64,000 nucleotides of DNA from an uncultured candidate division Zixibacteria bacterium (lineage in GTDB: Bacteria > Zixibacteria > MSB-5A5 > GN15 > FEB-12), in contig CAVTJJ010000006.1 of the NCBI GenBank assembly GCA_963735035.1, positions 128,001-192,000 on the forward strand. Reading direction: 5' to 3'. A program made the translations under genes and the position numbers. Positions 1-64,000 of the stretch are shown here, piece by piece. Position 1 is the first letter of the stretch. The number at the start of each line of letters is the position of its first letter. The notes beneath the pieces were generated by a model. It was not told the origin of the DNA, ran no database searches, and saw only the letters and a program-made list of their open reading frames with translations.

Positions 1-1
1 A

Positions 2-808
2 CTTGCCGCCGTTCACCTGCATCACGAAGACCCCGACGCCACCATGGTCGTATTGTCTTCGGACCATCTTATCCGGCCAGCGGAGAAACTGGTCAAGATT
101 ATCGAAGATGCCTGTGCTATCGCGGCGGCCGACAAATGCCTCATCACGATCGGCATCGTACCCACCCGGCCTGAGACCGGTTACGGCTATATTAAGATTG
201 GCGAACAATTCCGCTCCGACCTGGAGAACCAGGTGTACCACGTAGCCGCTTTCACGGAAAAACCGAAAGAGGTCGTGGCGCAGGAGTACTACTACAATCG
301 GAACTATCTCTGGAATTCGGGGATGTTTGTCTGGCGGGCGGATGCGATTCTGAGCGCCATTAAAGAATGTCGGAGCGAGATCGGGCGACTGCTCGATGAG
401 TACGCCCACGCGGTCGGGACACCTTCAGAGCTGTCGGCGCGAGAGAAACTATATGCTCGGGCCGAGTCGATTTCTATCGACTACGCTGTGCTCGAGACGG
501 CCCGCAACGTGTTGGCGATCCGGGCCGACATTGTCTGGGACGACGTGGGAAGCTGGCTGGCGCTGCAGCGCTACAAGGACGTCGATGGCGACAACAACGT
601 GGTCATAGGCGAAGCCATCCTGCGCGACACATATGAAACGACGATCTACAATGACTCACCCGGCATTATCGCCGCACTGGGTCTTTCAGACCTGGTCGTG
701 GTCAGGGCCGGTGATATTACCCTGGTGGCGCACAAGTCGAAGCTGGGCGATCTGAAAAAGCTCTTGCAGGAAATTGGGGACAATGAGTCCACTAAGAAAT
801 ATCTGTAG
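2..808 (+). CDS. manC: Mannose-1-phosphate guanylyltransferase, 5'-truncated by window edge
   Basis: Frame open from base 2; motifs SDH, PTRPETGYGYI, FTEKP, WNSGMF, SIDYAVLE, WDDVGSW. Confidence 0.92.
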   Translation, partial: LAAVHLHHEDPDATMVVLSSDHLIRPAEKLVKIIEDACAIAAADKCLITIGIVPTRPETGYGYIKIGEQFRSDLENQVYHVAAFTEKPKEVVAQEYYYNRNYLWNSGMFVWRADAILSAIKECRSEIGRLLDEYAHAVGTPSELSAREKLYARAESISIDYAVLETARNVLAIRADIVWDDVGSWLALQRYKDVDGDNNVVIGEAILRDTYETTIYNDSPGIIAALGLSDLVVVRAGDITLVAHKSKLGDLKKLLQEIGDNESTKKYL

Positions 809-1418
809 CTTCCCGGCCGCAGCCCTGGTCGTCGTGCTTTTGACAGGGTGCATGAAGCCTCAGGTGACGATTATCGAACAAGCCGATTCTGTTTCGTCGG
901 CTACGGTTGACCCACGTGGCTATGATCCCCTGGAACTGCCTCGTGACCGGGAGATTGTCCCGGCGCTCTTCCCTCGATCCGGTGACATTATTGGCAAGCA
1001 GGTGATTGTAGAGAAGAACCCGACGACGTCGGGCTCCGATACCGTTGCCTTTGAGGGGGGGCCGACAACCAGGACCTTCGACACTCTTAACAGCCAGTCG
1101 TATCGGGTGCAGGTGTTCACCGGTCTGGTATATGGCGAAGCCAGACAGGTGGCCAGGGTGGCCGAAGAAATCTTCGACCAGCCGGTGTATGTAGATTACG
1201 AGGTGCCCAATTTCAAAGTGCGTATCGGCAACTGGCCGGACCGGGCCTCGGCCGAAAAATACCAGCAAAAAGCGCGGGCGGTTGGCTACACCAACGCCTG
1301 GGTGGTCATGGCAGGGGTGAATATCAGAGAAGTTGCGCCTCTCTATGATGACCTTACTGGCAAATCCGGCGTCGGTGCTGACAGTACCGGGGATTCGGTT
1401 TCCGTCGATGGTCGCTGA
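783..1418 (+). CDS. SPOR-domain lipoprotein
   Basis: Lipobox LLTGC after a hydrophobic stretch; C-terminal YRVQVF...FKVRIG...AWVV SPOR pattern. Confidence 0.75.
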   Translation: MSPLRNICSFPAAALVVVLLTGCMKPQVTIIEQADSVSSATVDPRGYDPLELPRDREIVPALFPRSGDIIGKQVIVEKNPTTSGSDTVAFEGGPTTRTFDTLNSQSYRVQVFTGLVYGEARQVARVAEEIFDQPVYVDYEVPNFKVRIGNWPDRASAEKYQQKARAVGYTNAWVVMAGVNIREVAPLYDDLTGKSGVGADSTGDSVSVDGR

Positions 1419-2049
1419 ACCGGTACTAAGAGTTGATCCGGTCAATCCGGCTGAGACAATTCTGGAGAGAACGGCTGCGGTCCTGAGGCAGGGAGGTCTG
1501 GTGGTGGCTCCCACGGAGACTCGCTACGGCCTGCTGGCCAGGGCTGATCGGCAGGCGCCACTAGAGCGCGTGTACCGGGTCAAGAAACGAAGTTTGAACC
1601 AGGCGACCGCTATTTTGGTGCGCAGCCGGGAGGAATTAGCGATACTCGGAGTGCTGACTCCGGCAGCTCGTCGGCTTTCGACGGCGTTCCTGCCGGGTCC
1701 GCTGACACTGGTGTTGACCGCAAGGCAAGATTGGCCGCCGCCTCGGGTGGTGGACGGAAAGATCGGTCTGAGGTTGTCCTCGTCTCCGGTTATCGAAGGG
1801 CTGCTGAGCCGACTCGATTTTCCGTTGACCGCGACTTCGGCAAATATCTCCGGACAGGCAGACCCGGACGGTGTAGAAGAAATAGTGTCCCAGTTTGGCG
1901 ACTTAGTTGATTTGTATCTCGATGCCGGACCGTTGACCGGGTTAACATCGACCGTAGTTGATTGCTCCGTCGATCCCGCAGAGATCCTGCGTGAGGGAGC
2001 CGTCGCGAGGAAAGACATTGAAAGCTTGCTGAGTCGAATAGATGGCTGA
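1408..2049 (+). CDS. tsaC: L-threonylcarbamoyladenylate synthase (TsaC/Sua5/YrdC)
   Basis: PTETRYGL, KKR, PGPLTLVL, TSANISG, STVVD, ILREGA; ATG 1408 overlaps the upstream gene end. Confidence 0.92.
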   Translation: MVAEPVLRVDPVNPAETILERTAAVLRQGGLVVAPTETRYGLLARADRQAPLERVYRVKKRSLNQATAILVRSREELAILGVLTPAARRLSTAFLPGPLTLVLTARQDWPPPRVVDGKIGLRLSSSPVIEGLLSRLDFPLTATSANISGQADPDGVEEIVSQFGDLVDLYLDAGPLTGLTSTVVDCSVDPAEILREGAVARKDIESLLSRIDG

Positions 2050-2542
2050 CGTTAAGAAATACATGGTTTTGTTTGTGTGCAGCGGCAACACTTGTCGCTC
2101 ACCCATGGCGGAATATGCGCTGCGCATGCTCCTGGAAAAGGATCGCCCCGGTCTGGCGGAAGTGATGTCGGCCGGAACGCTCGGGTTGCGGAATCAGCCG
2201 GCTACGCTGTATGCCCAGGAAGCCGCTAAGATTTGGGATCTCGACCTATCGAAACATCGGTCGCAGGCGCTGACCCAGGAATTGATCGCGCAGGCCGATC
2301 TCATCTTCGCGATGACAGCCGATCACCATGCCGAGATTGTCAAACTGGATCGCCGGGCGGCCGACAAGACTTATTTATTGAAGAACTTCCCCGACAAGTC
2401 ACCTGAGGGTGAAGCTGTGGCCGATCCGATCGGGATGGAGCTGGAGTACTACAACGAAGTTTTTCTTGAAATCGGCGAGTATCTGGGCAAACATCTTCCC
2501 GAAATTGTCAAACTGGTAGATTCGAAGCGAGATGGTCGGTAA
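2042..2542 (+). CDS. Low-molecular-weight protein arginine/tyrosine phosphatase (YwlE-like)
   Basis: P-loop CSGNTCRSPMAE and DPIG; adjacent to tsaC as in ywlC-ywlE. Confidence 0.88.
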   Translation: MADVKKYMVLFVCSGNTCRSPMAEYALRMLLEKDRPGLAEVMSAGTLGLRNQPATLYAQEAAKIWDLDLSKHRSQALTQELIAQADLIFAMTADHHAEIVKLDRRAADKTYLLKNFPDKSPEGEAVADPIGMELEYYNEVFLEIGEYLGKHLPEIVKLVDSKRDGR

Positions 2543-3368
2543 GAAGTTTATAGTTCACGGCGTTCTGCTCGTGCTCCTCTTTATCGGGTTGTTCCCGATC
2601 TTCTATTTCTCAGCTCTCAGGCTGGGCCAGGCCGAAGCGGCTCAGGGTGAACCGATCACGGACACGACGAATCCGATTGGTCGTTCAGTCGATAACATGG
2701 CTTTCGGGGTTGGGGAGAAGCTTTCCTTCGAAATCAAGTATGGATTTATCAGCGCCGGTACTGCCACGATGGAAGTCTCCCGGCTAGTCGAGTATGAGGG
2801 GCGTCCGTGCTATCAGATCGTTACCAAGGCCAACTCCAACAGTTTCTTCTCGAGCGTCTATAAGGTCGAGGACCGGGTCGAGTCGATTATGGATGCAGCC
2901 GGTTTGTATTCATGGAGATTCGAGAAGATATTGCGCGAGGGCAACTATCGTTCCGACCGTCAATACGATTTGGATCAACGCAACCACCGGGTGATAAACA
3001 AGAACGACACGATTTCAATCCCGTCTTTCACTCAGGATGCTCTCTCAACTATGTACTACGTTCGAACCCAGCCGCTTGAGGTGGGGAAGTCAGTTTTCAT
3101 CGATGACTTCATTGACGGCAAGCTGTACCATCTCGAAGCCAAGGTACTCGACCGGGAAACGGTCACGGTGGAAGCAGGCTCGTTTGATTGCTTTGTGATC
3201 GAGCCGATTACCCAATCGGTCGGTATTTTCAAACATGAGGGAAAGCTGAAAATCTGGCTGACCGCCGATCGACTTCGCATGCCGGTACTCATGAAATCAA
3301 AAGTAATGGTCGGTTCCATAGCGGTCGAACTGACCGACTACAAGTTGGGCAGTCTCGAAGAATTCTAA
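2532..3368 (+). CDS. DUF3108-like exported protein
   Basis: N-terminal hydrophobic helix; GEKLSF..YG, QDALS..YY.R, V.AG.F.C, IWLT.D..R.PV pattern. Confidence 0.7.
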   Translation: MVGKKFIVHGVLLVLLFIGLFPIFYFSALRLGQAEAAQGEPITDTTNPIGRSVDNMAFGVGEKLSFEIKYGFISAGTATMEVSRLVEYEGRPCYQIVTKANSNSFFSSVYKVEDRVESIMDAAGLYSWRFEKILREGNYRSDRQYDLDQRNHRVINKNDTISIPSFTQDALSTMYYVRTQPLEVGKSVFIDDFIDGKLYHLEAKVLDRETVTVEAGSFDCFVIEPITQSVGIFKHEGKLKIWLTADRLRMPVLMKSKVMVGSIAVELTDYKLGSLEEF

Positions 3369-3372
3369 GCTT

Positions 3373-4335
3373 ATGGCGAAATCTTCCAAGCCCTATCGTC
3401 CGGTCGATTTGTCTCATGTCAAGCGGTACTCCTTGGCGCGTCGCCGAAACAAAGCGACTCCGGACCGGTTCGGCCGGCCGCTGCCGGCGACAGCGCAGAC
3501 TGGTCGTTTCTTTGAGTCGCTCCCGAAGTATCTTAAGGCAGCCGACCTCAACGCATTTATTGAGCGGGTCGCGCAGGCCCGTGCGAAAGGCCGACCGTTT
3601 CATCTGCTCATGGGGGCGCATCCGATCAAAGTAGGGTTGTCGCCGATCATCATTGACCTGATGAAACGACAGATTGTGACCGGACTGTCTTTCAATGGCG
3701 CCGGCCTGATTCACGATCTCGAGCTGGCTCACTTCGGAGGGACTTCGGAAGACGTCCAGGAAGGGCTATCCGATGGAAGTTTCGGCATGCTGACCGAGAC
3801 GGCCGAGCTGTACGCCGAAGTCTGTGATGTCGCAGTGGCGCGACGCCGTGGTCTCGGGGACGCGGCCGGTTGTCTGGTCGAACATCATAAGGCTCCCGGT
3901 CGGAAGATGTCGCTGTTTGCCGCCGCCTACCGTTTGGGTCTGCCTGTCACGGTTCACGTGGGGATCGGCACCGATATCGTTTCCCAGCACCCTGATTTCG
4001 ACGGCGCCAAAGCGGGAGAAGCCTCCCATCGCGATTTTCGAATCCTGGCCGCGGTCTGCGCCGATCTTGACAGAGGCGGCGTTCTGGCCAATATTGGCTC
4101 GGCCGTGATGCTTCCGGAAGTCTTCCTTAAGGCGCTGACGGTGGCTCGAAACCTGCATCCGGGAAAGAGCCGGCTGACTACGGCCAATTTTGATATGATC
4201 GAGCACTACCGTCCGAGAGTAAACGTGGTGACCCGCCCGACCCAGGGCGCCGGCAAAGGTTACAATTTTGTCGGCCATCACGAAATCATGCTCCCGTTGC
4301 TCGCCTGGGGTTTGAAAAGTCGGGTCGATAAGTAA
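3373..4335 (+). CDS. Conserved protein, deoxyhypusine-synthase-like
   Basis: MGAH.IKVGL, IHD.E.A..G.TSEDV, GSAVMLPEVFLKAL, GHHEIM conserved blocks; function uncertain. Confidence 0.5.
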   Translation: MAKSSKPYRPVDLSHVKRYSLARRRNKATPDRFGRPLPATAQTGRFFESLPKYLKAADLNAFIERVAQARAKGRPFHLLMGAHPIKVGLSPIIIDLMKRQIVTGLSFNGAGLIHDLELAHFGGTSEDVQEGLSDGSFGMLTETAELYAEVCDVAVARRRGLGDAAGCLVEHHKAPGRKMSLFAAAYRLGLPVTVHVGIGTDIVSQHPDFDGAKAGEASHRDFRILAAVCADLDRGGVLANIGSAVMLPEVFLKALTVARNLHPGKSRLTTANFDMIEHYRPRVNVVTRPTQGAGKGYNFVGHHEIMLPLLAWGLKSRVDK

Positions 4336-4357
4336 ATCGACCGCGGAGTCTTTCGAA

Positions 4358-5884
4358 ATGGCCAAGCTGGTTGAATGTGTTCCCAATTTCTCTGAGGGGC
4401 GTCGCCCCGAAGTCGTCAAAGCTATCGTAGCCGCTATTGAGGCGGGAGATTCCGTCAAAGTCATAGACTATGAAATGGACGCCGATCACAATCGGGCGGT
4501 GGTTACTTTCGTCTGCCACCCGAACCTGGCCGTCGATGCCGCCTTTCGCGGCTACAAGAAAGCGGCCGAATTGATCGACATGAGCAGCCACACCGGAGGT
4601 CACCCGCGGATGGGCGCCTGTGATGTTTGCCCGTTTATACCTCTGGGTGAAACCACTGAAGAAGAAGCTATCGAGCTAGCCCACAACCTGGGTAAGAGGG
4701 TGGGGGAAGAACTTCAGATTCCGGTCTATCTGTACGAGAAGGCCGCTACGAGTCCGAAACGCCGCAACCTGGCCAACGTCCGGCAGGGACAGTACGAAGG
4801 CATTCGGGACAGCATCGAGACTGACCCGGCCCGCAGACCGGACTATGGTCCCGCTAAGATGAATCTCAAGTCCGGCGCCACGGCGATCGGGGTCAGGTTC
4901 TTCCTGGTGGCGTTCAATGTCTATCTCGATTCCAACAAGCTGGAGATCGCACAAAAGATCGCCGATGCGGTTCGCTCGATCAAAGGCGGCTATCGGTTCG
5001 TCAAGGCGATGGGTGTGGAGATCAAGGATCGTAATCAGGTGCAGATTTCGATGAACCTGGTGGATTTCTCACGGACGCCTGTATTCAGAGTGTTTGAGAC
5101 GATCAAGAGCGAAGCGGCCCGCTACGGTGTCAACGTGGTGTCGTCCGAGATAGTCGGCATGATACCCAACGATGCCCTCGTTGCGGTATCCGACTTCTAT
5201 ATGCGCTTTGAGCACTTTTCCAAAGAGCAAATCCTTGAAGAAAAGCTGGCCAGTCTGGCGCCAGGCGGCGGATCAGGCGGCCCCAGTTTCTACGATGAGG
5301 TCGCGTCGGTATCGCCCGCCCCCGGTGGCGGTTCGGTGGCGGCGTCGGCGGGGGCCCTGTCGGCCGCGCTGGCAGCGATGGTGGGACGATTGACCATCAC
5401 GAAGAAGAAATACGCCGATGTGAAAGATGAAATGGCGGCGGTTCGCGACCAGGCCGATGGACTTCGGTCTGAACTGACCCGGCTTATCGACACCGACAAA
5501 GATGCTTTTATGTCAGTCATGGCCGCTTTCAAGCTGCCCAAGGGTTCTGAAGAGCAGCAGATTCTGCGCGATAAGACAGTCCAGGAAGCCACCCAACGCG
5601 CCGCCCAGGTGCCGCTGGATGTCATGAAGAAATCGCTCGCGGCTCTGCAACTCGCGAGAGTTGTTGCTGAGAAGGGGAATGAGAACTCTATAACTGACGC
5701 GGGCGTGGCCGGCCTTATGGGACTGGCGTCGGTGGAAGGCGCCCGGTATAACGTCCGCATCAATTTGACTTCGCTTACCGACCCGGCCTTCGTAGAACAT
5801 CTCAAGACCGAATCCGACAAGGTGGTCGGTGAGGCTCGGGATGTGGCCGCTCATATCCGCAAAATGGTGGAAGCCAAGCTTTAG
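4358..5884 (+). CDS. ftcD: Glutamate formimidoyltransferase / formiminotetrahydrofolate cyclodeaminase
   Basis: ECVPNFSEGR, DHNR, HPRMGA.DV.PF; C-terminal PAPGGGSVAA and NVRINL cyclodeaminase domain. Confidence 0.95.
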   Translation: MAKLVECVPNFSEGRRPEVVKAIVAAIEAGDSVKVIDYEMDADHNRAVVTFVCHPNLAVDAAFRGYKKAAELIDMSSHTGGHPRMGACDVCPFIPLGETTEEEAIELAHNLGKRVGEELQIPVYLYEKAATSPKRRNLANVRQGQYEGIRDSIETDPARRPDYGPAKMNLKSGATAIGVRFFLVAFNVYLDSNKLEIAQKIADAVRSIKGGYRFVKAMGVEIKDRNQVQISMNLVDFSRTPVFRVFETIKSEAARYGVNVVSSEIVGMIPNDALVAVSDFYMRFEHFSKEQILEEKLASLAPGGGSGGPSFYDEVASVSPAPGGGSVAASAGALSAALAAMVGRLTITKKKYADVKDEMAAVRDQADGLRSELTRLIDTDKDAFMSVMAAFKLPKGSEEQQILRDKTVQEATQRAAQVPLDVMKKSLAALQLARVVAEKGNENSITDAGVAGLMGLASVEGARYNVRINLTSLTDPAFVEHLKTESDKVVGEARDVAAHIRKMVEAKL

Positions 5885-5887
5885 TAC

Positions 5888-6724
5888 ATGCCCGACTGTA
5901 TCGATCTTCATTTGCATACGACTCTTTCCGATGGCGCCCTGACTCCGGCGGAATTGCTGGACAAGGTGCGCGCGGCATCGCTCGCGGCGTTCGCGGTGGC
6001 GGATCACGATACGGTCGAAGGGTATCGCCAGATGCGGACGCTGCTTGTCAAGGGTGACCCGGAACTGGTGACCGGACTCGAATTGTCGGTCTCAGTGAAT
6101 GGTTCCGATCTGCACATGCTGGCTTATTTGTTCGACCCCGATTATGACGAACTCGCTGAGACGCTGGGTAGATTTCAGGAAGCACGGAACCTGAGGGGGG
6201 ATAAGATGGTAAAAAAGCTAAATGAGCAGGGTTTGAACCTGCGGTTCGAAGCGGTGCTGAAAGCCGCCAACGGGTCGGCTATCGGACGACCGCACATTGC
6301 CGAAGCAATGGTCAAGCAGGGATTGGTGGGAAGTTTTGAAGAGGCTTTCCGCAAACATATCGGAGACCATCGTCCGGCGTATATTCCAAAAAGTATGATA
6401 AGTCCAGAGGAAGCCATTTCATTGATTCATCGCGCCGGCGGTCTCGCCGTGTTGGCTCATCCTTACATCAATGACATGCACCGATTTGTGCCGTCACTGG
6501 TCCAGCAGGGCCTCGACGGACTGGAAGTATACCACTATTCCAATAACCTCCAGCAAGTGCAGGAACTCAAGCGGCTGGCCGCAAGACACAATCTCCTTAC
6601 GACCGGTGGGTCGGATTTTCATGGCCGACAGGAGCACGAAGGGGAAATAGGGGCGTATCAGGTACCGATCGAGTACCTTACTGCCATGAGAGAACGCGTC
6701 CTTGAAATTCGAGGCAGAGTTTGA
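5888..6724 (+). CDS. PHP-domain phosphoesterase (TrpH/YciV family)
   Basis: DLHLHT..SDG, DHDT, GRPHIA, LAHP, GGSDFHG. Confidence 0.9.
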   Translation: MPDCIDLHLHTTLSDGALTPAELLDKVRAASLAAFAVADHDTVEGYRQMRTLLVKGDPELVTGLELSVSVNGSDLHMLAYLFDPDYDELAETLGRFQEARNLRGDKMVKKLNEQGLNLRFEAVLKAANGSAIGRPHIAEAMVKQGLVGSFEEAFRKHIGDHRPAYIPKSMISPEEAISLIHRAGGLAVLAHPYINDMHRFVPSLVQQGLDGLEVYHYSNNLQQVQELKRLAARHNLLTTGGSDFHGRQEHEGEIGAYQVPIEYLTAMRERVLEIRGRV

Positions 6725-8934
6725 AGAAATCAATCTGTTTGGCACTGGGTGTGATTCTGGCGGCGGCGCTGAGCATCGCGGCGGAAGACTTGACGTTGGA
6801 ACAGCAGCGGGGAATTATCGAGCGGTACATGTACGTTACGGGTCAGACGCCGCCCGCGCCGGCGTCGCTGGTGGATCAAGCTGCCCGAGCTGAACGGCCC
6901 GAAAAATGCGGTACCCCCGCAATTCTGGATTTCGAGCGCAATCGCGACCGGCTGGATCGTGGCCTGATGCAGGCTATGGGTGTCCTACCGGCCAGTCGGC
7001 CCGTGTGTGATACTTCCTACGGAGTTCCTGGAGGCTACACGCTCATCCATTATGACACTTCAGGTGCCGCCGCACCCTGGCAGGTGCGGGTAGATGAGGA
7101 CCATGACGGAGTGCCCGATTACGTCGAAAGCCTCGCCATGATCGCCGACTCGTGCTATGTTCACGAAGTCGATACGCTCGGCTATCCTCGGCCGCTGAAT
7201 GATTCCTTTTGCAGGGAGGGCGGTGACGCTCGGGTTGATATCTATATCGATTCGATGCGGGCGGGAATGTACGGAACAACCGACTCGGAGGCCGATTGCG
7301 ACAGCGCCACATACCTGCATCAGGGCGCCTGGATAACAATCGATCGCGACTTTCAGCAGATACCTCAATATAGAGGTCGCCCTCTTGACGCTGCCCGGGT
7401 GACTTTGGCCCATGAGCTGTTTCATACCATCCAATTCAATATTAATGTCAGCGAGCACGTTACCTGGATGGAGATGACCGCGGTCTGGATGGAAGAGGAA
7501 ATCTACGATCAAATCAATGACTACTATTTGTACGACTCACTCTTCTTCTTCAATCCCAGGACTTCTCTGCAAGACACCATCGACACGTATCACAAATACC
7601 AGGCGGTGGTGTTTCCGATTTATCTCAGTGAAAAATATGGACGCGATATCATCAAGGCGGTGTGGCATCGCTCTGAAGCATTCGATTATGGATGGAACTA
7701 TCTTAAGGCGGTAGACTCCATGGTCGATTCGGCGAGTCAGAGCCCGGCCCACGCCGAATACCGGTGTCTATGTCGAGACAATAACGGCGATCAATGCTTG
7801 GAAATGGATACGTTGCCGATTCGACAGAACTTGGCATCTGCCATGGCTGAGTTCGCGGTCTGGAATTTCTTCACCGGCCCTTACGCCGCCCAGGCCCCTA
7901 ACGGTATCGGGTACAGCGAAGGATCTCATTATTCCAGCATTCCTCTCGACAGTCTTGACATACGTAGAGAGTATCCTACCTGCACTACAGCGGATCCTCC
8001 CTGCACTATAGCGGATCCTACCTTACTCCCGAGTCCCAACGGGACCGCCTACATACGGCTGGAAAATATTCAGGCGATGAATCTCGATTCTTTGCTGTCG
8101 ATGTATGTTGTTCCTGAACCCGATCCGGTTCTTCGCTGGGGGGTGACTGCCATTTATCAGTTGGAGAATCAACCCGATTCCTACGTGGTTGTTTCTGACG
8201 TGGTTGACACCTTTAAGACATGGGCCTGCACCGATTCGGTCAGCGCCGATTGTTCGAGCTGGATCTGCACAGATTCGACCCTGTATCAGGGGGGCCGGTT
8301 TCTGGGGGACATGCTCGGAGACTGGACCTGTCTGCGATGCAAAGATCCGGTGAGTTGCGTCTGCCCGCTCGATTCCCCCAGGGTCTGTTCCGACACTACC
8401 ACTTGCGCCGATTCGGCCCGGGTCATCAATCTGCATTCATATCGATCGGTTACTCTGGTTCTCACGCCAAGCACGCGGATCGTGGGTCCATTTCTTTTCG
8501 GGAATCTCGTTCCAGTCAAATTCGGTATTTTCAACAGATCAACGGTTGATGAAAACCTGGTCGATCTGACTCCGGCGGTGTTGACGCCTTACCCCAACCC
8601 GGCGGTGGTTAGTGAGATGAACGGCCAGGAACTGGTTTTCAGATACCGGGCGAGCACCGACAGTCTGAGCTTTGCCGCGACGACCAATCCCATACTTGAG
8701 TTGGAAATCTATACGGTTGCGGGTGAACTGGTCCGCACGATGGAAGTTCCTTTCGGCGACGATCGTTATGGTCCTCGTCCGGGCGGCGGCTATGATATCG
8801 GTTGGGATATGAAGAACCAGTCAGGGAAGGATGTTGCATCGGGAGTATACCTGGCGATAGCCAGGTTGTTTGACGGCGGTCATAGGAAGTTGCAGTTAGT
8901 CGAAAAGCAGGTCAAGGTCGCTGTGATCCGATGA
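6721..8934 (+). CDS. Secreted putative zinc metalloprotease (MXAN_6640-like) with Cys-rich insert and C-terminal FlgD-Ig/T9SS-like domain
   Basis: Signal peptide; KCGT; HELFH..Q and W..E.TA.WME; PYPNP...IYTVAGELVR...WDMKNQSG..VASGVY tail. Confidence 0.7.
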   Translation: MKKSICLALGVILAAALSIAAEDLTLEQQRGIIERYMYVTGQTPPAPASLVDQAARAERPEKCGTPAILDFERNRDRLDRGLMQAMGVLPASRPVCDTSYGVPGGYTLIHYDTSGAAAPWQVRVDEDHDGVPDYVESLAMIADSCYVHEVDTLGYPRPLNDSFCREGGDARVDIYIDSMRAGMYGTTDSEADCDSATYLHQGAWITIDRDFQQIPQYRGRPLDAARVTLAHELFHTIQFNINVSEHVTWMEMTAVWMEEEIYDQINDYYLYDSLFFFNPRTSLQDTIDTYHKYQAVVFPIYLSEKYGRDIIKAVWHRSEAFDYGWNYLKAVDSMVDSASQSPAHAEYRCLCRDNNGDQCLEMDTLPIRQNLASAMAEFAVWNFFTGPYAAQAPNGIGYSEGSHYSSIPLDSLDIRREYPTCTTADPPCTIADPTLLPSPNGTAYIRLENIQAMNLDSLLSMYVVPEPDPVLRWGVTAIYQLENQPDSYVVVSDVVDTFKTWACTDSVSADCSSWICTDSTLYQGGRFLGDMLGDWTCLRCKDPVSCVCPLDSPRVCSDTTTCADSARVINLHSYRSVTLVLTPSTRIVGPFLFGNLVPVKFGIFNRSTVDENLVDLTPAVLTPYPNPAVVSEMNGQELVFRYRASTDSLSFAATTNPILELEIYTVAGELVRTMEVPFGDDRYGPRPGGGYDIGWDMKNQSGKDVASGVYLAIARLFDGGHRKLQLVEKQVKVAVIR
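7981..8022 (+). repeat. 21-bp in-frame tandem duplication (CTTADPP/CTIADPT)
   Basis: tgcactacagcggatcctccc followed by tgcactatagcggatcctacc. Confidence 0.85.
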
Positions 8935-9461
8935 CTTCCCGGGTCAGACTAGTTGCGCGCATTGCCCTGTTGTCAGCTCTGATTTACGTCTTGTCATGGG
9001 CGACGTCGTACTTTCCGAGCGTCAATGCGGCCTATTTTGTGGCTTTTTCCGCCGGTTGCCTTTGGGGGTTCGGCCCCGGGGCGGCGGTAGGGGCACTGGG
9101 GATGTGGCTCTGGACCAGTTTCAATCCCCTCGGTCCGGCCCCGTTGCCGATTGCCCTGGCGCAGATATTCGGTATGGCGATCTGCGGGTGTCTTGGCCCG
9201 TTCTTTCGCTTCCTCTTGAAGGATTCCCGACAATCGCTTCTATTCTGGCCCTGGCTTATTCTGGCCGCAACCGCGTGTACGATCATTTATTATCTGCCGG
9301 TCACCATTATCGACGCCTGGCTGTTTCAGCCGTTCTGGCCCCGCATCGTGATCGGTCTCCCGTTTGTTGGGATCTCTCTGGTGGCCAACGCCGTCATTTT
9401 CCCGTTGCTTTTTGGCGCTACACGACGGATATCTGAACGTGATGGTACCCTTGATGGCTGA
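8931..9461 (+). CDS. ECF-transporter S-component-like membrane protein
   Basis: 176 aa, about 5-6 TM; ALLSAL (AxxxA) in TM1, P.VN, G...G...GA.VG, NPLG. Confidence 0.6.
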   Translation: MTSRVRLVARIALLSALIYVLSWATSYFPSVNAAYFVAFSAGCLWGFGPGAAVGALGMWLWTSFNPLGPAPLPIALAQIFGMAICGCLGPFFRFLLKDSRQSLLFWPWLILAATACTIIYYLPVTIIDAWLFQPFWPRIVIGLPFVGISLVANAVIFPLLFGATRRISERDGTLDG

Positions 9462-11481
9462 TTTCGCGCGCAGGACTCTATTTCTGCTTCTGATATTGTC
9501 AGGTCCGGCCTGGGCCCAGACCGAAACTGACAGTGTGAAATCAGACACTACCCGTCCGGTTCCGACCGTTCCGTCTCAGACCATCAATGATTCCATCCTG
9601 ATGCTCAATCCGACCATTAAACTCGACACCCTCACGGACGCGCAGCGTCTGCTGGTCGAGTTCGAGACCCGGTATCGATTGAGGCAGAAAGAGCAACCGA
9701 CGGCCAGGGCAAAGCCACGGATGTCCGTTCAAGACAGCCTGACCGCCTACTATCTCCCCGCGCGATGGAACCTGCGGGAAGATATCGATCGCTCATTCTA
9801 CCACGACGCCGGGGATTATTTCCGATCCGATCCGAGTTACTTCGTACTCGAACCTCAGGTTTCCCCGATGAGGAAGACCGTTCAGCCATATGGGTTGGCC
9901 GGGGACCGGATGTCATTCCTGGTCGAAGGGGCATCGCTTCATCCGTTTGAGCATGTGGTCGAGCCCGATGGACTGGTTGACCTGAATGATCTGCCGACCG
10001 CATTGGATCACACTGTCGCAATATTGCCGGGTCCGGTTGGGCTCGTCTTTGGCGCCGATCATTCGGTGGCCACACTGTACACGATGCCCGAAAAGATCGA
10101 CTCCACCGAGCCGCGCAGCAGTTTCATAGTGGATCAAGGTGGCGCTGGTTACTCACACACGCGGGGACGCTACTCCAAGAATTTCACCGACGGCCGCCAT
10201 ATCGATATGTCGATCGGCTATCGCAACGGTGATGGACTGGTCCAACAGGCCACAGACCGCGCCTACCAGTATACGGGCAACTTTATCATCCCGGTCGGAG
10301 AAAATTGGGATATTCAGGCCGACGGCCAGTTGTACAATCGCACCGGCTACTATCACGTCCGGCCGCTGGCGTTCGGGGCCGCCCTCAAGCGCGATCGTTT
10401 CGACCGCACCGCGCGGGTAAGTATAAGTCGGTACAATGCCGATCGAAACGCGAAATACGTCTTCGGTTACCGGCATATCCGCCAGGAGAGCGCGCTGGGT
10501 GGTGCATATGACGTAAACCTGAACCAGACGGGCCATGGCCTTTCTATGGCCCGCGAATGGTTTGCCCGTGGTCTGGCGCTCCGCGCAGAATTGGCGGGGG
10601 ACTATCTCAAGTACGATACCTGGTTCAATCAATATTCACGGTTGAGCGCCGATGCCAGCCTGCAGGTGGTTCGCCTGTCGCGACCCTGGGGCTACTCTGC
10701 TCTACTCAAACAGACCTATGCCGAGAAATATCGTTTCCTTCCGTCGGTGGCTGTGATGCTGAGACGCGACGTTGAAAAGTCGCTGGTGATGTTTTCACTC
10801 GGCTACAGCGAACGGGCGCCGTCGATGAACGAACTACACTTGCCCTATCAGGCCACCAAGCTCTACGCTTCCGGCTTCAATGACTATGCCGATCAGGGTA
10901 ACCCCGATCTGATTTCCGAGAAGATGTTCGAGGGAACAATGGAAGTGTCAGTCGGGCGTCCGGACAACAGCCTGAGCCTAACCGCGACCGGTGGGAAGAT
11001 CTGGGATGGCATCGACTGGATGCCGACCAAGGCAGGCGCATTGACCGTATTTGCTCCGCAACACGGCGACGTGACATTCTCTAACATTACATCAGTAGGT
11101 CGAGTACGACTCGCCGACTTCCTGCGGTTCAAAGGAGGCGGCAGCTATCACTTTGTCGACTACAAGCTAACCGACAACAGGGCATATACACCGAAGTATC
11201 AGGCTTTCTCCGGACTCGAACTGCACCTTTTCTGGCGGCAGAAGCTGATTGATTTCTGGGCCTACGGTGAACTGGTGTATGTGGGACGCTACGACGGATA
11301 TATAGAACCTGGTTTGGGAAACGAAGCCCTCACAAATGTGAAGTTGTCGTTCAGGATGGGGCACTTCCGGTTTCACTGGATTATGCAGAACTCCCTCTCG
11401 GCAGTCTTTAGGCCCCGTGACTATTGGGAAAACCCGGGATATGTCACGTCGTGGGGATTTGTCTGGGATTTCTTCGATTGA
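9454..11481 (+). CDS. Outer-membrane beta-barrel, TonB-dependent-receptor/putative-porin-like
   Basis: Signal peptide; plug-like segment, R.PS..EL, alternating strands, C-terminal WGFVWDFFD. Confidence 0.65.
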   Translation: MADFARRTLFLLLILSGPAWAQTETDSVKSDTTRPVPTVPSQTINDSILMLNPTIKLDTLTDAQRLLVEFETRYRLRQKEQPTARAKPRMSVQDSLTAYYLPARWNLREDIDRSFYHDAGDYFRSDPSYFVLEPQVSPMRKTVQPYGLAGDRMSFLVEGASLHPFEHVVEPDGLVDLNDLPTALDHTVAILPGPVGLVFGADHSVATLYTMPEKIDSTEPRSSFIVDQGGAGYSHTRGRYSKNFTDGRHIDMSIGYRNGDGLVQQATDRAYQYTGNFIIPVGENWDIQADGQLYNRTGYYHVRPLAFGAALKRDRFDRTARVSISRYNADRNAKYVFGYRHIRQESALGGAYDVNLNQTGHGLSMAREWFARGLALRAELAGDYLKYDTWFNQYSRLSADASLQVVRLSRPWGYSALLKQTYAEKYRFLPSVAVMLRRDVEKSLVMFSLGYSERAPSMNELHLPYQATKLYASGFNDYADQGNPDLISEKMFEGTMEVSVGRPDNSLSLTATGGKIWDGIDWMPTKAGALTVFAPQHGDVTFSNITSVGRVRLADFLRFKGGGSYHFVDYKLTDNRAYTPKYQAFSGLELHLFWRQKLIDFWAYGELVYVGRYDGYIEPGLGNEALTNVKLSFRMGHFRFHWIMQNSLSAVFRPRDYWENPGYVTSWGFVWDFFD

Positions 11482-11545
11482 CCTATGAACCGACGATTCG
11501 TTGTTCTTCCCGACGGAGTTCTGGTAGTCGATTGATGAGGTTGAT

Positions 11546-12103
11546 ATGGAATTGAAACTCAGCCGCGACGTTGCGTATGAGCTAGTCCTGACCCGGATCG
11601 GTCGTAACAATCTGCTCAAGCACGTACTCTCGGTCGAGGCCGGGATGCGACAAGTGGCTGAACTCCTGCACCAGGATGTGAATTACTGGGGTCTAATCGG
11701 TCTCGTTCATGATCTCGATTACAACGAGACCAAAGATGATCCGGCGCGACACACTTATGTAACGGCAGAGCTTCTCAAGTCGTATGACCTACCTGAAGAG
11801 ATGATGTATGCCATACACGCTCATCCGGGTCACGTGCCGTGCCGCTCGGCTCTGGACTGGGCGCTCTATTCGGTCGACCCAGCCACTGGATTCGTTGTAG
11901 CCTGTGCGCTGATGCATCCAGAGAAGAAGCTGTCCGTCCTCGATGGCGAGTTCATGATGCGTCGTTTCAAAGAGAAGCGGTTCGCGGCGGGGGCGGGGCG
12001 CGACGAAATCGCCGCCTGTTTGCATCTGGGGTTGGAGCTTGAGCCGTTCCTGCTGCTGGTTCGCGATGGCATGCTTAACATCAGAGAAGAGCTGGGGTTG
12101 TGA
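11546..12103 (+). CDS. HD/HDIG metal-dependent phosphohydrolase
   Basis: KH..SVEA.M, GLVHDLDY, H..H, KRFAAG..R. Confidence 0.85.
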   Translation: MELKLSRDVAYELVLTRIGRNNLLKHVLSVEAGMRQVAELLHQDVNYWGLIGLVHDLDYNETKDDPARHTYVTAELLKSYDLPEEMMYAIHAHPGHVPCRSALDWALYSVDPATGFVVACALMHPEKKLSVLDGEFMMRRFKEKRFAAGAGRDEIAACLHLGLELEPFLLLVRDGMLNIREELGL

Positions 12104-13431
12104 CGGGATCCGCGGGAGAAAGCATCTGGCGGCGGGACGTTTTCGGGTGGTCACTCTACGACTTCGCCAATACCATCTACTCCATGAACATCGTATCGCT
12201 GTATCTCAAGCGATACATAGTCGAAGACCTCGGCTATGGCGATCATTATTTCGACATTCCCTTTGCGGCATCAATGTTTCTCGCGGCGCTGGTACTTCCG
12301 GCGTTGGGTGCACTTTCCGATCACTCAGCCAAGAAGAAGACCTTCCTATTTCTTTTCACGCTGACCTGCTGCGCATCGGTAGGTCTGATGGCTTTAGTGC
12401 CGGGCTGGGCGATATTGGGGCTGGTGGTGCTGTTCATCATAGCCAATTTCAGCTATGAAGCGGCCCTGCCGTTCTATAACGCGCTGTTGTATTCGGTGGC
12501 CGAAGGACGCCAGGCACGATTGGTATCCGGTGTCGGTGTGGCCTGGGGGTACGTGGGGTCGATCGCGGGCATGGTTCTCGTACTGCCATTTGTACTCGGG
12601 GATATCTACGGCTGGATACTGCCACTGGTCAAGGCGGGAGGAAAGACTGCCGCATTCTTGCCCAGCGCTATTCTGTTCTTCTTGTTTGCGTTGCCCTGTT
12701 TTCTCTGGGTGAAGGAGAGGCGAAGCGCCAACTCAACTCACCCCGGTATCTTCGCGGCTTACCGCGAAGTGTGGCAGGCGGTTCGTGACACGAAGAGATA
12801 CCCCGGCGTGTTGCGTTTCCTGATCGCGGATTACTTCGTTGAAGACGCTGTGGCGACCGTCATTCTGAATATCGGTCTGTATTGTTCTATCGTCCTCTCG
12901 ATGCCGGAACAACAAATCACCACTTTTCTCATAATCTCAACCGTAACAGCCGTCCTTGGGTCTTTTGCAATCGGATTCTTATCCAAGAGATGGTCCCTCA
13001 GGCGCCTGTTGAATATCGTATTCGCCGGCTGGGTTGTGGCGCTGGTGGCGTTTGTCATGACCGATCACATGGCGGCGATCTGGGTTCTGGGCTCGCTGGT
13101 CGGTGTGCTCCTGGGCGGCCTTTGGACCACCACCCGGACTTTCCTGGCCGAGTTGGTGCCGCATGAAGAACTCGGCAAATTCTTCGGACTGTTTTCTCTA
13201 TCGGGTCGAGCCGCTGCGGTCGGAGGACCACTCATCTGGACGACCACAGTTTACCTGTTTAATCCCGATAGGACCCTCGGTCGATGGATAGACCGTCTCC
13301 TCGCGCTTGACAGTGCCGCCGCCGAACGGTTACCTTACAAGCTGGGAGTACTCTCCCTGGCGGTCATGGTGTTGGTCGGTCTGGTTATCTTCCAAGGTGT
13401 TCCGCGCAACGAGGCAAACACAAATGGCTAG
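12100..13431 (+). CDS. MFS transporter (UMF1/Atg22-like)
   Basis: W.LYDFAN, P.LGA.SD, FYNALL, SG.G...GY.GS, FFGL..LSGR; about 12 TM. Confidence 0.88.
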   Translation: MTGSAGESIWRRDVFGWSLYDFANTIYSMNIVSLYLKRYIVEDLGYGDHYFDIPFAASMFLAALVLPALGALSDHSAKKKTFLFLFTLTCCASVGLMALVPGWAILGLVVLFIIANFSYEAALPFYNALLYSVAEGRQARLVSGVGVAWGYVGSIAGMVLVLPFVLGDIYGWILPLVKAGGKTAAFLPSAILFFLFALPCFLWVKERRSANSTHPGIFAAYREVWQAVRDTKRYPGVLRFLIADYFVEDAVATVILNIGLYCSIVLSMPEQQITTFLIISTVTAVLGSFAIGFLSKRWSLRRLLNIVFAGWVVALVAFVMTDHMAAIWVLGSLVGVLLGGLWTTTRTFLAELVPHEELGKFFGLFSLSGRAAAVGGPLIWTTTVYLFNPDRTLGRWIDRLLALDSAAAERLPYKLGVLSLAVMVLVGLVIFQGVPRNEANTNG

Positions 13432-14478
13432 TCGAGTCGGCGACCGATACCACTATTCCGGCGCCCTGCATATTCACACGACCGAGTCCGATGGCACCGC
13501 ATCTCTCAAAGAGGTTGCCGAATTCGGACGCCAGGCCGGTCTCGACTTCTTGATGTTCACTGATCACATGGGGCTCACCAACCGGACCGCCGGGCTGGAA
13601 GGTTTCTATGGCCAGACGCTGGTAGTGGTCGGCTACGAACACAACGACACCGAAGACAATAACCACTACCTGATCTTCAAGTCGCCAGCTGTTTACGCGG
13701 ACAACTATGTCCGCACGTCAGTATGTCGAAGCCGCCCATCGCGACGGCGCTTTCGGAATCATTGCTCATCCGATCGAACACCGCAGCCGCGAGGGGAAAT
13801 ACCCGCCTTATCCATGGACAGAGTGGGAGACGGACCAGTTCGACGGGCTCGAAATCTGGAACCAGATGTCGGAATGGATGGAGAAACTAACCCGCTGGAA
13901 CAAGCTGGTCATGGCTTTTTCGCCGCGCAAATCCATGGTTGGGCCGCCTCCCGAGGCTCTATCGATCTGGGACAAACTCAATACCAAGCGTCGCTATGTA
14001 GGGGTAGCGGGTGTCGATGCGCACGGTTTCAAGGTGGATGTAGGTCCGCTCAAGGTCGAAATCTTCCCGTACAAAGTGCATTTTCGCTCTCTTCGCACAC
14101 ATATCATTCTCGACGAGCCTTTGTCGGCTGACTACGACGACGGCATCCAAGCAGTTTTACAAAGCCCTCGCCGATTGCCGCGTCTTCAATTCGAACTACC
14201 GCTGGGGCGACGCTGCTCATTTCCAGTTCTACGCCAACGATGGTTCTCGAACCGCCGTATCCGGTGACACTCTCGCGTGGCGTGAAGGGATCAAGTTGAT
14301 CGCTGAGGTTCCGGCGTACGCCACGATCAAACTGATTGGCAATGGCCGTCAGGTGGCGGAAGCAAATACGGATCATTTCGAATTCCCTGTTCGCGAACCC
14401 GGACTGTATCGGCTTGAAGTTTGGAAGGGGAAGCGGGGATGGATCTTCTCCAATCACATAAGGATCGGCGTTGACTGA
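13424..14478 (+). pseudogene. PHP/histidinol-phosphatase-like metallohydrolase split by two +1 frameshifts (probably sequencing errors)
   Basis: LHIHT..SDG, TDH, AHP, GLEIWN, DAH and WIFSNHI lie in three successive frames; shifts near 13706 and 14139. Confidence 0.75.
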
Positions 14479-14905
14479 CCCCGCAAAAGGGAAGAAGCCA
14501 GTCAGCGTTTTTGACCTTGGCTTTGGAAATCCCGCTTATTCTGCCGGCTTGCGCGGCGGGGGACCGGGCGATTGGAAGTTTGTCATCATAGAAGCCACAG
14601 ACGCCCGCTATCTCGTTCTCGGCCCGGTGGCCAGGTACAAGTACCATGCTGGTCTGGTGAAACGATTCTGTGAGCTTCAGGGTGTGGCCTGTCTGACGGT
14701 CAAGAAACCTGACCTTGTTGAAGTGGTCGAGCGGGGAGTAAGGATTCGCGGTGGGGGGAGAGTCAGGTTCGACAAACCGAGCGGGGTCGTTCACTTCTTT
14801 GATAGTTCCCGCGCCTATGGACAGTTTGACCGCGACGAATTGACCGAAATTCTTGGCTCGTCTGACTTCCTGGAAGGGTTATCTGTGCAAATTGACCGGG
14901 GATAA
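14471..14905 (+). CDS. Hypothetical protein
   Basis: 144-aa ORF overlapping the upstream stop; no recognised family. Confidence 0.5.
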   Translation: MTDPAKGKKPVSVFDLGFGNPAYSAGLRGGGPGDWKFVIIEATDARYLVLGPVARYKYHAGLVKRFCELQGVACLTVKKPDLVEVVERGVRIRGGGRVRFDKPSGVVHFFDSSRAYGQFDRDELTEILGSSDFLEGLSVQIDRG

Positions 14906-15033
14906 ATGCCTCGGCTGGCGGTGCGGTGTTCGGATGCGACATCCGTGCCTTCCCGCAAGCCATTGTGGTTCAATGACAGTCCGGGTGGAGTAAGGATTCC
15001 TGTTCACTTGGGGCTAAATGGGGCAAAAAGGAT

Positions 15034-15062
15034 TTGACTTTACCGCGTACAAATCCTAAAGT
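15034..15062 (+). promoter_or_regulatory. Sigma70-type promoter of the nuo operon
   Basis: TTGACT-N17-TAAAGT, 43 nt before nuoA. Confidence 0.6.
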
Positions 15063-15105
15063 AGCCGTCAACGTTTGAAATCGTTGGCGGCCAAAGGAAA
15101 GCAGC

Positions 15106-15462
15106 GTGTTTGAGGAGCTTTATCCGATTCTCTTTCTGCTGATTGTAGCGACCGTCCTGGCAGTCGCTTTTACAGTACTGTCTGTGCTGTTTGGTCGCCG
15201 CACCCGCCTTGGCAAGAAAAACCAGCCCTATGAATGCGGGATTGACCCGGTGGGAACCACCCGCGACCCGGTGCCGGTTAAGTACTTCATGGTAGCAATA
15301 TCTTTCATATTGTTCGATATCGAAATCGTCTTCCTGCTTCCGTGGGCGGTGGTGGCGCGCGATCTCGGTATGTTCGGATTCGGCGCCATCGCGGTGTTCG
15401 TGCTTCTCGTTCTCGTTGGCTATTTCTATGAATTAGGCAAAGGGGCCCTCAGATGGGACTAG
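15106..15462 (+). CDS. nuoA: NADH-quinone oxidoreductase subunit A
   Basis: PYECG, FILFDIE..FL.PWA, KGAL.W. Confidence 0.96.
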
Positions 15463-15959
15463 AAGAGAAGATTCCGGACTCAGTCATTCTGACCACGATG
15501 GACAAGATGGTCAATTGGGCGCGAAGGCGTTCAATGTGGCCGCTTGGTTTCGGATTGGCCTGCTGTGCGATTGAAATGATGGCCACGTTCATGTCGAAAT
15601 ATGACATGTCGCGCTACGGCATGGAAGTTTTCCGGCCTTCACCGCGTCAGGCCGATCTGATGATTGTGGCGGGACGGGTGTCGGTCAAGATGGCGCCGGT
15701 GATCAAGACCCTGTACGAGCAGATGCCCAATCCGAAATGGGTAATTTCGATGGGCGCCTGTGCCTCCTGCGGCGGCGTATTCAATAACTATGCGATTGTC
15801 CAGGGTGTTGATCGAATCATCCCGGTTGATATGTACGTTCCCGGCTGTCCTCCTCGGCCGGAGCAGTTGATGGATGCTATCCTGAAATTGCACGCGAAAA
15901 TAGACAAGGAATCTCTCAAGCAGAAGCATGAGGAGTGGGGCCGAGCGCTCCAAAGATAG
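15453..15959 (+). CDS. nuoB: NADH-quinone oxidoreductase subunit B
   Basis: [28 protein letters not shown]. Confidence 0.97.
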
Positions 15960-16022
15960 TCGGTAAGTCGGCCGGAATGTGATCCGTACGCGACCTCTTG
16001 TGAAGATTGGTGCAAGCGTTCG

Positions 16023-16538
16023 ATGGAAGATAAAGTAAGGCAGTGGCTTCAGAGTCGGTTCGCTGAAAGTATTGTCAGCGAGGTCAGCTTCCGGGGGCAA
16101 CAATCATTCTATGTCCGCCCTGAATCGATCTTCCCGATCTGCCAGGCTCTCGTTGAAGACCGCGAACTCGAAATAGGTTATCTGGCCGATATTACTTCCT
16201 GTGACTGGTTGGGACATGAGGCCGAGATGGGCGGGCGGTTTGAAGTCGTATACAACTTGTATAGTCTGTCCCACAAGTATCGATTCTTCCTCAAGGTCAT
16301 GTTGCCGGGTGACAACCCCCAGATCGCCAGCCTGACGCCTCTTTGGAATGGGGCCAACTGGCTCGAGCGCGAAGTCTGGGATATGATGGGTATTCGCTTT
16401 ACCGGCCATCCTGATCTTACGAAGATTCTGACCCCTGACGAACTCGAAGGTTTCCCGCTCCGTAAGGACTTCCCACTCACCTATGAGGTTCCCCAGTTTA
16501 ATTGGAACAAGGACCTGCCGCCGGAGGTGATCAAGTAA
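16023..16538 (+). CDS. nuoC: NADH-quinone oxidoreductase subunit C
   Basis: RFEVVY.L.S, W.EREVWDM.GI.F.GHP, PLRKDFP. Confidence 0.96.
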   Translation: MEDKVRQWLQSRFAESIVSEVSFRGQQSFYVRPESIFPICQALVEDRELEIGYLADITSCDWLGHEAEMGGRFEVVYNLYSLSHKYRFFLKVMLPGDNPQIASLTPLWNGANWLEREVWDMMGIRFTGHPDLTKILTPDELEGFPLRKDFPLTYEVPQFNWNKDLPPEVIK

Positions 16539-17707
16539 TGGAAGCCCGGACCATACAGATCAACATGGGGCCGCAGCATCCGGCCACACACGGCGTACTC
16601 CGAGTCGAGTTGGAAATCGAGGGCGAGACGGTTGTCAAGGCCCGTCCGGTAATCGGCTACTTGCACACCGGGATCGAAAAGACAATGGAATCGAAGCTCT
16701 ATTACAAAGCGATTCCGTGCACCGACCGGATGGATTACCTCTCGCCGATGATGAACAATCTCGGGTACTGTCTGGCGGTCGAAAAGCTGATGGACATCGA
16801 GGTGCCGGAGAAGGTCAAATGGGCTCGGGTGCTTCTGGCGGAACTGACCCGAATCAAGTCGCATCTGGTCTGGCTCGGCACACATGCCATCGATCTGGGC
16901 GCCATGACCATGATCCTGTACGCTTTCCGCGAGCGCGAGATGATTATCGACATCTACGAAGCGTGCGCCGGCCAGCGCATGATGAGCACCTACATCAGAA
17001 TCGGCGGGCTCGCCGATGAACTCCCGCCGGATTTCGACAAGCTGGTCAGGAAGTTTCTGAAAGTCATGCCGGAGCGGATGAAGGATTACGAGAAGTTGCT
17101 TACCCGCAACCCGATCTTCATCCAGCGCACCAAAGGTGTGGCCGTGATATCGGCGGCCGACGCCCTCAACTGGTCGCTGTCCGGTCCGATGTTGCGCGGC
17201 AGCGGAGTCAAGAAAGACATCCGTAAGGATGAACCATACAGCGGGTACGAGAAATTCGATTTTGAGGTGGCCCTGGGTAAGAACGGCGATGCTTACGATC
17301 GGTATCTGCTCCGCCTGGAAGAGATGCGCCAGTCGCTCAGAATAATTCAGCAGGCGCTCGACGGAATGCCCCAGGGACCTTACCGGGCGCACGTTCCGGG
17401 AGTGGTGTTGCCGCCCAAGGAAGACATCCTGCACAAGATGGAATCGCTGATATTCCATTATAAGATTATCACCGAGGGTTTCAAGGCGCCGCGTGGTTCC
17501 GTCTATCAGGCGATCGAATCACCCAAGGGCGAGCTCGGTTTCTATATTGCCTCGGACGGCACCAACCGGCCCAACCGGATTCGCGTGCGGCCGCCGTCGT
17601 TTGTGAACCTGGCCGCGCTTCCGGCGCTGGTCGAAGGAAGGTTGCTGGCGGACGTCATTTGCGCCATCGGCACAGTGGATATCGTACTGGGAGAAGTCGA
17701 CCGATGA
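16538..17707 (+). CDS. nuoD: NADH-quinone oxidoreductase subunit D
   Basis: NMGPQHPATHGVLR, GYLH.G.EK, ESPKGE, DIVLGEVDR; TAATG coupling to nuoC. Confidence 0.97.
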   Translation: MEARTIQINMGPQHPATHGVLRVELEIEGETVVKARPVIGYLHTGIEKTMESKLYYKAIPCTDRMDYLSPMMNNLGYCLAVEKLMDIEVPEKVKWARVLLAELTRIKSHLVWLGTHAIDLGAMTMILYAFREREMIIDIYEACAGQRMMSTYIRIGGLADELPPDFDKLVRKFLKVMPERMKDYEKLLTRNPIFIQRTKGVAVISAADALNWSLSGPMLRGSGVKKDIRKDEPYSGYEKFDFEVALGKNGDAYDRYLLRLEEMRQSLRIIQQALDGMPQGPYRAHVPGVVLPPKEDILHKMESLIFHYKIITEGFKAPRGSVYQAIESPKGELGFYIASDGTNRPNRIRVRPPSFVNLAALPALVEGRLLADVICAIGTVDIVLGEVDR

Positions 17708-18198
17708 TGCTCACCGCTGAATCAGTGGCCCGCATCAAGGATGCGGCGTCGAAGTATCCCCAGGTGAAGTCGGCCGTTCTCCCGGCTCTGACGATTGCCT
17801 ATCGGCAGGTAGGTCATTTGAACGATGACATCTACGAGGAGATATCCCAGACGCTGGGCATACCGGCCGGGGAAATCGCCGAGGCGGCGTCGTTCTATAC
17901 CATGTTCCCCAAGCAACCGGTAGGGAAGTATCTCATTCAGGTCTGCCATAACATCTCCTGCTCGCTTCTGGGGGCGGAGAGTCTGATTTCTTATCTCGAA
18001 CAAAAGCTCGGTGTCCAGGTCGGCGAAACCACCCCCGACAATTTGTTCACGATCGTGCGGGTGGAATGTCTCGGCTCTTGTGCGACCGCGCCGATGATGC
18101 AGATCAATCATGATTACTACGAGAATCTGACTCGCAAGAAAGTCGACTCCGTTCTGGATCAACTTCGGTCGGATGCCCGCGCGGGAGGGAAACAATGA
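17704..18198 (+). CDS. nuoE: NADH-quinone oxidoreductase subunit E
   Basis: SFYTMF, CHNISC, ECLGSC..AP. Confidence 0.95.
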   Translation: MMLTAESVARIKDAASKYPQVKSAVLPALTIAYRQVGHLNDDIYEEISQTLGIPAGEIAEAASFYTMFPKQPVGKYLIQVCHNISCSLLGAESLISYLEQKLGVQVGETTPDNLFTIVRVECLGSCATAPMMQINHDYYENLTRKKVDSVLDQLRSDARAGGKQ

Positions 18199-19541
18199 GT
18201 TTCTACTCTCCCGTCAGAACGAACGCGTCCGAGGTGGCAGCATCAGAGGTGCTGCACTTGTTCCGTTATGTCGAAGACCCCGATCAGCCTAAGATCGCCA
18301 CATACGAGTCTCATGGTGGTTACACAGCCTGGAAGAAAGTTCTCAGTTCGATTACCCCCGAGCAGGTCACGGCCGAAGTCAAGAGTTCAGGTCTGCGTGG
18401 ACGTGGCGGAGCCGGATTCCCGGCCGGTATGAAGTGGGGATTCATCCCCAAAGATTCTACCAAACCGCGCTATCTGGTATGCAACGCTGACGAATCCGAG
18501 CCCGGCACGTGCAAAGATCGAGTACTAATGGAGCGTGACCCCCACGCCGTAATCGAAGGCATGGCGATCGCTTCGTTTGCAATCGGCTGCCATACGATGT
18601 TTATCTACATCAGGGGCGAATTCGGTTTCTCGATTGATGTCATGCGAACGGCGGTTGAAGAAGCGTACAAGAAGGGTCATCTCGGGAAGAACATCCACGG
18701 CAGCGGCTACGATCTGGAAATGGTCGTTCATAGCGGCGGCGGGGCTTATATCTGCGGTGAAGAAACTGCGCTACTAAATTCCCTCGAAGGCAAGCGCGGC
18801 AACGCGCGCATCAAGCCGCCTTTCCCGGCCGTAGCCGGACTGTATGATAGTCCAACGATTATCAACAACGTGGAAACTCTGGCAACCGTCCCGCACGTGA
18901 TCAATCGCGGGGCGGCGTGGTATCGCACTCTTGGCACCGAGAAGTCGACCGGCACGAAGATATTCAGCTTGTCCGGCCATGTGAAACAGCCCGGCAACTA
19001 TGAACTGATCCTGGGTCATTCTCTCAAAGATTTGATTTACTCGCCCAAGTACGGTGGCGGAATTCTTGGTGATAAGAAGCTGAAGGGTGTCATTCCGGGG
19101 GGATCATCCACACCGTTCTTGAGACCGGACCAGATTGATATTCCGCTCGATTATGAATCGCTATCCACAGCCGGTTCGATGCTTGGTTCGGGCGCGGTGA
19201 TAGTTTTCCACGAGGATACCTGTATCGTCTGGATAATAGCCAACCTGATCCGGTTCTATCGCCACGAATCGTGCGGCAAGTGTACGCCGTGTCGCGATGG
19301 CACAGGCTGGCTCCAGCAGATTATCAATCGCATCGAGGCCGGTGGCGGTCGACCAGGCGATATACAGAAGATAGAATCAATTTGCGGAAATATCTTCGGG
19401 CGAACCGTTTGCCCGCTGGGTGACGCGGCGGTGATGCCGATTCAGTCGGCGGTCAAGCAATACCGCGACGAATGGCAGTATCATATCGACCATGGCAAGT
19501 GTATGGTTGAATCGAAGTTTACGATGGCGGAAGGTGTCTGA
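18195..19541 (+). CDS. nuoF: NADH-quinone oxidoreductase subunit F
   Basis: GRGGAGF, NADESEPGT.KDR, YICGEETAL, ESCGKCTPCR.G...C. Confidence 0.97.
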   Translation: MSFYSPVRTNASEVAASEVLHLFRYVEDPDQPKIATYESHGGYTAWKKVLSSITPEQVTAEVKSSGLRGRGGAGFPAGMKWGFIPKDSTKPRYLVCNADESEPGTCKDRVLMERDPHAVIEGMAIASFAIGCHTMFIYIRGEFGFSIDVMRTAVEEAYKKGHLGKNIHGSGYDLEMVVHSGGGAYICGEETALLNSLEGKRGNARIKPPFPAVAGLYDSPTIINNVETLATVPHVINRGAAWYRTLGTEKSTGTKIFSLSGHVKQPGNYELILGHSLKDLIYSPKYGGGILGDKKLKGVIPGGSSTPFLRPDQIDIPLDYESLSTAGSMLGSGAVIVFHEDTCIVWIIANLIRFYRHESCGKCTPCRDGTGWLQQIINRIEAGGGRPGDIQKIESICGNIFGRTVCPLGDAAVMPIQSAVKQYRDEWQYHIDHGKCMVESKFTMAEGV

Positions 19542-22108
19542 TGGCTGAAGCTGTGAAACAAGATCAAGCTCCGGCTGTCGCTCGTCCGACCGTCACATTC
19601 ACGATAGACGGCCGTCAGGTCACGGTCCCCAAGGGAACGACTATTCTGCTGGCCGCCAAACAGGTCGGAATTGACATTCCCACGTTCTGCTGGCACCCGA
19701 AGCTGAGCATTGAAGGCGCCTGCCGGATGTGTTATGTCGAGATCGAAAAGTGGCCCAAGCTGGCTATCTCGTGCGCTACCGAAGCTATGGACGGCATGGT
19801 CGTCTACAGTAATTCCGAGAAAGTGAAGGAAGGCCGGCGCGCCGTCATAGAGTTCACCCTGTTGAATCACCCGCTCGACTGTCCGACCTGCGACAAGGGT
19901 GGGGAGTGCACGCTTCAGGACCTGACGTTCGCGCACGGCTTTGATGACTCGCGCTTCGATTTTCGCAAGAACCGATTTGGGGTACAGGAATCACAGACGA
20001 CCTTTGACGATGTCAAGATCGGCCCCGAGATAATTCTCAATCGGAACCGCTGTATCAGGTGTTATCGTTGCGTCCGTGCGAACAAAGAAGCGTTTGGCGA
20101 ATACGATCTGGGAGCATTTGAGCGCGGCGATCACACCGAAATCAATGCCGCTCCCGGCCGTCAGGTTGACAATCCGTTTTCGGGTAATCTAGTTGAGATT
20201 TGTCCGGTCGGCGCCCTTACCAATACCGACTGGCGCTATAAGATAAGAGTCTGGCTGACCCAGACCGTTTCGTCAATTTGTCCGTTCCATAGCTCGGGCA
20301 CGAATACTCTGATCTACAATAACGGCACCCGGGGACGCATCTTTCGCGTGACTTCGCGGCCCAATGATGAAATCGACGATGGCTGGCTGACCGATCTTAC
20401 CCGCTACGGGTATCAGATGGTCACGTCCGATGATCGCCTGCGCACACCACTCATCAAGAAGGGTGGAAAGCAGGTCGAGGCCGACTGGAACGAAGCCCTA
20501 TCAGTGATCGGCGAACGACTGACCGAAATAATCGAGAAGAAGGGCCGGGTCTGTGTCGGTGGGTTGGTTTCGCCGTCTTTGGACAACGCCTCACTTTTCG
20601 GATTCTCAAAGCTGTTCCGTACCGTGCTCGGCTCGAACAATATCGATTCACGCACCGACTATCGCATGTTGCCGGTGTTGCCGGGCGGAGCTTATGATAT
20701 TCTCTGCAGCCAGCGCTTCAAGATCGCCGATATTGACTCGTCCGATGTCATCTTTACGCTGGGTAGTGATCTGATCAGGGAGCATCCGAACGAATACCTG
20801 CGCATGCGCCGGGCGTTCAACATTAAGGGTGCGACCATTTACGCGGCCAATCCGTACGGTACCAAATCTGCCGATATCGCGCGCACCGAGCTCGTGTACA
20901 AAGCCGGCACCGAAGAAATACTGCTCAACGGTATCTGTCTGGCGGCTATCGAAGACAAGCTGATTGACGCCGGGCGGATTGGCGACCTGCGCAAGAAGAT
21001 TTCTCCTACGACGGCGGCAGACGCCGCCCGGCTCGCAGGTGTCGAAGCTGGTCTGCTTCATGAAGTCGCGGCGGCGCTTGTGCGCGGCCGCAAGATCACC
21101 CTCTTTGCAGGTGAAATAGTCAGCCGTTCCCGCGACCGCGAAGCTATTGCCGCGGCGCTGTGTAACTTGATCCGACTTTTTGGTATCAACGATAAAGGCC
21201 AATTTGCAGTTCTGCCGCGCTATGCCAATTCCCGCGGCGCTCGCGACCTCGGCCTGGCCCCGAATCCTGCCGAGCCGGTGAAGAATTGTCTGAGAGAGCT
21301 CTGGGGTGACTGGCCCGAGGTTCAGCCGCTTACATCCGACCAAATGATGGTCGGTATGAAGAAGGAAGAAATCAACGGCTGCCTGGTGATTGGCGCCAAT
21401 CCGGTGATGTTGTATCCGGACCGCGAATTTGCCCACGACGCCCTGGAAGGTTTGGATTTCCTGGTCGTCGCTGATATGTACGAGACCGAGACCACGGCCC
21501 TGGCCGATGTGGTTCTGCCGCTGTCATCATGGGCTGAGTACGACGGCTACTATGTCAATTTGGAAGGTCGGACGCAGTTGGCCGGGCGCGCCATGCCCCC
21601 CAGATTCAAGTCGAAGCCGGGATACGAAATAGCTGACCTCATTGGCAAGCAGCTTGGTGTCGACTTGTTCGAATCACTCGAACAGCGGGATGATATGATA
21701 AGTAAAGTCCTGGCTGTGGATTCAGTCACGGCATTGCCCGGTACGTATCTCGAAGTCAAGACGACCCCAGACGAGGCCGGCAAAGAATATCCTATCGCCC
21801 TTTTTGTTGGCGATGATGCTCATCACAGCGGTCACTTGACCGAGAAGGCGATGTCGCTGGTCAATTTCTGCAGTGAAGCTTATGTCGAGATGTCGGCCGC
21901 TCTGGCGAAGCGCCTGAAGCTCGAAACCGGAGATTCGGCCAGGATTGAATCGGAGACGGGCAAACTGATTGTCCAGGTGAGGATAGTGCCGCACATGACT
22001 GGTGACGCCGTGTTCGTTCCGCGAAATTTCTCCGCGTCTCCGGTAAACTCGCTTATTATGCGCAAGCGGCGGGTCGACTGGGTTAAGATCAGCAAGGTTG
22101 TAGGTTAA
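19541..22108 (+). CDS. nuoG: NADH-quinone oxidoreductase subunit G
   Basis: GACRMC, NHPLDCPTCDKGGEC.LQD, RCIRCYRCVR, ICPVGAL; molybdopterin-fold C-terminus. Confidence 0.95.
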   Translation: MAEAVKQDQAPAVARPTVTFTIDGRQVTVPKGTTILLAAKQVGIDIPTFCWHPKLSIEGACRMCYVEIEKWPKLAISCATEAMDGMVVYSNSEKVKEGRRAVIEFTLLNHPLDCPTCDKGGECTLQDLTFAHGFDDSRFDFRKNRFGVQESQTTFDDVKIGPEIILNRNRCIRCYRCVRANKEAFGEYDLGAFERGDHTEINAAPGRQVDNPFSGNLVEICPVGALTNTDWRYKIRVWLTQTVSSICPFHSSGTNTLIYNNGTRGRIFRVTSRPNDEIDDGWLTDLTRYGYQMVTSDDRLRTPLIKKGGKQVEADWNEALSVIGERLTEIIEKKGRVCVGGLVSPSLDNASLFGFSKLFRTVLGSNNIDSRTDYRMLPVLPGGAYDILCSQRFKIADIDSSDVIFTLGSDLIREHPNEYLRMRRAFNIKGATIYAANPYGTKSADIARTELVYKAGTEEILLNGICLAAIEDKLIDAGRIGDLRKKISPTTAADAARLAGVEAGLLHEVAAALVRGRKITLFAGEIVSRSRDREAIAAALCNLIRLFGINDKGQFAVLPRYANSRGARDLGLAPNPAEPVKNCLRELWGDWPEVQPLTSDQMMVGMKKEEINGCLVIGANPVMLYPDREFAHDALEGLDFLVVADMYETETTALADVVLPLSSWAEYDGYYVNLEGRTQLAGRAMPPRFKSKPGYEIADLIGKQLGVDLFESLEQRDDMISKVLAVDSVTALPGTYLEVKTTPDEAGKEYPIALFVGDDAHHSGHLTEKAMSLVNFCSEAYVEMSAALAKRLKLETGDSARIESETGKLIVQVRIVPHMTGDAVFVPRNFSASPVNSLIMRKRRVDWVKISKVVG

Positions 22109-22112
22109 CGCG

Positions 22113-23096
22113 ATGCTGGAATTCGTTCTCATAGCGTCGATCAAGGTCATCGCGGTGATTCTTGTCTTGCTGACCGGGTGCGCCTACTCGACCTACATGG
22201 AGCGCAAAGTGGTGGCATTCATGCAGCACCGTATCGGTCCGCTCTATGCCGGACCGTACGGATTACTTCAGCCGGTAGCAGATGCTATTAAACTGATCTT
22301 CAAGGAAGACCTTGTCCCAGATAAGGCGGAGCGATTCGCATATACGATTGCCCCGATGATATCGTTTATGCCGGCGGTGCTGGTTTTCGCCGTAGTGCCG
22401 TTCTCGAGTGATTTCTCGCTCTTTGGCCGACATATTTCGGGCGTTATCTCGGACCTAAATATCGGCGTGCTCTGGGTGTTTACGATTGGATCGCTCGGCG
22501 TATATGGCACGATTTTGGCGGGCTGGTCGAGCGGATCGAAATATTCACTAATGGGCGGGCTGCGCGCCTCGGCGCAGACGATATCGTATGAACTGGCCTA
22601 TGGGCTTTCTATCGTTGGCGTAATCATATTAGCCAACACCCTGTCGATGACCGAGCTGGTGGCCAAGCAGGCGACGATTGCTGATTGGTATATCTGGAAA
22701 CAACCGCTCGGTTTCGTGCTGTATTTCATCTGCGCCATCGCCGAGACCAATCGGTCGCCGTTCGATCTGCCCGAAGCGGAATCGGAACTGGTGGCCGGTT
22801 ATATGACCGAGTATTCATCGATGCGGTTCGCGACGTTCTTCATAGGCGAATACGCTCATATGATCGCGGTTGGCGCGGTCGGGTCGACTCTGTTCTTCGG
22901 GGGCTGGCAGGGGCCGTGGTTGCCGCCGATTCTCTGGATGGTCATCAAGGTGTTCCTGTTCATCTTCGTCTATATCTGGATTCGCTCGACCCTGCCGAGG
23001 TTCCGGTATGACCAATTGATGAATTTCGGCTGGAAAGTGCTGTTCCCACTGGCCGTGTTGAATACACTTATTACCGGTTTGATTGTGGTATGGTAG
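22113..23096 (+). CDS. nuoH: NADH-quinone oxidoreductase subunit H
   Basis: GLLQP.AD..KL..KE, AETNRSPFDLPEAESELV.G, PRFRYDQLM. Confidence 0.97.
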   Translation: MLEFVLIASIKVIAVILVLLTGCAYSTYMERKVVAFMQHRIGPLYAGPYGLLQPVADAIKLIFKEDLVPDKAERFAYTIAPMISFMPAVLVFAVVPFSSDFSLFGRHISGVISDLNIGVLWVFTIGSLGVYGTILAGWSSGSKYSLMGGLRASAQTISYELAYGLSIVGVIILANTLSMTELVAKQATIADWYIWKQPLGFVLYFICAIAETNRSPFDLPEAESELVAGYMTEYSSMRFATFFIGEYAHMIAVGAVGSTLFFGGWQGPWLPPILWMVIKVFLFIFVYIWIRSTLPRFRYDQLMNFGWKVLFPLAVLNTLITGLIVVW

Positions 23097-23125
23097 GGCA
23101 TTAGCAGCGGCTATCGACAAATTGT

Positions 23126-23632
23126 ATGAAAGAACTCTTTAGAACATTAGTCGACACGTTCGTAAAGATGCCGCAAGGTTTTGCGGTGACGTTTCGGCAT
23201 ATGTTCAAACGGCCGGTCACTCTGGATTACCCGCGCAAGCGGGAACCGATGTCGCCCCGATACCGTGGGCTGCACTATCTGGAGCGTTATGAGGACGGCT
23301 CGGAGCGCTGTGTCTGCTGTGGGCTGTGTGCGGCGGCCTGTCCGGCCGATGCCATCTACATGGAACCGGCTGAGAACGAAAAAGGGGAGCGGTACGCCAA
23401 GATTTACGAAATCAACATGATCCGCTGTATTTTCTGCGGTTTTTGTGAAGAGGCCTGTCCCGAGGAAGCTATATTCCTCGGACGCGAATATGAGTTTGCC
23501 ACCGACAACCGGGACGGTTTCATTTACTCGAAAGAACAATTGCTGGTGCCGTATCCGAGAAAAGAGAATCCGTTCAAGAAGTTGATCAGACGGGTGCGGA
23601 AAGTTTACGGAGTTCCGGAAAGCCACCGATGA
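23126..23632 (+). CDS. nuoI: NADH-quinone oxidoreductase subunit I
   Basis: Two CxxCxxCxxxCP motifs; RCIFCGFCEEACP. Confidence 0.97.
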   Translation: MKELFRTLVDTFVKMPQGFAVTFRHMFKRPVTLDYPRKREPMSPRYRGLHYLERYEDGSERCVCCGLCAAACPADAIYMEPAENEKGERYAKIYEINMIRCIFCGFCEEACPEEAIFLGREYEFATDNRDGFIYSKEQLLVPYPRKENPFKKLIRRVRKVYGVPESHR

Positions 23633-24201
23633 ATCTCGACTTGATCATGTTTACAGTGTCCGCCGTCGTGGCGGTTTTTGGCGCGACCATGATGATTGCC
23701 CAGCGCAGTCCGGTGGCGTCGGTACTGTACATGATTCTGTCTCTGGTTGCGCAGGCGGTGTGCTACGTGCAGCTCGGGGCACTCTTCCTGGGGGCGATCC
23801 TGGTCGTGGTCTACGCGGGCGCTATCATGGTGCTGTTCCTGTTCGTTATCATGCTGTTGAATCTCCGGGGCAGTGAAGACCTGGGCGCCGCACCGCCGCC
23901 TTTGAGCCAGTTGACCAAGTATATCTTTGCGGTGCTGCTCACGTTGGAGCTGGTCTTCATAGTCAAGGCAGCACTTCTGGCGCAGACAACGACAGGAATC
24001 CTCGAAACGCCGGCCGATGGTTTCGGCTCGGTACAGTCTGTCGCAAAAAGCCTGTTCACCGACTATCTGTATCCGTTCGAACTGACCGGTGTTCTCCTGC
24101 TGGCCGCCGTAGTCGGAGCCGTGGTTATTGGCAAGAAACGCCGACTTCTCGATGCGGGTGATGGACAGGCAGACACTACCGCCGGGGAGACAAAGGAGTA
24201 G
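23629..24201 (+). CDS. nuoJ: NADH-quinone oxidoreductase subunit J
   Basis: VYAGAIMVLFLFVIMLL, PFE. Confidence 0.95.
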   Translation: MNLDLIMFTVSAVVAVFGATMMIAQRSPVASVLYMILSLVAQAVCYVQLGALFLGAILVVVYAGAIMVLFLFVIMLLNLRGSEDLGAAPPPLSQLTKYIFAVLLTLELVFIVKAALLAQTTTGILETPADGFGSVQSVAKSLFTDYLYPFELTGVLLLAAVVGAVVIGKKRRLLDAGDGQADTTAGETKE

Positions 24202-24202
24202 C

Positions 24203-24505
24203 ATGGTACCAATATCGGCATTCCTGGTTCTGGCAGCGGTGTTGTTCGGTATTGGAGCGATCGGCGTGCTCATCACACGCAATATGATCGTGCTCTTTAT
24301 GTCTGTCGAGATGATGCTCAACGCCGCCAACCTGGCGCTGATGGCCTTCTCGCGGGCGCTTAATATTGTCGACGGTCACGTAATCGTATTTCTGGTGCTG
24401 ACGATAGCCGCCGCGGAAGCCGCGGTTGGCTTGGCTCTGATAGTAATGGTTTACCGTAATCGCGAAACGATCAACATCGACCGCTTTAGTCTGATGAAAT
24501 GGTAG
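24203..24505 (+). CDS. nuoK: NADH-quinone oxidoreductase subunit K
   Basis: E.MLNAANL, AAAEAAVGLA; AAGGAG RBS before ATG 24203. Confidence 0.96.
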   Translation: MVPISAFLVLAAVLFGIGAIGVLITRNMIVLFMSVEMMLNAANLALMAFSRALNIVDGHVIVFLVLTIAAAEAAVGLALIVMVYRNRETINIDRFSLMKW

Positions 24506-24516
24506 GACGTTCGTAG

Positions 24517-26457
24517 ATGGCTGACCTGCTTTTCCTGATTCCACTATTACCGCTGGCCGGGTTTCTAATAAACGGCCTGTTGCTGGGCCGTCTGCCCAAG
24601 CCGGTGATCAGCCTGGTGGCGTGTGGATCAGTAGGGCTGTCGTTCCTCTTGTCCCTGGCGGCCTTCTACAATCTGGCGTCGATGCCGTCGGACGCCCGCC
24701 AGATGACGCAGACCTTGTTCACCTGGATATCCTCGGATCTTCTGCACGTGAATTTCGGTTTCCTGCTCGACCCGCTGTCGGCGGTAATGATTCTTGTGGT
24801 CACCGGAGTAGGCTTCCTCATTCACGTTTATTCCATCGGTTACATGAGCCACGACCACGGTTACGGGCGATTTTTCGCCTACCTGAATCTGTTCATGTTC
24901 TCGATGCTCGTGCTGGTTCTGGCCGACAATTTCCTCTTGCTCTTCGTCGGTTGGGAAGGGGTGGGCCTATGCTCGTACTTGCTGATTGGGTTTTGGTACG
25001 AAAAACAGTCTGCGACTGACGCCGGTAAGAAGGCGTTCATCGTCAACCGGATCGGCGATTTTGGCTTCCTGCTCGGCATGTTTATCATCTTCTGGAATGT
25101 TGGATCGCTCGATTTCATAACGGTCTCGAAGATGGCTCCGGAAGTGTTTGTGGCGGGCGGTGGTCTGATTACCGCGACCGGTCTACTGCTGTTCCTCGGA
25201 GCGTGTGGTAAATCGGCGCAGCTTCCGCTGTATGTCTGGCTGCCGGATGCGATGGAAGGCCCCACGCCGGTCTCGGCCTTGATTCATGCGGCCACGATGG
25301 TGACGGCCGGTGTCTACATGCTGGCGCGCACCAACGTGCTGTTCCTGATGGCGCCTGATGCCCTGATGGTGGTAGCTGTCGTTGGTGCTGCGACGGCCCT
25401 ATTTGCGGCGAGCATCGGTCTGGCGCAAAACGATATCAAGAGAGTGTTGGCGTACTCGACCGTCAGTCAGCTCGGCTATATGTTTCTCGCCTGCGGTGTG
25501 GCGTCGTTTACGGCCGGTATCTTCCACCTGATGACCCACGCCTTCTTCAAGGCGCTTCTGTTTCTTGGGGCCGGATCGGTCATTCACGCCATGTCCGGAG
25601 AGCAGGACATGCGCAACATGGGCGGTCTTAAGAGCCATGTGCCGATTACGTTCCGGACGATGTACATAGCGACTCTCGCCATTGCGGGAATTCCGTTCTT
25701 TGCCGGGTTCTTCTCGAAGGACGAAATTCTCTGGAAGGCGTATTCTTCGCCCATGCACGGCGGCTGGTTGTTCTGGTTGGTCGGTGTGGCCGGTGCGGCG
25801 CTGACCGCATTCTATATGTTCCGTCTGATCTATCTGACTTTCTATGGCTCCGAGCGGATGAGTTCCGAGGTCAAGCACCACTTGCACGAGTCGCCCAAGA
25901 CGATGACCATACCGCTGGTGGTGTTGGCGGCGCTTTCGGTTGTCGGCGGATTCGTGGGTATCCCTGGTACGTGGGGACTGCCCAACCTCTTTGAAGAATG
26001 GCTGGCGCCGGTGATGCACGGCCACGCTCAGGCCGCGGCCGAACACGCATTGGCGTCAACAGGAGAATCTGCTTCGGAAGAACTGACTCTCATGTTGCTG
26101 TCAATCGCGGTCGTGCTAACTTCGATTTATATGGCTCGGTATTTCTATAAGAAGAACCTCACGGCGGCTACCAGCCTGGCTTCAAAGTTGAGTGGTGTTC
26201 GTACTGTTCTGGCCAATAAGTACTATGTGGACGAGATCTATGGCGCCGTGATCATTCGGCCGCTGGTCTATTTCTCGGTCTTCTTGTGGAAGATAGTTGA
26301 CGTCATTATCATAGATGGCACTTTGAACGGTCTGGCGGTGGTCTGGGGCGAAGTGTCCAACACTCTACGCTTCAGTCAGTCCGGACAGTTGCGCAGTTAT
26401 GCTACGATATTCTCGGTGGGCGTAGTGATACTGATCGCCTATTTCATGTTTGGATAA
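24517..26457 (+). CDS. nuoL: NADH-quinone oxidoreductase subunit L
   Basis: GWEGVGLCSY, KSAQ.PL..WLPDAMEGPTPVSALIHAATMV, HAFFKA. Confidence 0.97.
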   Translation: MADLLFLIPLLPLAGFLINGLLLGRLPKPVISLVACGSVGLSFLLSLAAFYNLASMPSDARQMTQTLFTWISSDLLHVNFGFLLDPLSAVMILVVTGVGFLIHVYSIGYMSHDHGYGRFFAYLNLFMFSMLVLVLADNFLLLFVGWEGVGLCSYLLIGFWYEKQSATDAGKKAFIVNRIGDFGFLLGMFIIFWNVGSLDFITVSKMAPEVFVAGGGLITATGLLLFLGACGKSAQLPLYVWLPDAMEGPTPVSALIHAATMVTAGVYMLARTNVLFLMAPDALMVVAVVGAATALFAASIGLAQNDIKRVLAYSTVSQLGYMFLACGVASFTAGIFHLMTHAFFKALLFLGAGSVIHAMSGEQDMRNMGGLKSHVPITFRTMYIATLAIAGIPFFAGFFSKDEILWKAYSSPMHGGWLFWLVGVAGAALTAFYMFRLIYLTFYGSERMSSEVKHHLHESPKTMTIPLVVLAALSVVGGFVGIPGTWGLPNLFEEWLAPVMHGHAQAAAEHALASTGESASEELTLMLLSIAVVLTSIYMARYFYKKNLTAATSLASKLSGVRTVLANKYYVDEIYGAVIIRPLVYFSVFLWKIVDVIIIDGTLNGLAVVWGEVSNTLRFSQSGQLRSYATIFSVGVVILIAYFMFG

Positions 26458-26460
26458 GCG

Positions 26461-28047
26461 ATGGACAATATATTCTTGACATTGGTGACGTTCATGCCGC
26501 TTCTCGGGGCGGTGTTGCTGCTGTTTGTCCCGCGCGAGAGAGATGATACGGTCAAAGGCGTAGCGCTGATCATATCATTCATAACGCTTTTGCTGTCCAT
26601 CGCGATCTTCAAATTCTTCGATCCAAACGCCACCGGCATGCAGTTCTCCGTCGATGTGCCCTGGGTGCTTTCGCTCGGCATTCATTATCATATGGGTATC
26701 GACGGCATCTCGCTTCTGTTGATCGTGCTGACCAGTTTCCTGACGGTCCTGTGTGTGATAGCCTCGTGGAACTCGATCAAGCACGGTGTCAAAGGCTTCT
26801 ATATTTCGCTGCTGCTACTGACGACCGGGATGATCGGCGTCTTCTGTGCGCTGGACCTGTTCCTGTTCTATGTCTTCTGGGAAGTCATGCTGATTCCGAT
26901 GTATTTCATCATCGGCGTCTGGGGTGGCCCTAGGCGGGTCTATGCCGCCATCAAGTTCGTTCTGTTCACGATGTTCGGCTCGGTGCTGATGCTGGTGGCG
27001 ATACTGTACGTCTACTTCCAGTATCAGACCTATTCGGGCGAGTATACGTTTGATTTGCTGAAGTTGACCGCGATGCCATCACTGGCTGTCCAGCCCCAGT
27101 TGTGGCTCTTTGGAGCTTTCGCCCTGGCCTTTGCGATCAAGGTGCCGCTGTTTCCGTTCCATACCTGGTTACCCGATGCACATGTTCAGGCGCCTACCGT
27201 GGGTTCGGTCATTCTTGCGGGTGTACTGCTAAAGATGGGAACCTACGGTTTCTTGCGTATTTGCATGCCGCTCTTCCCGGAGGCGACGGTCATCTACTTG
27301 CCCTATATATGTGTCCTCGCGTTAATTGCAGTTGTGTATGGGGCGCTGGTGTCGATGGTCCAGCGGGACATCAAGTCACTGGTGGCGTTCTCTTCCGTGT
27401 CGCACATGGGCTTTATCATGCTCGGCATGTTCGCGCTCAATATTCAGGGGATGGAGGGCGCGGTTCTTCAGATGGTCAATCACGGGATTTCCACGGGAGC
27501 GCTCTTCTTGATCGTGGGCATGATCTACGAGCGGCGCCACACGCGGATGATTGAGGATTTCGGTGGCATAGCCAAGGTGATGCCGGTATTTGCTGTCTTC
27601 CTGATGATCTTTACGCTCTCGTCAATCGGCTTGCCTCTTACGAACGGGTTTGTGGGCGAGTTCCTGATTCTGCTGGGGGCGTTCAAAGCGAATACGACAT
27701 ACGGCGTTATTGCGGCCAGCGGCGTGGTTCTGGCCGCTTGCTATATGCTCTGGATGTATCAGCGCGTCATTTACGGCAAGATTACCAAGCCGGAGAACGA
27801 GAAACTGACCGATCTCACCGCTCGCGAGAAACTGGTGCTGATTCCTCTGGTCGTAATGGTGTTCTGGATCGGAGTGTACCCGTCGACCTTTACTTCGCGC
27901 ATCGAACCCGCGGTGAAACAGATATTGACTCAGGTAGCGCCCGCGCGGGCTGCCGAGCAGATACTACCCGCAGTAAAAGACCTGCGAGCCGGTGATGCAC
28001 CCACTGATTCGCTTCCGGCGGTAGTCGTGTCAGAGGTGTCGAAGTGA
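26461..28047 (+). CDS. nuoM: NADH-quinone oxidoreductase subunit M
   Basis: FYVFWE..LIP, KVP..PFHTWLPDAH..AP, LLKMG.YG, FVGEF. Confidence 0.97.
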   Translation: MDNIFLTLVTFMPLLGAVLLLFVPRERDDTVKGVALIISFITLLLSIAIFKFFDPNATGMQFSVDVPWVLSLGIHYHMGIDGISLLLIVLTSFLTVLCVIASWNSIKHGVKGFYISLLLLTTGMIGVFCALDLFLFYVFWEVMLIPMYFIIGVWGGPRRVYAAIKFVLFTMFGSVLMLVAILYVYFQYQTYSGEYTFDLLKLTAMPSLAVQPQLWLFGAFALAFAIKVPLFPFHTWLPDAHVQAPTVGSVILAGVLLKMGTYGFLRICMPLFPEATVIYLPYICVLALIAVVYGALVSMVQRDIKSLVAFSSVSHMGFIMLGMFALNIQGMEGAVLQMVNHGISTGALFLIVGMIYERRHTRMIEDFGGIAKVMPVFAVFLMIFTLSSIGLPLTNGFVGEFLILLGAFKANTTYGVIAASGVVLAACYMLWMYQRVIYGKITKPENEKLTDLTAREKLVLIPLVVMVFWIGVYPSTFTSRIEPAVKQILTQVAPARAAEQILPAVKDLRAGDAPTDSLPAVVVSEVSK

Positions 28048-28265
28048 GCAACGTGACGATATACACCAAAGTTGGTTGCCCTTACTGTGCCGCGGCGAAA
28101 AAGCACTTTGCCGAACAAGGCATTGCATTTGATGAGATCGATGTGCACCAGACACCTGGCGCGAAGGACAAATTGAATCAGCTCAGCGACGGCCGCAATA
28201 TCGTTCCGGTAATTGTAGAGAATGGCAAAGTAACGGTTGGATTTGGCGGTGGTTGAGGAATATAG
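28044..28265 (+). CDS. Glutaredoxin-like protein, probable selenoprotein (UXX-star type, C-terminus GGG-U-G-I); 70 aa to the TGA at 28254-28256, 73 aa with Sec
   Basis: CPYC and VPVI Grx motifs; GAGGTG RBS; GTGA overlap with nuoM stop; TGA-GGA-ATA-TAG followed by a hairpin. Confidence 0.8.
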
Positions 28266-28288
28266 GACGGGTGGCGGTCGCCACTATT
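28257..28288 (+). promoter_or_regulatory. Candidate bacterial SECIS element
   Basis: Stem GTGGC(28271-28275)/GCCAC(28280-28284), loop GGTC starting with G about 20 nt 3' of the in-frame TGA. Confidence 0.6.
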
Positions 28289-28289
28289 A

Positions 28290-29756
28290 GTGAGTACGAT
28301 GGTTGATTACGTTTCAGCGCTCTCGATTGATCTGAATCTGGTGTATCCGGAGATTGCACTGGTGATCGCCTCGTTTGTGTTGCTGGCCATAGCCTGTGTC
28401 CGGCGACTGAACGCAGCTGCTCCGTGGGTGACTCTGCTGGCTTATCTGGTCGTGCTCTGGTTGGTGATAAATCAGTGGGATCATCAGGGTTCCGGCTTTA
28501 GTGACATGGTGCTGTGTGACAATTTCGGCATCATGTTCAAATTGATTTTCGTGTTCACCTCAATCGTAACCGTCCTGCTGGCCCAGGATTACATGAAAGG
28601 GCGCGGACTCGACCTGCCCGAGTTCTATGCACTGATGCTTATGTCCACCTGCGGTATGATGGCCATGGCCAACACCGCAGACCTGGTGGTCATGCTGATC
28701 GGGCTTGAAGTTATGTCGGTGCCGCTGTATGTCATGGCCGGGTTCGATCACCGCTCGCTCAAGTCCAACGAGGCGGGCGTCAAGTATTTCATGATGGGAG
28801 CGTTTTCGTCGGCCTTCCTCCTGATGGGTATTGCGCTGATCTACGGCGCAACTGAGACTACAAATCTGCGACGGATCGTCACTGATTTCAGCTATCTCGC
28901 TTATCATCAGGAATCGTCGGTATATATTATGGCCGGGGCGATCCTGGTCCTGGTCGGTTTTGGGTTCAAAGTTGCAGCGGTGCCATTTCACAGTTGGGTG
29001 CCCGATGTCTATCAGGGAGCGCCGACCCCGGTGACCGCATTCTTCTCGGTGGCTCCAAAAGCGGCCGGGTTTGCGGTATTGCTGCGGATCTTTGTTTTCG
29101 GCTTCTCCGGTCTGGGAGACCTCTCAACGGTCTTCTGGGTGCTCGCTGTATTGACAATGTCGCTGGGGAACATCCTGGCACTGCGGCAGGACAATATCAA
29201 ACGGATGCTGGCCTATTCCTCAATTTCACACGCCGGCTACGTGCTCGTAGCATTGGCGGTGGGAGGACCTGAGGCAGTCAGCGCCGCCATTTTCTACCTG
29301 TCGGCCTATGCCATGTTCAATCTGGGTGCTTTTGCCGTAGTCACTCTCTTGGAGAACGGCGCGGGACGCAAAGCCGATTTCAGCGAATTGACCGGCATGT
29401 CCAAGGTTCATCCGTATCTGACCGCAGTACTCGCGCTGTTCATGTTCGCGTTAGCCGGATTTCCACCAACAGCCGGGTTCTTCGGAAAATTCTTTCTCTT
29501 TTCGGCGGCCGTGCGCTCAGGTTTCATCTGGTTGGCCGTGTTCGGCGTGCTCAATTCATTCGTGTCGGTCTATTTCTATCTGCGAGTCATCAAGGTGAGT
29601 TACTTCGACACGAGCGAAGAGCCGTTTGAAAAGGCGAGACTGTCACCGGCCATGCTGGTAGCCCTGGCGATAACCGTGATCGGCACGCTGGGCGTCGGCC
29701 TAATGCCGCACCAACTGTTGAGTATGTCTGTGGCGGCCATATTCGGCCTGCCGTAG
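28290..29756 (+). CDS. nuoN: NADH-quinone oxidoreductase subunit N (start GTG 28290 or ATG 28299)
   Basis: EAG.KYF, FKVAAVPFH.W.PDVYQGAPTP, KRMLAYSSI.HAGY, G.PPTAGF.GK. Confidence 0.96.
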   Translation: MSTMVDYVSALSIDLNLVYPEIALVIASFVLLAIACVRRLNAAAPWVTLLAYLVVLWLVINQWDHQGSGFSDMVLCDNFGIMFKLIFVFTSIVTVLLAQDYMKGRGLDLPEFYALMLMSTCGMMAMANTADLVVMLIGLEVMSVPLYVMAGFDHRSLKSNEAGVKYFMMGAFSSAFLLMGIALIYGATETTNLRRIVTDFSYLAYHQESSVYIMAGAILVLVGFGFKVAAVPFHSWVPDVYQGAPTPVTAFFSVAPKAAGFAVLLRIFVFGFSGLGDLSTVFWVLAVLTMSLGNILALRQDNIKRMLAYSSISHAGYVLVALAVGGPEAVSAAIFYLSAYAMFNLGAFAVVTLLENGAGRKADFSELTGMSKVHPYLTAVLALFMFALAGFPPTAGFFGKFFLFSAAVRSGFIWLAVFGVLNSFVSVYFYLRVIKVSYFDTSEEPFEKARLSPAMLVALAITVIGTLGVGLMPHQLLSMSVAAIFGLP

Positions 29757-29832
29757 TTCAAGACACAGTTGAATCTACAGGGGAGATAGAAAGCACAGAG
29801 ACGAACAGCGTCAGGCTAGTTCTAACTACGGG

Positions 29833-38792: not shown

Positions 38793-41775
38793 GTCCCAGT
38801 CTCTGACCGAGAGTCTTTATTTCGATGGCCAACGATTGAACCAGCGGTCGAGCCAGGAACAGCTTTTGGTCTGCTGGATCGGGAATGCTTTCAGCGACTT
38901 GACGGCACAGGCTCAAGCCCCGTCTGGCGAAAGCAAAAGCCTTTTCGTAATTACCTTCAATCTTAGCTATTTGCCCCAGCATTGTGATAGAAGTGATAAG
39001 TTCCGGAACCAGTCCTGCTGTTTCAGCAAGGCCGCGTGCCGTTTCAAACCGGCTTGCCGCCTGCCGGCGTTCCTGCCGGTTCAAGTAAACAACTCCTGCC
39101 AGATTGAGCATCCACGGTCGCTCGATATCCGACTCCGGGTCGACCAGCTCGTCGACCAGCGATTTGGCGAAGTCGAACGCACGCTCAACATCTCCCGCTT
39201 CCAGTAGGAACTCGAGTCGCCCAAACCAGAGCACACGGCGCTCCCGGTTGAGCCGTTGCTCGATGACCATCTTATTGGCACTTTCCCAATATTGGGAATC
39301 ATCAGTAAGCCGTACCAGGAGAAGTAGGCTCTCCAGTTTCGCGACCGTGCTCTTCGCCTCGGAAGCCGCACAATGGACCTTCTGTGCGATAGTCAGGGCG
39401 CTCGCGTAGTCTCCCAAACCCCGTCGGATACTGGCCTTTCGGATTTCTGATCGCAGGCTCATGAAGTAGTCATCCAGAGTGGCGAGAATACTGGTTACCT
39501 TGTCGAGTGATCTAAGCGAGTCATTGAAACGACCCTCCCGCTCGAATATGTAGGCTTGATAATAGGACATTGAAGCTTCGTGAGCCATCAAGTTGCTGGC
39601 TTTCGCGAGGGATAGTCCTTCGTCAATCAGGGTATGCGACTTTTCTAATTCTCCCGCTGTGACTCTAACTGCTACGAGATTCTCGAGATTATAAAGGATT
39701 TCTTTCTTACTTCCTATTTGGCGGTTTATCTGCAGGGCCTCAGTCAACGAGTCGGCTGCTTTGGCGCGAGAGCCAGCTACCTGATGAGCATACCCCAGAT
39801 TGTTTAGGGTACGGGCGATCTCGCCAAGATTGCCGATTTCCCTCTTGAGGGAGAGAGTATGGTTGAATAGGAATATGCCGCGTTTCATTTGACCGCGTAC
39901 GCAGCAAACCGAAGCAATGTTCTGCAGGGTAGAAGCAATATCCGGCTTGGCTTTGAGCCGTTTCTGAATCTTGTAGGCTTCGCGATAAAAGGCGAGGGCT
40001 CGCCGGGTATCGTCACTGTACCAGTGGACGTTACCAATGTTGGTAAGCGTGTGGGATATCTCCAATTCGTCACCAAGATCGCGGAAGACGGCCAGAGATT
40101 TATCGAGTGCCTCCAGGGCCAATTTGCTCTTCTGACGAAGTCGGTACACGTCCCCCAGGTACTTGTAGGTCTCGGCTAGCAGCTTATCGACCGGGCGTTT
40201 GTCGTAGAGTTGGATTACCCGAAGATATTCTTTCTCCGCCTGATCGAGTTCTCCGACATCCTTGTGGATAGTTCCCTTGAGTTTTAGGGCCCGTCGTATG
40301 TCGTACTCCCGGCCGGTCAGTCGAGCGTGACGATCCAGAGCCAGCAGGAGGGCCAGAGCTTCCGGCGTATGGTTCTCTTTCGTCATGGTGGCTGCGGCCA
40401 GTTCGGCGCACCGTTCGGCCTCGGTGAGGTTCCCGGCTTGCATATGAAGGCGACAGGCCAGTTCGTGGGCGTTCTGCCGGTACGCTACTGTTGCAAGGTG
40501 AGCCGACAGTGTCTCTATTGTCCGCGGACGTAGGAGTTGTTGCAGCAGTCCTGTCAGGGCCGCAGGTGCTGCCGCTTCAGGCCAAGCGCGGGTCGGTTCG
40601 ATACAGGCAAGAGCGTCATTTCCACCGACTACCGCAGTGCGTACTGCAATTCTTTTCGCCGACCAATCGGCTTTCGAAAACCAGCTCAGGGTTCGGCGAC
40701 GCATAGCGCAAGGCCAATATGCGGGTGCGTCGAGTCGGAACTTCCCGTCGACATATTTCAAACGGTCACGAATGAAGTTACCGGTCAATAGCAGGCGTAG
40801 GTTCTCCGTCTTACCGTCTGTTAGGTCGAGCAAGCGCTTGTGGTCGGGTTCGGAAAGGGCAAGGTGTCGTTCTATGAACCCGTCAAACGAATCATCTGCC
40901 CGAAATAGGAAGGCCGGCCGCAAGGCTTTTCGGAACGGATATTGAGCTCCTACCTGTTCAAGCATTTCGCACACCTGCCAGCCCGACTGAGGTCGCTCGC
41001 TATCCGTTTTGGAGAGAAGCTGCATTACCAGATCGCTGAGTTCTTCAGGGACGTCCGGGCGCAGTGCCGAAGGGCTCTTCGGGGTGTGTTCACATATGTG
41101 GCTGTTTATTTTGACAGGATCTGTCCCATCGTCATGGAACGGATGCCTTCCAGTAAGCAGTTGATACGCTATGACACCGAGCGCAAACAGGTCCGAGCAG
41201 TGGCTGGTACGATGTTCGCGAATGGTCTCGGGCGCCATGTAGCCGATCGTTCCCAATCCCAGCCGCACACTCTCCGGCTCGTCGTTGCGCCGTCCGAGAG
41301 AAAAATCGGACAGCTTGAGGAAGAAGAGTTGGTCTGATCTGAGCGAAGACCAGGCTTCAGGGAGAAACAGGTTGTGTGGCTTCAGGTCTCCGTGGATCAA
41401 TCCGACAGCGCGCAGGAATTCGAGATCAAGCGCCGCCGCCGAGATGATATTCATGGCTGCAGCTAGATCGTCAATGCGCGCTACTTTATCGAGAGTTGGT
41501 CCGGCGCAGAGTTCCAGTACCAGATGGTCGAATTCTGGTGATGGGTCAGTTAGCGGACGAACAAGACCGGGGAAGCGATAGCCGCCGATCAAGGCATATT
41601 CACGACGAACCAGACCGGCGAATTTTTCGGTTGAGAGTTCCGGGTCGGTAAGGGCGTACTTGACAGCAACGGGCTTGTTGATCTGAATGTGGAACGCCCG
41701 CACGACTTCAGCCGTGCCGCCCTGTCCGAGAGGGCACGTGGCCCGCAGGGCAGTATCTTCGACAGGTCGATACAT
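38770..41775 (-). CDS. Ser/Thr protein kinase with long C-terminal TPR array
   Basis: LGQGG, VAVK, HGDLKPHN, DFS, GT.GYMAPE, DLFALG; repeated TL.N.G...A...Y..AL TPR units; no TM segment. Confidence 0.9.
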   Translation of the reverse strand: MYRPVEDTALRATCPLGQGGTAEVVRAFHIQINKPVAVKYALTDPELSTEKFAGLVRREYALIGGYRFPGLVRPLTDPSPEFDHLVLELCAGPTLDKVARIDDLAAAMNIISAAALDLEFLRAVGLIHGDLKPHNLFLPEAWSSLRSDQLFFLKLSDFSLGRRNDEPESVRLGLGTIGYMAPETIREHRTSHCSDLFALGVIAYQLLTGRHPFHDDGTDPVKINSHICEHTPKSPSALRPDVPEELSDLVMQLLSKTDSERPQSGWQVCEMLEQVGAQYPFRKALRPAFLFRADDSFDGFIERHLALSEPDHKRLLDLTDGKTENLRLLLTGNFIRDRLKYVDGKFRLDAPAYWPCAMRRRTLSWFSKADWSAKRIAVRTAVVGGNDALACIEPTRAWPEAAAPAALTGLLQQLLRPRTIETLSAHLATVAYRQNAHELACRLHMQAGNLTEAERCAELAAATMTKENHTPEALALLLALDRHARLTGREYDIRRALKLKGTIHKDVGELDQAEKEYLRVIQLYDKRPVDKLLAETYKYLGDVYRLRQKSKLALEALDKSLAVFRDLGDELEISHTLTNIGNVHWYSDDTRRALAFYREAYKIQKRLKAKPDIASTLQNIASVCCVRGQMKRGIFLFNHTLSLKREIGNLGEIARTLNNLGYAHQVAGSRAKAADSLTEALQINRQIGSKKEILYNLENLVAVRVTAGELEKSHTLIDEGLSLAKASNLMAHEASMSYYQAYIFEREGRFNDSLRSLDKVTSILATLDDYFMSLRSEIRKASIRRGLGDYASALTIAQKVHCAASEAKSTVAKLESLLLLVRLTDDSQYWESANKMVIEQRLNRERRVLWFGRLEFLLEAGDVERAFDFAKSLVDELVDPESDIERPWMLNLAGVVYLNRQERRQAASRFETARGLAETAGLVPELITSITMLGQIAKIEGNYEKAFAFARRGLSLCRQVAESIPDPADQKLFLARPLVQSLAIEIKTLGQRLGQKAKADL

Positions 41776-41793
41776 GGCGTTCTGCCTTGTGCG

Positions 41794-43593
41794 TCAGTGC
41801 GACTGAATGCGCGGAAGATTCACTACAAAAGTAGTGCCGTTGCCGGCTACCGAGGACACGGACAGAACACCACCGTGCTGCTCGATAATCGCTTTACAGT
41901 TGTACAGGCCGAGTCCGTGGCCGCCCTTCTTGGTGGTAAAATGCAGGTTGAATATCTTCGTAAGGGTTTCCGGCGACATGCCGTTACCGTTATCCTTGAT
42001 GCTAACGGCGAGCTTGTCGGTCTTACGGTCGAATTCAGTACGAATGACGATCTCCCGCTTGAACTCCGCCGGGTCCGCTCCATCGGCCGTAGCCCGTTCT
42101 TCAATCGCGTCTGAGGCGTTATTCAGCAAGTTGAGCAGCACCTGCTGGATCTGACCAACATCCATCTCAACGGGTGGGATTTCATCGGCCAGATCGATCG
42201 TGAAATGCACCATCTTGAAGCGTGGTTGAATTTGCAGCGAGAACAGCAGATCATCGATAAGATGCTTTATATCGTAGCTGATGTATTCCGGCTCCGGTTT
42301 GGAGAAATCCATCAGGTTGTCGACAAACTTCTTGATCTTGAAAATATTGTCCGTAATCGACTTGGCGTTGAACTTGACCTTGTCGAATTTCTCCCGGTCG
42401 ATGTTTACCGTCATCAGCTCGGCGTTGTTGGCGATGATCGACAGATAGTTGTTCAGTTCGTGGGCGACCGACGCCGCCATTTCACCTCGGGCTACCAGCT
42501 TTTCGGACAGTATGACATACTGTTCCATGGTGACCTTTTCGGTGATATCTTCGATCGCCATGATGAGGCCGTCGCGCCCGTCGGGGAGATGGTCCAGCGG
42601 GGAAATTTTGAGCGACAGTACTTTTTCGAGATAACGGGTATGATGATAGAACCTCGGCTCGGCCACTTCGTGGCCGGTCGTCAATACCATATTGATCATT
42701 GACTGCCAGCGCTGCCGTTGAGATTCCGGAAGTGTGTCCAGGAATTTGGTCTGATCGCCGCCGGTCTTCAAATCGGTTACCTTGTCTTTGTCGAGATCGA
42801 ATATTTCGAGGGCGGCCGGATTGATAGTCAGAATTCTTCCACGGGCATCGATCACCACGATGCCGACCGGGGAGTTCGACACCACGGAATCATTGTATTC
42901 TTCGAGGCGCAGGACCTGTTCGTATACATGGGCGTTGTGCAGCGCATTGGCCACCATCTGTGCGTACAGCTCGAACAGATAGAGATCGGATTTGAGAAAC
43001 ATGCGCGACTGGCTGGAATTATCGAGATAGATAACGCCAAAGATCTTGTCCTTGATTTTGATGGGCACGCACATGATCGAGCACAGATGCAACTCGATGA
43101 CCGATTGCTGCTGGGCATAACGGTTATCGTTCTGAGCATCGGAACTGTAGATCGACCGACCGGTTCTGATAACCTCGCGAGCGGTACTGGTCGAGATTTT
43201 GAACTCGTCCTGGACCATGTCTTCGCGACACAAGTTGTAGACCGCTCTGACCTGCAGCTCACCGTCGTCGTCAAGAAGCATGATCAGACCGCGTTCGGCC
43301 TGCATCAACTCGATGGCTTTCATCATGACCAACTGCAGGACATCGTCGATAACCAGCGAGGAATTGGCCGCCATCGAGACTTCGAGCAGGGCCCGGAGGT
43401 CTGACTGGCGCGTATTCATCTCGGTTGGTTCGTCGGCCAGCCGCGGATTAGATTCCGCAACTTCGTCCAGCGTGGCCTCCAAGTCGGCAAAGAGGTCGAT
43501 TGACGGCTTGTCGCCTGCGTCAGCTACCTGGGTTCGGACTCCGGTAGAATCCGAATGGGACCGTTTACGTGAGTGTTTGGTAGTCTTATCCAT
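41794..43593 (-). CDS. Cytoplasmic GAF-PAS histidine kinase
   Basis: GAF (SIMCVPI...GVIYLDN), PAS (SPVGIVVID..G.I..INPAA), AHELNN, NLLNNA.DA, DNG.GM, FTTK..GHGLGL. Confidence 0.92.
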   Translation of the reverse strand: MDKTTKHSRKRSHSDSTGVRTQVADAGDKPSIDLFADLEATLDEVAESNPRLADEPTEMNTRQSDLRALLEVSMAANSSLVIDDVLQLVMMKAIELMQAERGLIMLLDDDGELQVRAVYNLCREDMVQDEFKISTSTAREVIRTGRSIYSSDAQNDNRYAQQQSVIELHLCSIMCVPIKIKDKIFGVIYLDNSSQSRMFLKSDLYLFELYAQMVANALHNAHVYEQVLRLEEYNDSVVSNSPVGIVVIDARGRILTINPAALEIFDLDKDKVTDLKTGGDQTKFLDTLPESQRQRWQSMINMVLTTGHEVAEPRFYHHTRYLEKVLSLKISPLDHLPDGRDGLIMAIEDITEKVTMEQYVILSEKLVARGEMAASVAHELNNYLSIIANNAELMTVNIDREKFDKVKFNAKSITDNIFKIKKFVDNLMDFSKPEPEYISYDIKHLIDDLLFSLQIQPRFKMVHFTIDLADEIPPVEMDVGQIQQVLLNLLNNASDAIEERATADGADPAEFKREIVIRTEFDRKTDKLAVSIKDNGNGMSPETLTKIFNLHFTTKKGGHGLGLYNCKAIIEQHGGVLSVSSVAGNGTTFVVNLPRIQSH

Positions 43594-43697
43594 TCCAACC
43601 TGTCGAAAAAAGGTTTTTCAACCAAATTATCGGCGGGCGGTCCGGTTTCCTTGACTGGCTGGATCGGGGTGGGAAAAACCCTGCTGTTAGAGGGTTC

Positions 43698-44330
43698 TTA
43701 AGGCGTTTGGGGGACATCCCCAAGAGTAAAGGGTCGTGACTTGACCGAATATTGCCTACGCCCGTAATCGGTCAGCTCCAGGAACCGGCGAAACAAGTAC
43801 TTAACCGGGGAATCGGCCCCCTCGTCCGAGGACACTTTGTCGGCCAGGTTCAGATCGGTCAGGAATATTGAGGTTATCTTGAAATTGACTTTGAGGGTCT
43901 TTTCAGGATCAATCGCGGACACTTTCTGGACACAAATTTCCACCGAATCGGCCAAATACCCCTCGATCTTGCCGGAATCGATTAGCGTTCTGGCTTGGCT
44001 GCTGTCGCCGGGATCGAGTACGAAATCGTCAGTTACCTTACGGTAGCTCAGACGTACGGTCCGGACTCGTTCCGTCACCTGATGGTCGCTCCAGAGCCAG
44101 CGGGGAGTGCTGAGTTCGACCCGGCATTCCAGCGCGATGTCGACTCCGTCGCTAAGTCGGTCCCAGCCCTGCCCATCGAGCAGCGGAGAAAGATCGATCC
44201 AGGTTGTCAGGCAGGAGTCTCTGATGAAAAGGTCATAGAAGAACTCGGGTTCATTCGCAGGGGTTGTCTGCGAATGAACCGATGAGATCGTCGACAGCGA
44301 CAACGCAAGTAGCAACGCAAGTTTCTTCAT
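43698..44330 (-). CDS. Exported DUF4390-like protein
   Basis: Signal peptide; L.DGV...R..W.D...LSY pattern; lies in an NtrY/NtrX-like neighbourhood. Confidence 0.5.
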   Translation of the reverse strand: MKKLALLLALSLSTISSVHSQTTPANEPEFFYDLFIRDSCLTTWIDLSPLLDGQGWDRLSDGVDIALECRVELSTPRWLWSDHQVTERVRTVRLSYRKVTDDFVLDPGDSSQARTLIDSGKIEGYLADSVEICVQKVSAIDPEKTLKVNFKITSIFLTDLNLADKVSSDEGADSPVKYLFRRFLELTDYGRRQYSVKSRPFTLGDVPQTP

Positions 44331-44357
44331 GGAACCAATGGCGCCCTGTCGCGCCCG

Positions 44358-46118
44358 TTACATGGAAAAACTCAGGCGCGCGAACAGGCGCGGATCATCA
44401 GCATACGACCGATCCAACCGTTTGGCCAGCCCGATCTTGAAGTCGCTCCCAATGTACATGGCAACTCCGAGCGAATGCTTGGCCTCCGACTTGTCAAAAC
44501 TCGAAGATTCATCGACCTGGCCGATATCCCACATCAACGAAGCCGCCAGATCACTGTGGGGGAAATCAACCCGGTATTCAGTATTGACCATCCACAGATA
44601 TGCGCCGGAATACTCCTTGTGTTTGTAGCCGTATAGAGTGCCGAGGCCGCCCAGGTAGAAGCGGCGGTGCATCGGCAGAATACCGTCCGAACCGCCGTAG
44701 GTTCCCCGCAACAGGAGCATCGTCTGGTGAGTCACTTGCTGATAGCGCGCCGCCGATAACCGAAAGCGGGTATAGTCGAAATCAGAATCGAGGCCGGGGC
44801 TGGATTTTTCTATCACGGCATTGGCTGCCCAGCCGGATCTATAGAATGGGTCATGCGAGTCACGAGTGTCATAAGTTGCCTGGGCGTAAAGCGAGGCGTT
44901 GACTCCCGAATCAATTTGGCCGATTCCTTTCGCCCGTGACACAGAATCTACCGTACTGAAATTGGCGGCGAACTTGTCCTCGCCGGCAAAGAGCGACCAT
45001 AAGTTAGGTTGAGCGTCCAGCCATTTTGTTTCCTCATACCGGAAGCCGGTTTCTAAGTCCAAGTTATGCAGGGGACTGGAGCGTAACCAGAGAGAGCCAC
45101 CTTCCGCCTCGTAATAGTCCTTATAGTCTTCCCTGGCTATAATGGCAAAACAGGTGTTCTCTTCGCCTGACAGGAGCCAGTCGTCATCCGATGCCAACAG
45201 CCGATACGCCTTACCGCCCACGGCCAGGGAGGGATGCCGAAGCAACGTTTGTTCCAGGCCGAGTTCGTAGCGCCATCGCTCTGATTCGAAAGCATATCCG
45301 CCTCCGGCCCAGACTGAGGGTAGTAAAGAGTCAGGGTCTGAGAATTTGAGCATCATTCCCAACGATAGTCCGTCAACCCGATTGTAACCGCAGATCTTAT
45401 CGGGGCTGGAAATGTCAAAGTAGTCGGCGTAGACGTTTCGGAAACGGCGATACCGATGGCGTCGTCCGATCCGATCATCTGAGCCCGAACGAACTGAACC
45501 GTAGACCGCCGCGTCTCCGGCCAACTGAATCTTACCAGTGACAGAGACAATATCACCCCGAATCGTCGCCGAATCGCCGACAGTGATATCGCCAAACAAC
45601 GAGATGACATCCTTGTTTACTTCGCCGTATACCTTGATGTCACCAGTTAGCGAGAAGACCGAACCGCGAACAAAATCATCGTCCTGCACGACTATCGAAT
45701 TGGACGGATCTATTATGTTACCTCGGCGGGTGCGGCCGACTTGATCGCCGTTGCCGCGAGAATAGAAGCTCACTACGGTGTACCCTTCCTGTCGTTCGAC
45801 AGAAATGTCTGAGACGTCAGAGAAGCGGTACAGGGTGTCGTTGACAAGCAGACCTTCCTGATCGATCAGTTTCTGACCGTCAGCCAATATCTCCTCGCCC
45901 CGTACTTTCACTGTGGGGAGTTGCGACATGTATACGCTGGTGTCGCCATTCTCGAGCACGGCGCATCCGAACGAGTCTTTGTCGAACATCAGCCTGAACA
46001 TCAGGCGAGGGCCAGAGTCTTCTTTGTAGTCAGCGTACTGTGCCTGGACAGGCCCGACAACGGTGAGAACCATCAAAGTTGCAGCGAGAACGAAGAGCGA
46101 GTTGTTTTTCCGAATCAT
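44358..46118 (-). CDS. Outer-membrane Omp85/BamA-TamA-like barrel with N-terminal beta-helix (bactofilin-like) repeats
   Basis: GGAGG RBS; signal peptide; G.V.S..GDI.V.G.V repeats; YNRVDG, YDTRD, FYLGG.GTL.GY, C-terminal LSFSM. Confidence 0.7.
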   Translation of the reverse strand: MIRKNNSLFVLAATLMVLTVVGPVQAQYADYKEDSGPRLMFRLMFDKDSFGCAVLENGDTSVYMSQLPTVKVRGEEILADGQKLIDQEGLLVNDTLYRFSDVSDISVERQEGYTVVSFYSRGNGDQVGRTRRGNIIDPSNSIVVQDDDFVRGSVFSLTGDIKVYGEVNKDVISLFGDITVGDSATIRGDIVSVTGKIQLAGDAAVYGSVRSGSDDRIGRRHRYRRFRNVYADYFDISSPDKICGYNRVDGLSLGMMLKFSDPDSLLPSVWAGGGYAFESERWRYELGLEQTLLRHPSLAVGGKAYRLLASDDDWLLSGEENTCFAIIAREDYKDYYEAEGGSLWLRSSPLHNLDLETGFRYEETKWLDAQPNLWSLFAGEDKFAANFSTVDSVSRAKGIGQIDSGVNASLYAQATYDTRDSHDPFYRSGWAANAVIEKSSPGLDSDFDYTRFRLSAARYQQVTHQTMLLLRGTYGGSDGILPMHRRFYLGGLGTLYGYKHKEYSGAYLWMVNTEYRVDFPHSDLAASLMWDIGQVDESSSFDKSEAKHSLGVAMYIGSDFKIGLAKRLDRSYADDPRLFARLSFSM

Positions 46119-46147
46119 AATCGAACCTCCAATTTGCGCGGATATAC

Positions 46148-46164
46148 AACAAGTTCTGTGCCAA
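46148..46164 (-). promoter_or_regulatory. Sigma54 (-24/-12) promoter
   Basis: TTGGCAC-AGAAC-TTGTT versus consensus TGGCAC-N5-TTGC; directly downstream of a sigma54 activator gene. Confidence 0.65.
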
Positions 46165-46266
46165 CGCGTCAACTTGTGATTTTACGGGCATTTAGAGGAA
46201 ATATCGATACCCCGGCGTGTGATCTCGCCACGCTCACGCACAGAATCAAGGCACGGATTTGATACA

Positions 46267-47613
46267 TCAGGATTCGCGGCCCTTCAGCCCGAAATCTTTC
46301 ACCTTGCGGGAAAGGTTGGCCCGGTCGAGACCGAGACGCCGCGCGGCTTCGGCGATATTTCCGTCGCAGGTCGCCATGACCTGCCCGATCAATTCGCGCT
46401 CGAAACGCAGCATTTGATCCGATAGTGTTACTTCGGCCTGGCTCGACTCGGCCCCTCGACCAGAGCCCAGGCTGGGTGTCACATCGGCGACATCAACCGT
46501 GCGGCCGGAGTAGAGAATAGTCAATCGTTCGATCAGGTTCTTTAGTTGTCGCACATTGCCGGGATACTGATGCATACTCAGGGTCGCCATTGCGGCCGGA
46601 GTGAATCGGGTGCGGACGGCAGGATCGTAACGCTTGAGAAACTCACCGATCAGGAGGGGGATGTCATCCGGTCGTTCCGACAGGGGCGGCACTTCGATTC
46701 TAAAGACTGAGATGCGATAGAAGAGGTCCTGGCGGAACTTACCTTGAGAGATAAGTTGCTCGAGGTTCTGGTTCGTAGCGCAGATCACGCGTACGTCCAC
46801 CTGGCGAGGCTGAGCAGAGCCGAGGGTCTCGATCTCACCGGTTTCGAGGACGCGCAGAAGCTTCGCCTGGCAGGGGAGAGACAGATCGCCGATTTCATCG
46901 AGGAAGATTGTCCCTCGGTCGGCCAGCGCGAACTTGCCGGGGTTGTTCTTCACTGCCCCGGTAAAGGCGCCGCGCACATGGCCGAACAACTCGGATTCGA
47001 ACAAAGTCTCCGGGATTCCGGGGCAGTTGACCTTCAGGTAGGGCATGGTGCGCCGCTTGCTCTGAAGGTGAATCCGCGTCGCCACGAGTTCCTTGCCGGT
47101 GCCGTTGGCGCCGGTAATCAGAACCGTCGCGTCGGTCGGAGCAACATGACCGATGCTCCCCATGAGCTTCCGGACAGCCTCGGACTGACCAACTATGCGG
47201 CATTGCTCGTCGATTTCGTCCAGGGCGATGCGCCTCTGGCGTTCGGCCGAGGCCAGGGCTAAGGCGGCGTTTACTGAAGCTATCAGCTTTTCGGGCGGCA
47301 CCGGTTTTTCGAGGAAATCGACCGCGCCCAGCCGGACGGCGCGAAGGGCATCCGGAATATCCGCCTGCCCGGATATCACCAGCACGGCGGGGGAGTTGGG
47401 GTCTTCTTTCAAGGATTTGAGAAACTCCAGCCCGTGCTTGCCCGGCAACTGGAGATCGAGAAGAATCAGATCAAACGTGTTGCTCGATAGGAGACGTTCC
47501 GCTTCTTCGGCCGACTCGGCCGCACGCGTCTGCATGCCTTCATCTTTCAGGAGAGACGAAAACGATGTCCGGATGTTATGCTCGTCATCGATTATCAGGA
47601 TTTTGGCCGGCAT
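46267..47613 (-). CDS. Sigma54-dependent response regulator (NtrX/NtrC family)
   Basis: REC (IIDDE, LLD, EKP), G.NGTGKE, ESELFGH..GAFTGA, FLDEIG, FR.DLFYR, Fis-type HTH. Confidence 0.95.
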   Translation of the reverse strand: MPAKILIIDDEHNIRTSFSSLLKDEGMQTRAAESAEEAERLLSSNTFDLILLDLQLPGKHGLEFLKSLKEDPNSPAVLVISGQADIPDALRAVRLGAVDFLEKPVPPEKLIASVNAALALASAERQRRIALDEIDEQCRIVGQSEAVRKLMGSIGHVAPTDATVLITGANGTGKELVATRIHLQSKRRTMPYLKVNCPGIPETLFESELFGHVRGAFTGAVKNNPGKFALADRGTIFLDEIGDLSLPCQAKLLRVLETGEIETLGSAQPRQVDVRVICATNQNLEQLISQGKFRQDLFYRISVFRIEVPPLSERPDDIPLLIGEFLKRYDPAVRTRFTPAAMATLSMHQYPGNVRQLKNLIERLTILYSGRTVDVADVTPSLGSGRGAESSQAEVTLSDQMLRFERELIGQVMATCDGNIAEAARRLGLDRANLSRKVKDFGLKGRES

Positions 47614-49058
47614 GCGGTCTCCTCTCGCGGCAGAACCAGAGTTACTGTGGTGCCTTGCCCCGGTTGTGATTCCACCTTTAGCTGACCACCCAGCTCCGCC
47701 ATAGATCTTTCGACGATTGCCAGTCCCAGGCCGTTTCCCTTGGCCTTGGTGGTAAAATAGGGAAGTCGGGCCGATGCGAGTGTGGTGGCATCCATTCCAG
47801 GCCCGGAATCAGCCACCGAAATTTCGACTGTCTGGTCTTCGACCGTGAGTGCGACTGTCAGGCTGTCGCCTTCGCGGCATGCGTCGATAGCATTCTGTAG
47901 CAGGTTGTGGAGCGCTTCCCGAATATAGGCGGAATCCGAGGTTGTCATAACCGCCTGCTCGGGCAGTTGCGCCGAGAAGCGAAGCGATTTCACTTTCTCG
48001 ACATACAATTCTAGAGTTGAAACTGTCAATGCCCGAAGATCGAATTCTTCCAGTCGGGGGGGAGGCAGTTTGGCTAGTGCGGAAAATCGTTCAGCCAGAA
48101 CGGTAAGGTGCTGGACTTCATCGCTGGCCGCTTTCAGAGGTTCTTTAACCTGCTCCCATAGCGGAGTATTTGATAGCTGATGCTCGATGCGATAGAGCGA
48201 CACGAGGATCGGCTGAAGTGGATTCTTTAGTTCATGGGCGAATCGTCGCGCTACGTGCCGCCAGGCAGCCACGCGCTCGGTCTGGGCGAGCCGGGCCGTG
48301 GTCTGATCCAAGTGTGCGGCCATGAAATTGAAACTGGCCACCAGTGCGCCCAACTCATCCGTGGCAGCGGTAGTGACATGTTGTGAGAAGTCCCCGGAAG
48401 CAATCTTCTCGGCCGCTCGGCTCAATGCTGAGACCGGTTCGGCCAAATGCCGGGAGACGCGCGAAGAGAAGAGATACGCGGCGACTATCGCCACCATCGT
48501 TACGGTCAGAAAGAGCACGCCCAGAAAGACGACGTATTTCGATCTCAATTCTTTTTCGGCCGAACGGGTCGCGGAACTTGTCCTGGCGGTTTCGATCATC
48601 TTTACAAAAGTGGAGTCGTGTAATACCCCGCCGATCAGAATTACTCCGGAAGGCAATTGTCGGGTCGCAAATTGACTAAACCCTCCGTCGGTTGGCACCA
48701 ACCCGCGCTGTTGTCCACGACTTACGGCCAGTTTGACTTCATCAATTGCTATAGAAGACAGAACCCCAACTGTCGATTTCACACTTCCGCCCGCAGAATC
48801 GAGCCGGATTAGGAAATCCAGTGAAGCCGTAAGAGCCGAGGTGTCGCCGTTGTATCCGGTAAGCGTCTTTTCGATGTCGTCATAGACCCGATCAATAAAG
48901 TAGTTCTGGATCTCCTCCGAGGAACCTTGCTGCAGCCGTTCAGCGGCAGGTCCGGTATCGATGGCCAGGTAATACCCCAGGACGGTCAGAATGACCGACG
49001 GAACCGCTGCGAACAAGAGCAGCAGTCGAAAGACTCGGGATCGAAACGTTGCAGACAT
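47595..49058 (-). CDS. Membrane HAMP sensor histidine kinase (NtrY-like)
   Basis: 2 TM, HAMP (DELG.L..SFN.M), AAW..VARR.AHELKNPL.PI, FTTK..G.GLGL. Confidence 0.92.
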   Translation of the reverse strand: MSATFRSRVFRLLLLFAAVPSVILTVLGYYLAIDTGPAAERLQQGSSEEIQNYFIDRVYDDIEKTLTGYNGDTSALTASLDFLIRLDSAGGSVKSTVGVLSSIAIDEVKLAVSRGQQRGLVPTDGGFSQFATRQLPSGVILIGGVLHDSTFVKMIETARTSSATRSAEKELRSKYVVFLGVLFLTVTMVAIVAAYLFSSRVSRHLAEPVSALSRAAEKIASGDFSQHVTTAATDELGALVASFNFMAAHLDQTTARLAQTERVAAWRHVARRFAHELKNPLQPILVSLYRIEHQLSNTPLWEQVKEPLKAASDEVQHLTVLAERFSALAKLPPPRLEEFDLRALTVSTLELYVEKVKSLRFSAQLPEQAVMTTSDSAYIREALHNLLQNAIDACREGDSLTVALTVEDQTVEISVADSGPGMDATTLASARLPYFTTKAKGNGLGLAIVERSMAELGGQLKVESQPGQGTTVTLVLPREETACRPKS

Positions 49059-49066
49059 TTATTCTG

Positions 49067-49636
49067 TCAGGTGCGATTGCGAATACGTTGCTGATAGTCG
49101 GCCAGAGCCTGCACGTGGGCAGCAAAAGCTATCTGCTCCGGCAGGTGGTCGAAGGGGAACCAGCGAACTTCGAGGGCATCGTCCCCAGCCTTCATCTCCC
49201 CGCCGACAATATCTCCCAAATAAAGCATCAGGATGGCGTTTGAGCGGGGATCATCCTGGCCGCTGTAGACTTCGAAGAATGAATTGAGCCGGACTTTCAG
49301 GCCGGTTTCCTCTTCGAGTTCGCGGACGGCGGTCTGGCTGGGATGTTCGTTCCACTCCATAAATCCGGCGGGAATACACCACCAGCCGATTCGAGGTGGG
49401 TGGCCGCGCTTGACGAGAAGGATGCTGTCGTTTTCGACCAGTATCACGCCGGCGGCCGGGATCGGGTTCTGATAGAACACGTAACCACAGTTGTCGTCGC
49501 CGCAGTACATCCTCCGGCGGCCTTCAAGTTCGCCTTCCAGAAGCGGGCGGCCACACAGGGGACAGTACTTGAATCCGCAATGTCTGTTCTTGCGTTCGAA
49601 CAGTTGCGCCTCATCGAAGCGTTCATGCTTATCCGA
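49067..49636 (-). CDS. NUDIX hydrolase with N-terminal zinc ribbon
   Basis: CPLCG..C...CG..FYQNP; GFME.NE....A.REL.EETG Nudix box. Confidence 0.9.
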   Translation of the reverse strand, partial: SDKHERFDEAQLFERKNRHCGFKYCPLCGRPLLEGELEGRRRMYCGDDNCGYVFYQNPIPAAGVILVENDSILLVKRGHPPRIGWWCIPAGFMEWNEHPSQTAVRELEEETGLKVRLNSFFEVYSGQDDPRSNAILMLYLGDIVGGEMKAGDDALEVRWFPFDHLPEQIAFAAHVQALADYQQRIRNRT

Positions 49637-51893
49637 CATGGGCCGCGCCTCCATTGGTCATCTTCATGGTAATTATGGTGGTGTCATCCTGAGGGGGACT
49701 GGAAGGGTCATGGCGACGTACGTCGGCCAGGATTTCATCCAGGAGCTCCTGAGGGGCCAGATGACGCTGATTCACGAGGAACTGTCGGATACGCCCCTCG
49801 CCGTACTCAACCCCTTCGGCGTCCATGGCTTCCGATAGACCATCGGTAAAGAAGAACAGCAAATCGTTGGGGTTGAGATTCACCGAGGCCGATTCATATT
49901 CGATATCCGGGAAGGCGCCGATGACCGGTCCGCCGACATCCAGTAACTCCACCCGGCCGTCTGACCGGACCAGCAGCGGATAGTTGTGGCCTGCATTAGC
50001 GTAGTGCAGCACGCAGGTACTGATATCCAGTTCAGCATAGAACAGAGTGGCGTACTTTTCCGACGACGTGGACATGACCATCTGTTGGTTCATATTCTTG
50101 AGCACGATCTCGATCGTGTTGCCGTTGTTGACTTCGCTGCGAAGGATAGCCTGAATTTGAGCGACCATCAGAGCGGCCGGCATGCCTTTGCCTGACGCAT
50201 CGGCGATGACTATCCCAAGACGATTCTTTTCTCGAATCGTAATGAAATCGTAGAAGTCTCCTCCCACCGTGCGCGATGGGGTCGAGCTGGCGGCTATGAT
50301 CGAGAGGTGGCATTCGGGCGGTCGGGACGGCAGCAGGTCGAGCTGAATCTGCCGCGCCATGTTTACTTCTTCTTCAAGTCGCATCCGCTCCAGCGAGTCG
50401 GCGTAAAGACGCGCCGTAGTCAGGGCGGTTACCATCTGATTGGAAAGAACCCCCAGCAGATTGAAGTCCTCGGCGGTGTAATGATAGCCGGCCGATTTGG
50501 ACGACAGGGCCAGAAAGCCTAGCATGTGCTGGGCGTCCTTGAGCGGCACGACTACGCGGGTGCCCTGTTCGTTGAGGATCTCAGCCAGTCGGGAATCCTC
50601 CTGATACGCCGAAAGCGAAGTGAATCGGGTGGGGGTATCCAGCAGGTTGATGCCCCGAAGCATCAGGTCCTGGCGGTCGATGACGGTCCTTCGTGGGTAG
50701 TCATCGCTCTTGAGCACGGCATATTCGCCCACGCTGTCGTCGAATAGCACGAAATATACCCGATCGACCAATAGGGATGTCTTCAGGATTTCTTCAATCG
50801 ACCGGCGAAGTTGGACCGGTTCGAAATTCGTAATCACATGGCGGGAGAATCGCTCCATGATGTTTCGATAGTCGGTACGGGTGCGCATGAACATCGAGCG
50901 GATGACGTTGTCGATCCAGTTGCTTATGGGTTGGAACACCAGCAACATCATCACTATGAGCAGATAACCGACAACTTCCGCCTGAGCCCCAAACGCCGGC
51001 GCCAAAAGGTCTTTGCTGTTCATGCCGAGGAGAACGTAAAGCCCCACCAGGACCGACGACACCATGGTGTTGATCAGGGACTGGCGGAAGAAAAGCTGAA
51101 CGTTCAGGAACTGGTGGCGAATGATTGCATTCACGATGAAGCCGCCGCCCACGACTATCGCGGCGATGGTCATGTAGGTTCCGGCAGCGATCACCCATGG
51201 GGCCTGGCCAAAGGTCCAGGCCAGGAAAGCGAGCGTGTAGAGTCCCAGACCAAGACGCATACCCCAAATGACCAGACGGGTTTGATCCTGGAGCCGGGGA
51301 TTGGTCAAATAGCGTCGACCGGTTTCGAAGAAATAGATCGCACCCATAACGTAGCATAGGTTGATCAGGCCAAAGATGACTTGATCATGGTTTCGCACAT
51401 AGGCCACCATGAGCATCATCTGCTGGAACACCCAGGCCACCGGCTTGAGTATGGTGCCGATCAAAGATGTACCACTGGCGGTTTCAATCATCGTATTGAG
51501 GAGACCGACCAGACGTTGGTACATCAATATGAGGGCGAGATGTACTAGCTGCGGGAGCAGCACTATATAACGGACCCCGGTGTGGCGGAAGCGATGCAGC
51601 CGATCTTCCGGAAACAGCCAGGAGAAAATCAGCAGCGAGGGGAAGAAGAATTCCCAGACATGATACAGGCTGTAGAAAGTCGTGTCGCGAAACGCGCCCG
51701 GATTGGCGGCGGTGGTGTCGATGACATAGCCGATAGCCAGCGCCAGGGGGCCGATCCCCGCAAAGAACAACGCTCCGCCGGCCGCCCGGTTGGCCAATGA
51801 GGCAAAATTATCACGCGTGATGGTAATGGCCATGAAGACCAGAAAACCACCAGTCAGAAAGAATATGAGGGTGTGCACCAATTCGAGCTGCAT
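49629..51893 (-). CDS. Multi-TM GAF + PP2C/SpoIIE phosphatase (RsbU-like)
   Basis: About 9 TM, GAF, AR.IQ..LLP, GGDFYD, ADASGKG.PAAL, NAGH, FTDG, DD.T. Confidence 0.9.
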   Translation of the reverse strand: MQLELVHTLIFFLTGGFLVFMAITITRDNFASLANRAAGGALFFAGIGPLALAIGYVIDTTAANPGAFRDTTFYSLYHVWEFFFPSLLIFSWLFPEDRLHRFRHTGVRYIVLLPQLVHLALILMYQRLVGLLNTMIETASGTSLIGTILKPVAWVFQQMMLMVAYVRNHDQVIFGLINLCYVMGAIYFFETGRRYLTNPRLQDQTRLVIWGMRLGLGLYTLAFLAWTFGQAPWVIAAGTYMTIAAIVVGGGFIVNAIIRHQFLNVQLFFRQSLINTMVSSVLVGLYVLLGMNSKDLLAPAFGAQAEVVGYLLIVMMLLVFQPISNWIDNVIRSMFMRTRTDYRNIMERFSRHVITNFEPVQLRRSIEEILKTSLLVDRVYFVLFDDSVGEYAVLKSDDYPRRTVIDRQDLMLRGINLLDTPTRFTSLSAYQEDSRLAEILNEQGTRVVVPLKDAQHMLGFLALSSKSAGYHYTAEDFNLLGVLSNQMVTALTTARLYADSLERMRLEEEVNMARQIQLDLLPSRPPECHLSIIAASSTPSRTVGGDFYDFITIREKNRLGIVIADASGKGMPAALMVAQIQAILRSEVNNGNTIEIVLKNMNQQMVMSTSSEKYATLFYAELDISTCVLHYANAGHNYPLLVRSDGRVELLDVGGPVIGAFPDIEYESASVNLNPNDLLFFFTDGLSEAMDAEGVEYGEGRIRQFLVNQRHLAPQELLDEILADVRRHDPSSPPQDDTTIITMKMTNGGAAHVG

Positions 51894-51922
51894 CGCAATT
51901 TCGCCGCGTTGCGTGTCTGTTA

Positions 51923-52342
51923 TCAGACCGTCTTGGTGATAGCCACCGTCGTACCGTTTGCGGTGGCCTGAACGTCAACTTTGTCCATCAACGACCGCAC
52001 GATAAACAGCCCGCGTCCGACCTCGTGAAGCAGGTTTTCATCGTCCAGGGGGCTGGGGACATGGGACGGGTCGAATCCGCCCCCTTCGTCGGTGACACTG
52101 ACCGTGACCTCGCCACGGGCTTTCTTGATACGGACGGTCACCATCTTTTCGCCGGAGGATTTATTGCCGTGGACGATGGCATTATTAACCAGTTCCGACA
52201 CGGAAATGGCAATGTCCGCCACGGCCGACTCGTCGACTCCAAAACCTCGCAGGGTGCCTTCGAGGAAAACGTCGACGTCCGGCACGAATTCAGGATTGGA
52301 GGGGACCTTGATCGTGTCCCCTTTAATGATAGGTTTTGCCAT
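51923..52342 (-). CDS. Anti-sigma factor / Ser kinase (RsbW-like)
   Basis: SELVNNAIVHGN, DEG.GFD, GRGLFIV..LMD. Confidence 0.9.
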   Translation of the reverse strand: MAKPIIKGDTIKVPSNPEFVPDVDVFLEGTLRGFGVDESAVADIAISVSELVNNAIVHGNKSSGEKMVTVRIKKARGEVTVSVTDEGGGFDPSHVPSPLDDENLLHEVGRGLFIVRSLMDKVDVQATANGTTVAITKTV

Positions 52343-52356
52343 GATGCTGTGACTCC

Positions 52357-52390
52357 AAAAAAAACAGGCAGACACGCTTGCGTCTACCTG
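52357..52390 (-). terminator. Intrinsic terminator between rsbV-like and rsbW-like genes
   Basis: CAGGTAGAC-gcaagcgt-GTCTGCCTG-T8 on the minus strand. Confidence 0.75.
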
Positions 52391-52425
52391 CCGTTGAGAG
52401 TTCTTAGGTCAAGGGCGTGGCATTT

Positions 52426-52764
52426 CTACTTGAAGCTCTTGACGGCGCTGTCCACGCTGTCGTGGGCGTCAAATACCGAGACCAGCTTGGTAATCGTCAG
52501 CAGGGACTGGATTTTGTCCGTGACGTTGGCCAGCTTCAGCTCGCCGCTGTGATTCCGCAGGGTGGTATAGCTGGAGATCAGAATGCCCAGCCCGGTAGAG
52601 TTCATCCATTCCACGCCGGCGAGATCGATGACGATCTGTTTCTTGTTGTTCTCGATCAACTCGTAGAGTTTATCGTGCAAGAGGCTGGCGTCGGGGCCGC
52701 CCATGATCTTGCCTCTGGGTTCGAGAATGACGACGTTGTTGATTTCCCGATCGGTCAGTTTCAT
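52426..52764 (-). CDS. Anti-sigma factor antagonist (STAS, RsbV-like)
   Basis: IDL..V.WMNSTGLG.L, L.ITKL..VF; GGAGG RBS. Confidence 0.92.
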   Translation of the reverse strand: MKLTDREINNVVILEPRGKIMGGPDASLLHDKLYELIENNKKQIVIDLAGVEWMNSTGLGILISSYTTLRNHSGELKLANVTDKIQSLLTITKLVSVFDAHDSVDSAVKSFK

Positions 52765-53040
52765 AAGCGCAAGCCTCCGTTCATGAGGTATTTTACGCAA
52801 TCCCGGCGCTACATGTTTCCTTTCCGGGATAAACGACGGCTACCGGCCAATTCGGCTAAGTTCTTAATCAGACGCAAATTGTGGGTCAAGTCAAGGCCTT
52901 TTTGTCCCGCAGGGCGGATCACCCTGCCGCGGATGCCGGCTCAGCGTGTCTGGTATGCGGCTTCTGACGACGGGAAAGCGTTTGGATAACCGGAGCCGGA
53001 CCCGTATTTTGGCAGGTCTTTGGTGGTATATGATATTTGT

Positions 53041-55710
53041 ATGGTAAGAGCAGCAGCGAATAGACACCCGGCGATCCTATTCGTAATTGTAGTATTGACC
53101 GGACTCCTGATCGACCCCGTTTCCGGTCGCACTCCCCCTGGAAAAGAGAGACCGTTGGAGGACGGGAGCGTTTCGGCCATGAACTACCCGGCCTACTGTA
53201 CGATGGAGCACAATATTGGCACCATCGTCTTAGGGGTCACCAATCACGGGAGTTTTGGTACCGGCCTGTCTCGTACCGGGGAGCGTGACTGCTTCAGTCA
53301 CTTGCGGGTTGAGTCTTGCGAGTATCCGAAAGAAAGCCGTACCAAGTACTTGTTTGCCGGTGAGCTTTGGGTTGGAGCAATAGTCGGGATAGACACTTTG
53401 GTTTCCACTGGCGATACCGAGCTCCATCCCGATCTCAGCCCGATGGGCAAGCCCAAGCACCGCTCCACTATGGATCCCACCTCCGCCGATTTCGAAAATG
53501 CCATATCCGAGCAAGACTGGGTCGCGGTCTATGCTGATACTTGTCGGCGCTGCCCGGGGATGAGTAACGATGACCGTGACAATCGCGCCCACCGCCCCCT
53601 GAATATCCTGATAAAGCAGACTTCGATGGCCTGGTCTTACGCTTATGCCGACGATTTCGTACTGTTCGACTACACCGTCACGAATATCGGGGAAGAGCGA
53701 TTGAAGAAGATGTACATTGGGGTGTATGTTGACGCCGATATTATGTCTCTGGCAGAGGAGATCGCCGGGCGTGGTTATACCGACGATCTATGCGGGTTTC
53801 GCCACAAGCAACCGGCGGCCTATCTCAAACCGCCCTGTCCGCCCGATTCGGACGTAGTAGATTTGGCCTGGACGGCCGACAACGACGGGGGGCTGATAGA
53901 CCCGGGCGTCTACCCGACTACCCCGAATGTTACGGCCACCCGGATTATTCGCACGCCAAGAGATTCGATGGACGTGTCGTTTAATTGGTGGGCCTGGTCA
54001 GGTGGGAGAGCCCCAACATTTTTTGGCCCTCAGAAGAAGGACCGTTTTCGAATTATGCAGGGAGACGGATATCCGGTTGGCGACCGCGACTACTACTACT
54101 TGATGAGTAACCGCGAATTTGACTACGATCAGGCTTACCTGGCGACCGTCAACTCTCTGGACTCGGTCTGGTCACTGCCGCCGACCAGGTGGGCGAGCAG
54201 CTGGGCCAGGGGGATGGACACCCGCTATCTACTGTCTTTCGGACCGTTTGGACTCGACCCCGGCGGTACGCTTCCGTTTACCCTCGCTTATGTAGGCGGG
54301 CGGAATTTTCACACGAGCGGAGCCAATTATCGTAATCTGCCCTATCATCCCGAGTTGTACACCGAGGGGCTGAACTTCAAGGACCTGAGCACCAACGCCA
54401 CCTGGGCCGAGTGGGTGTACGACAACCCTGGAGTCGATACCGACAGCGACGGTTACGCCGGGGAGTATACCGTCTGTAACCTGGGCGGCGATTCTACCTG
54501 GGTATGTGATACGCTGATTGATTCCACCGCCAATCCCGACACCAATTACGTTGTCTGCTGGTGGGCGTACGATCGGCCCGATACGGTCTGGCGGACGGGC
54601 GACGGGGTTCCGGACTTTCGGGGTGCGATGCCTCCTCCGGCGCCCAAGGTAAGAGTGTACCCCTCGACCGGACAGATACGAATTGCATGGAACGGGGCGC
54701 TGTCAGAGAACACGCCGGATGTGTTTACTCGACAAACTGATTTTGAAGGCTATCGGGTGTATGTTGCTCGGGACGAGCGTCCTACCAGTTTCTCAGTGGT
54801 GGCGTCGTATGACCGTGAGGACTGGAATCGTTATGTCTGGGACTACCGGACCAGGGAATTTCAACTGGTCGTGCAGCCGTTTAGTTTGGCCGAGCTGCGC
54901 TGTCTCTACGGCGACAGTTGCAACGACACCACCTGGCACCCCGACCAATATCCCCGCACGCATCCGTTGGTTGTCGATGGTGGCGCCAATGCGGAAGATC
55001 AGATCTTCTTCTTCACGCCGCAGGATTTCAATCGCTCGGTACTGGCCAACGATCCGGTGAACGCCACGACCCCGATCCGGAAGGTCTATCCCGAGGCGTT
55101 GAAACCGCCTACCGTCAATGTCGATTCGATCCGAGCCTGGTATCCCGACGGCGCTGACACAGCGTTTCTCACCGAAGACGGTTTTCTCAAATACTACGAA
55201 TACGAGTACACGCTGGAAGGTCTACTTCCCACCGTGCCCTATTGGGCGAACGTGACGGCATTCGATTTCGGTTCCCCGGTGACAGGTCTGGGAGCGATGG
55301 AGACCAGCCCGGCCACGAATCCTCAGGTAGCAATGGCCATGAATACACCGGACACGACCGGCCAGATACAGGCGAAAGTATACGTCTACCCCAATCCGTA
55401 TCTAGGGGACGTGGATTATCGCGCCGGCGGCTGGGAGGGACGGGGCATGTCGGACAAATCGGTTGATCGGACTCGTCGCATCAATTTCGCTAATCTGCCC
55501 CCCAAATGCACGATCCGAATATTCTCGCTCGACGGTGATCTGGTGCGCGAGATTGAGCACGACATACCGGCTTCCGACCCGATGTTCCAATTGGATGACT
55601 GGGACCTGATTACGCGCAATTCACAGCAGCCCGTTTCGGGGATGTATTACTGGACGGTCGAGGACGACAAGGGGAACGTTCAGATCGGCAAGCTGGTAAT
55701 TATCTTCTAG
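53041..55710 (+). CDS. Large secreted protein with C-terminal FlgD-Ig/T9SS-like domain
   Basis: Signal-like N-terminus; EYP......YLF.G.LWVGA, DGVPDF; VYVYPNPY...F.NLP..CTIRIFSLDGDLVR...WDL...SG.Y tail; start uncertain. Confidence 0.7.
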   Translation: MVRAAANRHPAILFVIVVLTGLLIDPVSGRTPPGKERPLEDGSVSAMNYPAYCTMEHNIGTIVLGVTNHGSFGTGLSRTGERDCFSHLRVESCEYPKESRTKYLFAGELWVGAIVGIDTLVSTGDTELHPDLSPMGKPKHRSTMDPTSADFENAISEQDWVAVYADTCRRCPGMSNDDRDNRAHRPLNILIKQTSMAWSYAYADDFVLFDYTVTNIGEERLKKMYIGVYVDADIMSLAEEIAGRGYTDDLCGFRHKQPAAYLKPPCPPDSDVVDLAWTADNDGGLIDPGVYPTTPNVTATRIIRTPRDSMDVSFNWWAWSGGRAPTFFGPQKKDRFRIMQGDGYPVGDRDYYYLMSNREFDYDQAYLATVNSLDSVWSLPPTRWASSWARGMDTRYLLSFGPFGLDPGGTLPFTLAYVGGRNFHTSGANYRNLPYHPELYTEGLNFKDLSTNATWAEWVYDNPGVDTDSDGYAGEYTVCNLGGDSTWVCDTLIDSTANPDTNYVVCWWAYDRPDTVWRTGDGVPDFRGAMPPPAPKVRVYPSTGQIRIAWNGALSENTPDVFTRQTDFEGYRVYVARDERPTSFSVVASYDREDWNRYVWDYRTREFQLVVQPFSLAELRCLYGDSCNDTTWHPDQYPRTHPLVVDGGANAEDQIFFFTPQDFNRSVLANDPVNATTPIRKVYPEALKPPTVNVDSIRAWYPDGADTAFLTEDGFLKYYEYEYTLEGLLPTVPYWANVTAFDFGSPVTGLGAMETSPATNPQVAMAMNTPDTTGQIQAKVYVYPNPYLGDVDYRAGGWEGRGMSDKSVDRTRRINFANLPPKCTIRIFSLDGDLVREIEHDIPASDPMFQLDDWDLITRNSQQPVSGMYYWTVEDDKGNVQIGKLVIIF

Positions 55711-55713
55711 TCT

Positions 55714-56145
55714 CTACGCCGTCTCACGCTTCAGCACGATCGGTTCATATCTCAGCGCTTTGGTGGGGCAGAAGTGCGCACAGACCGGGTCGCCCTGACA
55801 CAGATCGCATTTGACCACCAGGTTGTTGAGGCTGTCCAGCAGCGAACAACCGAACGGACAGGCGGCAACGCAGGCCATGCAGCGGACACAGATTTCCGCG
55901 TCGAGGTCCATCGCGCCGGTCTCCGGATTGCGCGTGATAGCGTTTACGAGGCAGGACTTGGCGCAGGCGGGGTCATCGCACTGCAGACAGGTGACCGGCA
56001 CCCATAGATCGGGCATCCCGGTCGCCAGTGGGTATATCCGACTCCGGCCTGGCTTATTATTCACCGTATGAGTGAAAGAACAGGCGAGCTCGCAGGTGCG
56101 GCAGCCGGTACACAGTATCGGATTGACGTAGAATCTTGATTTCAT
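55714..56145 (-). CDS. 4x[4Fe-4S] electron-transfer subunit (DmsB/CooF/AOR small-subunit-like)
   Basis: CTGCRTCELAC, CLQCDDPAC...C, CVRCMACVAACP, KCDLC....CAHFCP. Confidence 0.9.
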   Translation of the reverse strand: MKSRFYVNPILCTGCRTCELACSFTHTVNNKPGRSRIYPLATGMPDLWVPVTCLQCDDPACAKSCLVNAITRNPETGAMDLDAEICVRCMACVAACPFGCSLLDSLNNLVVKCDLCQGDPVCAHFCPTKALRYEPIVLKRETA

Positions 56146-56918
56146 GCTTCCTCCTGGCGATCCCAAACGGCGACCTTGCCCATGGTGACGGCGGTCTCGT
56201 TCCGGTGAATCTGATCGGCGCGCTTGAAATATTCCGCCGGAATCTCCCGATTCCTGGTCAGATACTCGGCGAACGCCTTGGTAATCGTCGGCTGGCCGGT
56301 TTGCTCACAGCGAACCATCTCGAACGTCTTGCCCCAGATTTCGCGAGTGACGCTGTTGTCGGTGTACTTTATGAAATCAGTGGGGCAGACCTGGGCGCAG
56401 GCCAGACAACCCACGCAGTCTGGTGGAGCCTGCTTAAGCGGCGGGGCGATCTCCTTGCCGTGGCCTCGACCGACAGTCGATATGGCCTTGAACCCCATCG
56501 TGTCACACACCCGGGTACACAGGGCACACAGGATGCAGTCATCGCCGTCGGGGACCTCCTCGAAACTGGTCCGCGAGATGCCGTACTCGGCCGCCAGGTC
56601 CTGAACGTAGCGGGCCTTCGGAGACCGGGCGAGCTGCAGGTCGAGAATGGTCTTTCGCAGCTCTATGACCTGAGGCGTATGGGTCGAAACGATCAGCCCT
56701 TCCTCGACCGGGTAGAGACATGAAGTTACATGTTTCTTCCATCCGTCCCAGTCCGAGCGGGTGATTTCCACAGTGCAAAGGCGACAGGCGCCGAACGGTT
56801 CGACCGCCTTGTGATTGCAGGGGGCCGGAATCTTGATCCCTTCGCGGTCGATTACCGCCAGGAGCATTTCACCGTCCTGTGCCCGGACCAGTTTGCCGTT
56901 TATCGTCAGAGTGACCAT
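56142..56918 (-). CDS. Short HydA/NuoG-N-terminus-like Fe-S subunit ([2Fe-2S] + 2x[4Fe-4S]) with no catalytic domain
   Basis: C.H......GACRLC.VE...SC, CILCALC.RVC, CVGCLAC..VCP; 258 aa, no H-cluster motifs. Confidence 0.85.
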   Translation of the reverse strand: MVTLTINGKLVRAQDGEMLLAVIDREGIKIPAPCNHKAVEPFGACRLCTVEITRSDWDGWKKHVTSCLYPVEEGLIVSTHTPQVIELRKTILDLQLARSPKARYVQDLAAEYGISRTSFEEVPDGDDCILCALCTRVCDTMGFKAISTVGRGHGKEIAPPLKQAPPDCVGCLACAQVCPTDFIKYTDNSVTREIWGKTFEMVRCEQTGQPTITKAFAEYLTRNREIPAEYFKRADQIHRNETAVTMGKVAVWDRQEEA

Positions 56919-56925
56919 GAGTCTC

Positions 56926-58780
56926 CTAAATCACGTCGATAGCTTCGTGCTTGCACACGGCGTAACAGGCGCCGCACTTGGTGCAGACGTCCTGATTGAT
57001 GAAGTGCATTTCTTTCTTCTTGCCCGTGATGGCATTGTAAGCGCAGGCGGCGATACAGGCGATGCATCCGGTGCAATTTTCGTTGACTTCGTACTTAATG
57101 AGCGGCTTGCAGACGCCGGCCGGACACCGTTTCTCGCGAATATGGGTCAGATACTCGTCGCGGAAATACTTGATCGTGCTGAGGAACGGATTGGCCCCGG
57201 ACTGCCCCAGCCCGCACAGTGAACCGGTTACTATCGTCTCGGATAGCTTCTCGGCCTTCACGAGGTCTTCTTCAGTTCCGTTGCCTTCGGTAATCCGGGT
57301 CAAAATGCGGTGCAGTTGATACAGTCCTTCGCGGCAGGGGACGCACTTGCCGCAGGACTCGGACACGAGGAAATCCAGGAAGTACTTGGCGACATCGACC
57401 ATGCAGGTCCGGTCGTCCATGACGATCATGCCGCCGGAACCCATCATCGAACCGGCCTTGGTAAGGCTGTCGAAATCGACCGGCAGATCAAGCTTGGCTT
57501 CGGGCAGACAGCCACCCGACGGGCCGCCGGTCTGGACTGCCTTGAACGGACGATTGTCGATGATGCCACCGCCGATATCGAAGATGATCTCGCGGAGGGT
57601 CATGCCCATCGGCACTTCGATCAGGCCGGTGTTCTTCACCTTGCCGACCAGCGAAAACGCCTTGGTGCCGGTGCTTGTTGGGACGCCGATGCTCTTGAAC
57701 CAGTCGGCGCCTTTGGCGATGATGATCGGGACGTTGGCGAAGGTCTCGACATTGTTCAGCACGGTCGGTTGGTCGCGCAGTCCTTTGACCACCGAGCGGA
57801 TATACTTGGCGCGCGGTTCGCCGACTTCGCCGGCGACCGATTTCATCAGGGCCGAGGATTCGCCGCAGACAAACGCTCCGGCGCCCCGGGCGATCTTGAT
57901 GCGGAAAGAGAAATCGGTGCCGAGGATATTGTCACCCAGCAAGCCCTGTTCCTCGCAGTCGTCGATCGCCTTCTGCAGGTGAATGACCGCCAGCGGATAT
58001 TCCTCGCGAACGTAGATGTATCCCTGTTTGGCGCCGACCGCATACGCGCAGATCATCATGCCTTCGAGCACCGCGTGCGGGTCGCCTTCCATGATGGTGC
58101 GATCCATGAATGCGCCCGGGTCGCCTTCGTCGCCGTTGCAGATGACATAGCGCACGTCGGATTCGACATTTCGGCAGGTACGCCACTTCTTGCCGGCCAC
58201 AAACCCGGCGCCGCCGCGACCGCGCAGGCCGGACGATGTCACTTCGTCGATCACCTGATCCGGAGTCATGCTGGTCAGCACTTTGGCGAGAGCCTGATAG
58301 CCGCCGACGGCGATATACTCGCGAATATCATTGGCGGCGATTTTGCCAAGGTTACGGAGGGCGATGCGCTGCTGGTGCGAGAAGAAGGGGACGTCGGGAT
58401 ATCGTTCGATCTTGTCGCCGGTCACCGGATTGGTGTACAGCAGGGATTCGATCACCCGGTCATTTGCAAGCGTCTGTTCGATTATCTCGGCGACATCTTT
58501 CGGTTTGACGTGGGTATAGAACGTGCCGTGCGGTTCGATTACAACCAGCGGTCCCTGCTCGCAGAAGCCGTGGCAGCCGGTCTCTTTGACCGCTTCCACC
58601 GAGAAGTCTTTGATCTTCTTTTCTTTGAGGCGTGTTGTGAAACGCCTCGACAATTCCCGCCGCGCCGTTGGCCAGACAGCCGGTGCCGCAGCATACGATC
58701 ACCCGCTTGGTTTGTTTATCGCGGGCGGCGCTGCATTCCTTCTGCAATTTATCCAACTGCTGAGGTGAACTGATACTCAT
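56926..58780 (-). CDS. HydB/NuoF-like FMN/NADH-binding subunit; +1 frameshift near 58641 (probable sequencing error)
   Basis: N-terminal C.GTGC..GCHGFC thioredoxin-like domain split over two frames; GRGGAGF, NGDEGDPGAFMDR, GGPSGG, ESCGKC.PCR, H....CPAGVC, 2x[4Fe-4S]. Confidence 0.9.
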
Positions 58781-58786
58781 GTCTTG

Positions 58787-59239
58787 TTAGCCCTTCAACA
58801 GTTTCTTCACGCGGCTCGAATTGACCGAACCGTGGTATTTTTCATTGACGATCACTACCGGCGCCATGGCACAGGCGCCGAGGCAGGCTACGACTTCCAG
58901 CGTGAACTTCATATCCTCGGAAGTCTGTCCGGCCTTTATCTTCAGAAAACTCTCGAGTTGATCCTGAATCAGTTTGGCGCCGCGAATATGACAGGCGGTG
59001 CCCACACAGACGCGAACCACCGTCTCGCCCTTGGGATTCAGGCTAAAGGCGTTATAGAAAGTCGCGGCCGAGAAGACCCGGGAGAGAGGCACGTCCAAGG
59101 CTTCGGCGGCCTGAACGAGCGCTTCGCAGGGGAGAAACCGATATTCACGCTGGATTTCCTGCAGGACCATGATGAGCGATTCCGGCGAGCGCGGATGGCG
59201 ATCTATCAGTTCCGGCAGGCGCGAGAAGTCATGCCTCAT
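58787..59239 (-). CDS. HydC/NuoE-like [2Fe-2S] subunit
   Basis: ATFY..F, C.GTACH.RGA, ACLGACA.AP. Confidence 0.92.
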   Translation of the reverse strand: MRHDFSRLPELIDRHPRSPESLIMVLQEIQREYRFLPCEALVQAAEALDVPLSRVFSAATFYNAFSLNPKGETVVRVCVGTACHIRGAKLIQDQLESFLKIKAGQTSEDMKFTLEVVACLGACAMAPVVIVNEKYHGSVNSSRVKKLLKG

Positions 59240-59807
59240 ACTTTGGCCCCTTTCTTCGGCTTGTGCGCCGCCATGCCGAGATCGTAACCTTCCTTGAGCA
59301 CCTTGAAGTTAATCTCCAGCAGGTCCTTCTTCTTGCCCAGCTTTTCCTCCAACACCTTCTTGAGGTTGTCATATTGAACCAACCCGGTGACACCGACAAA
59401 CGCCCCCAGCATGGCAATGTTGGTGGCCTTGGCGCTGCCGGCCTTCAGGGCCATGTCATTCGCGGGTACGAGGACTTCGGTGATGTCGGTCCGGTCGGTG
59501 GTGACGTCGATCAACGACGAATTTACCACCAGCAATCCGCCCGGCTTGATGGTCGGGGTGAACTTATCGAACGACGGCCGATTGAAAACTACCGGCCGCC
59601 TGCGGGTTGCGGATGATCGGCGAACCGATGCGGACGTCTGACACTACCACGGTACAGTAGGCCGTGCCGCCCCGCATTTCGGGGCCATACGAGGGAATCC
59701 AGCAGACCTGCTTGCCTTCTTTGATACCGGTGTAGGAGAGAAGCATCCCGGCGACCATGATGCCCTGCCCGCCGAACCCGGCCCATAGAGACTTCATATT
59801 GCGGCAT
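59236..59807 (-). CDS. 2-oxoacid:ferredoxin oxidoreductase gamma subunit; two +1 frameshifts (near 59783 and 59593)
   Basis: MPQYEV | [24 protein letters not shown] | FN.PS..KF...KPGG, NIAMLGA in three frames. Confidence 0.85.
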
Positions 59808-60578
59808 CACTTCACCCCCTGGTCGGGTGATTTGTACTGGCCGAGCGGATAATACTTCAGAAGATTTTCATCCAGCCATTTGGTGGAGTCAGTCGGGGTC
59901 ATGCCCCAGTTGGTCGGGCAGGTCGAAACTACTTCGACTATCGAGAAGCAGCGTCCCTGCAACCTGATATTCGAACGCCTTGCGAATCGCCTTCTTGGCT
60001 TTGATGATGTGCTGCGGCGTATGCACCGCAACTCGCTCGATGTAGAATGGCGTCACCAGGCCCGACAGGAATTCCGACATCTTGATCGGATAGCCGGTGA
60101 GGGAGACGTCGCGTCCCATCGGACTGGTCGATGTCACCTGGCCTTCCAGAGTTGTCGGAGCCATCTGACCGCCGGTCATGCCGTAGATGGCGTTATTGAC
60201 GAATATGGTTGTGAACTTCTCGTTCCGATTGGCGGCGTGGACAATTTCACCCATGCCTATTGACGCCAGATCACCGTCACCCTGGTAGGTGAAAACAATC
60301 ATGTCGGGCCGTGCTCTTTTGAAGCCGGTAGCCAGCGCTGGGGCGCGACCGTGCGGTGCTTCGAGAAAGTCGCAGTTGAAGTAATTGTAGCAGAGCACCG
60401 AGCAGCCCACCGGGGCCACGCCCACGGTGCGTTCGCGCACTCCGAGATCGTCAAGCGCTTCCGCCACCAGACGATGAATCACACCGTGCGTGCAGCCGGG
60501 GCAATAGTGGGTGACAGTTTCGCGAAGGGCGGTCGGTCGAGAGAAAATCGTGGTTTCTGTCTGGGGCATTCCGCTCAC
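59807..60578 (-). CDS. 2-oxoacid:ferredoxin oxidoreductase beta (TPP-binding) subunit; +1 frameshift near 59963
   Basis: YCPGC.HG, VGC, HGRA, YQGDGD, NN..YGMTGGQ | CPTNWG. Confidence 0.9.
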
Positions 60579-61672
60579 CCTTTCTTCCGGCGCGGTTTAT
60601 CAGCCGCGTCATTCTTGATCATAATCTTGATCTGTTCCTTGACTTCGTCAGGAGTGGGGACAATTCCGCCGGTGCGACCGAAGAATTTGATCGGTTTGGC
60701 GCCGCACACGATGCGCTCGATGTCTTCAAGCATCTGTCCCATGCTCATCTCAACTGTTAGGATCGATTCGATGTTCGCTTTGTTGGCTTCGTTCTTGAGC
60801 GCCTCTTCGGGATACGGGAAGACCGTAATCGGTCGGAAGAGCCCAACTGAAATTCCCTCGGTTTCGAGTTCGTCGATAACCGTCTGGCAGATGCGGGCCA
60901 TAGTTCCGTAGGAAACGATCAGAATCCGGTTCTTCGAATTGACCTTGTACAACTCGAAGCGGGGCTCGTCCTTCTTCATCTGCTGGTACTTTTTGTCGAG
61001 GACGATCGAGTTGTCTTCCAGCACGTACGGATCAAGGTGAAGCGACTTGATGATCCGAGGAGCACGTCCCTTGGCTCCGGTGGCCGCCCAGTCTTTCGGA
61101 GGTAGTTCGGGCTCTTCGTACTTCTCCGGAAATTCGACCGGTTCCATCATCTGGCCGATCATGCCGTCGCCGATTATCATCACCGGGTTGCGATACTTGT
61201 CGGCGAGATGGAACGCCAGCATCGTAAGGTCGACTGCTTCTTGTACTGACGACGGCGCCAGGACGAGGACGCGGTAATCACCGTGGCCGCCTCCCTTGGT
61301 GGCCTGGAAATAGTCCGACTGAGCTGGCAGAATGCCACCCAGTCCCGGACCGCCGCGCATGATGTTCAGGATCACGCAGGGCAACTGGGCTCCGGCCATG
61401 TAGGAGATCGCTTCCTGCATCAGGCTGATGCCCGGCGACGAGGACGACGTGAACACACGGCGCCCCGACGACGACGCGCCGAATATCATATTGCCGACCG
61501 CCACTTCACTCTCAGCCTGGAGAAACACGCCGTTCACCTGGGGCATGCGTTTGGCCATGTACTCGGCGACTTCGGTCTGCGGTGTGATAGGATAGCAGAA
61601 GTAGATCAGCGAGCCGGCCCGGATGGCCGCCTCGGCAATCGCTTCGTTACCTTTCATCAGTATTCTTGCCAC
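60575..61672 (-). CDS. 2-oxoacid:ferredoxin oxidoreductase alpha subunit (VorB/KorA-type)
   Basis: MKGNEAIAEAA, YPITPQ, QAESE, SSSPGISL.QE, RGGPGLG.I, EMS.GQM; GTG start after GAAGGA. Confidence 0.92.
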   Translation of the reverse strand: MARILMKGNEAIAEAAIRAGSLIYFCYPITPQTEVAEYMAKRMPQVNGVFLQAESEVAVGNMIFGASSSGRRVFTSSSSPGISLMQEAISYMAGAQLPCVILNIMRGGPGLGGILPAQSDYFQATKGGGHGDYRVLVLAPSSVQEAVDLTMLAFHLADKYRNPVMIIGDGMIGQMMEPVEFPEKYEEPELPPKDWAATGAKGRAPRIIKSLHLDPYVLEDNSIVLDKKYQQMKKDEPRFELYKVNSKNRILIVSYGTMARICQTVIDELETEGISVGLFRPITVFPYPEEALKNEANKANIESILTVEMSMGQMLEDIERIVCGAKPIKFFGRTGGIVPTPDEVKEQIKIMIKNDAADKPRRKKG

Positions 61673-61703
61673 TCGAACAATCCTTCCACAGGTCCCGGCG
61701 GGA

Positions 61704-61937
61704 CTAGTATTCAAACAGTACAAATTGGGTGCCGTGGGTGTCCACGCTAATGGCCACGTCCGGACAAACCACCGCACAAATGCGGCAACCGATGCAGCGC
61801 GACGGATCATGCATGCGGGCGTAGAAGTACCCTCTCACGGTGATGTCCTTCGACATCGAGAGAATCTTCTGCGGACAGGCCTGAACGCACAGCTCACACC
61901 CTTTGCAATGGTTCTTGTCTATGGTAACACGAGGCAT
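61704..61937 (-). CDS. 2x[4Fe-4S] ferredoxin (OFOR delta subunit)
   Basis: CKGCELCVQACP, CIGCRICAVVCPD. Confidence 0.92.
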   Translation of the reverse strand: MPRVTIDKNHCKGCELCVQACPQKILSMSKDITVRGYFYARMHDPSRCIGCRICAVVCPDVAISVDTHGTQFVLFEY

Positions 61938-61954
61938 AATACCTTCCTTAAGTC

Positions 61955-62683
61955 TCAACTAATCTCGGCCGACGCGCTTCGTTCCCACGGTTTGAGCAAC
62001 GAGCGGTCGAGGGCCAGCACCGGGTATGGAACCTTCCGGCGTTCGAGCTGGCGCGCGATATTCTCAATCACACTGACGAAACAAATGGGCAAACCGGTTT
62101 CGTTGCTGACCTGCCGGGCGAGGTCGATACCGTGATAGACCTCGGCCACGGTGGTTTGTTCTATCAAATGCGAATTCGAAATGAGGCCGGTGAATTTGAG
62201 TTTGCCGGAGCTCTCGATTTCTTCCATCATCTTCAAAGCGCCCGCTACATCGGCGGTGAACGGCCGGTAGGCGTTCAGAGTCAGCAGCATATCGTACTGA
62301 CCGGGAGTGAAAGCGTCGGCCAGTGAACTCAGGACGCGCGCGCCAGTGTCGTCGCCGCCGACGTCGAGGATCAGCTTTCCCTCGGCCCGTTGAATAGCCG
62401 TCTTGATTTCCGGGACGATTATGGGCAGATCGGCCATCGCGTACGCTCCGGCCGGGATCAACGATTTGATGCCGTGACTCGCCAGCGTGGCGGCTGCCTC
62501 GCGGCTCCGAAAATACGGGTTAACGATATCGAGATCGGCTATCACTACGGGGTCGGTTCCGGTCCGGGCGAGAAGGCGGGCCAGATTGACCGAGACCTCG
62601 GACTTGCCGCTGCCAAACCCACCGACAATGACAATGACATTCTGCGAGAATTTGGGGGCTGGGAATTCGGCCAAGTCAGTCAT
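61955..62683 (-). CDS. P-loop ATP-binding protein heading the OFOR operon
   Basis: GGFGSGKSE, DLDIVNPYFRSRE, ILDVGGDD.GA. Confidence 0.85.
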   Translation of the reverse strand: MTDLAEFPAPKFSQNVIVIVGGFGSGKSEVSVNLARLLARTGTDPVVIADLDIVNPYFRSREAAATLASHGIKSLIPAGAYAMADLPIIVPEIKTAIQRAEGKLILDVGGDDTGARVLSSLADAFTPGQYDMLLTLNAYRPFTADVAGALKMMEEIESSGKLKFTGLISNSHLIEQTTVAEVYHGIDLARQVSNETGLPICFVSVIENIARQLERRKVPYPVLALDRSLLKPWERSASAEIS

Positions 62684-62768
62684 CTAAGCTTAACGCTCGC
62701 TTTCAAATACCGGACTCAACGAGTCGGGCTGCAGCCTCGCGCTGACAGTCCCACACAAGGAGCGAGAT

Positions 62769-62798
62769 AATATAATCGCTACCGACAGTCAAGGTCAA
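62769..62798 (-). promoter_or_regulatory. Sigma70-type promoter of the OFOR-Fe-S operon
   Basis: TTGACC-N18-TATATT on the minus strand. Confidence 0.45.
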
Positions 62799-62804
62799 GG
62801 AGCT

Positions 62805-62822
62805 TTGTGAAAAGAGTAACAA
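62805..62822. promoter_or_regulatory. Rex/CRP-like operator
   Basis: TTGTGAA-AAGA-GTAACAA, 12/14 match to TTGTGAA-N4-TTCACAA. Confidence 0.5.
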
Positions 62823-63033
62823 GTTTGCTATTCGTCCGGTCAAAAATTCGTCAACCTATCTGCTTATCTTATACGAAGTTGTGATAGCCAACCATAAGAG
62901 TTTTCTATTTCATGAATTTGGGTATCGCTGATTTTTCTTGCGGCTTGCCGCCACTGCGGGCAGATTGGCGGTTTGGAGCGCCTTGGCGGTCATCGCAAAT
63001 GGCCGGATTGAAGCCTCTACCAAAGGAAAGACT

Positions 63034-63813
63034 ATGGCTGAGACCAATTGGAAAACCGGCATTACTGACATCGGCCCTAACCGAATTCGGGTCCGGGGCT
63101 ATGATATCGCCGAGATAATGGGCAGGCTCTCGTACGCCGAGACGGTGTTCCTCCTGCTCAAAGGAGAGCTGCCCGGCAAAGCTGAAGCCGAGTTGATGAA
63201 CGCTATCCTGGTGTCATCGATCGACCACGGCGCGTCGCCGCCCTCGGCCCTCGGCACTCGGGCGGTGGTCTCAGGCGGGAACAGTCTGAATGCTGCCATC
63301 GCCGGCGGAATACTGGTGATCGGCGACTGGCACGGTGGAGCGATTGAACAGGCTGCGAAGATCATGCAGCAGTGGGCCGCGAAGGTCAATGATTCGGGCG
63401 ACAACGCTATGCAGGTTGCGACTGAATTGTCGGCCTGGCTCAAGGAGAAGAAGATCCGTATGCCGGGGTTCGGGCACCGAATCCATACGGCCGATCCGCG
63501 CACCCCGAAGTTGTTCGAGATTGCCACCCGCCACGGCTACAACGGCAAACATATCAGACTGTGCCAGGCGCTCGAAAAAGTGCTGGCCGAACAACTTGGC
63601 AAGAAACTTCCGATTAATGTCGATGGCGCCATCGCGGCGGTCATTTCGGACATGGGGTTTGACTGGCGGCTGGGGAAGGCGTTCTTTATCATCAGCCGCG
63701 TTCCCGGTCTGGTGGCTCATGCTTATGAAGAGATGACCCGCGAAAAGCCGGTGCGCAAGCTCGGCCCGATGCCGTATGAATACGACGGCCCGCCGGATAG
63801 GAAGATCGACTAG
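63034..63813 (+). CDS. Citryl-CoA lyase (citrate synthase family)
   Basis: W.T.I, RGY, DHG..PPS, G..HGGA.E, PGFGHR.H..DPR, INVDGAIA, R..GL.AH..EE; AAGGA RBS. Confidence 0.85.
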   Translation: MAETNWKTGITDIGPNRIRVRGYDIAEIMGRLSYAETVFLLLKGELPGKAEAELMNAILVSSIDHGASPPSALGTRAVVSGGNSLNAAIAGGILVIGDWHGGAIEQAAKIMQQWAAKVNDSGDNAMQVATELSAWLKEKKIRMPGFGHRIHTADPRTPKLFEIATRHGYNGKHIRLCQALEKVLAEQLGKKLPINVDGAIAAVISDMGFDWRLGKAFFIISRVPGLVAHAYEEMTREKPVRKLGPMPYEYDGPPDRKID

Positions 63814-63826
63814 ACACAGAGGGCGC

Positions 63827-64000
63827 ATGGACATCATCAAAGAGAAGATACAACAGGTTCCCTCACTCCTAAACGAACTCGATCTCGATCTGTGGATAGT
63901 CGCGGTGCGCGAAACTCCGGTGATGTGTGATCCAATCATCCCTCTGATCAGCGGCCTCGAAGCTACCTGGCAGTCGTTCTTCGCGTACACGCGCGACGGC
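63827..64000 (+). CDS. Probable M24 (Xaa-Pro) aminopeptidase, 3'-truncated
   Basis: Manual translation MDIIKEKIQQVPSLLNELDLDLWIVAVRETPVMCDP...TWQSFFAYTRDG; catalytic domain lies outside the window. Confidence 0.55.
   Translation, partial: MDIIKEKIQQVPSLLNELDLDLWIVAVRETPVMCDPIIPLISGLEATWQSFFAYTRDG

What the first reader, a model, noticed from the sequence alone, without database searches (positions are those of the whole stretch)
28044..28288. Probable selenocysteine glutaredoxin inside the complex I operon, between nuoM and nuoN
Seen: a CPYC glutaredoxin whose GTG overlaps the nuoM stop (GTGA). Its apparent stop is GGT-TGA-GGA-ATA-TAG, followed by a GC-rich hairpin whose loop starts with G about 20 nt after the UGA. 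Known: bacterial SECIS elements lie just 3' of the UGA, and Grx-like proteins ending U-x-x-stop are a recognised (seleno)protein type. Inference: a Sec redoxin co-translated with the membrane arm of complex I, possibly for thiol/Fe-S maintenance or redox control. I know of no canonical nuo operon with this insertion.
Basis: partly seen in the sequence, partly recalled or inferred. Interest (0 to 1): 0.8.

Follow-up and report, generated by a model that had tools for sequence, protein, structure and literature searches.

The report
Selenocysteine glutaredoxin inside complex I operon
A small glutaredoxin-like gene wedged between two complex I membrane-subunit genes almost certainly encodes a selenoprotein of an already catalogued family, and this placement is conserved across many Zixibacteria, hinting at a selenium-based redox helper for the respiratory enzyme.

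Summary
Window 28044-28265 (+) encodes a 73-aa glutaredoxin-fold protein (CPYC ... GFGGG-U-G-I-stop). It matches NCBIfam NF041212, 'Uxx-star family glutaredoxin-like (seleno)protein', end to end at 117 bits against a cut-off of 66.

The genome has tRNA-Sec, selA, selB and selD. In 39 of 39 relatives' loci the TGA is invariant. It is followed by exactly two sense codons and then a stop that varies between TAA, TAG and TGA.

A 6-7 bp hairpin with a G-GU loop lies 3' of the true stop. It covaries strongly, and its spacing from the UGA equals that of the selD SECIS in the same genome. Cys-x-x-stop homologues exist elsewhere in the family.

The nuoM-grx-nuoN order holds in every carrier locus examined in the phylum. 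192 of 285 genomes carry the gene, and there are several apparent losses.

The family is known. I found no printed report of the complex I context, although one key paper could not be read.

Function is inferred, not shown: a Cys12-Sec71 redox pair, probably fed by thioredoxin reductase and co-expressed with complex I. No carrier-specific cysteine target was found in any Nuo subunit.

The parts
15106..29756 (+). Complete 14-gene nuoA-N operon (A B C D E F G H I J K L M [grx] N) with the selenoprotein gene as a 15th cistron
   Evidence: NCBIfam hits for every subunit. The same colinear order is seen in 20 carrier regions.
26461..28047 (+). nuoM. Its TGA stop (28045-28047) overlaps the GTG start of the grx gene (GTGA).
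   Evidence: TIGR01972 653 bits; sequence. Overlap or a gap of a few nt between nuoM and grx is also seen in relatives (coordinates).
28044..28265 (+). Uxx-star glutaredoxin-like selenoprotein gene: 73 codons including Sec, then the TAG stop
   Evidence: Translation with TGA=U. NF041212 117.3 bits against cut-off 66, profile positions 1-70 of 70. AF2 model pLDDT 90.4 with Grx/NrdH folds as best PDB matches.
28077..28088 (+). CPYC active-site codons (Cys12, Cys15)
   Evidence: Invariant G-C-P-Y-C in 39 of 39 sequences. Cys15 is Ser in 2 of 30 more distant carriers.
28254..28256 (+). In-frame TGA read as selenocysteine (Sec71)
   Evidence: Invariant TGA in 39 of 39, 80 of 80 and 30 of 30 loci. 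It aligns with Cys in Cys-x-x-stop homologues.
28257..28265 (+). Two-codon tail GGA ATA (Gly-Ile) and the true stop TAG
   Evidence: The +1 codon uses all four Gly codons (GGA 16, GGT 8, GGG 7, GGC 6; 2 non-Gly). The +2 codon is Phe, Ile or Val. The stop is TAA 18, TAG 14, TGA 7.
28270..28285 (+). SECIS hairpin in the 33-nt spacer before nuoN: 6-bp stem with loop GGUC (28276-28279)
   Evidence: Covariation score 0.636 against 0.249 in shuffles (0 of 500 reach it) and 0.08-0.19 in slid controls. RNAalifold predicts the same 6 pairs, all with compensatory changes. Spacing matches the selD SECIS.
28299..29756 (+). nuoN (probable ATG start; the longest ORF starts at GTG 28290)
   Evidence: TIGR01770 451 bits. 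The conserved ATG context in relatives is shown.

Best explanation
Window 28044-28265 encodes a 73-residue member of the Uxx-star family of glutaredoxin-like selenoproteins.

Decoding. The ribosome reaches UGA 28254, three codons before the end. SelB with Sec-tRNA(Sec), held by the hairpin at 28270-28285, inserts selenocysteine. The hairpin lies beyond the true stop, in the spacer before nuoN. Translation then adds Gly-Ile and stops at TAG. I put this part at about 0.95; it rests on comparative evidence, not on protein chemistry.

Expression. The gene is a fixed 15th cistron of the nuoA-N operon. Its start overlaps the nuoM stop, so it is made together with complex I.

Mechanism (inferred, about 0.4-0.5). 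Sec71 sits on a glycine-rich tail directly after the last beta-strand, where classical glutaredoxins carry their GG motif next to the active site. It pairs with the nucleophilic Cys12. The selenolate attacks an oxidised substrate such as a peroxide, sulfenic acid or disulfide. Cys12 resolves the product to a selenenylsulfide, Cys15 passes it on as a disulfide, and thioredoxin reductase rather than glutathione re-reduces the protein.

Role. Its job in this operon is probably redox protection or repair around complex I. It is accessory, not essential, because several lineages lost it and kept the operon.
For: Family: NF041212 scores 117.3 bits against a cut-off of 66 across the whole profile, tail included.

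Sec machinery: tRNA-Sec, selA (511 bits), selB (328 bits) and selD (394 bits, itself with an in-frame TGA).

Conservation:
- The TGA is invariant and followed by exactly 2 codons and a variable stop in 39 of 39 loci, 80 of 80 and 30 of 30. These sets overlap in genomes.
- The tail Gly codon shows synonymous variation.

SECIS:
- 87.9% of cells are paired against 67.7% in shuffles.
- All 7 pairs show changes on both sides.
- No shuffle (0 of 500) reaches the covariation score, and RNAalifold agrees.
- The loop G is invariant and the following U is at least 90% conserved.
- The stem starts at +16 and the loop GU lies at +23/+24 from the U of UGA, the same as in the selD SECIS of this genome.

Sec/Cys pairs: P0161, P0169, P0191 and P0260 end in Cys-x-x, pass NF041212, and their Cys aligns with the Sec.

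Redox pair:
- In A5, which contains one member of the nuo clade and 7 non-nuo Cys forms, Cys12 and position 71 are the only invariant Cys columns.
- 6 of the 7 Cys forms are CxxS/T.
- 2 of 30 carriers are CPYS plus Sec.

Reductant: no gshB match; TrxB at 358 bits against a cut-off of 343.

Operon link: the nuoM-grx-nuoN order holds in all carrier loci that reach the flanks. The gene is present in 192 of 285 genomes of the phylum. No promoter-like or terminator-like site lies in 27800-28600.
Against:
- The hairpin alone is not unusually stable, and Rfam has no matching family.
- No Cys form was found inside a nuo operon, so the Sec/Cys pairing comes from more distant family members.
- No cysteine is conserved in all carriers and absent from non-carriers in any of the 14 Nuo subunits. 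NuoF Cys106 and NuoH Cys23 track one clade, not the presence of the gene: the carriers of families f13 and f6 lack them, and the two recent losers keep them.
- Loss of the gene in at least five lineages with an intact operon shows complex I works without it.
- In Thermoleophilia a close homologue sits next to a heavy-metal P-type ATPase instead, so the family is not tied to complex I.
- The position of Sec71 relative to Cys12 was not measured, because no model coordinates were available.
Confidence: 0.8

Rival explanations
1. It is a real Uxx-star selenoprotein, but it only hitch-hikes in the nuo operon. It would be a general cytoplasmic thiol/selenol oxidoreductase or peroxide scavenger, expressed under respiratory conditions, with no specific relation to complex I.
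For: - No carrier-specific Cys target exists in any Nuo subunit.
- The gene was lost repeatedly while the operon stayed intact.
- Family members occur in unrelated neighbourhoods.
Against: - The position between nuoM and nuoN, with start-stop overlap, is held across at least 11 families of the phylum in every carrier locus examined.
- No second copy was found elsewhere in carriers, and no relocated copy in non-carriers, at E <= 1e-10.
- Divergence of the protein runs parallel to that of NuoM and NuoN (Spearman 0.75 and 0.69, n = 63, kin not independent).
Confidence: 0.3
2. Cys12, Cys15 and Sec71 form a metal or metalloid binding site. The protein would act as a chaperone or buffer (for example for Cu, Hg, As or Se), not as a redox catalyst.
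For: [quoted passage not shown]
- In 3 of 80 loci (Thermoleophilia) the homologue lacks nuo flanks. In L119, the only one of these with clear neighbour hits, it directly follows a P-type ATPase with HMA domains, near rhodanese and AhpC genes.
Against: - No metal-handling gene lies in or beside the nuo operon here.
- The glutaredoxin cis-Pro (V54-P55) and the CPYC motif are those of redox-active Grx/NrdH proteins.
- CPYC with Pro is, from recalled knowledge, a poor Fe-S ligand set.
Confidence: 0.15
3. The TGA is an ordinary stop and the product is a 70-residue glutaredoxin, as public annotation has it. The conserved downstream bases and hairpin would serve nuoN translation or mRNA stability.
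For: - All of the top 120 database relatives are annotated as roughly 70-residue 'glutaredoxin family protein'.
- The hairpin ends 13 nt before the nuoN ATG.
Against: - The first stop is always TGA while the second varies between TAA, TAG and TGA.
- There are always exactly two sense codons in between, with synonymous Gly changes.
- Cys occupies the aligned position in homologues.
- The curated family profile includes the tail.
- The full Sec machinery is present.
- The SECIS spacing equals that of selD.
- The 70-residue annotations are what gene callers produce for any unrecognised selenoprotein.
Confidence: 0.03

Closest known systems
NCBIfam NF041212, Uxx-star family glutaredoxin-like (seleno)protein
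   Same: Small glutaredoxin fold, N-terminal CxxC-type site and a C-terminal G-G-x-U/C-x-x-stop. The window protein passes the cut-off over the full profile.
   Different: The nuo-linked clade fits none of the three named sub-families robustly:
- Family 2: 80.1 bits against a cut-off of 100.
- Family 3: 71.8 against 97.
- Family 1: 75.6 against 72 for the window protein, but 66.9 for a distant carrier.

I did not find its fixed place inside nuoA-N in print.
[quoted passage not shown]
   Same: Same fold and the same U-x-x-stop ending. The score is marginally above the cut-off.
   Different: The review's table gives this family a UxxT motif and two Sec residues. The window protein has CPYC and one Sec. 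A clear family-1 member (P0169, 108 bits) has CGYT and a C-terminal Cys.
HUGP/GUXX-star fusion selenoprotein (NF045501)
   Same: Carries the same Uxx-star module at its C-terminus (P0146, 341 bits).
   Different: There the module is fused to a C_GCAxxG_C_C redox domain. Here it stands alone in a respiratory operon.
C-terminal Gly-Cys-Sec-Gly-stop redox centre of mammalian thioredoxin reductase (recalled)
   Same: Sec lies on a flexible tail two residues from the C-terminus and exchanges electrons with an N-terminal dithiol. The SECIS therefore lies beyond the stop codon.
   Different: Unrelated fold and size. In TrxR the partner of Sec is the adjacent Cys, whereas here it is inferred to be Cys12 of the CPYC motif. 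This is a bacterial SECIS, not a eukaryotic one.
NrdH-redoxin / YruB-type glutaredoxin-like proteins
   Same: About 75-residue Grx fold reduced by thioredoxin reductase rather than glutathione. 1h75, 4hs1 and 3zit are among the fold matches. The genome has TrxB but no gshB match.
   Different: Scores are below the family cut-offs: TIGR02194 50.7 against 85.75 and TIGR02196 59 against 88.55. There is no ribonucleotide reductase context, and there is an extra Sec tail.
E. coli fdhF-type bacterial SECIS (recalled)
   Same: A short hairpin a fixed distance 3' of the UGA with an essential G-U in the apical loop.
   Different: The hairpin lies wholly in untranslated spacer, after the stop codon. There is no Rfam family match.
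Thioredoxin-fold accessory subunit NDUFA2 and Grx2-dependent deglutathionylation of mitochondrial complex I (recalled)
   Same: A thioredoxin-fold protein functionally tied to complex I.
   Different: No homology is claimed, and no evidence of binding was obtained here.

Membership tests
Uxx-star glutaredoxin-like (seleno)protein, NF041212 | HMM score above the curated cut-off over the whole profile | tested here: met
   117.3 bits against 66, profile 1-70 of 70. 110.1 bits without the tail.
Uxx-star glutaredoxin-like (seleno)protein, NF041212 | Glutaredoxin/thioredoxin fold with an N-terminal CxxC-type motif | tested here: met
   PF00462 E 1.8e-16. AF2 pLDDT 90.4. Grx/NrdH chains are the top PDB matches, TM about 0.79.
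Uxx-star glutaredoxin-like (seleno)protein, NF041212 | C-terminal U (or C)-x-x-stop | tested here: met
   GGT TGA GGA ATA TAG. Conserved in 39 of 39, 80 of 80 and 30 of 30 loci.
Uxx-star glutaredoxin-like (seleno)protein, NF041212 | Selenocysteine actually incorporated | not testable with these tools
   Needs 75Se labelling or mass spectrometry of the C-terminal peptide.
[quoted passage not shown] | Equivalog cut-off and the family's Sec motif (UxxT with two Sec, per the review table) | tested here: inconclusive
   75.6 bits against 72 with the tail and 68.7 without. The active site is CPYC, not UxxT. A distant carrier scores 66.9.
Bacterial SECIS element | Hairpin at a fixed short distance 3' of the UGA | tested here: met
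   The stem starts at +16 in the window and at the same alignment columns in 39 sequences. The selD SECIS has the same offset.
Bacterial SECIS element | Conserved G(U) in the apical loop | tested here: met
   The loop G is invariant and the following T is at least 90% conserved.
Bacterial SECIS element | Structure kept by compensatory changes | tested here: met
   7 of 7 pairs show changes on both sides. No shuffle (0 of 500) reaches the score, and the slid controls are far lower. 6 of 6 pairs in RNAalifold.
Bacterial SECIS element | Binding by SelB | not testable with these tools
   Needs a binding assay or a reporter. Rfam gave no match, but it may hold no model for this type.
Sec-decoding organism | tRNA-Sec, SelA, SelB and SelD present | tested here: met
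   all above the family cut-offs. selA was found in 264 of 285 genomes of the phylum.
Classical glutathione-dependent glutaredoxin (e.g. Grx3, TIGR02181) | Family cut-off and a glutathione supply | tested here: not met
   53.6 bits against 90. No gshB (TIGR01380) match in a 96.9% complete genome. gshA was not searched.
NrdH-redoxin (TIGR02194) | Family cut-off | tested here: not met
   50.7 bits against 85.75.
Subunit of respiratory complex I | Gene inside the nuo operon, co-inherited with it | tested here: met
Subunit of respiratory complex I | Physical association with the complex | not tested
   No usable computational answer was obtained; it needs purification or cryo-EM.

The most novel reading that the evidence does not exclude
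The protein is a dedicated selenium-containing accessory factor of bacterial complex I. It would be a 15th, loosely bound or transient subunit that uses a Cys12-Sec71 selenenylsulfide to remove peroxide or re-reduce oxidised thiols at the enzyme. It would be ancestral to a large part of the Zixibacteria and lost several times. That would make it the first selenoprotein tied to respiratory complex I and a bacterial counterpart to the thioredoxin-fold accessory proteins of the mitochondrial enzyme.
Probability: 0.2. Interest if true: 0.8.

Novelty: new member of a known kind. Interest (0 to 1): 0.5.

Why it matters
Annotation. The top 120 database relatives are annotated as 70-residue 'glutaredoxin family protein'. 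A whole clade of selenoproteins in an uncultured phylum is therefore mis-annotated by three residues, and those three include the catalytic one.

Decoding. It is a natural case of a bacterial SECIS placed entirely after the stop codon, an arrangement otherwise known to me from engineered constructs (recalled).

Respiration. The canonical 14-gene nuo operon is one of the most conserved gene arrays in bacteria. A conserved 15th cistron encoding a Sec redoxin gives a concrete, testable link between selenium and complex I redox maintenance. The repeated natural losses provide ready-made comparisons.

Tried and rejected
Complex prediction. A second request with only the window's NuoM and the 70-residue code-11 Grx returned 'no answer' with score 0.00. 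This is not evidence either way. NuoN and the other subunits were not tried.

RNA evidence. No RNA holder was listed for 27500-28900. Only one DNA run held a 0.04 share of the words, and I did not lay it.

Rfam. No match in 28150-28400 at E <= 10.

Hairpin as intrinsic terminator. No terminator-like or promoter-like site lies in 27800-28600.

Carrier-specific cysteine target:
- First pass on NuoM and NuoN, 65/66 carriers against 5 non-carriers: none found.
- Second pass on all 14 subunits, 21 carriers against 14-18 non-carriers: NuoF Cys106 (EPGT-C-KDR; 19 of 21 against 0 of 14) and NuoH Cys23 (19 of 21 against 2 of 14) looked promising.
- However, the carriers of families f13 and f6 have Phe at NuoF 106 and Met/Val at NuoH 23, and the two recent losers keep Cys.
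- On a midpoint-rooted FastTree of concatenated Nuo B, D, F, H, L and M, the Cys marks one clade, not the presence of the gene. I rejected it as a specific target.

Apparent Cys forms in family f5. The 'no stops inside' rows were alignments that ended before the TGA because of a one-residue insertion (GGGSUGF). All are Sec forms.

Literature:
- No hits for nuoM/nuoN with selenoprotein and glutaredoxin-like.
- None for glutaredoxin with 'nuo operon' and selenocysteine.
- Nothing relevant for Zixibacteria with selenocysteine or with glutaredoxin, or for complex I, glutaredoxin, nuo and accessory subunit.
- The BSepDB paper has no relevant passage.
- Haft and Tolstoy 2025 (mSystems), the source of UXX-star family 2 and the fusion family, is not held. 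It may already describe this neighbourhood.

Earlier findings of this scan. Nothing was shown.

P0232, an apparent fusion, looks like a chimeric gene call and was ignored.
Full report
**What is there.**
The + strand of the window carries a complete nuoA-N operon from 15106 to 29756, and every subunit is recognised by NCBIfam. Between nuoM (26461-28047) and nuoN lies a short ORF. Its GTG start (28044) overlaps the nuoM stop as GTGA. Under the standard code it gives 70 residues with a CPYC motif and ends GGT TGA. Two sense codons (GGA ATA) and a TAG follow. Pfam calls it a glutaredoxin (E 1.8e-16). A hairpin follows, with stem 28270-28275 / 28280-28285 and loop GGUC. nuoN probably starts at ATG 28299, which matches the start conserved in relatives, so the spacer is 33 nt and holds the 16-nt hairpin.

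**Family.**
Read with Sec (scored as Cys), the 73-residue protein matches NCBIfam NF041212, 'Uxx-star family glutaredoxin-like (seleno)protein', at 117.3 bits against a cut-off of 66. The match covers profile positions 1-70 of 70, tail included. Other family models score as follows:
- Classical Grx3 (53.6 bits against a cut-off of 90), NrdH (50.7 against 85.75) and YruB (59 against 88.55) are not reached.
- Of the three named UXX-star sub-families, only family 1 is marginally reached (75.6 against 72).

A review lists family 1 with a UxxT motif and two Sec residues (PMC13188914, passages seen), which this protein does not have. An AlphaFold2 model built on 39 relatives is confident (pLDDT 90.4). 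It matches solved glutaredoxins and NrdH-like proteins.

**Is the TGA read as selenocysteine?**
- *Machinery.* The genome (3.61 Mb, 96.9% complete) has tRNA-Sec (67.6 bits; ARAGORN anticodon tca), selA (511 bits) and selB (328 bits) side by side, and selD (394 bits). selD itself carries an in-frame TGA.
- *Conservation.* 39 of 41 related genomes, the own one included, have the gene. In 39 of 39 loci the TGA is invariant and is followed by exactly two sense codons and a stop.
  - That second stop is TAA 18, TAG 14 and TGA 7.
  - The first tail codon uses all four glycine codons (16, 8, 7 and 6, plus two non-Gly codons).
  - The second tail codon encodes Phe, Ile or Val.
  - The same pattern holds in 80 of 80 loci from a scan of public genomes and in 30 of 30 loci from seven further families of the phylum. 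These three sets share genomes and are not independent.
- *Sec/Cys pairs.* More distant family members end in Cys-x-x (P0161, P0169, P0191, P0260 and others). They pass NF041212, and their Cys aligns with the Sec column.
- *Public annotation.* The 120 closest relatives in the protein database are almost all 70 residues long and named 'glutaredoxin family protein' or 'glutaredoxin 3'. Public annotation stops them at the TGA.

**The SECIS.**
In the window alone the hairpin is no more stable than shuffled sequence (z = 0.38), and Rfam has no match. Across 39 sequences a hairpin occupies the same columns. The first loop G is invariant and the next base is T in at least 90% of sequences.
- For a 7-pair helix, 87.9% of cells pair, against 67.7 +/- 1.6% in shuffles.
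- All 7 pairs show changes on both sides.
- The covariation score is 0.636 against 0.249 +/- 0.022 in shuffles; 0 of 500 shuffles reach it.
- Sliding the partner by 1-3 columns gives scores of 0.08-0.19.
- RNAalifold independently predicts six of these pairs, all with compensatory changes.

As an internal control I examined the selD gene of the same genome. It has a hairpin whose stem starts 16 nt after the U of its UGA, with loop GU at +23/+24. The grx hairpin has the same offsets: stem at 28270 and GU at 28277-28278. The hairpin is not followed by a T-run, and no terminator-like site is found. Because Sec lies two codons before the stop, the whole SECIS lies in untranslated spacer.

**Distribution and context.**
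Titles of the closest public contigs name Zixibacteria / Zixiibacteriota. Some records of the same GTDB family carry other submitter labels.
- *Presence.* 192 of 285 genomes of the phylum (140 of 198 high-quality ones) have the gene at E <= 1e-10. Nine families have none: f7, f8, f11, f12, f14, f16, f17, f19 and f20. These still have selA, which is found in 264 of 285 genomes overall.
- *Synteny.* Every carrier locus that reaches its flanks has nuoM upstream and nuoN downstream. Among the best 80 public loci, 77 do.
- *Exceptions.* The three exceptions are Thermoleophilia. In L119 the homologue follows a heavy-metal P-type ATPase, near rhodanese and AhpC genes; L132 gave only a partial hydrolase-domain hit, and L138 was not examined.
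- *Non-carriers.* nuoM and nuoN are directly adjacent, including in two genomes of the window's own family. Most non-carriers have the same colinear A-N operon.
- *Gains and losses.* On a midpoint-rooted FastTree of concatenated Nuo B, D, F, H, L and M, carriers occur in both major clades. Non-carrier families are nested beside carrier families: f14 beside f13, and f16 plus f17 beside f6. Two losses lie inside f1. This suggests an old insertion with several losses. The tree has no outgroup, I did not inspect support values, and gains by transfer are not excluded.

**How it probably works.**
In the 39 nuo-clade sequences both CPYC cysteines are invariant. In A5, the alignment with 7 Cys-ended family members that lie outside any nuo operon, Cys12 and position 71 are the only invariant Cys columns.
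- Six of the seven Cys-ended homologues have CxxS or CxxT active sites.
- Two of 30 distant carriers are CPYS plus Sec.

This points to a Cys12-Sec71 pair, with Cys15 as a dispensable resolving thiol. The Sec follows a G-F/W-G-G-G stretch directly after the last strand. In classical glutaredoxins a GG motif at that place lines the glutathione site next to the active cysteine (recalled). I could not measure the distance because no model coordinates were available.

The genome gave no glutathione synthetase match (gshA was not searched) but has thioredoxin reductase. An NrdH-like electron supply is therefore the likelier one. The start-stop overlap with nuoM, the lack of promoter-like or terminator-like sites and the conserved order argue for co-expression with complex I.

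**What I could not support.**
I looked for a cysteine in any Nuo subunit that is conserved in carriers and absent from non-carriers. NuoF Cys106 (in EPGT-C-KDR; 19 of 21 against 0 of 14) and NuoH Cys23 (19 of 21 against 2 of 14) stood out. Both follow one clade, not the gene. Carriers of f13 and f6 lack them, and the two recent losers keep them. So no specific thiol target in complex I is indicated, and the repeated losses show that the protein is not needed for the core enzyme. A hitch-hiking general redoxin, or a metal-binding role, remain real alternatives. The metal-binding role is the one the review suggests for the family, and the Thermoleophilia context fits it.

**Novelty.**
The family is catalogued (NCBIfam) and appears in a 2026 review (PMC13188914, passages only). 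The window protein is a member of it. I found no printed mention of its fixed place in the nuo operon of Zixibacteria. The paper most likely to mention it (Haft and Tolstoy 2025) is not in the held library. I therefore rate it a new member of a known kind, with an apparently unreported and unusually stable genomic context.

Noticed in passing
own genome C3:544642-545568 (locus L018): selD is itself a selenoprotein gene (in-frame TGA in ...VACAG-U-ASK...). Its SECIS hairpin has the same offset from the UGA as the grx hairpin.
   Followed up: partly
own genome C6:279334-279426 and C6:290312-293537 (the window is C6:128001-192000): tRNA-Sec and an adjacent selA-selB pair lie on the same contig, about 87-101 kb beyond the window's end.
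   Followed up: no
L175 (G080) and L176 (G011): Two high-quality genomes of the window's own family have nuoM and nuoN directly adjacent, with no grx gene and no match elsewhere. These look like recent losses.
   Followed up: partly
L180-L182 and second hits: Many genomes of the phylum carry a second, divergent nuoM/nuoN pair (nuoN 35-42% identical), without the grx gene.
   Followed up: no
L119, L132, L138 (Thermoleophilia contigs): Close Uxx-star homologues (...GFGGGUGV) outside any nuo operon. In L119 the gene lies immediately downstream of an HMA-domain P-type ATPase, with rhodanese and AhpC-like genes nearby.
   Followed up: partly
L166, L171 (family f13 carriers): The active site is CPYS (monothiol) while the C-terminal Sec is kept, inside the same nuoM-nuoN position.
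   Followed up: partly
window 18195-19541 (nuoF), residues 96 and 106: NuoF has Cys at the F/C-variable position of the EPGT-x-KDR motif. The cysteine marks one clade of the phylum (f1, f3, f4, f5, f9); the other families examined have Phe.
   Followed up: yes
P0146 (database protein): Fusion of a C_GCAxxG_C_C redox domain with a Uxx-star module that ends at ...GFGGG, i.e. probably truncated before a Sec. It matches NF045501, the HUGP/GUXX-star fusion selenoprotein.
   Followed up: partly
L095, L108 and other loci: Contigs that the GTDB-based tool places in the window's family carry submitter labels such as Ignavibacteriales, Calditrichaeota or Deferrimicrobium. L095 encodes the same protein as L031.
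   Followed up: no
window 12100-13431 and 13707-14267 (+): Two ORFs just upstream of nuoA (443 and 186 aa) have no NCBIfam match at E <= 1e-10.
   Followed up: no
L195-L198 (families f19, f20): In the stretch fetched, only nuoJ-N lie together. nuoA-I were not found within 14 kb upstream, so the operon seems split in these families.
   Followed up: no
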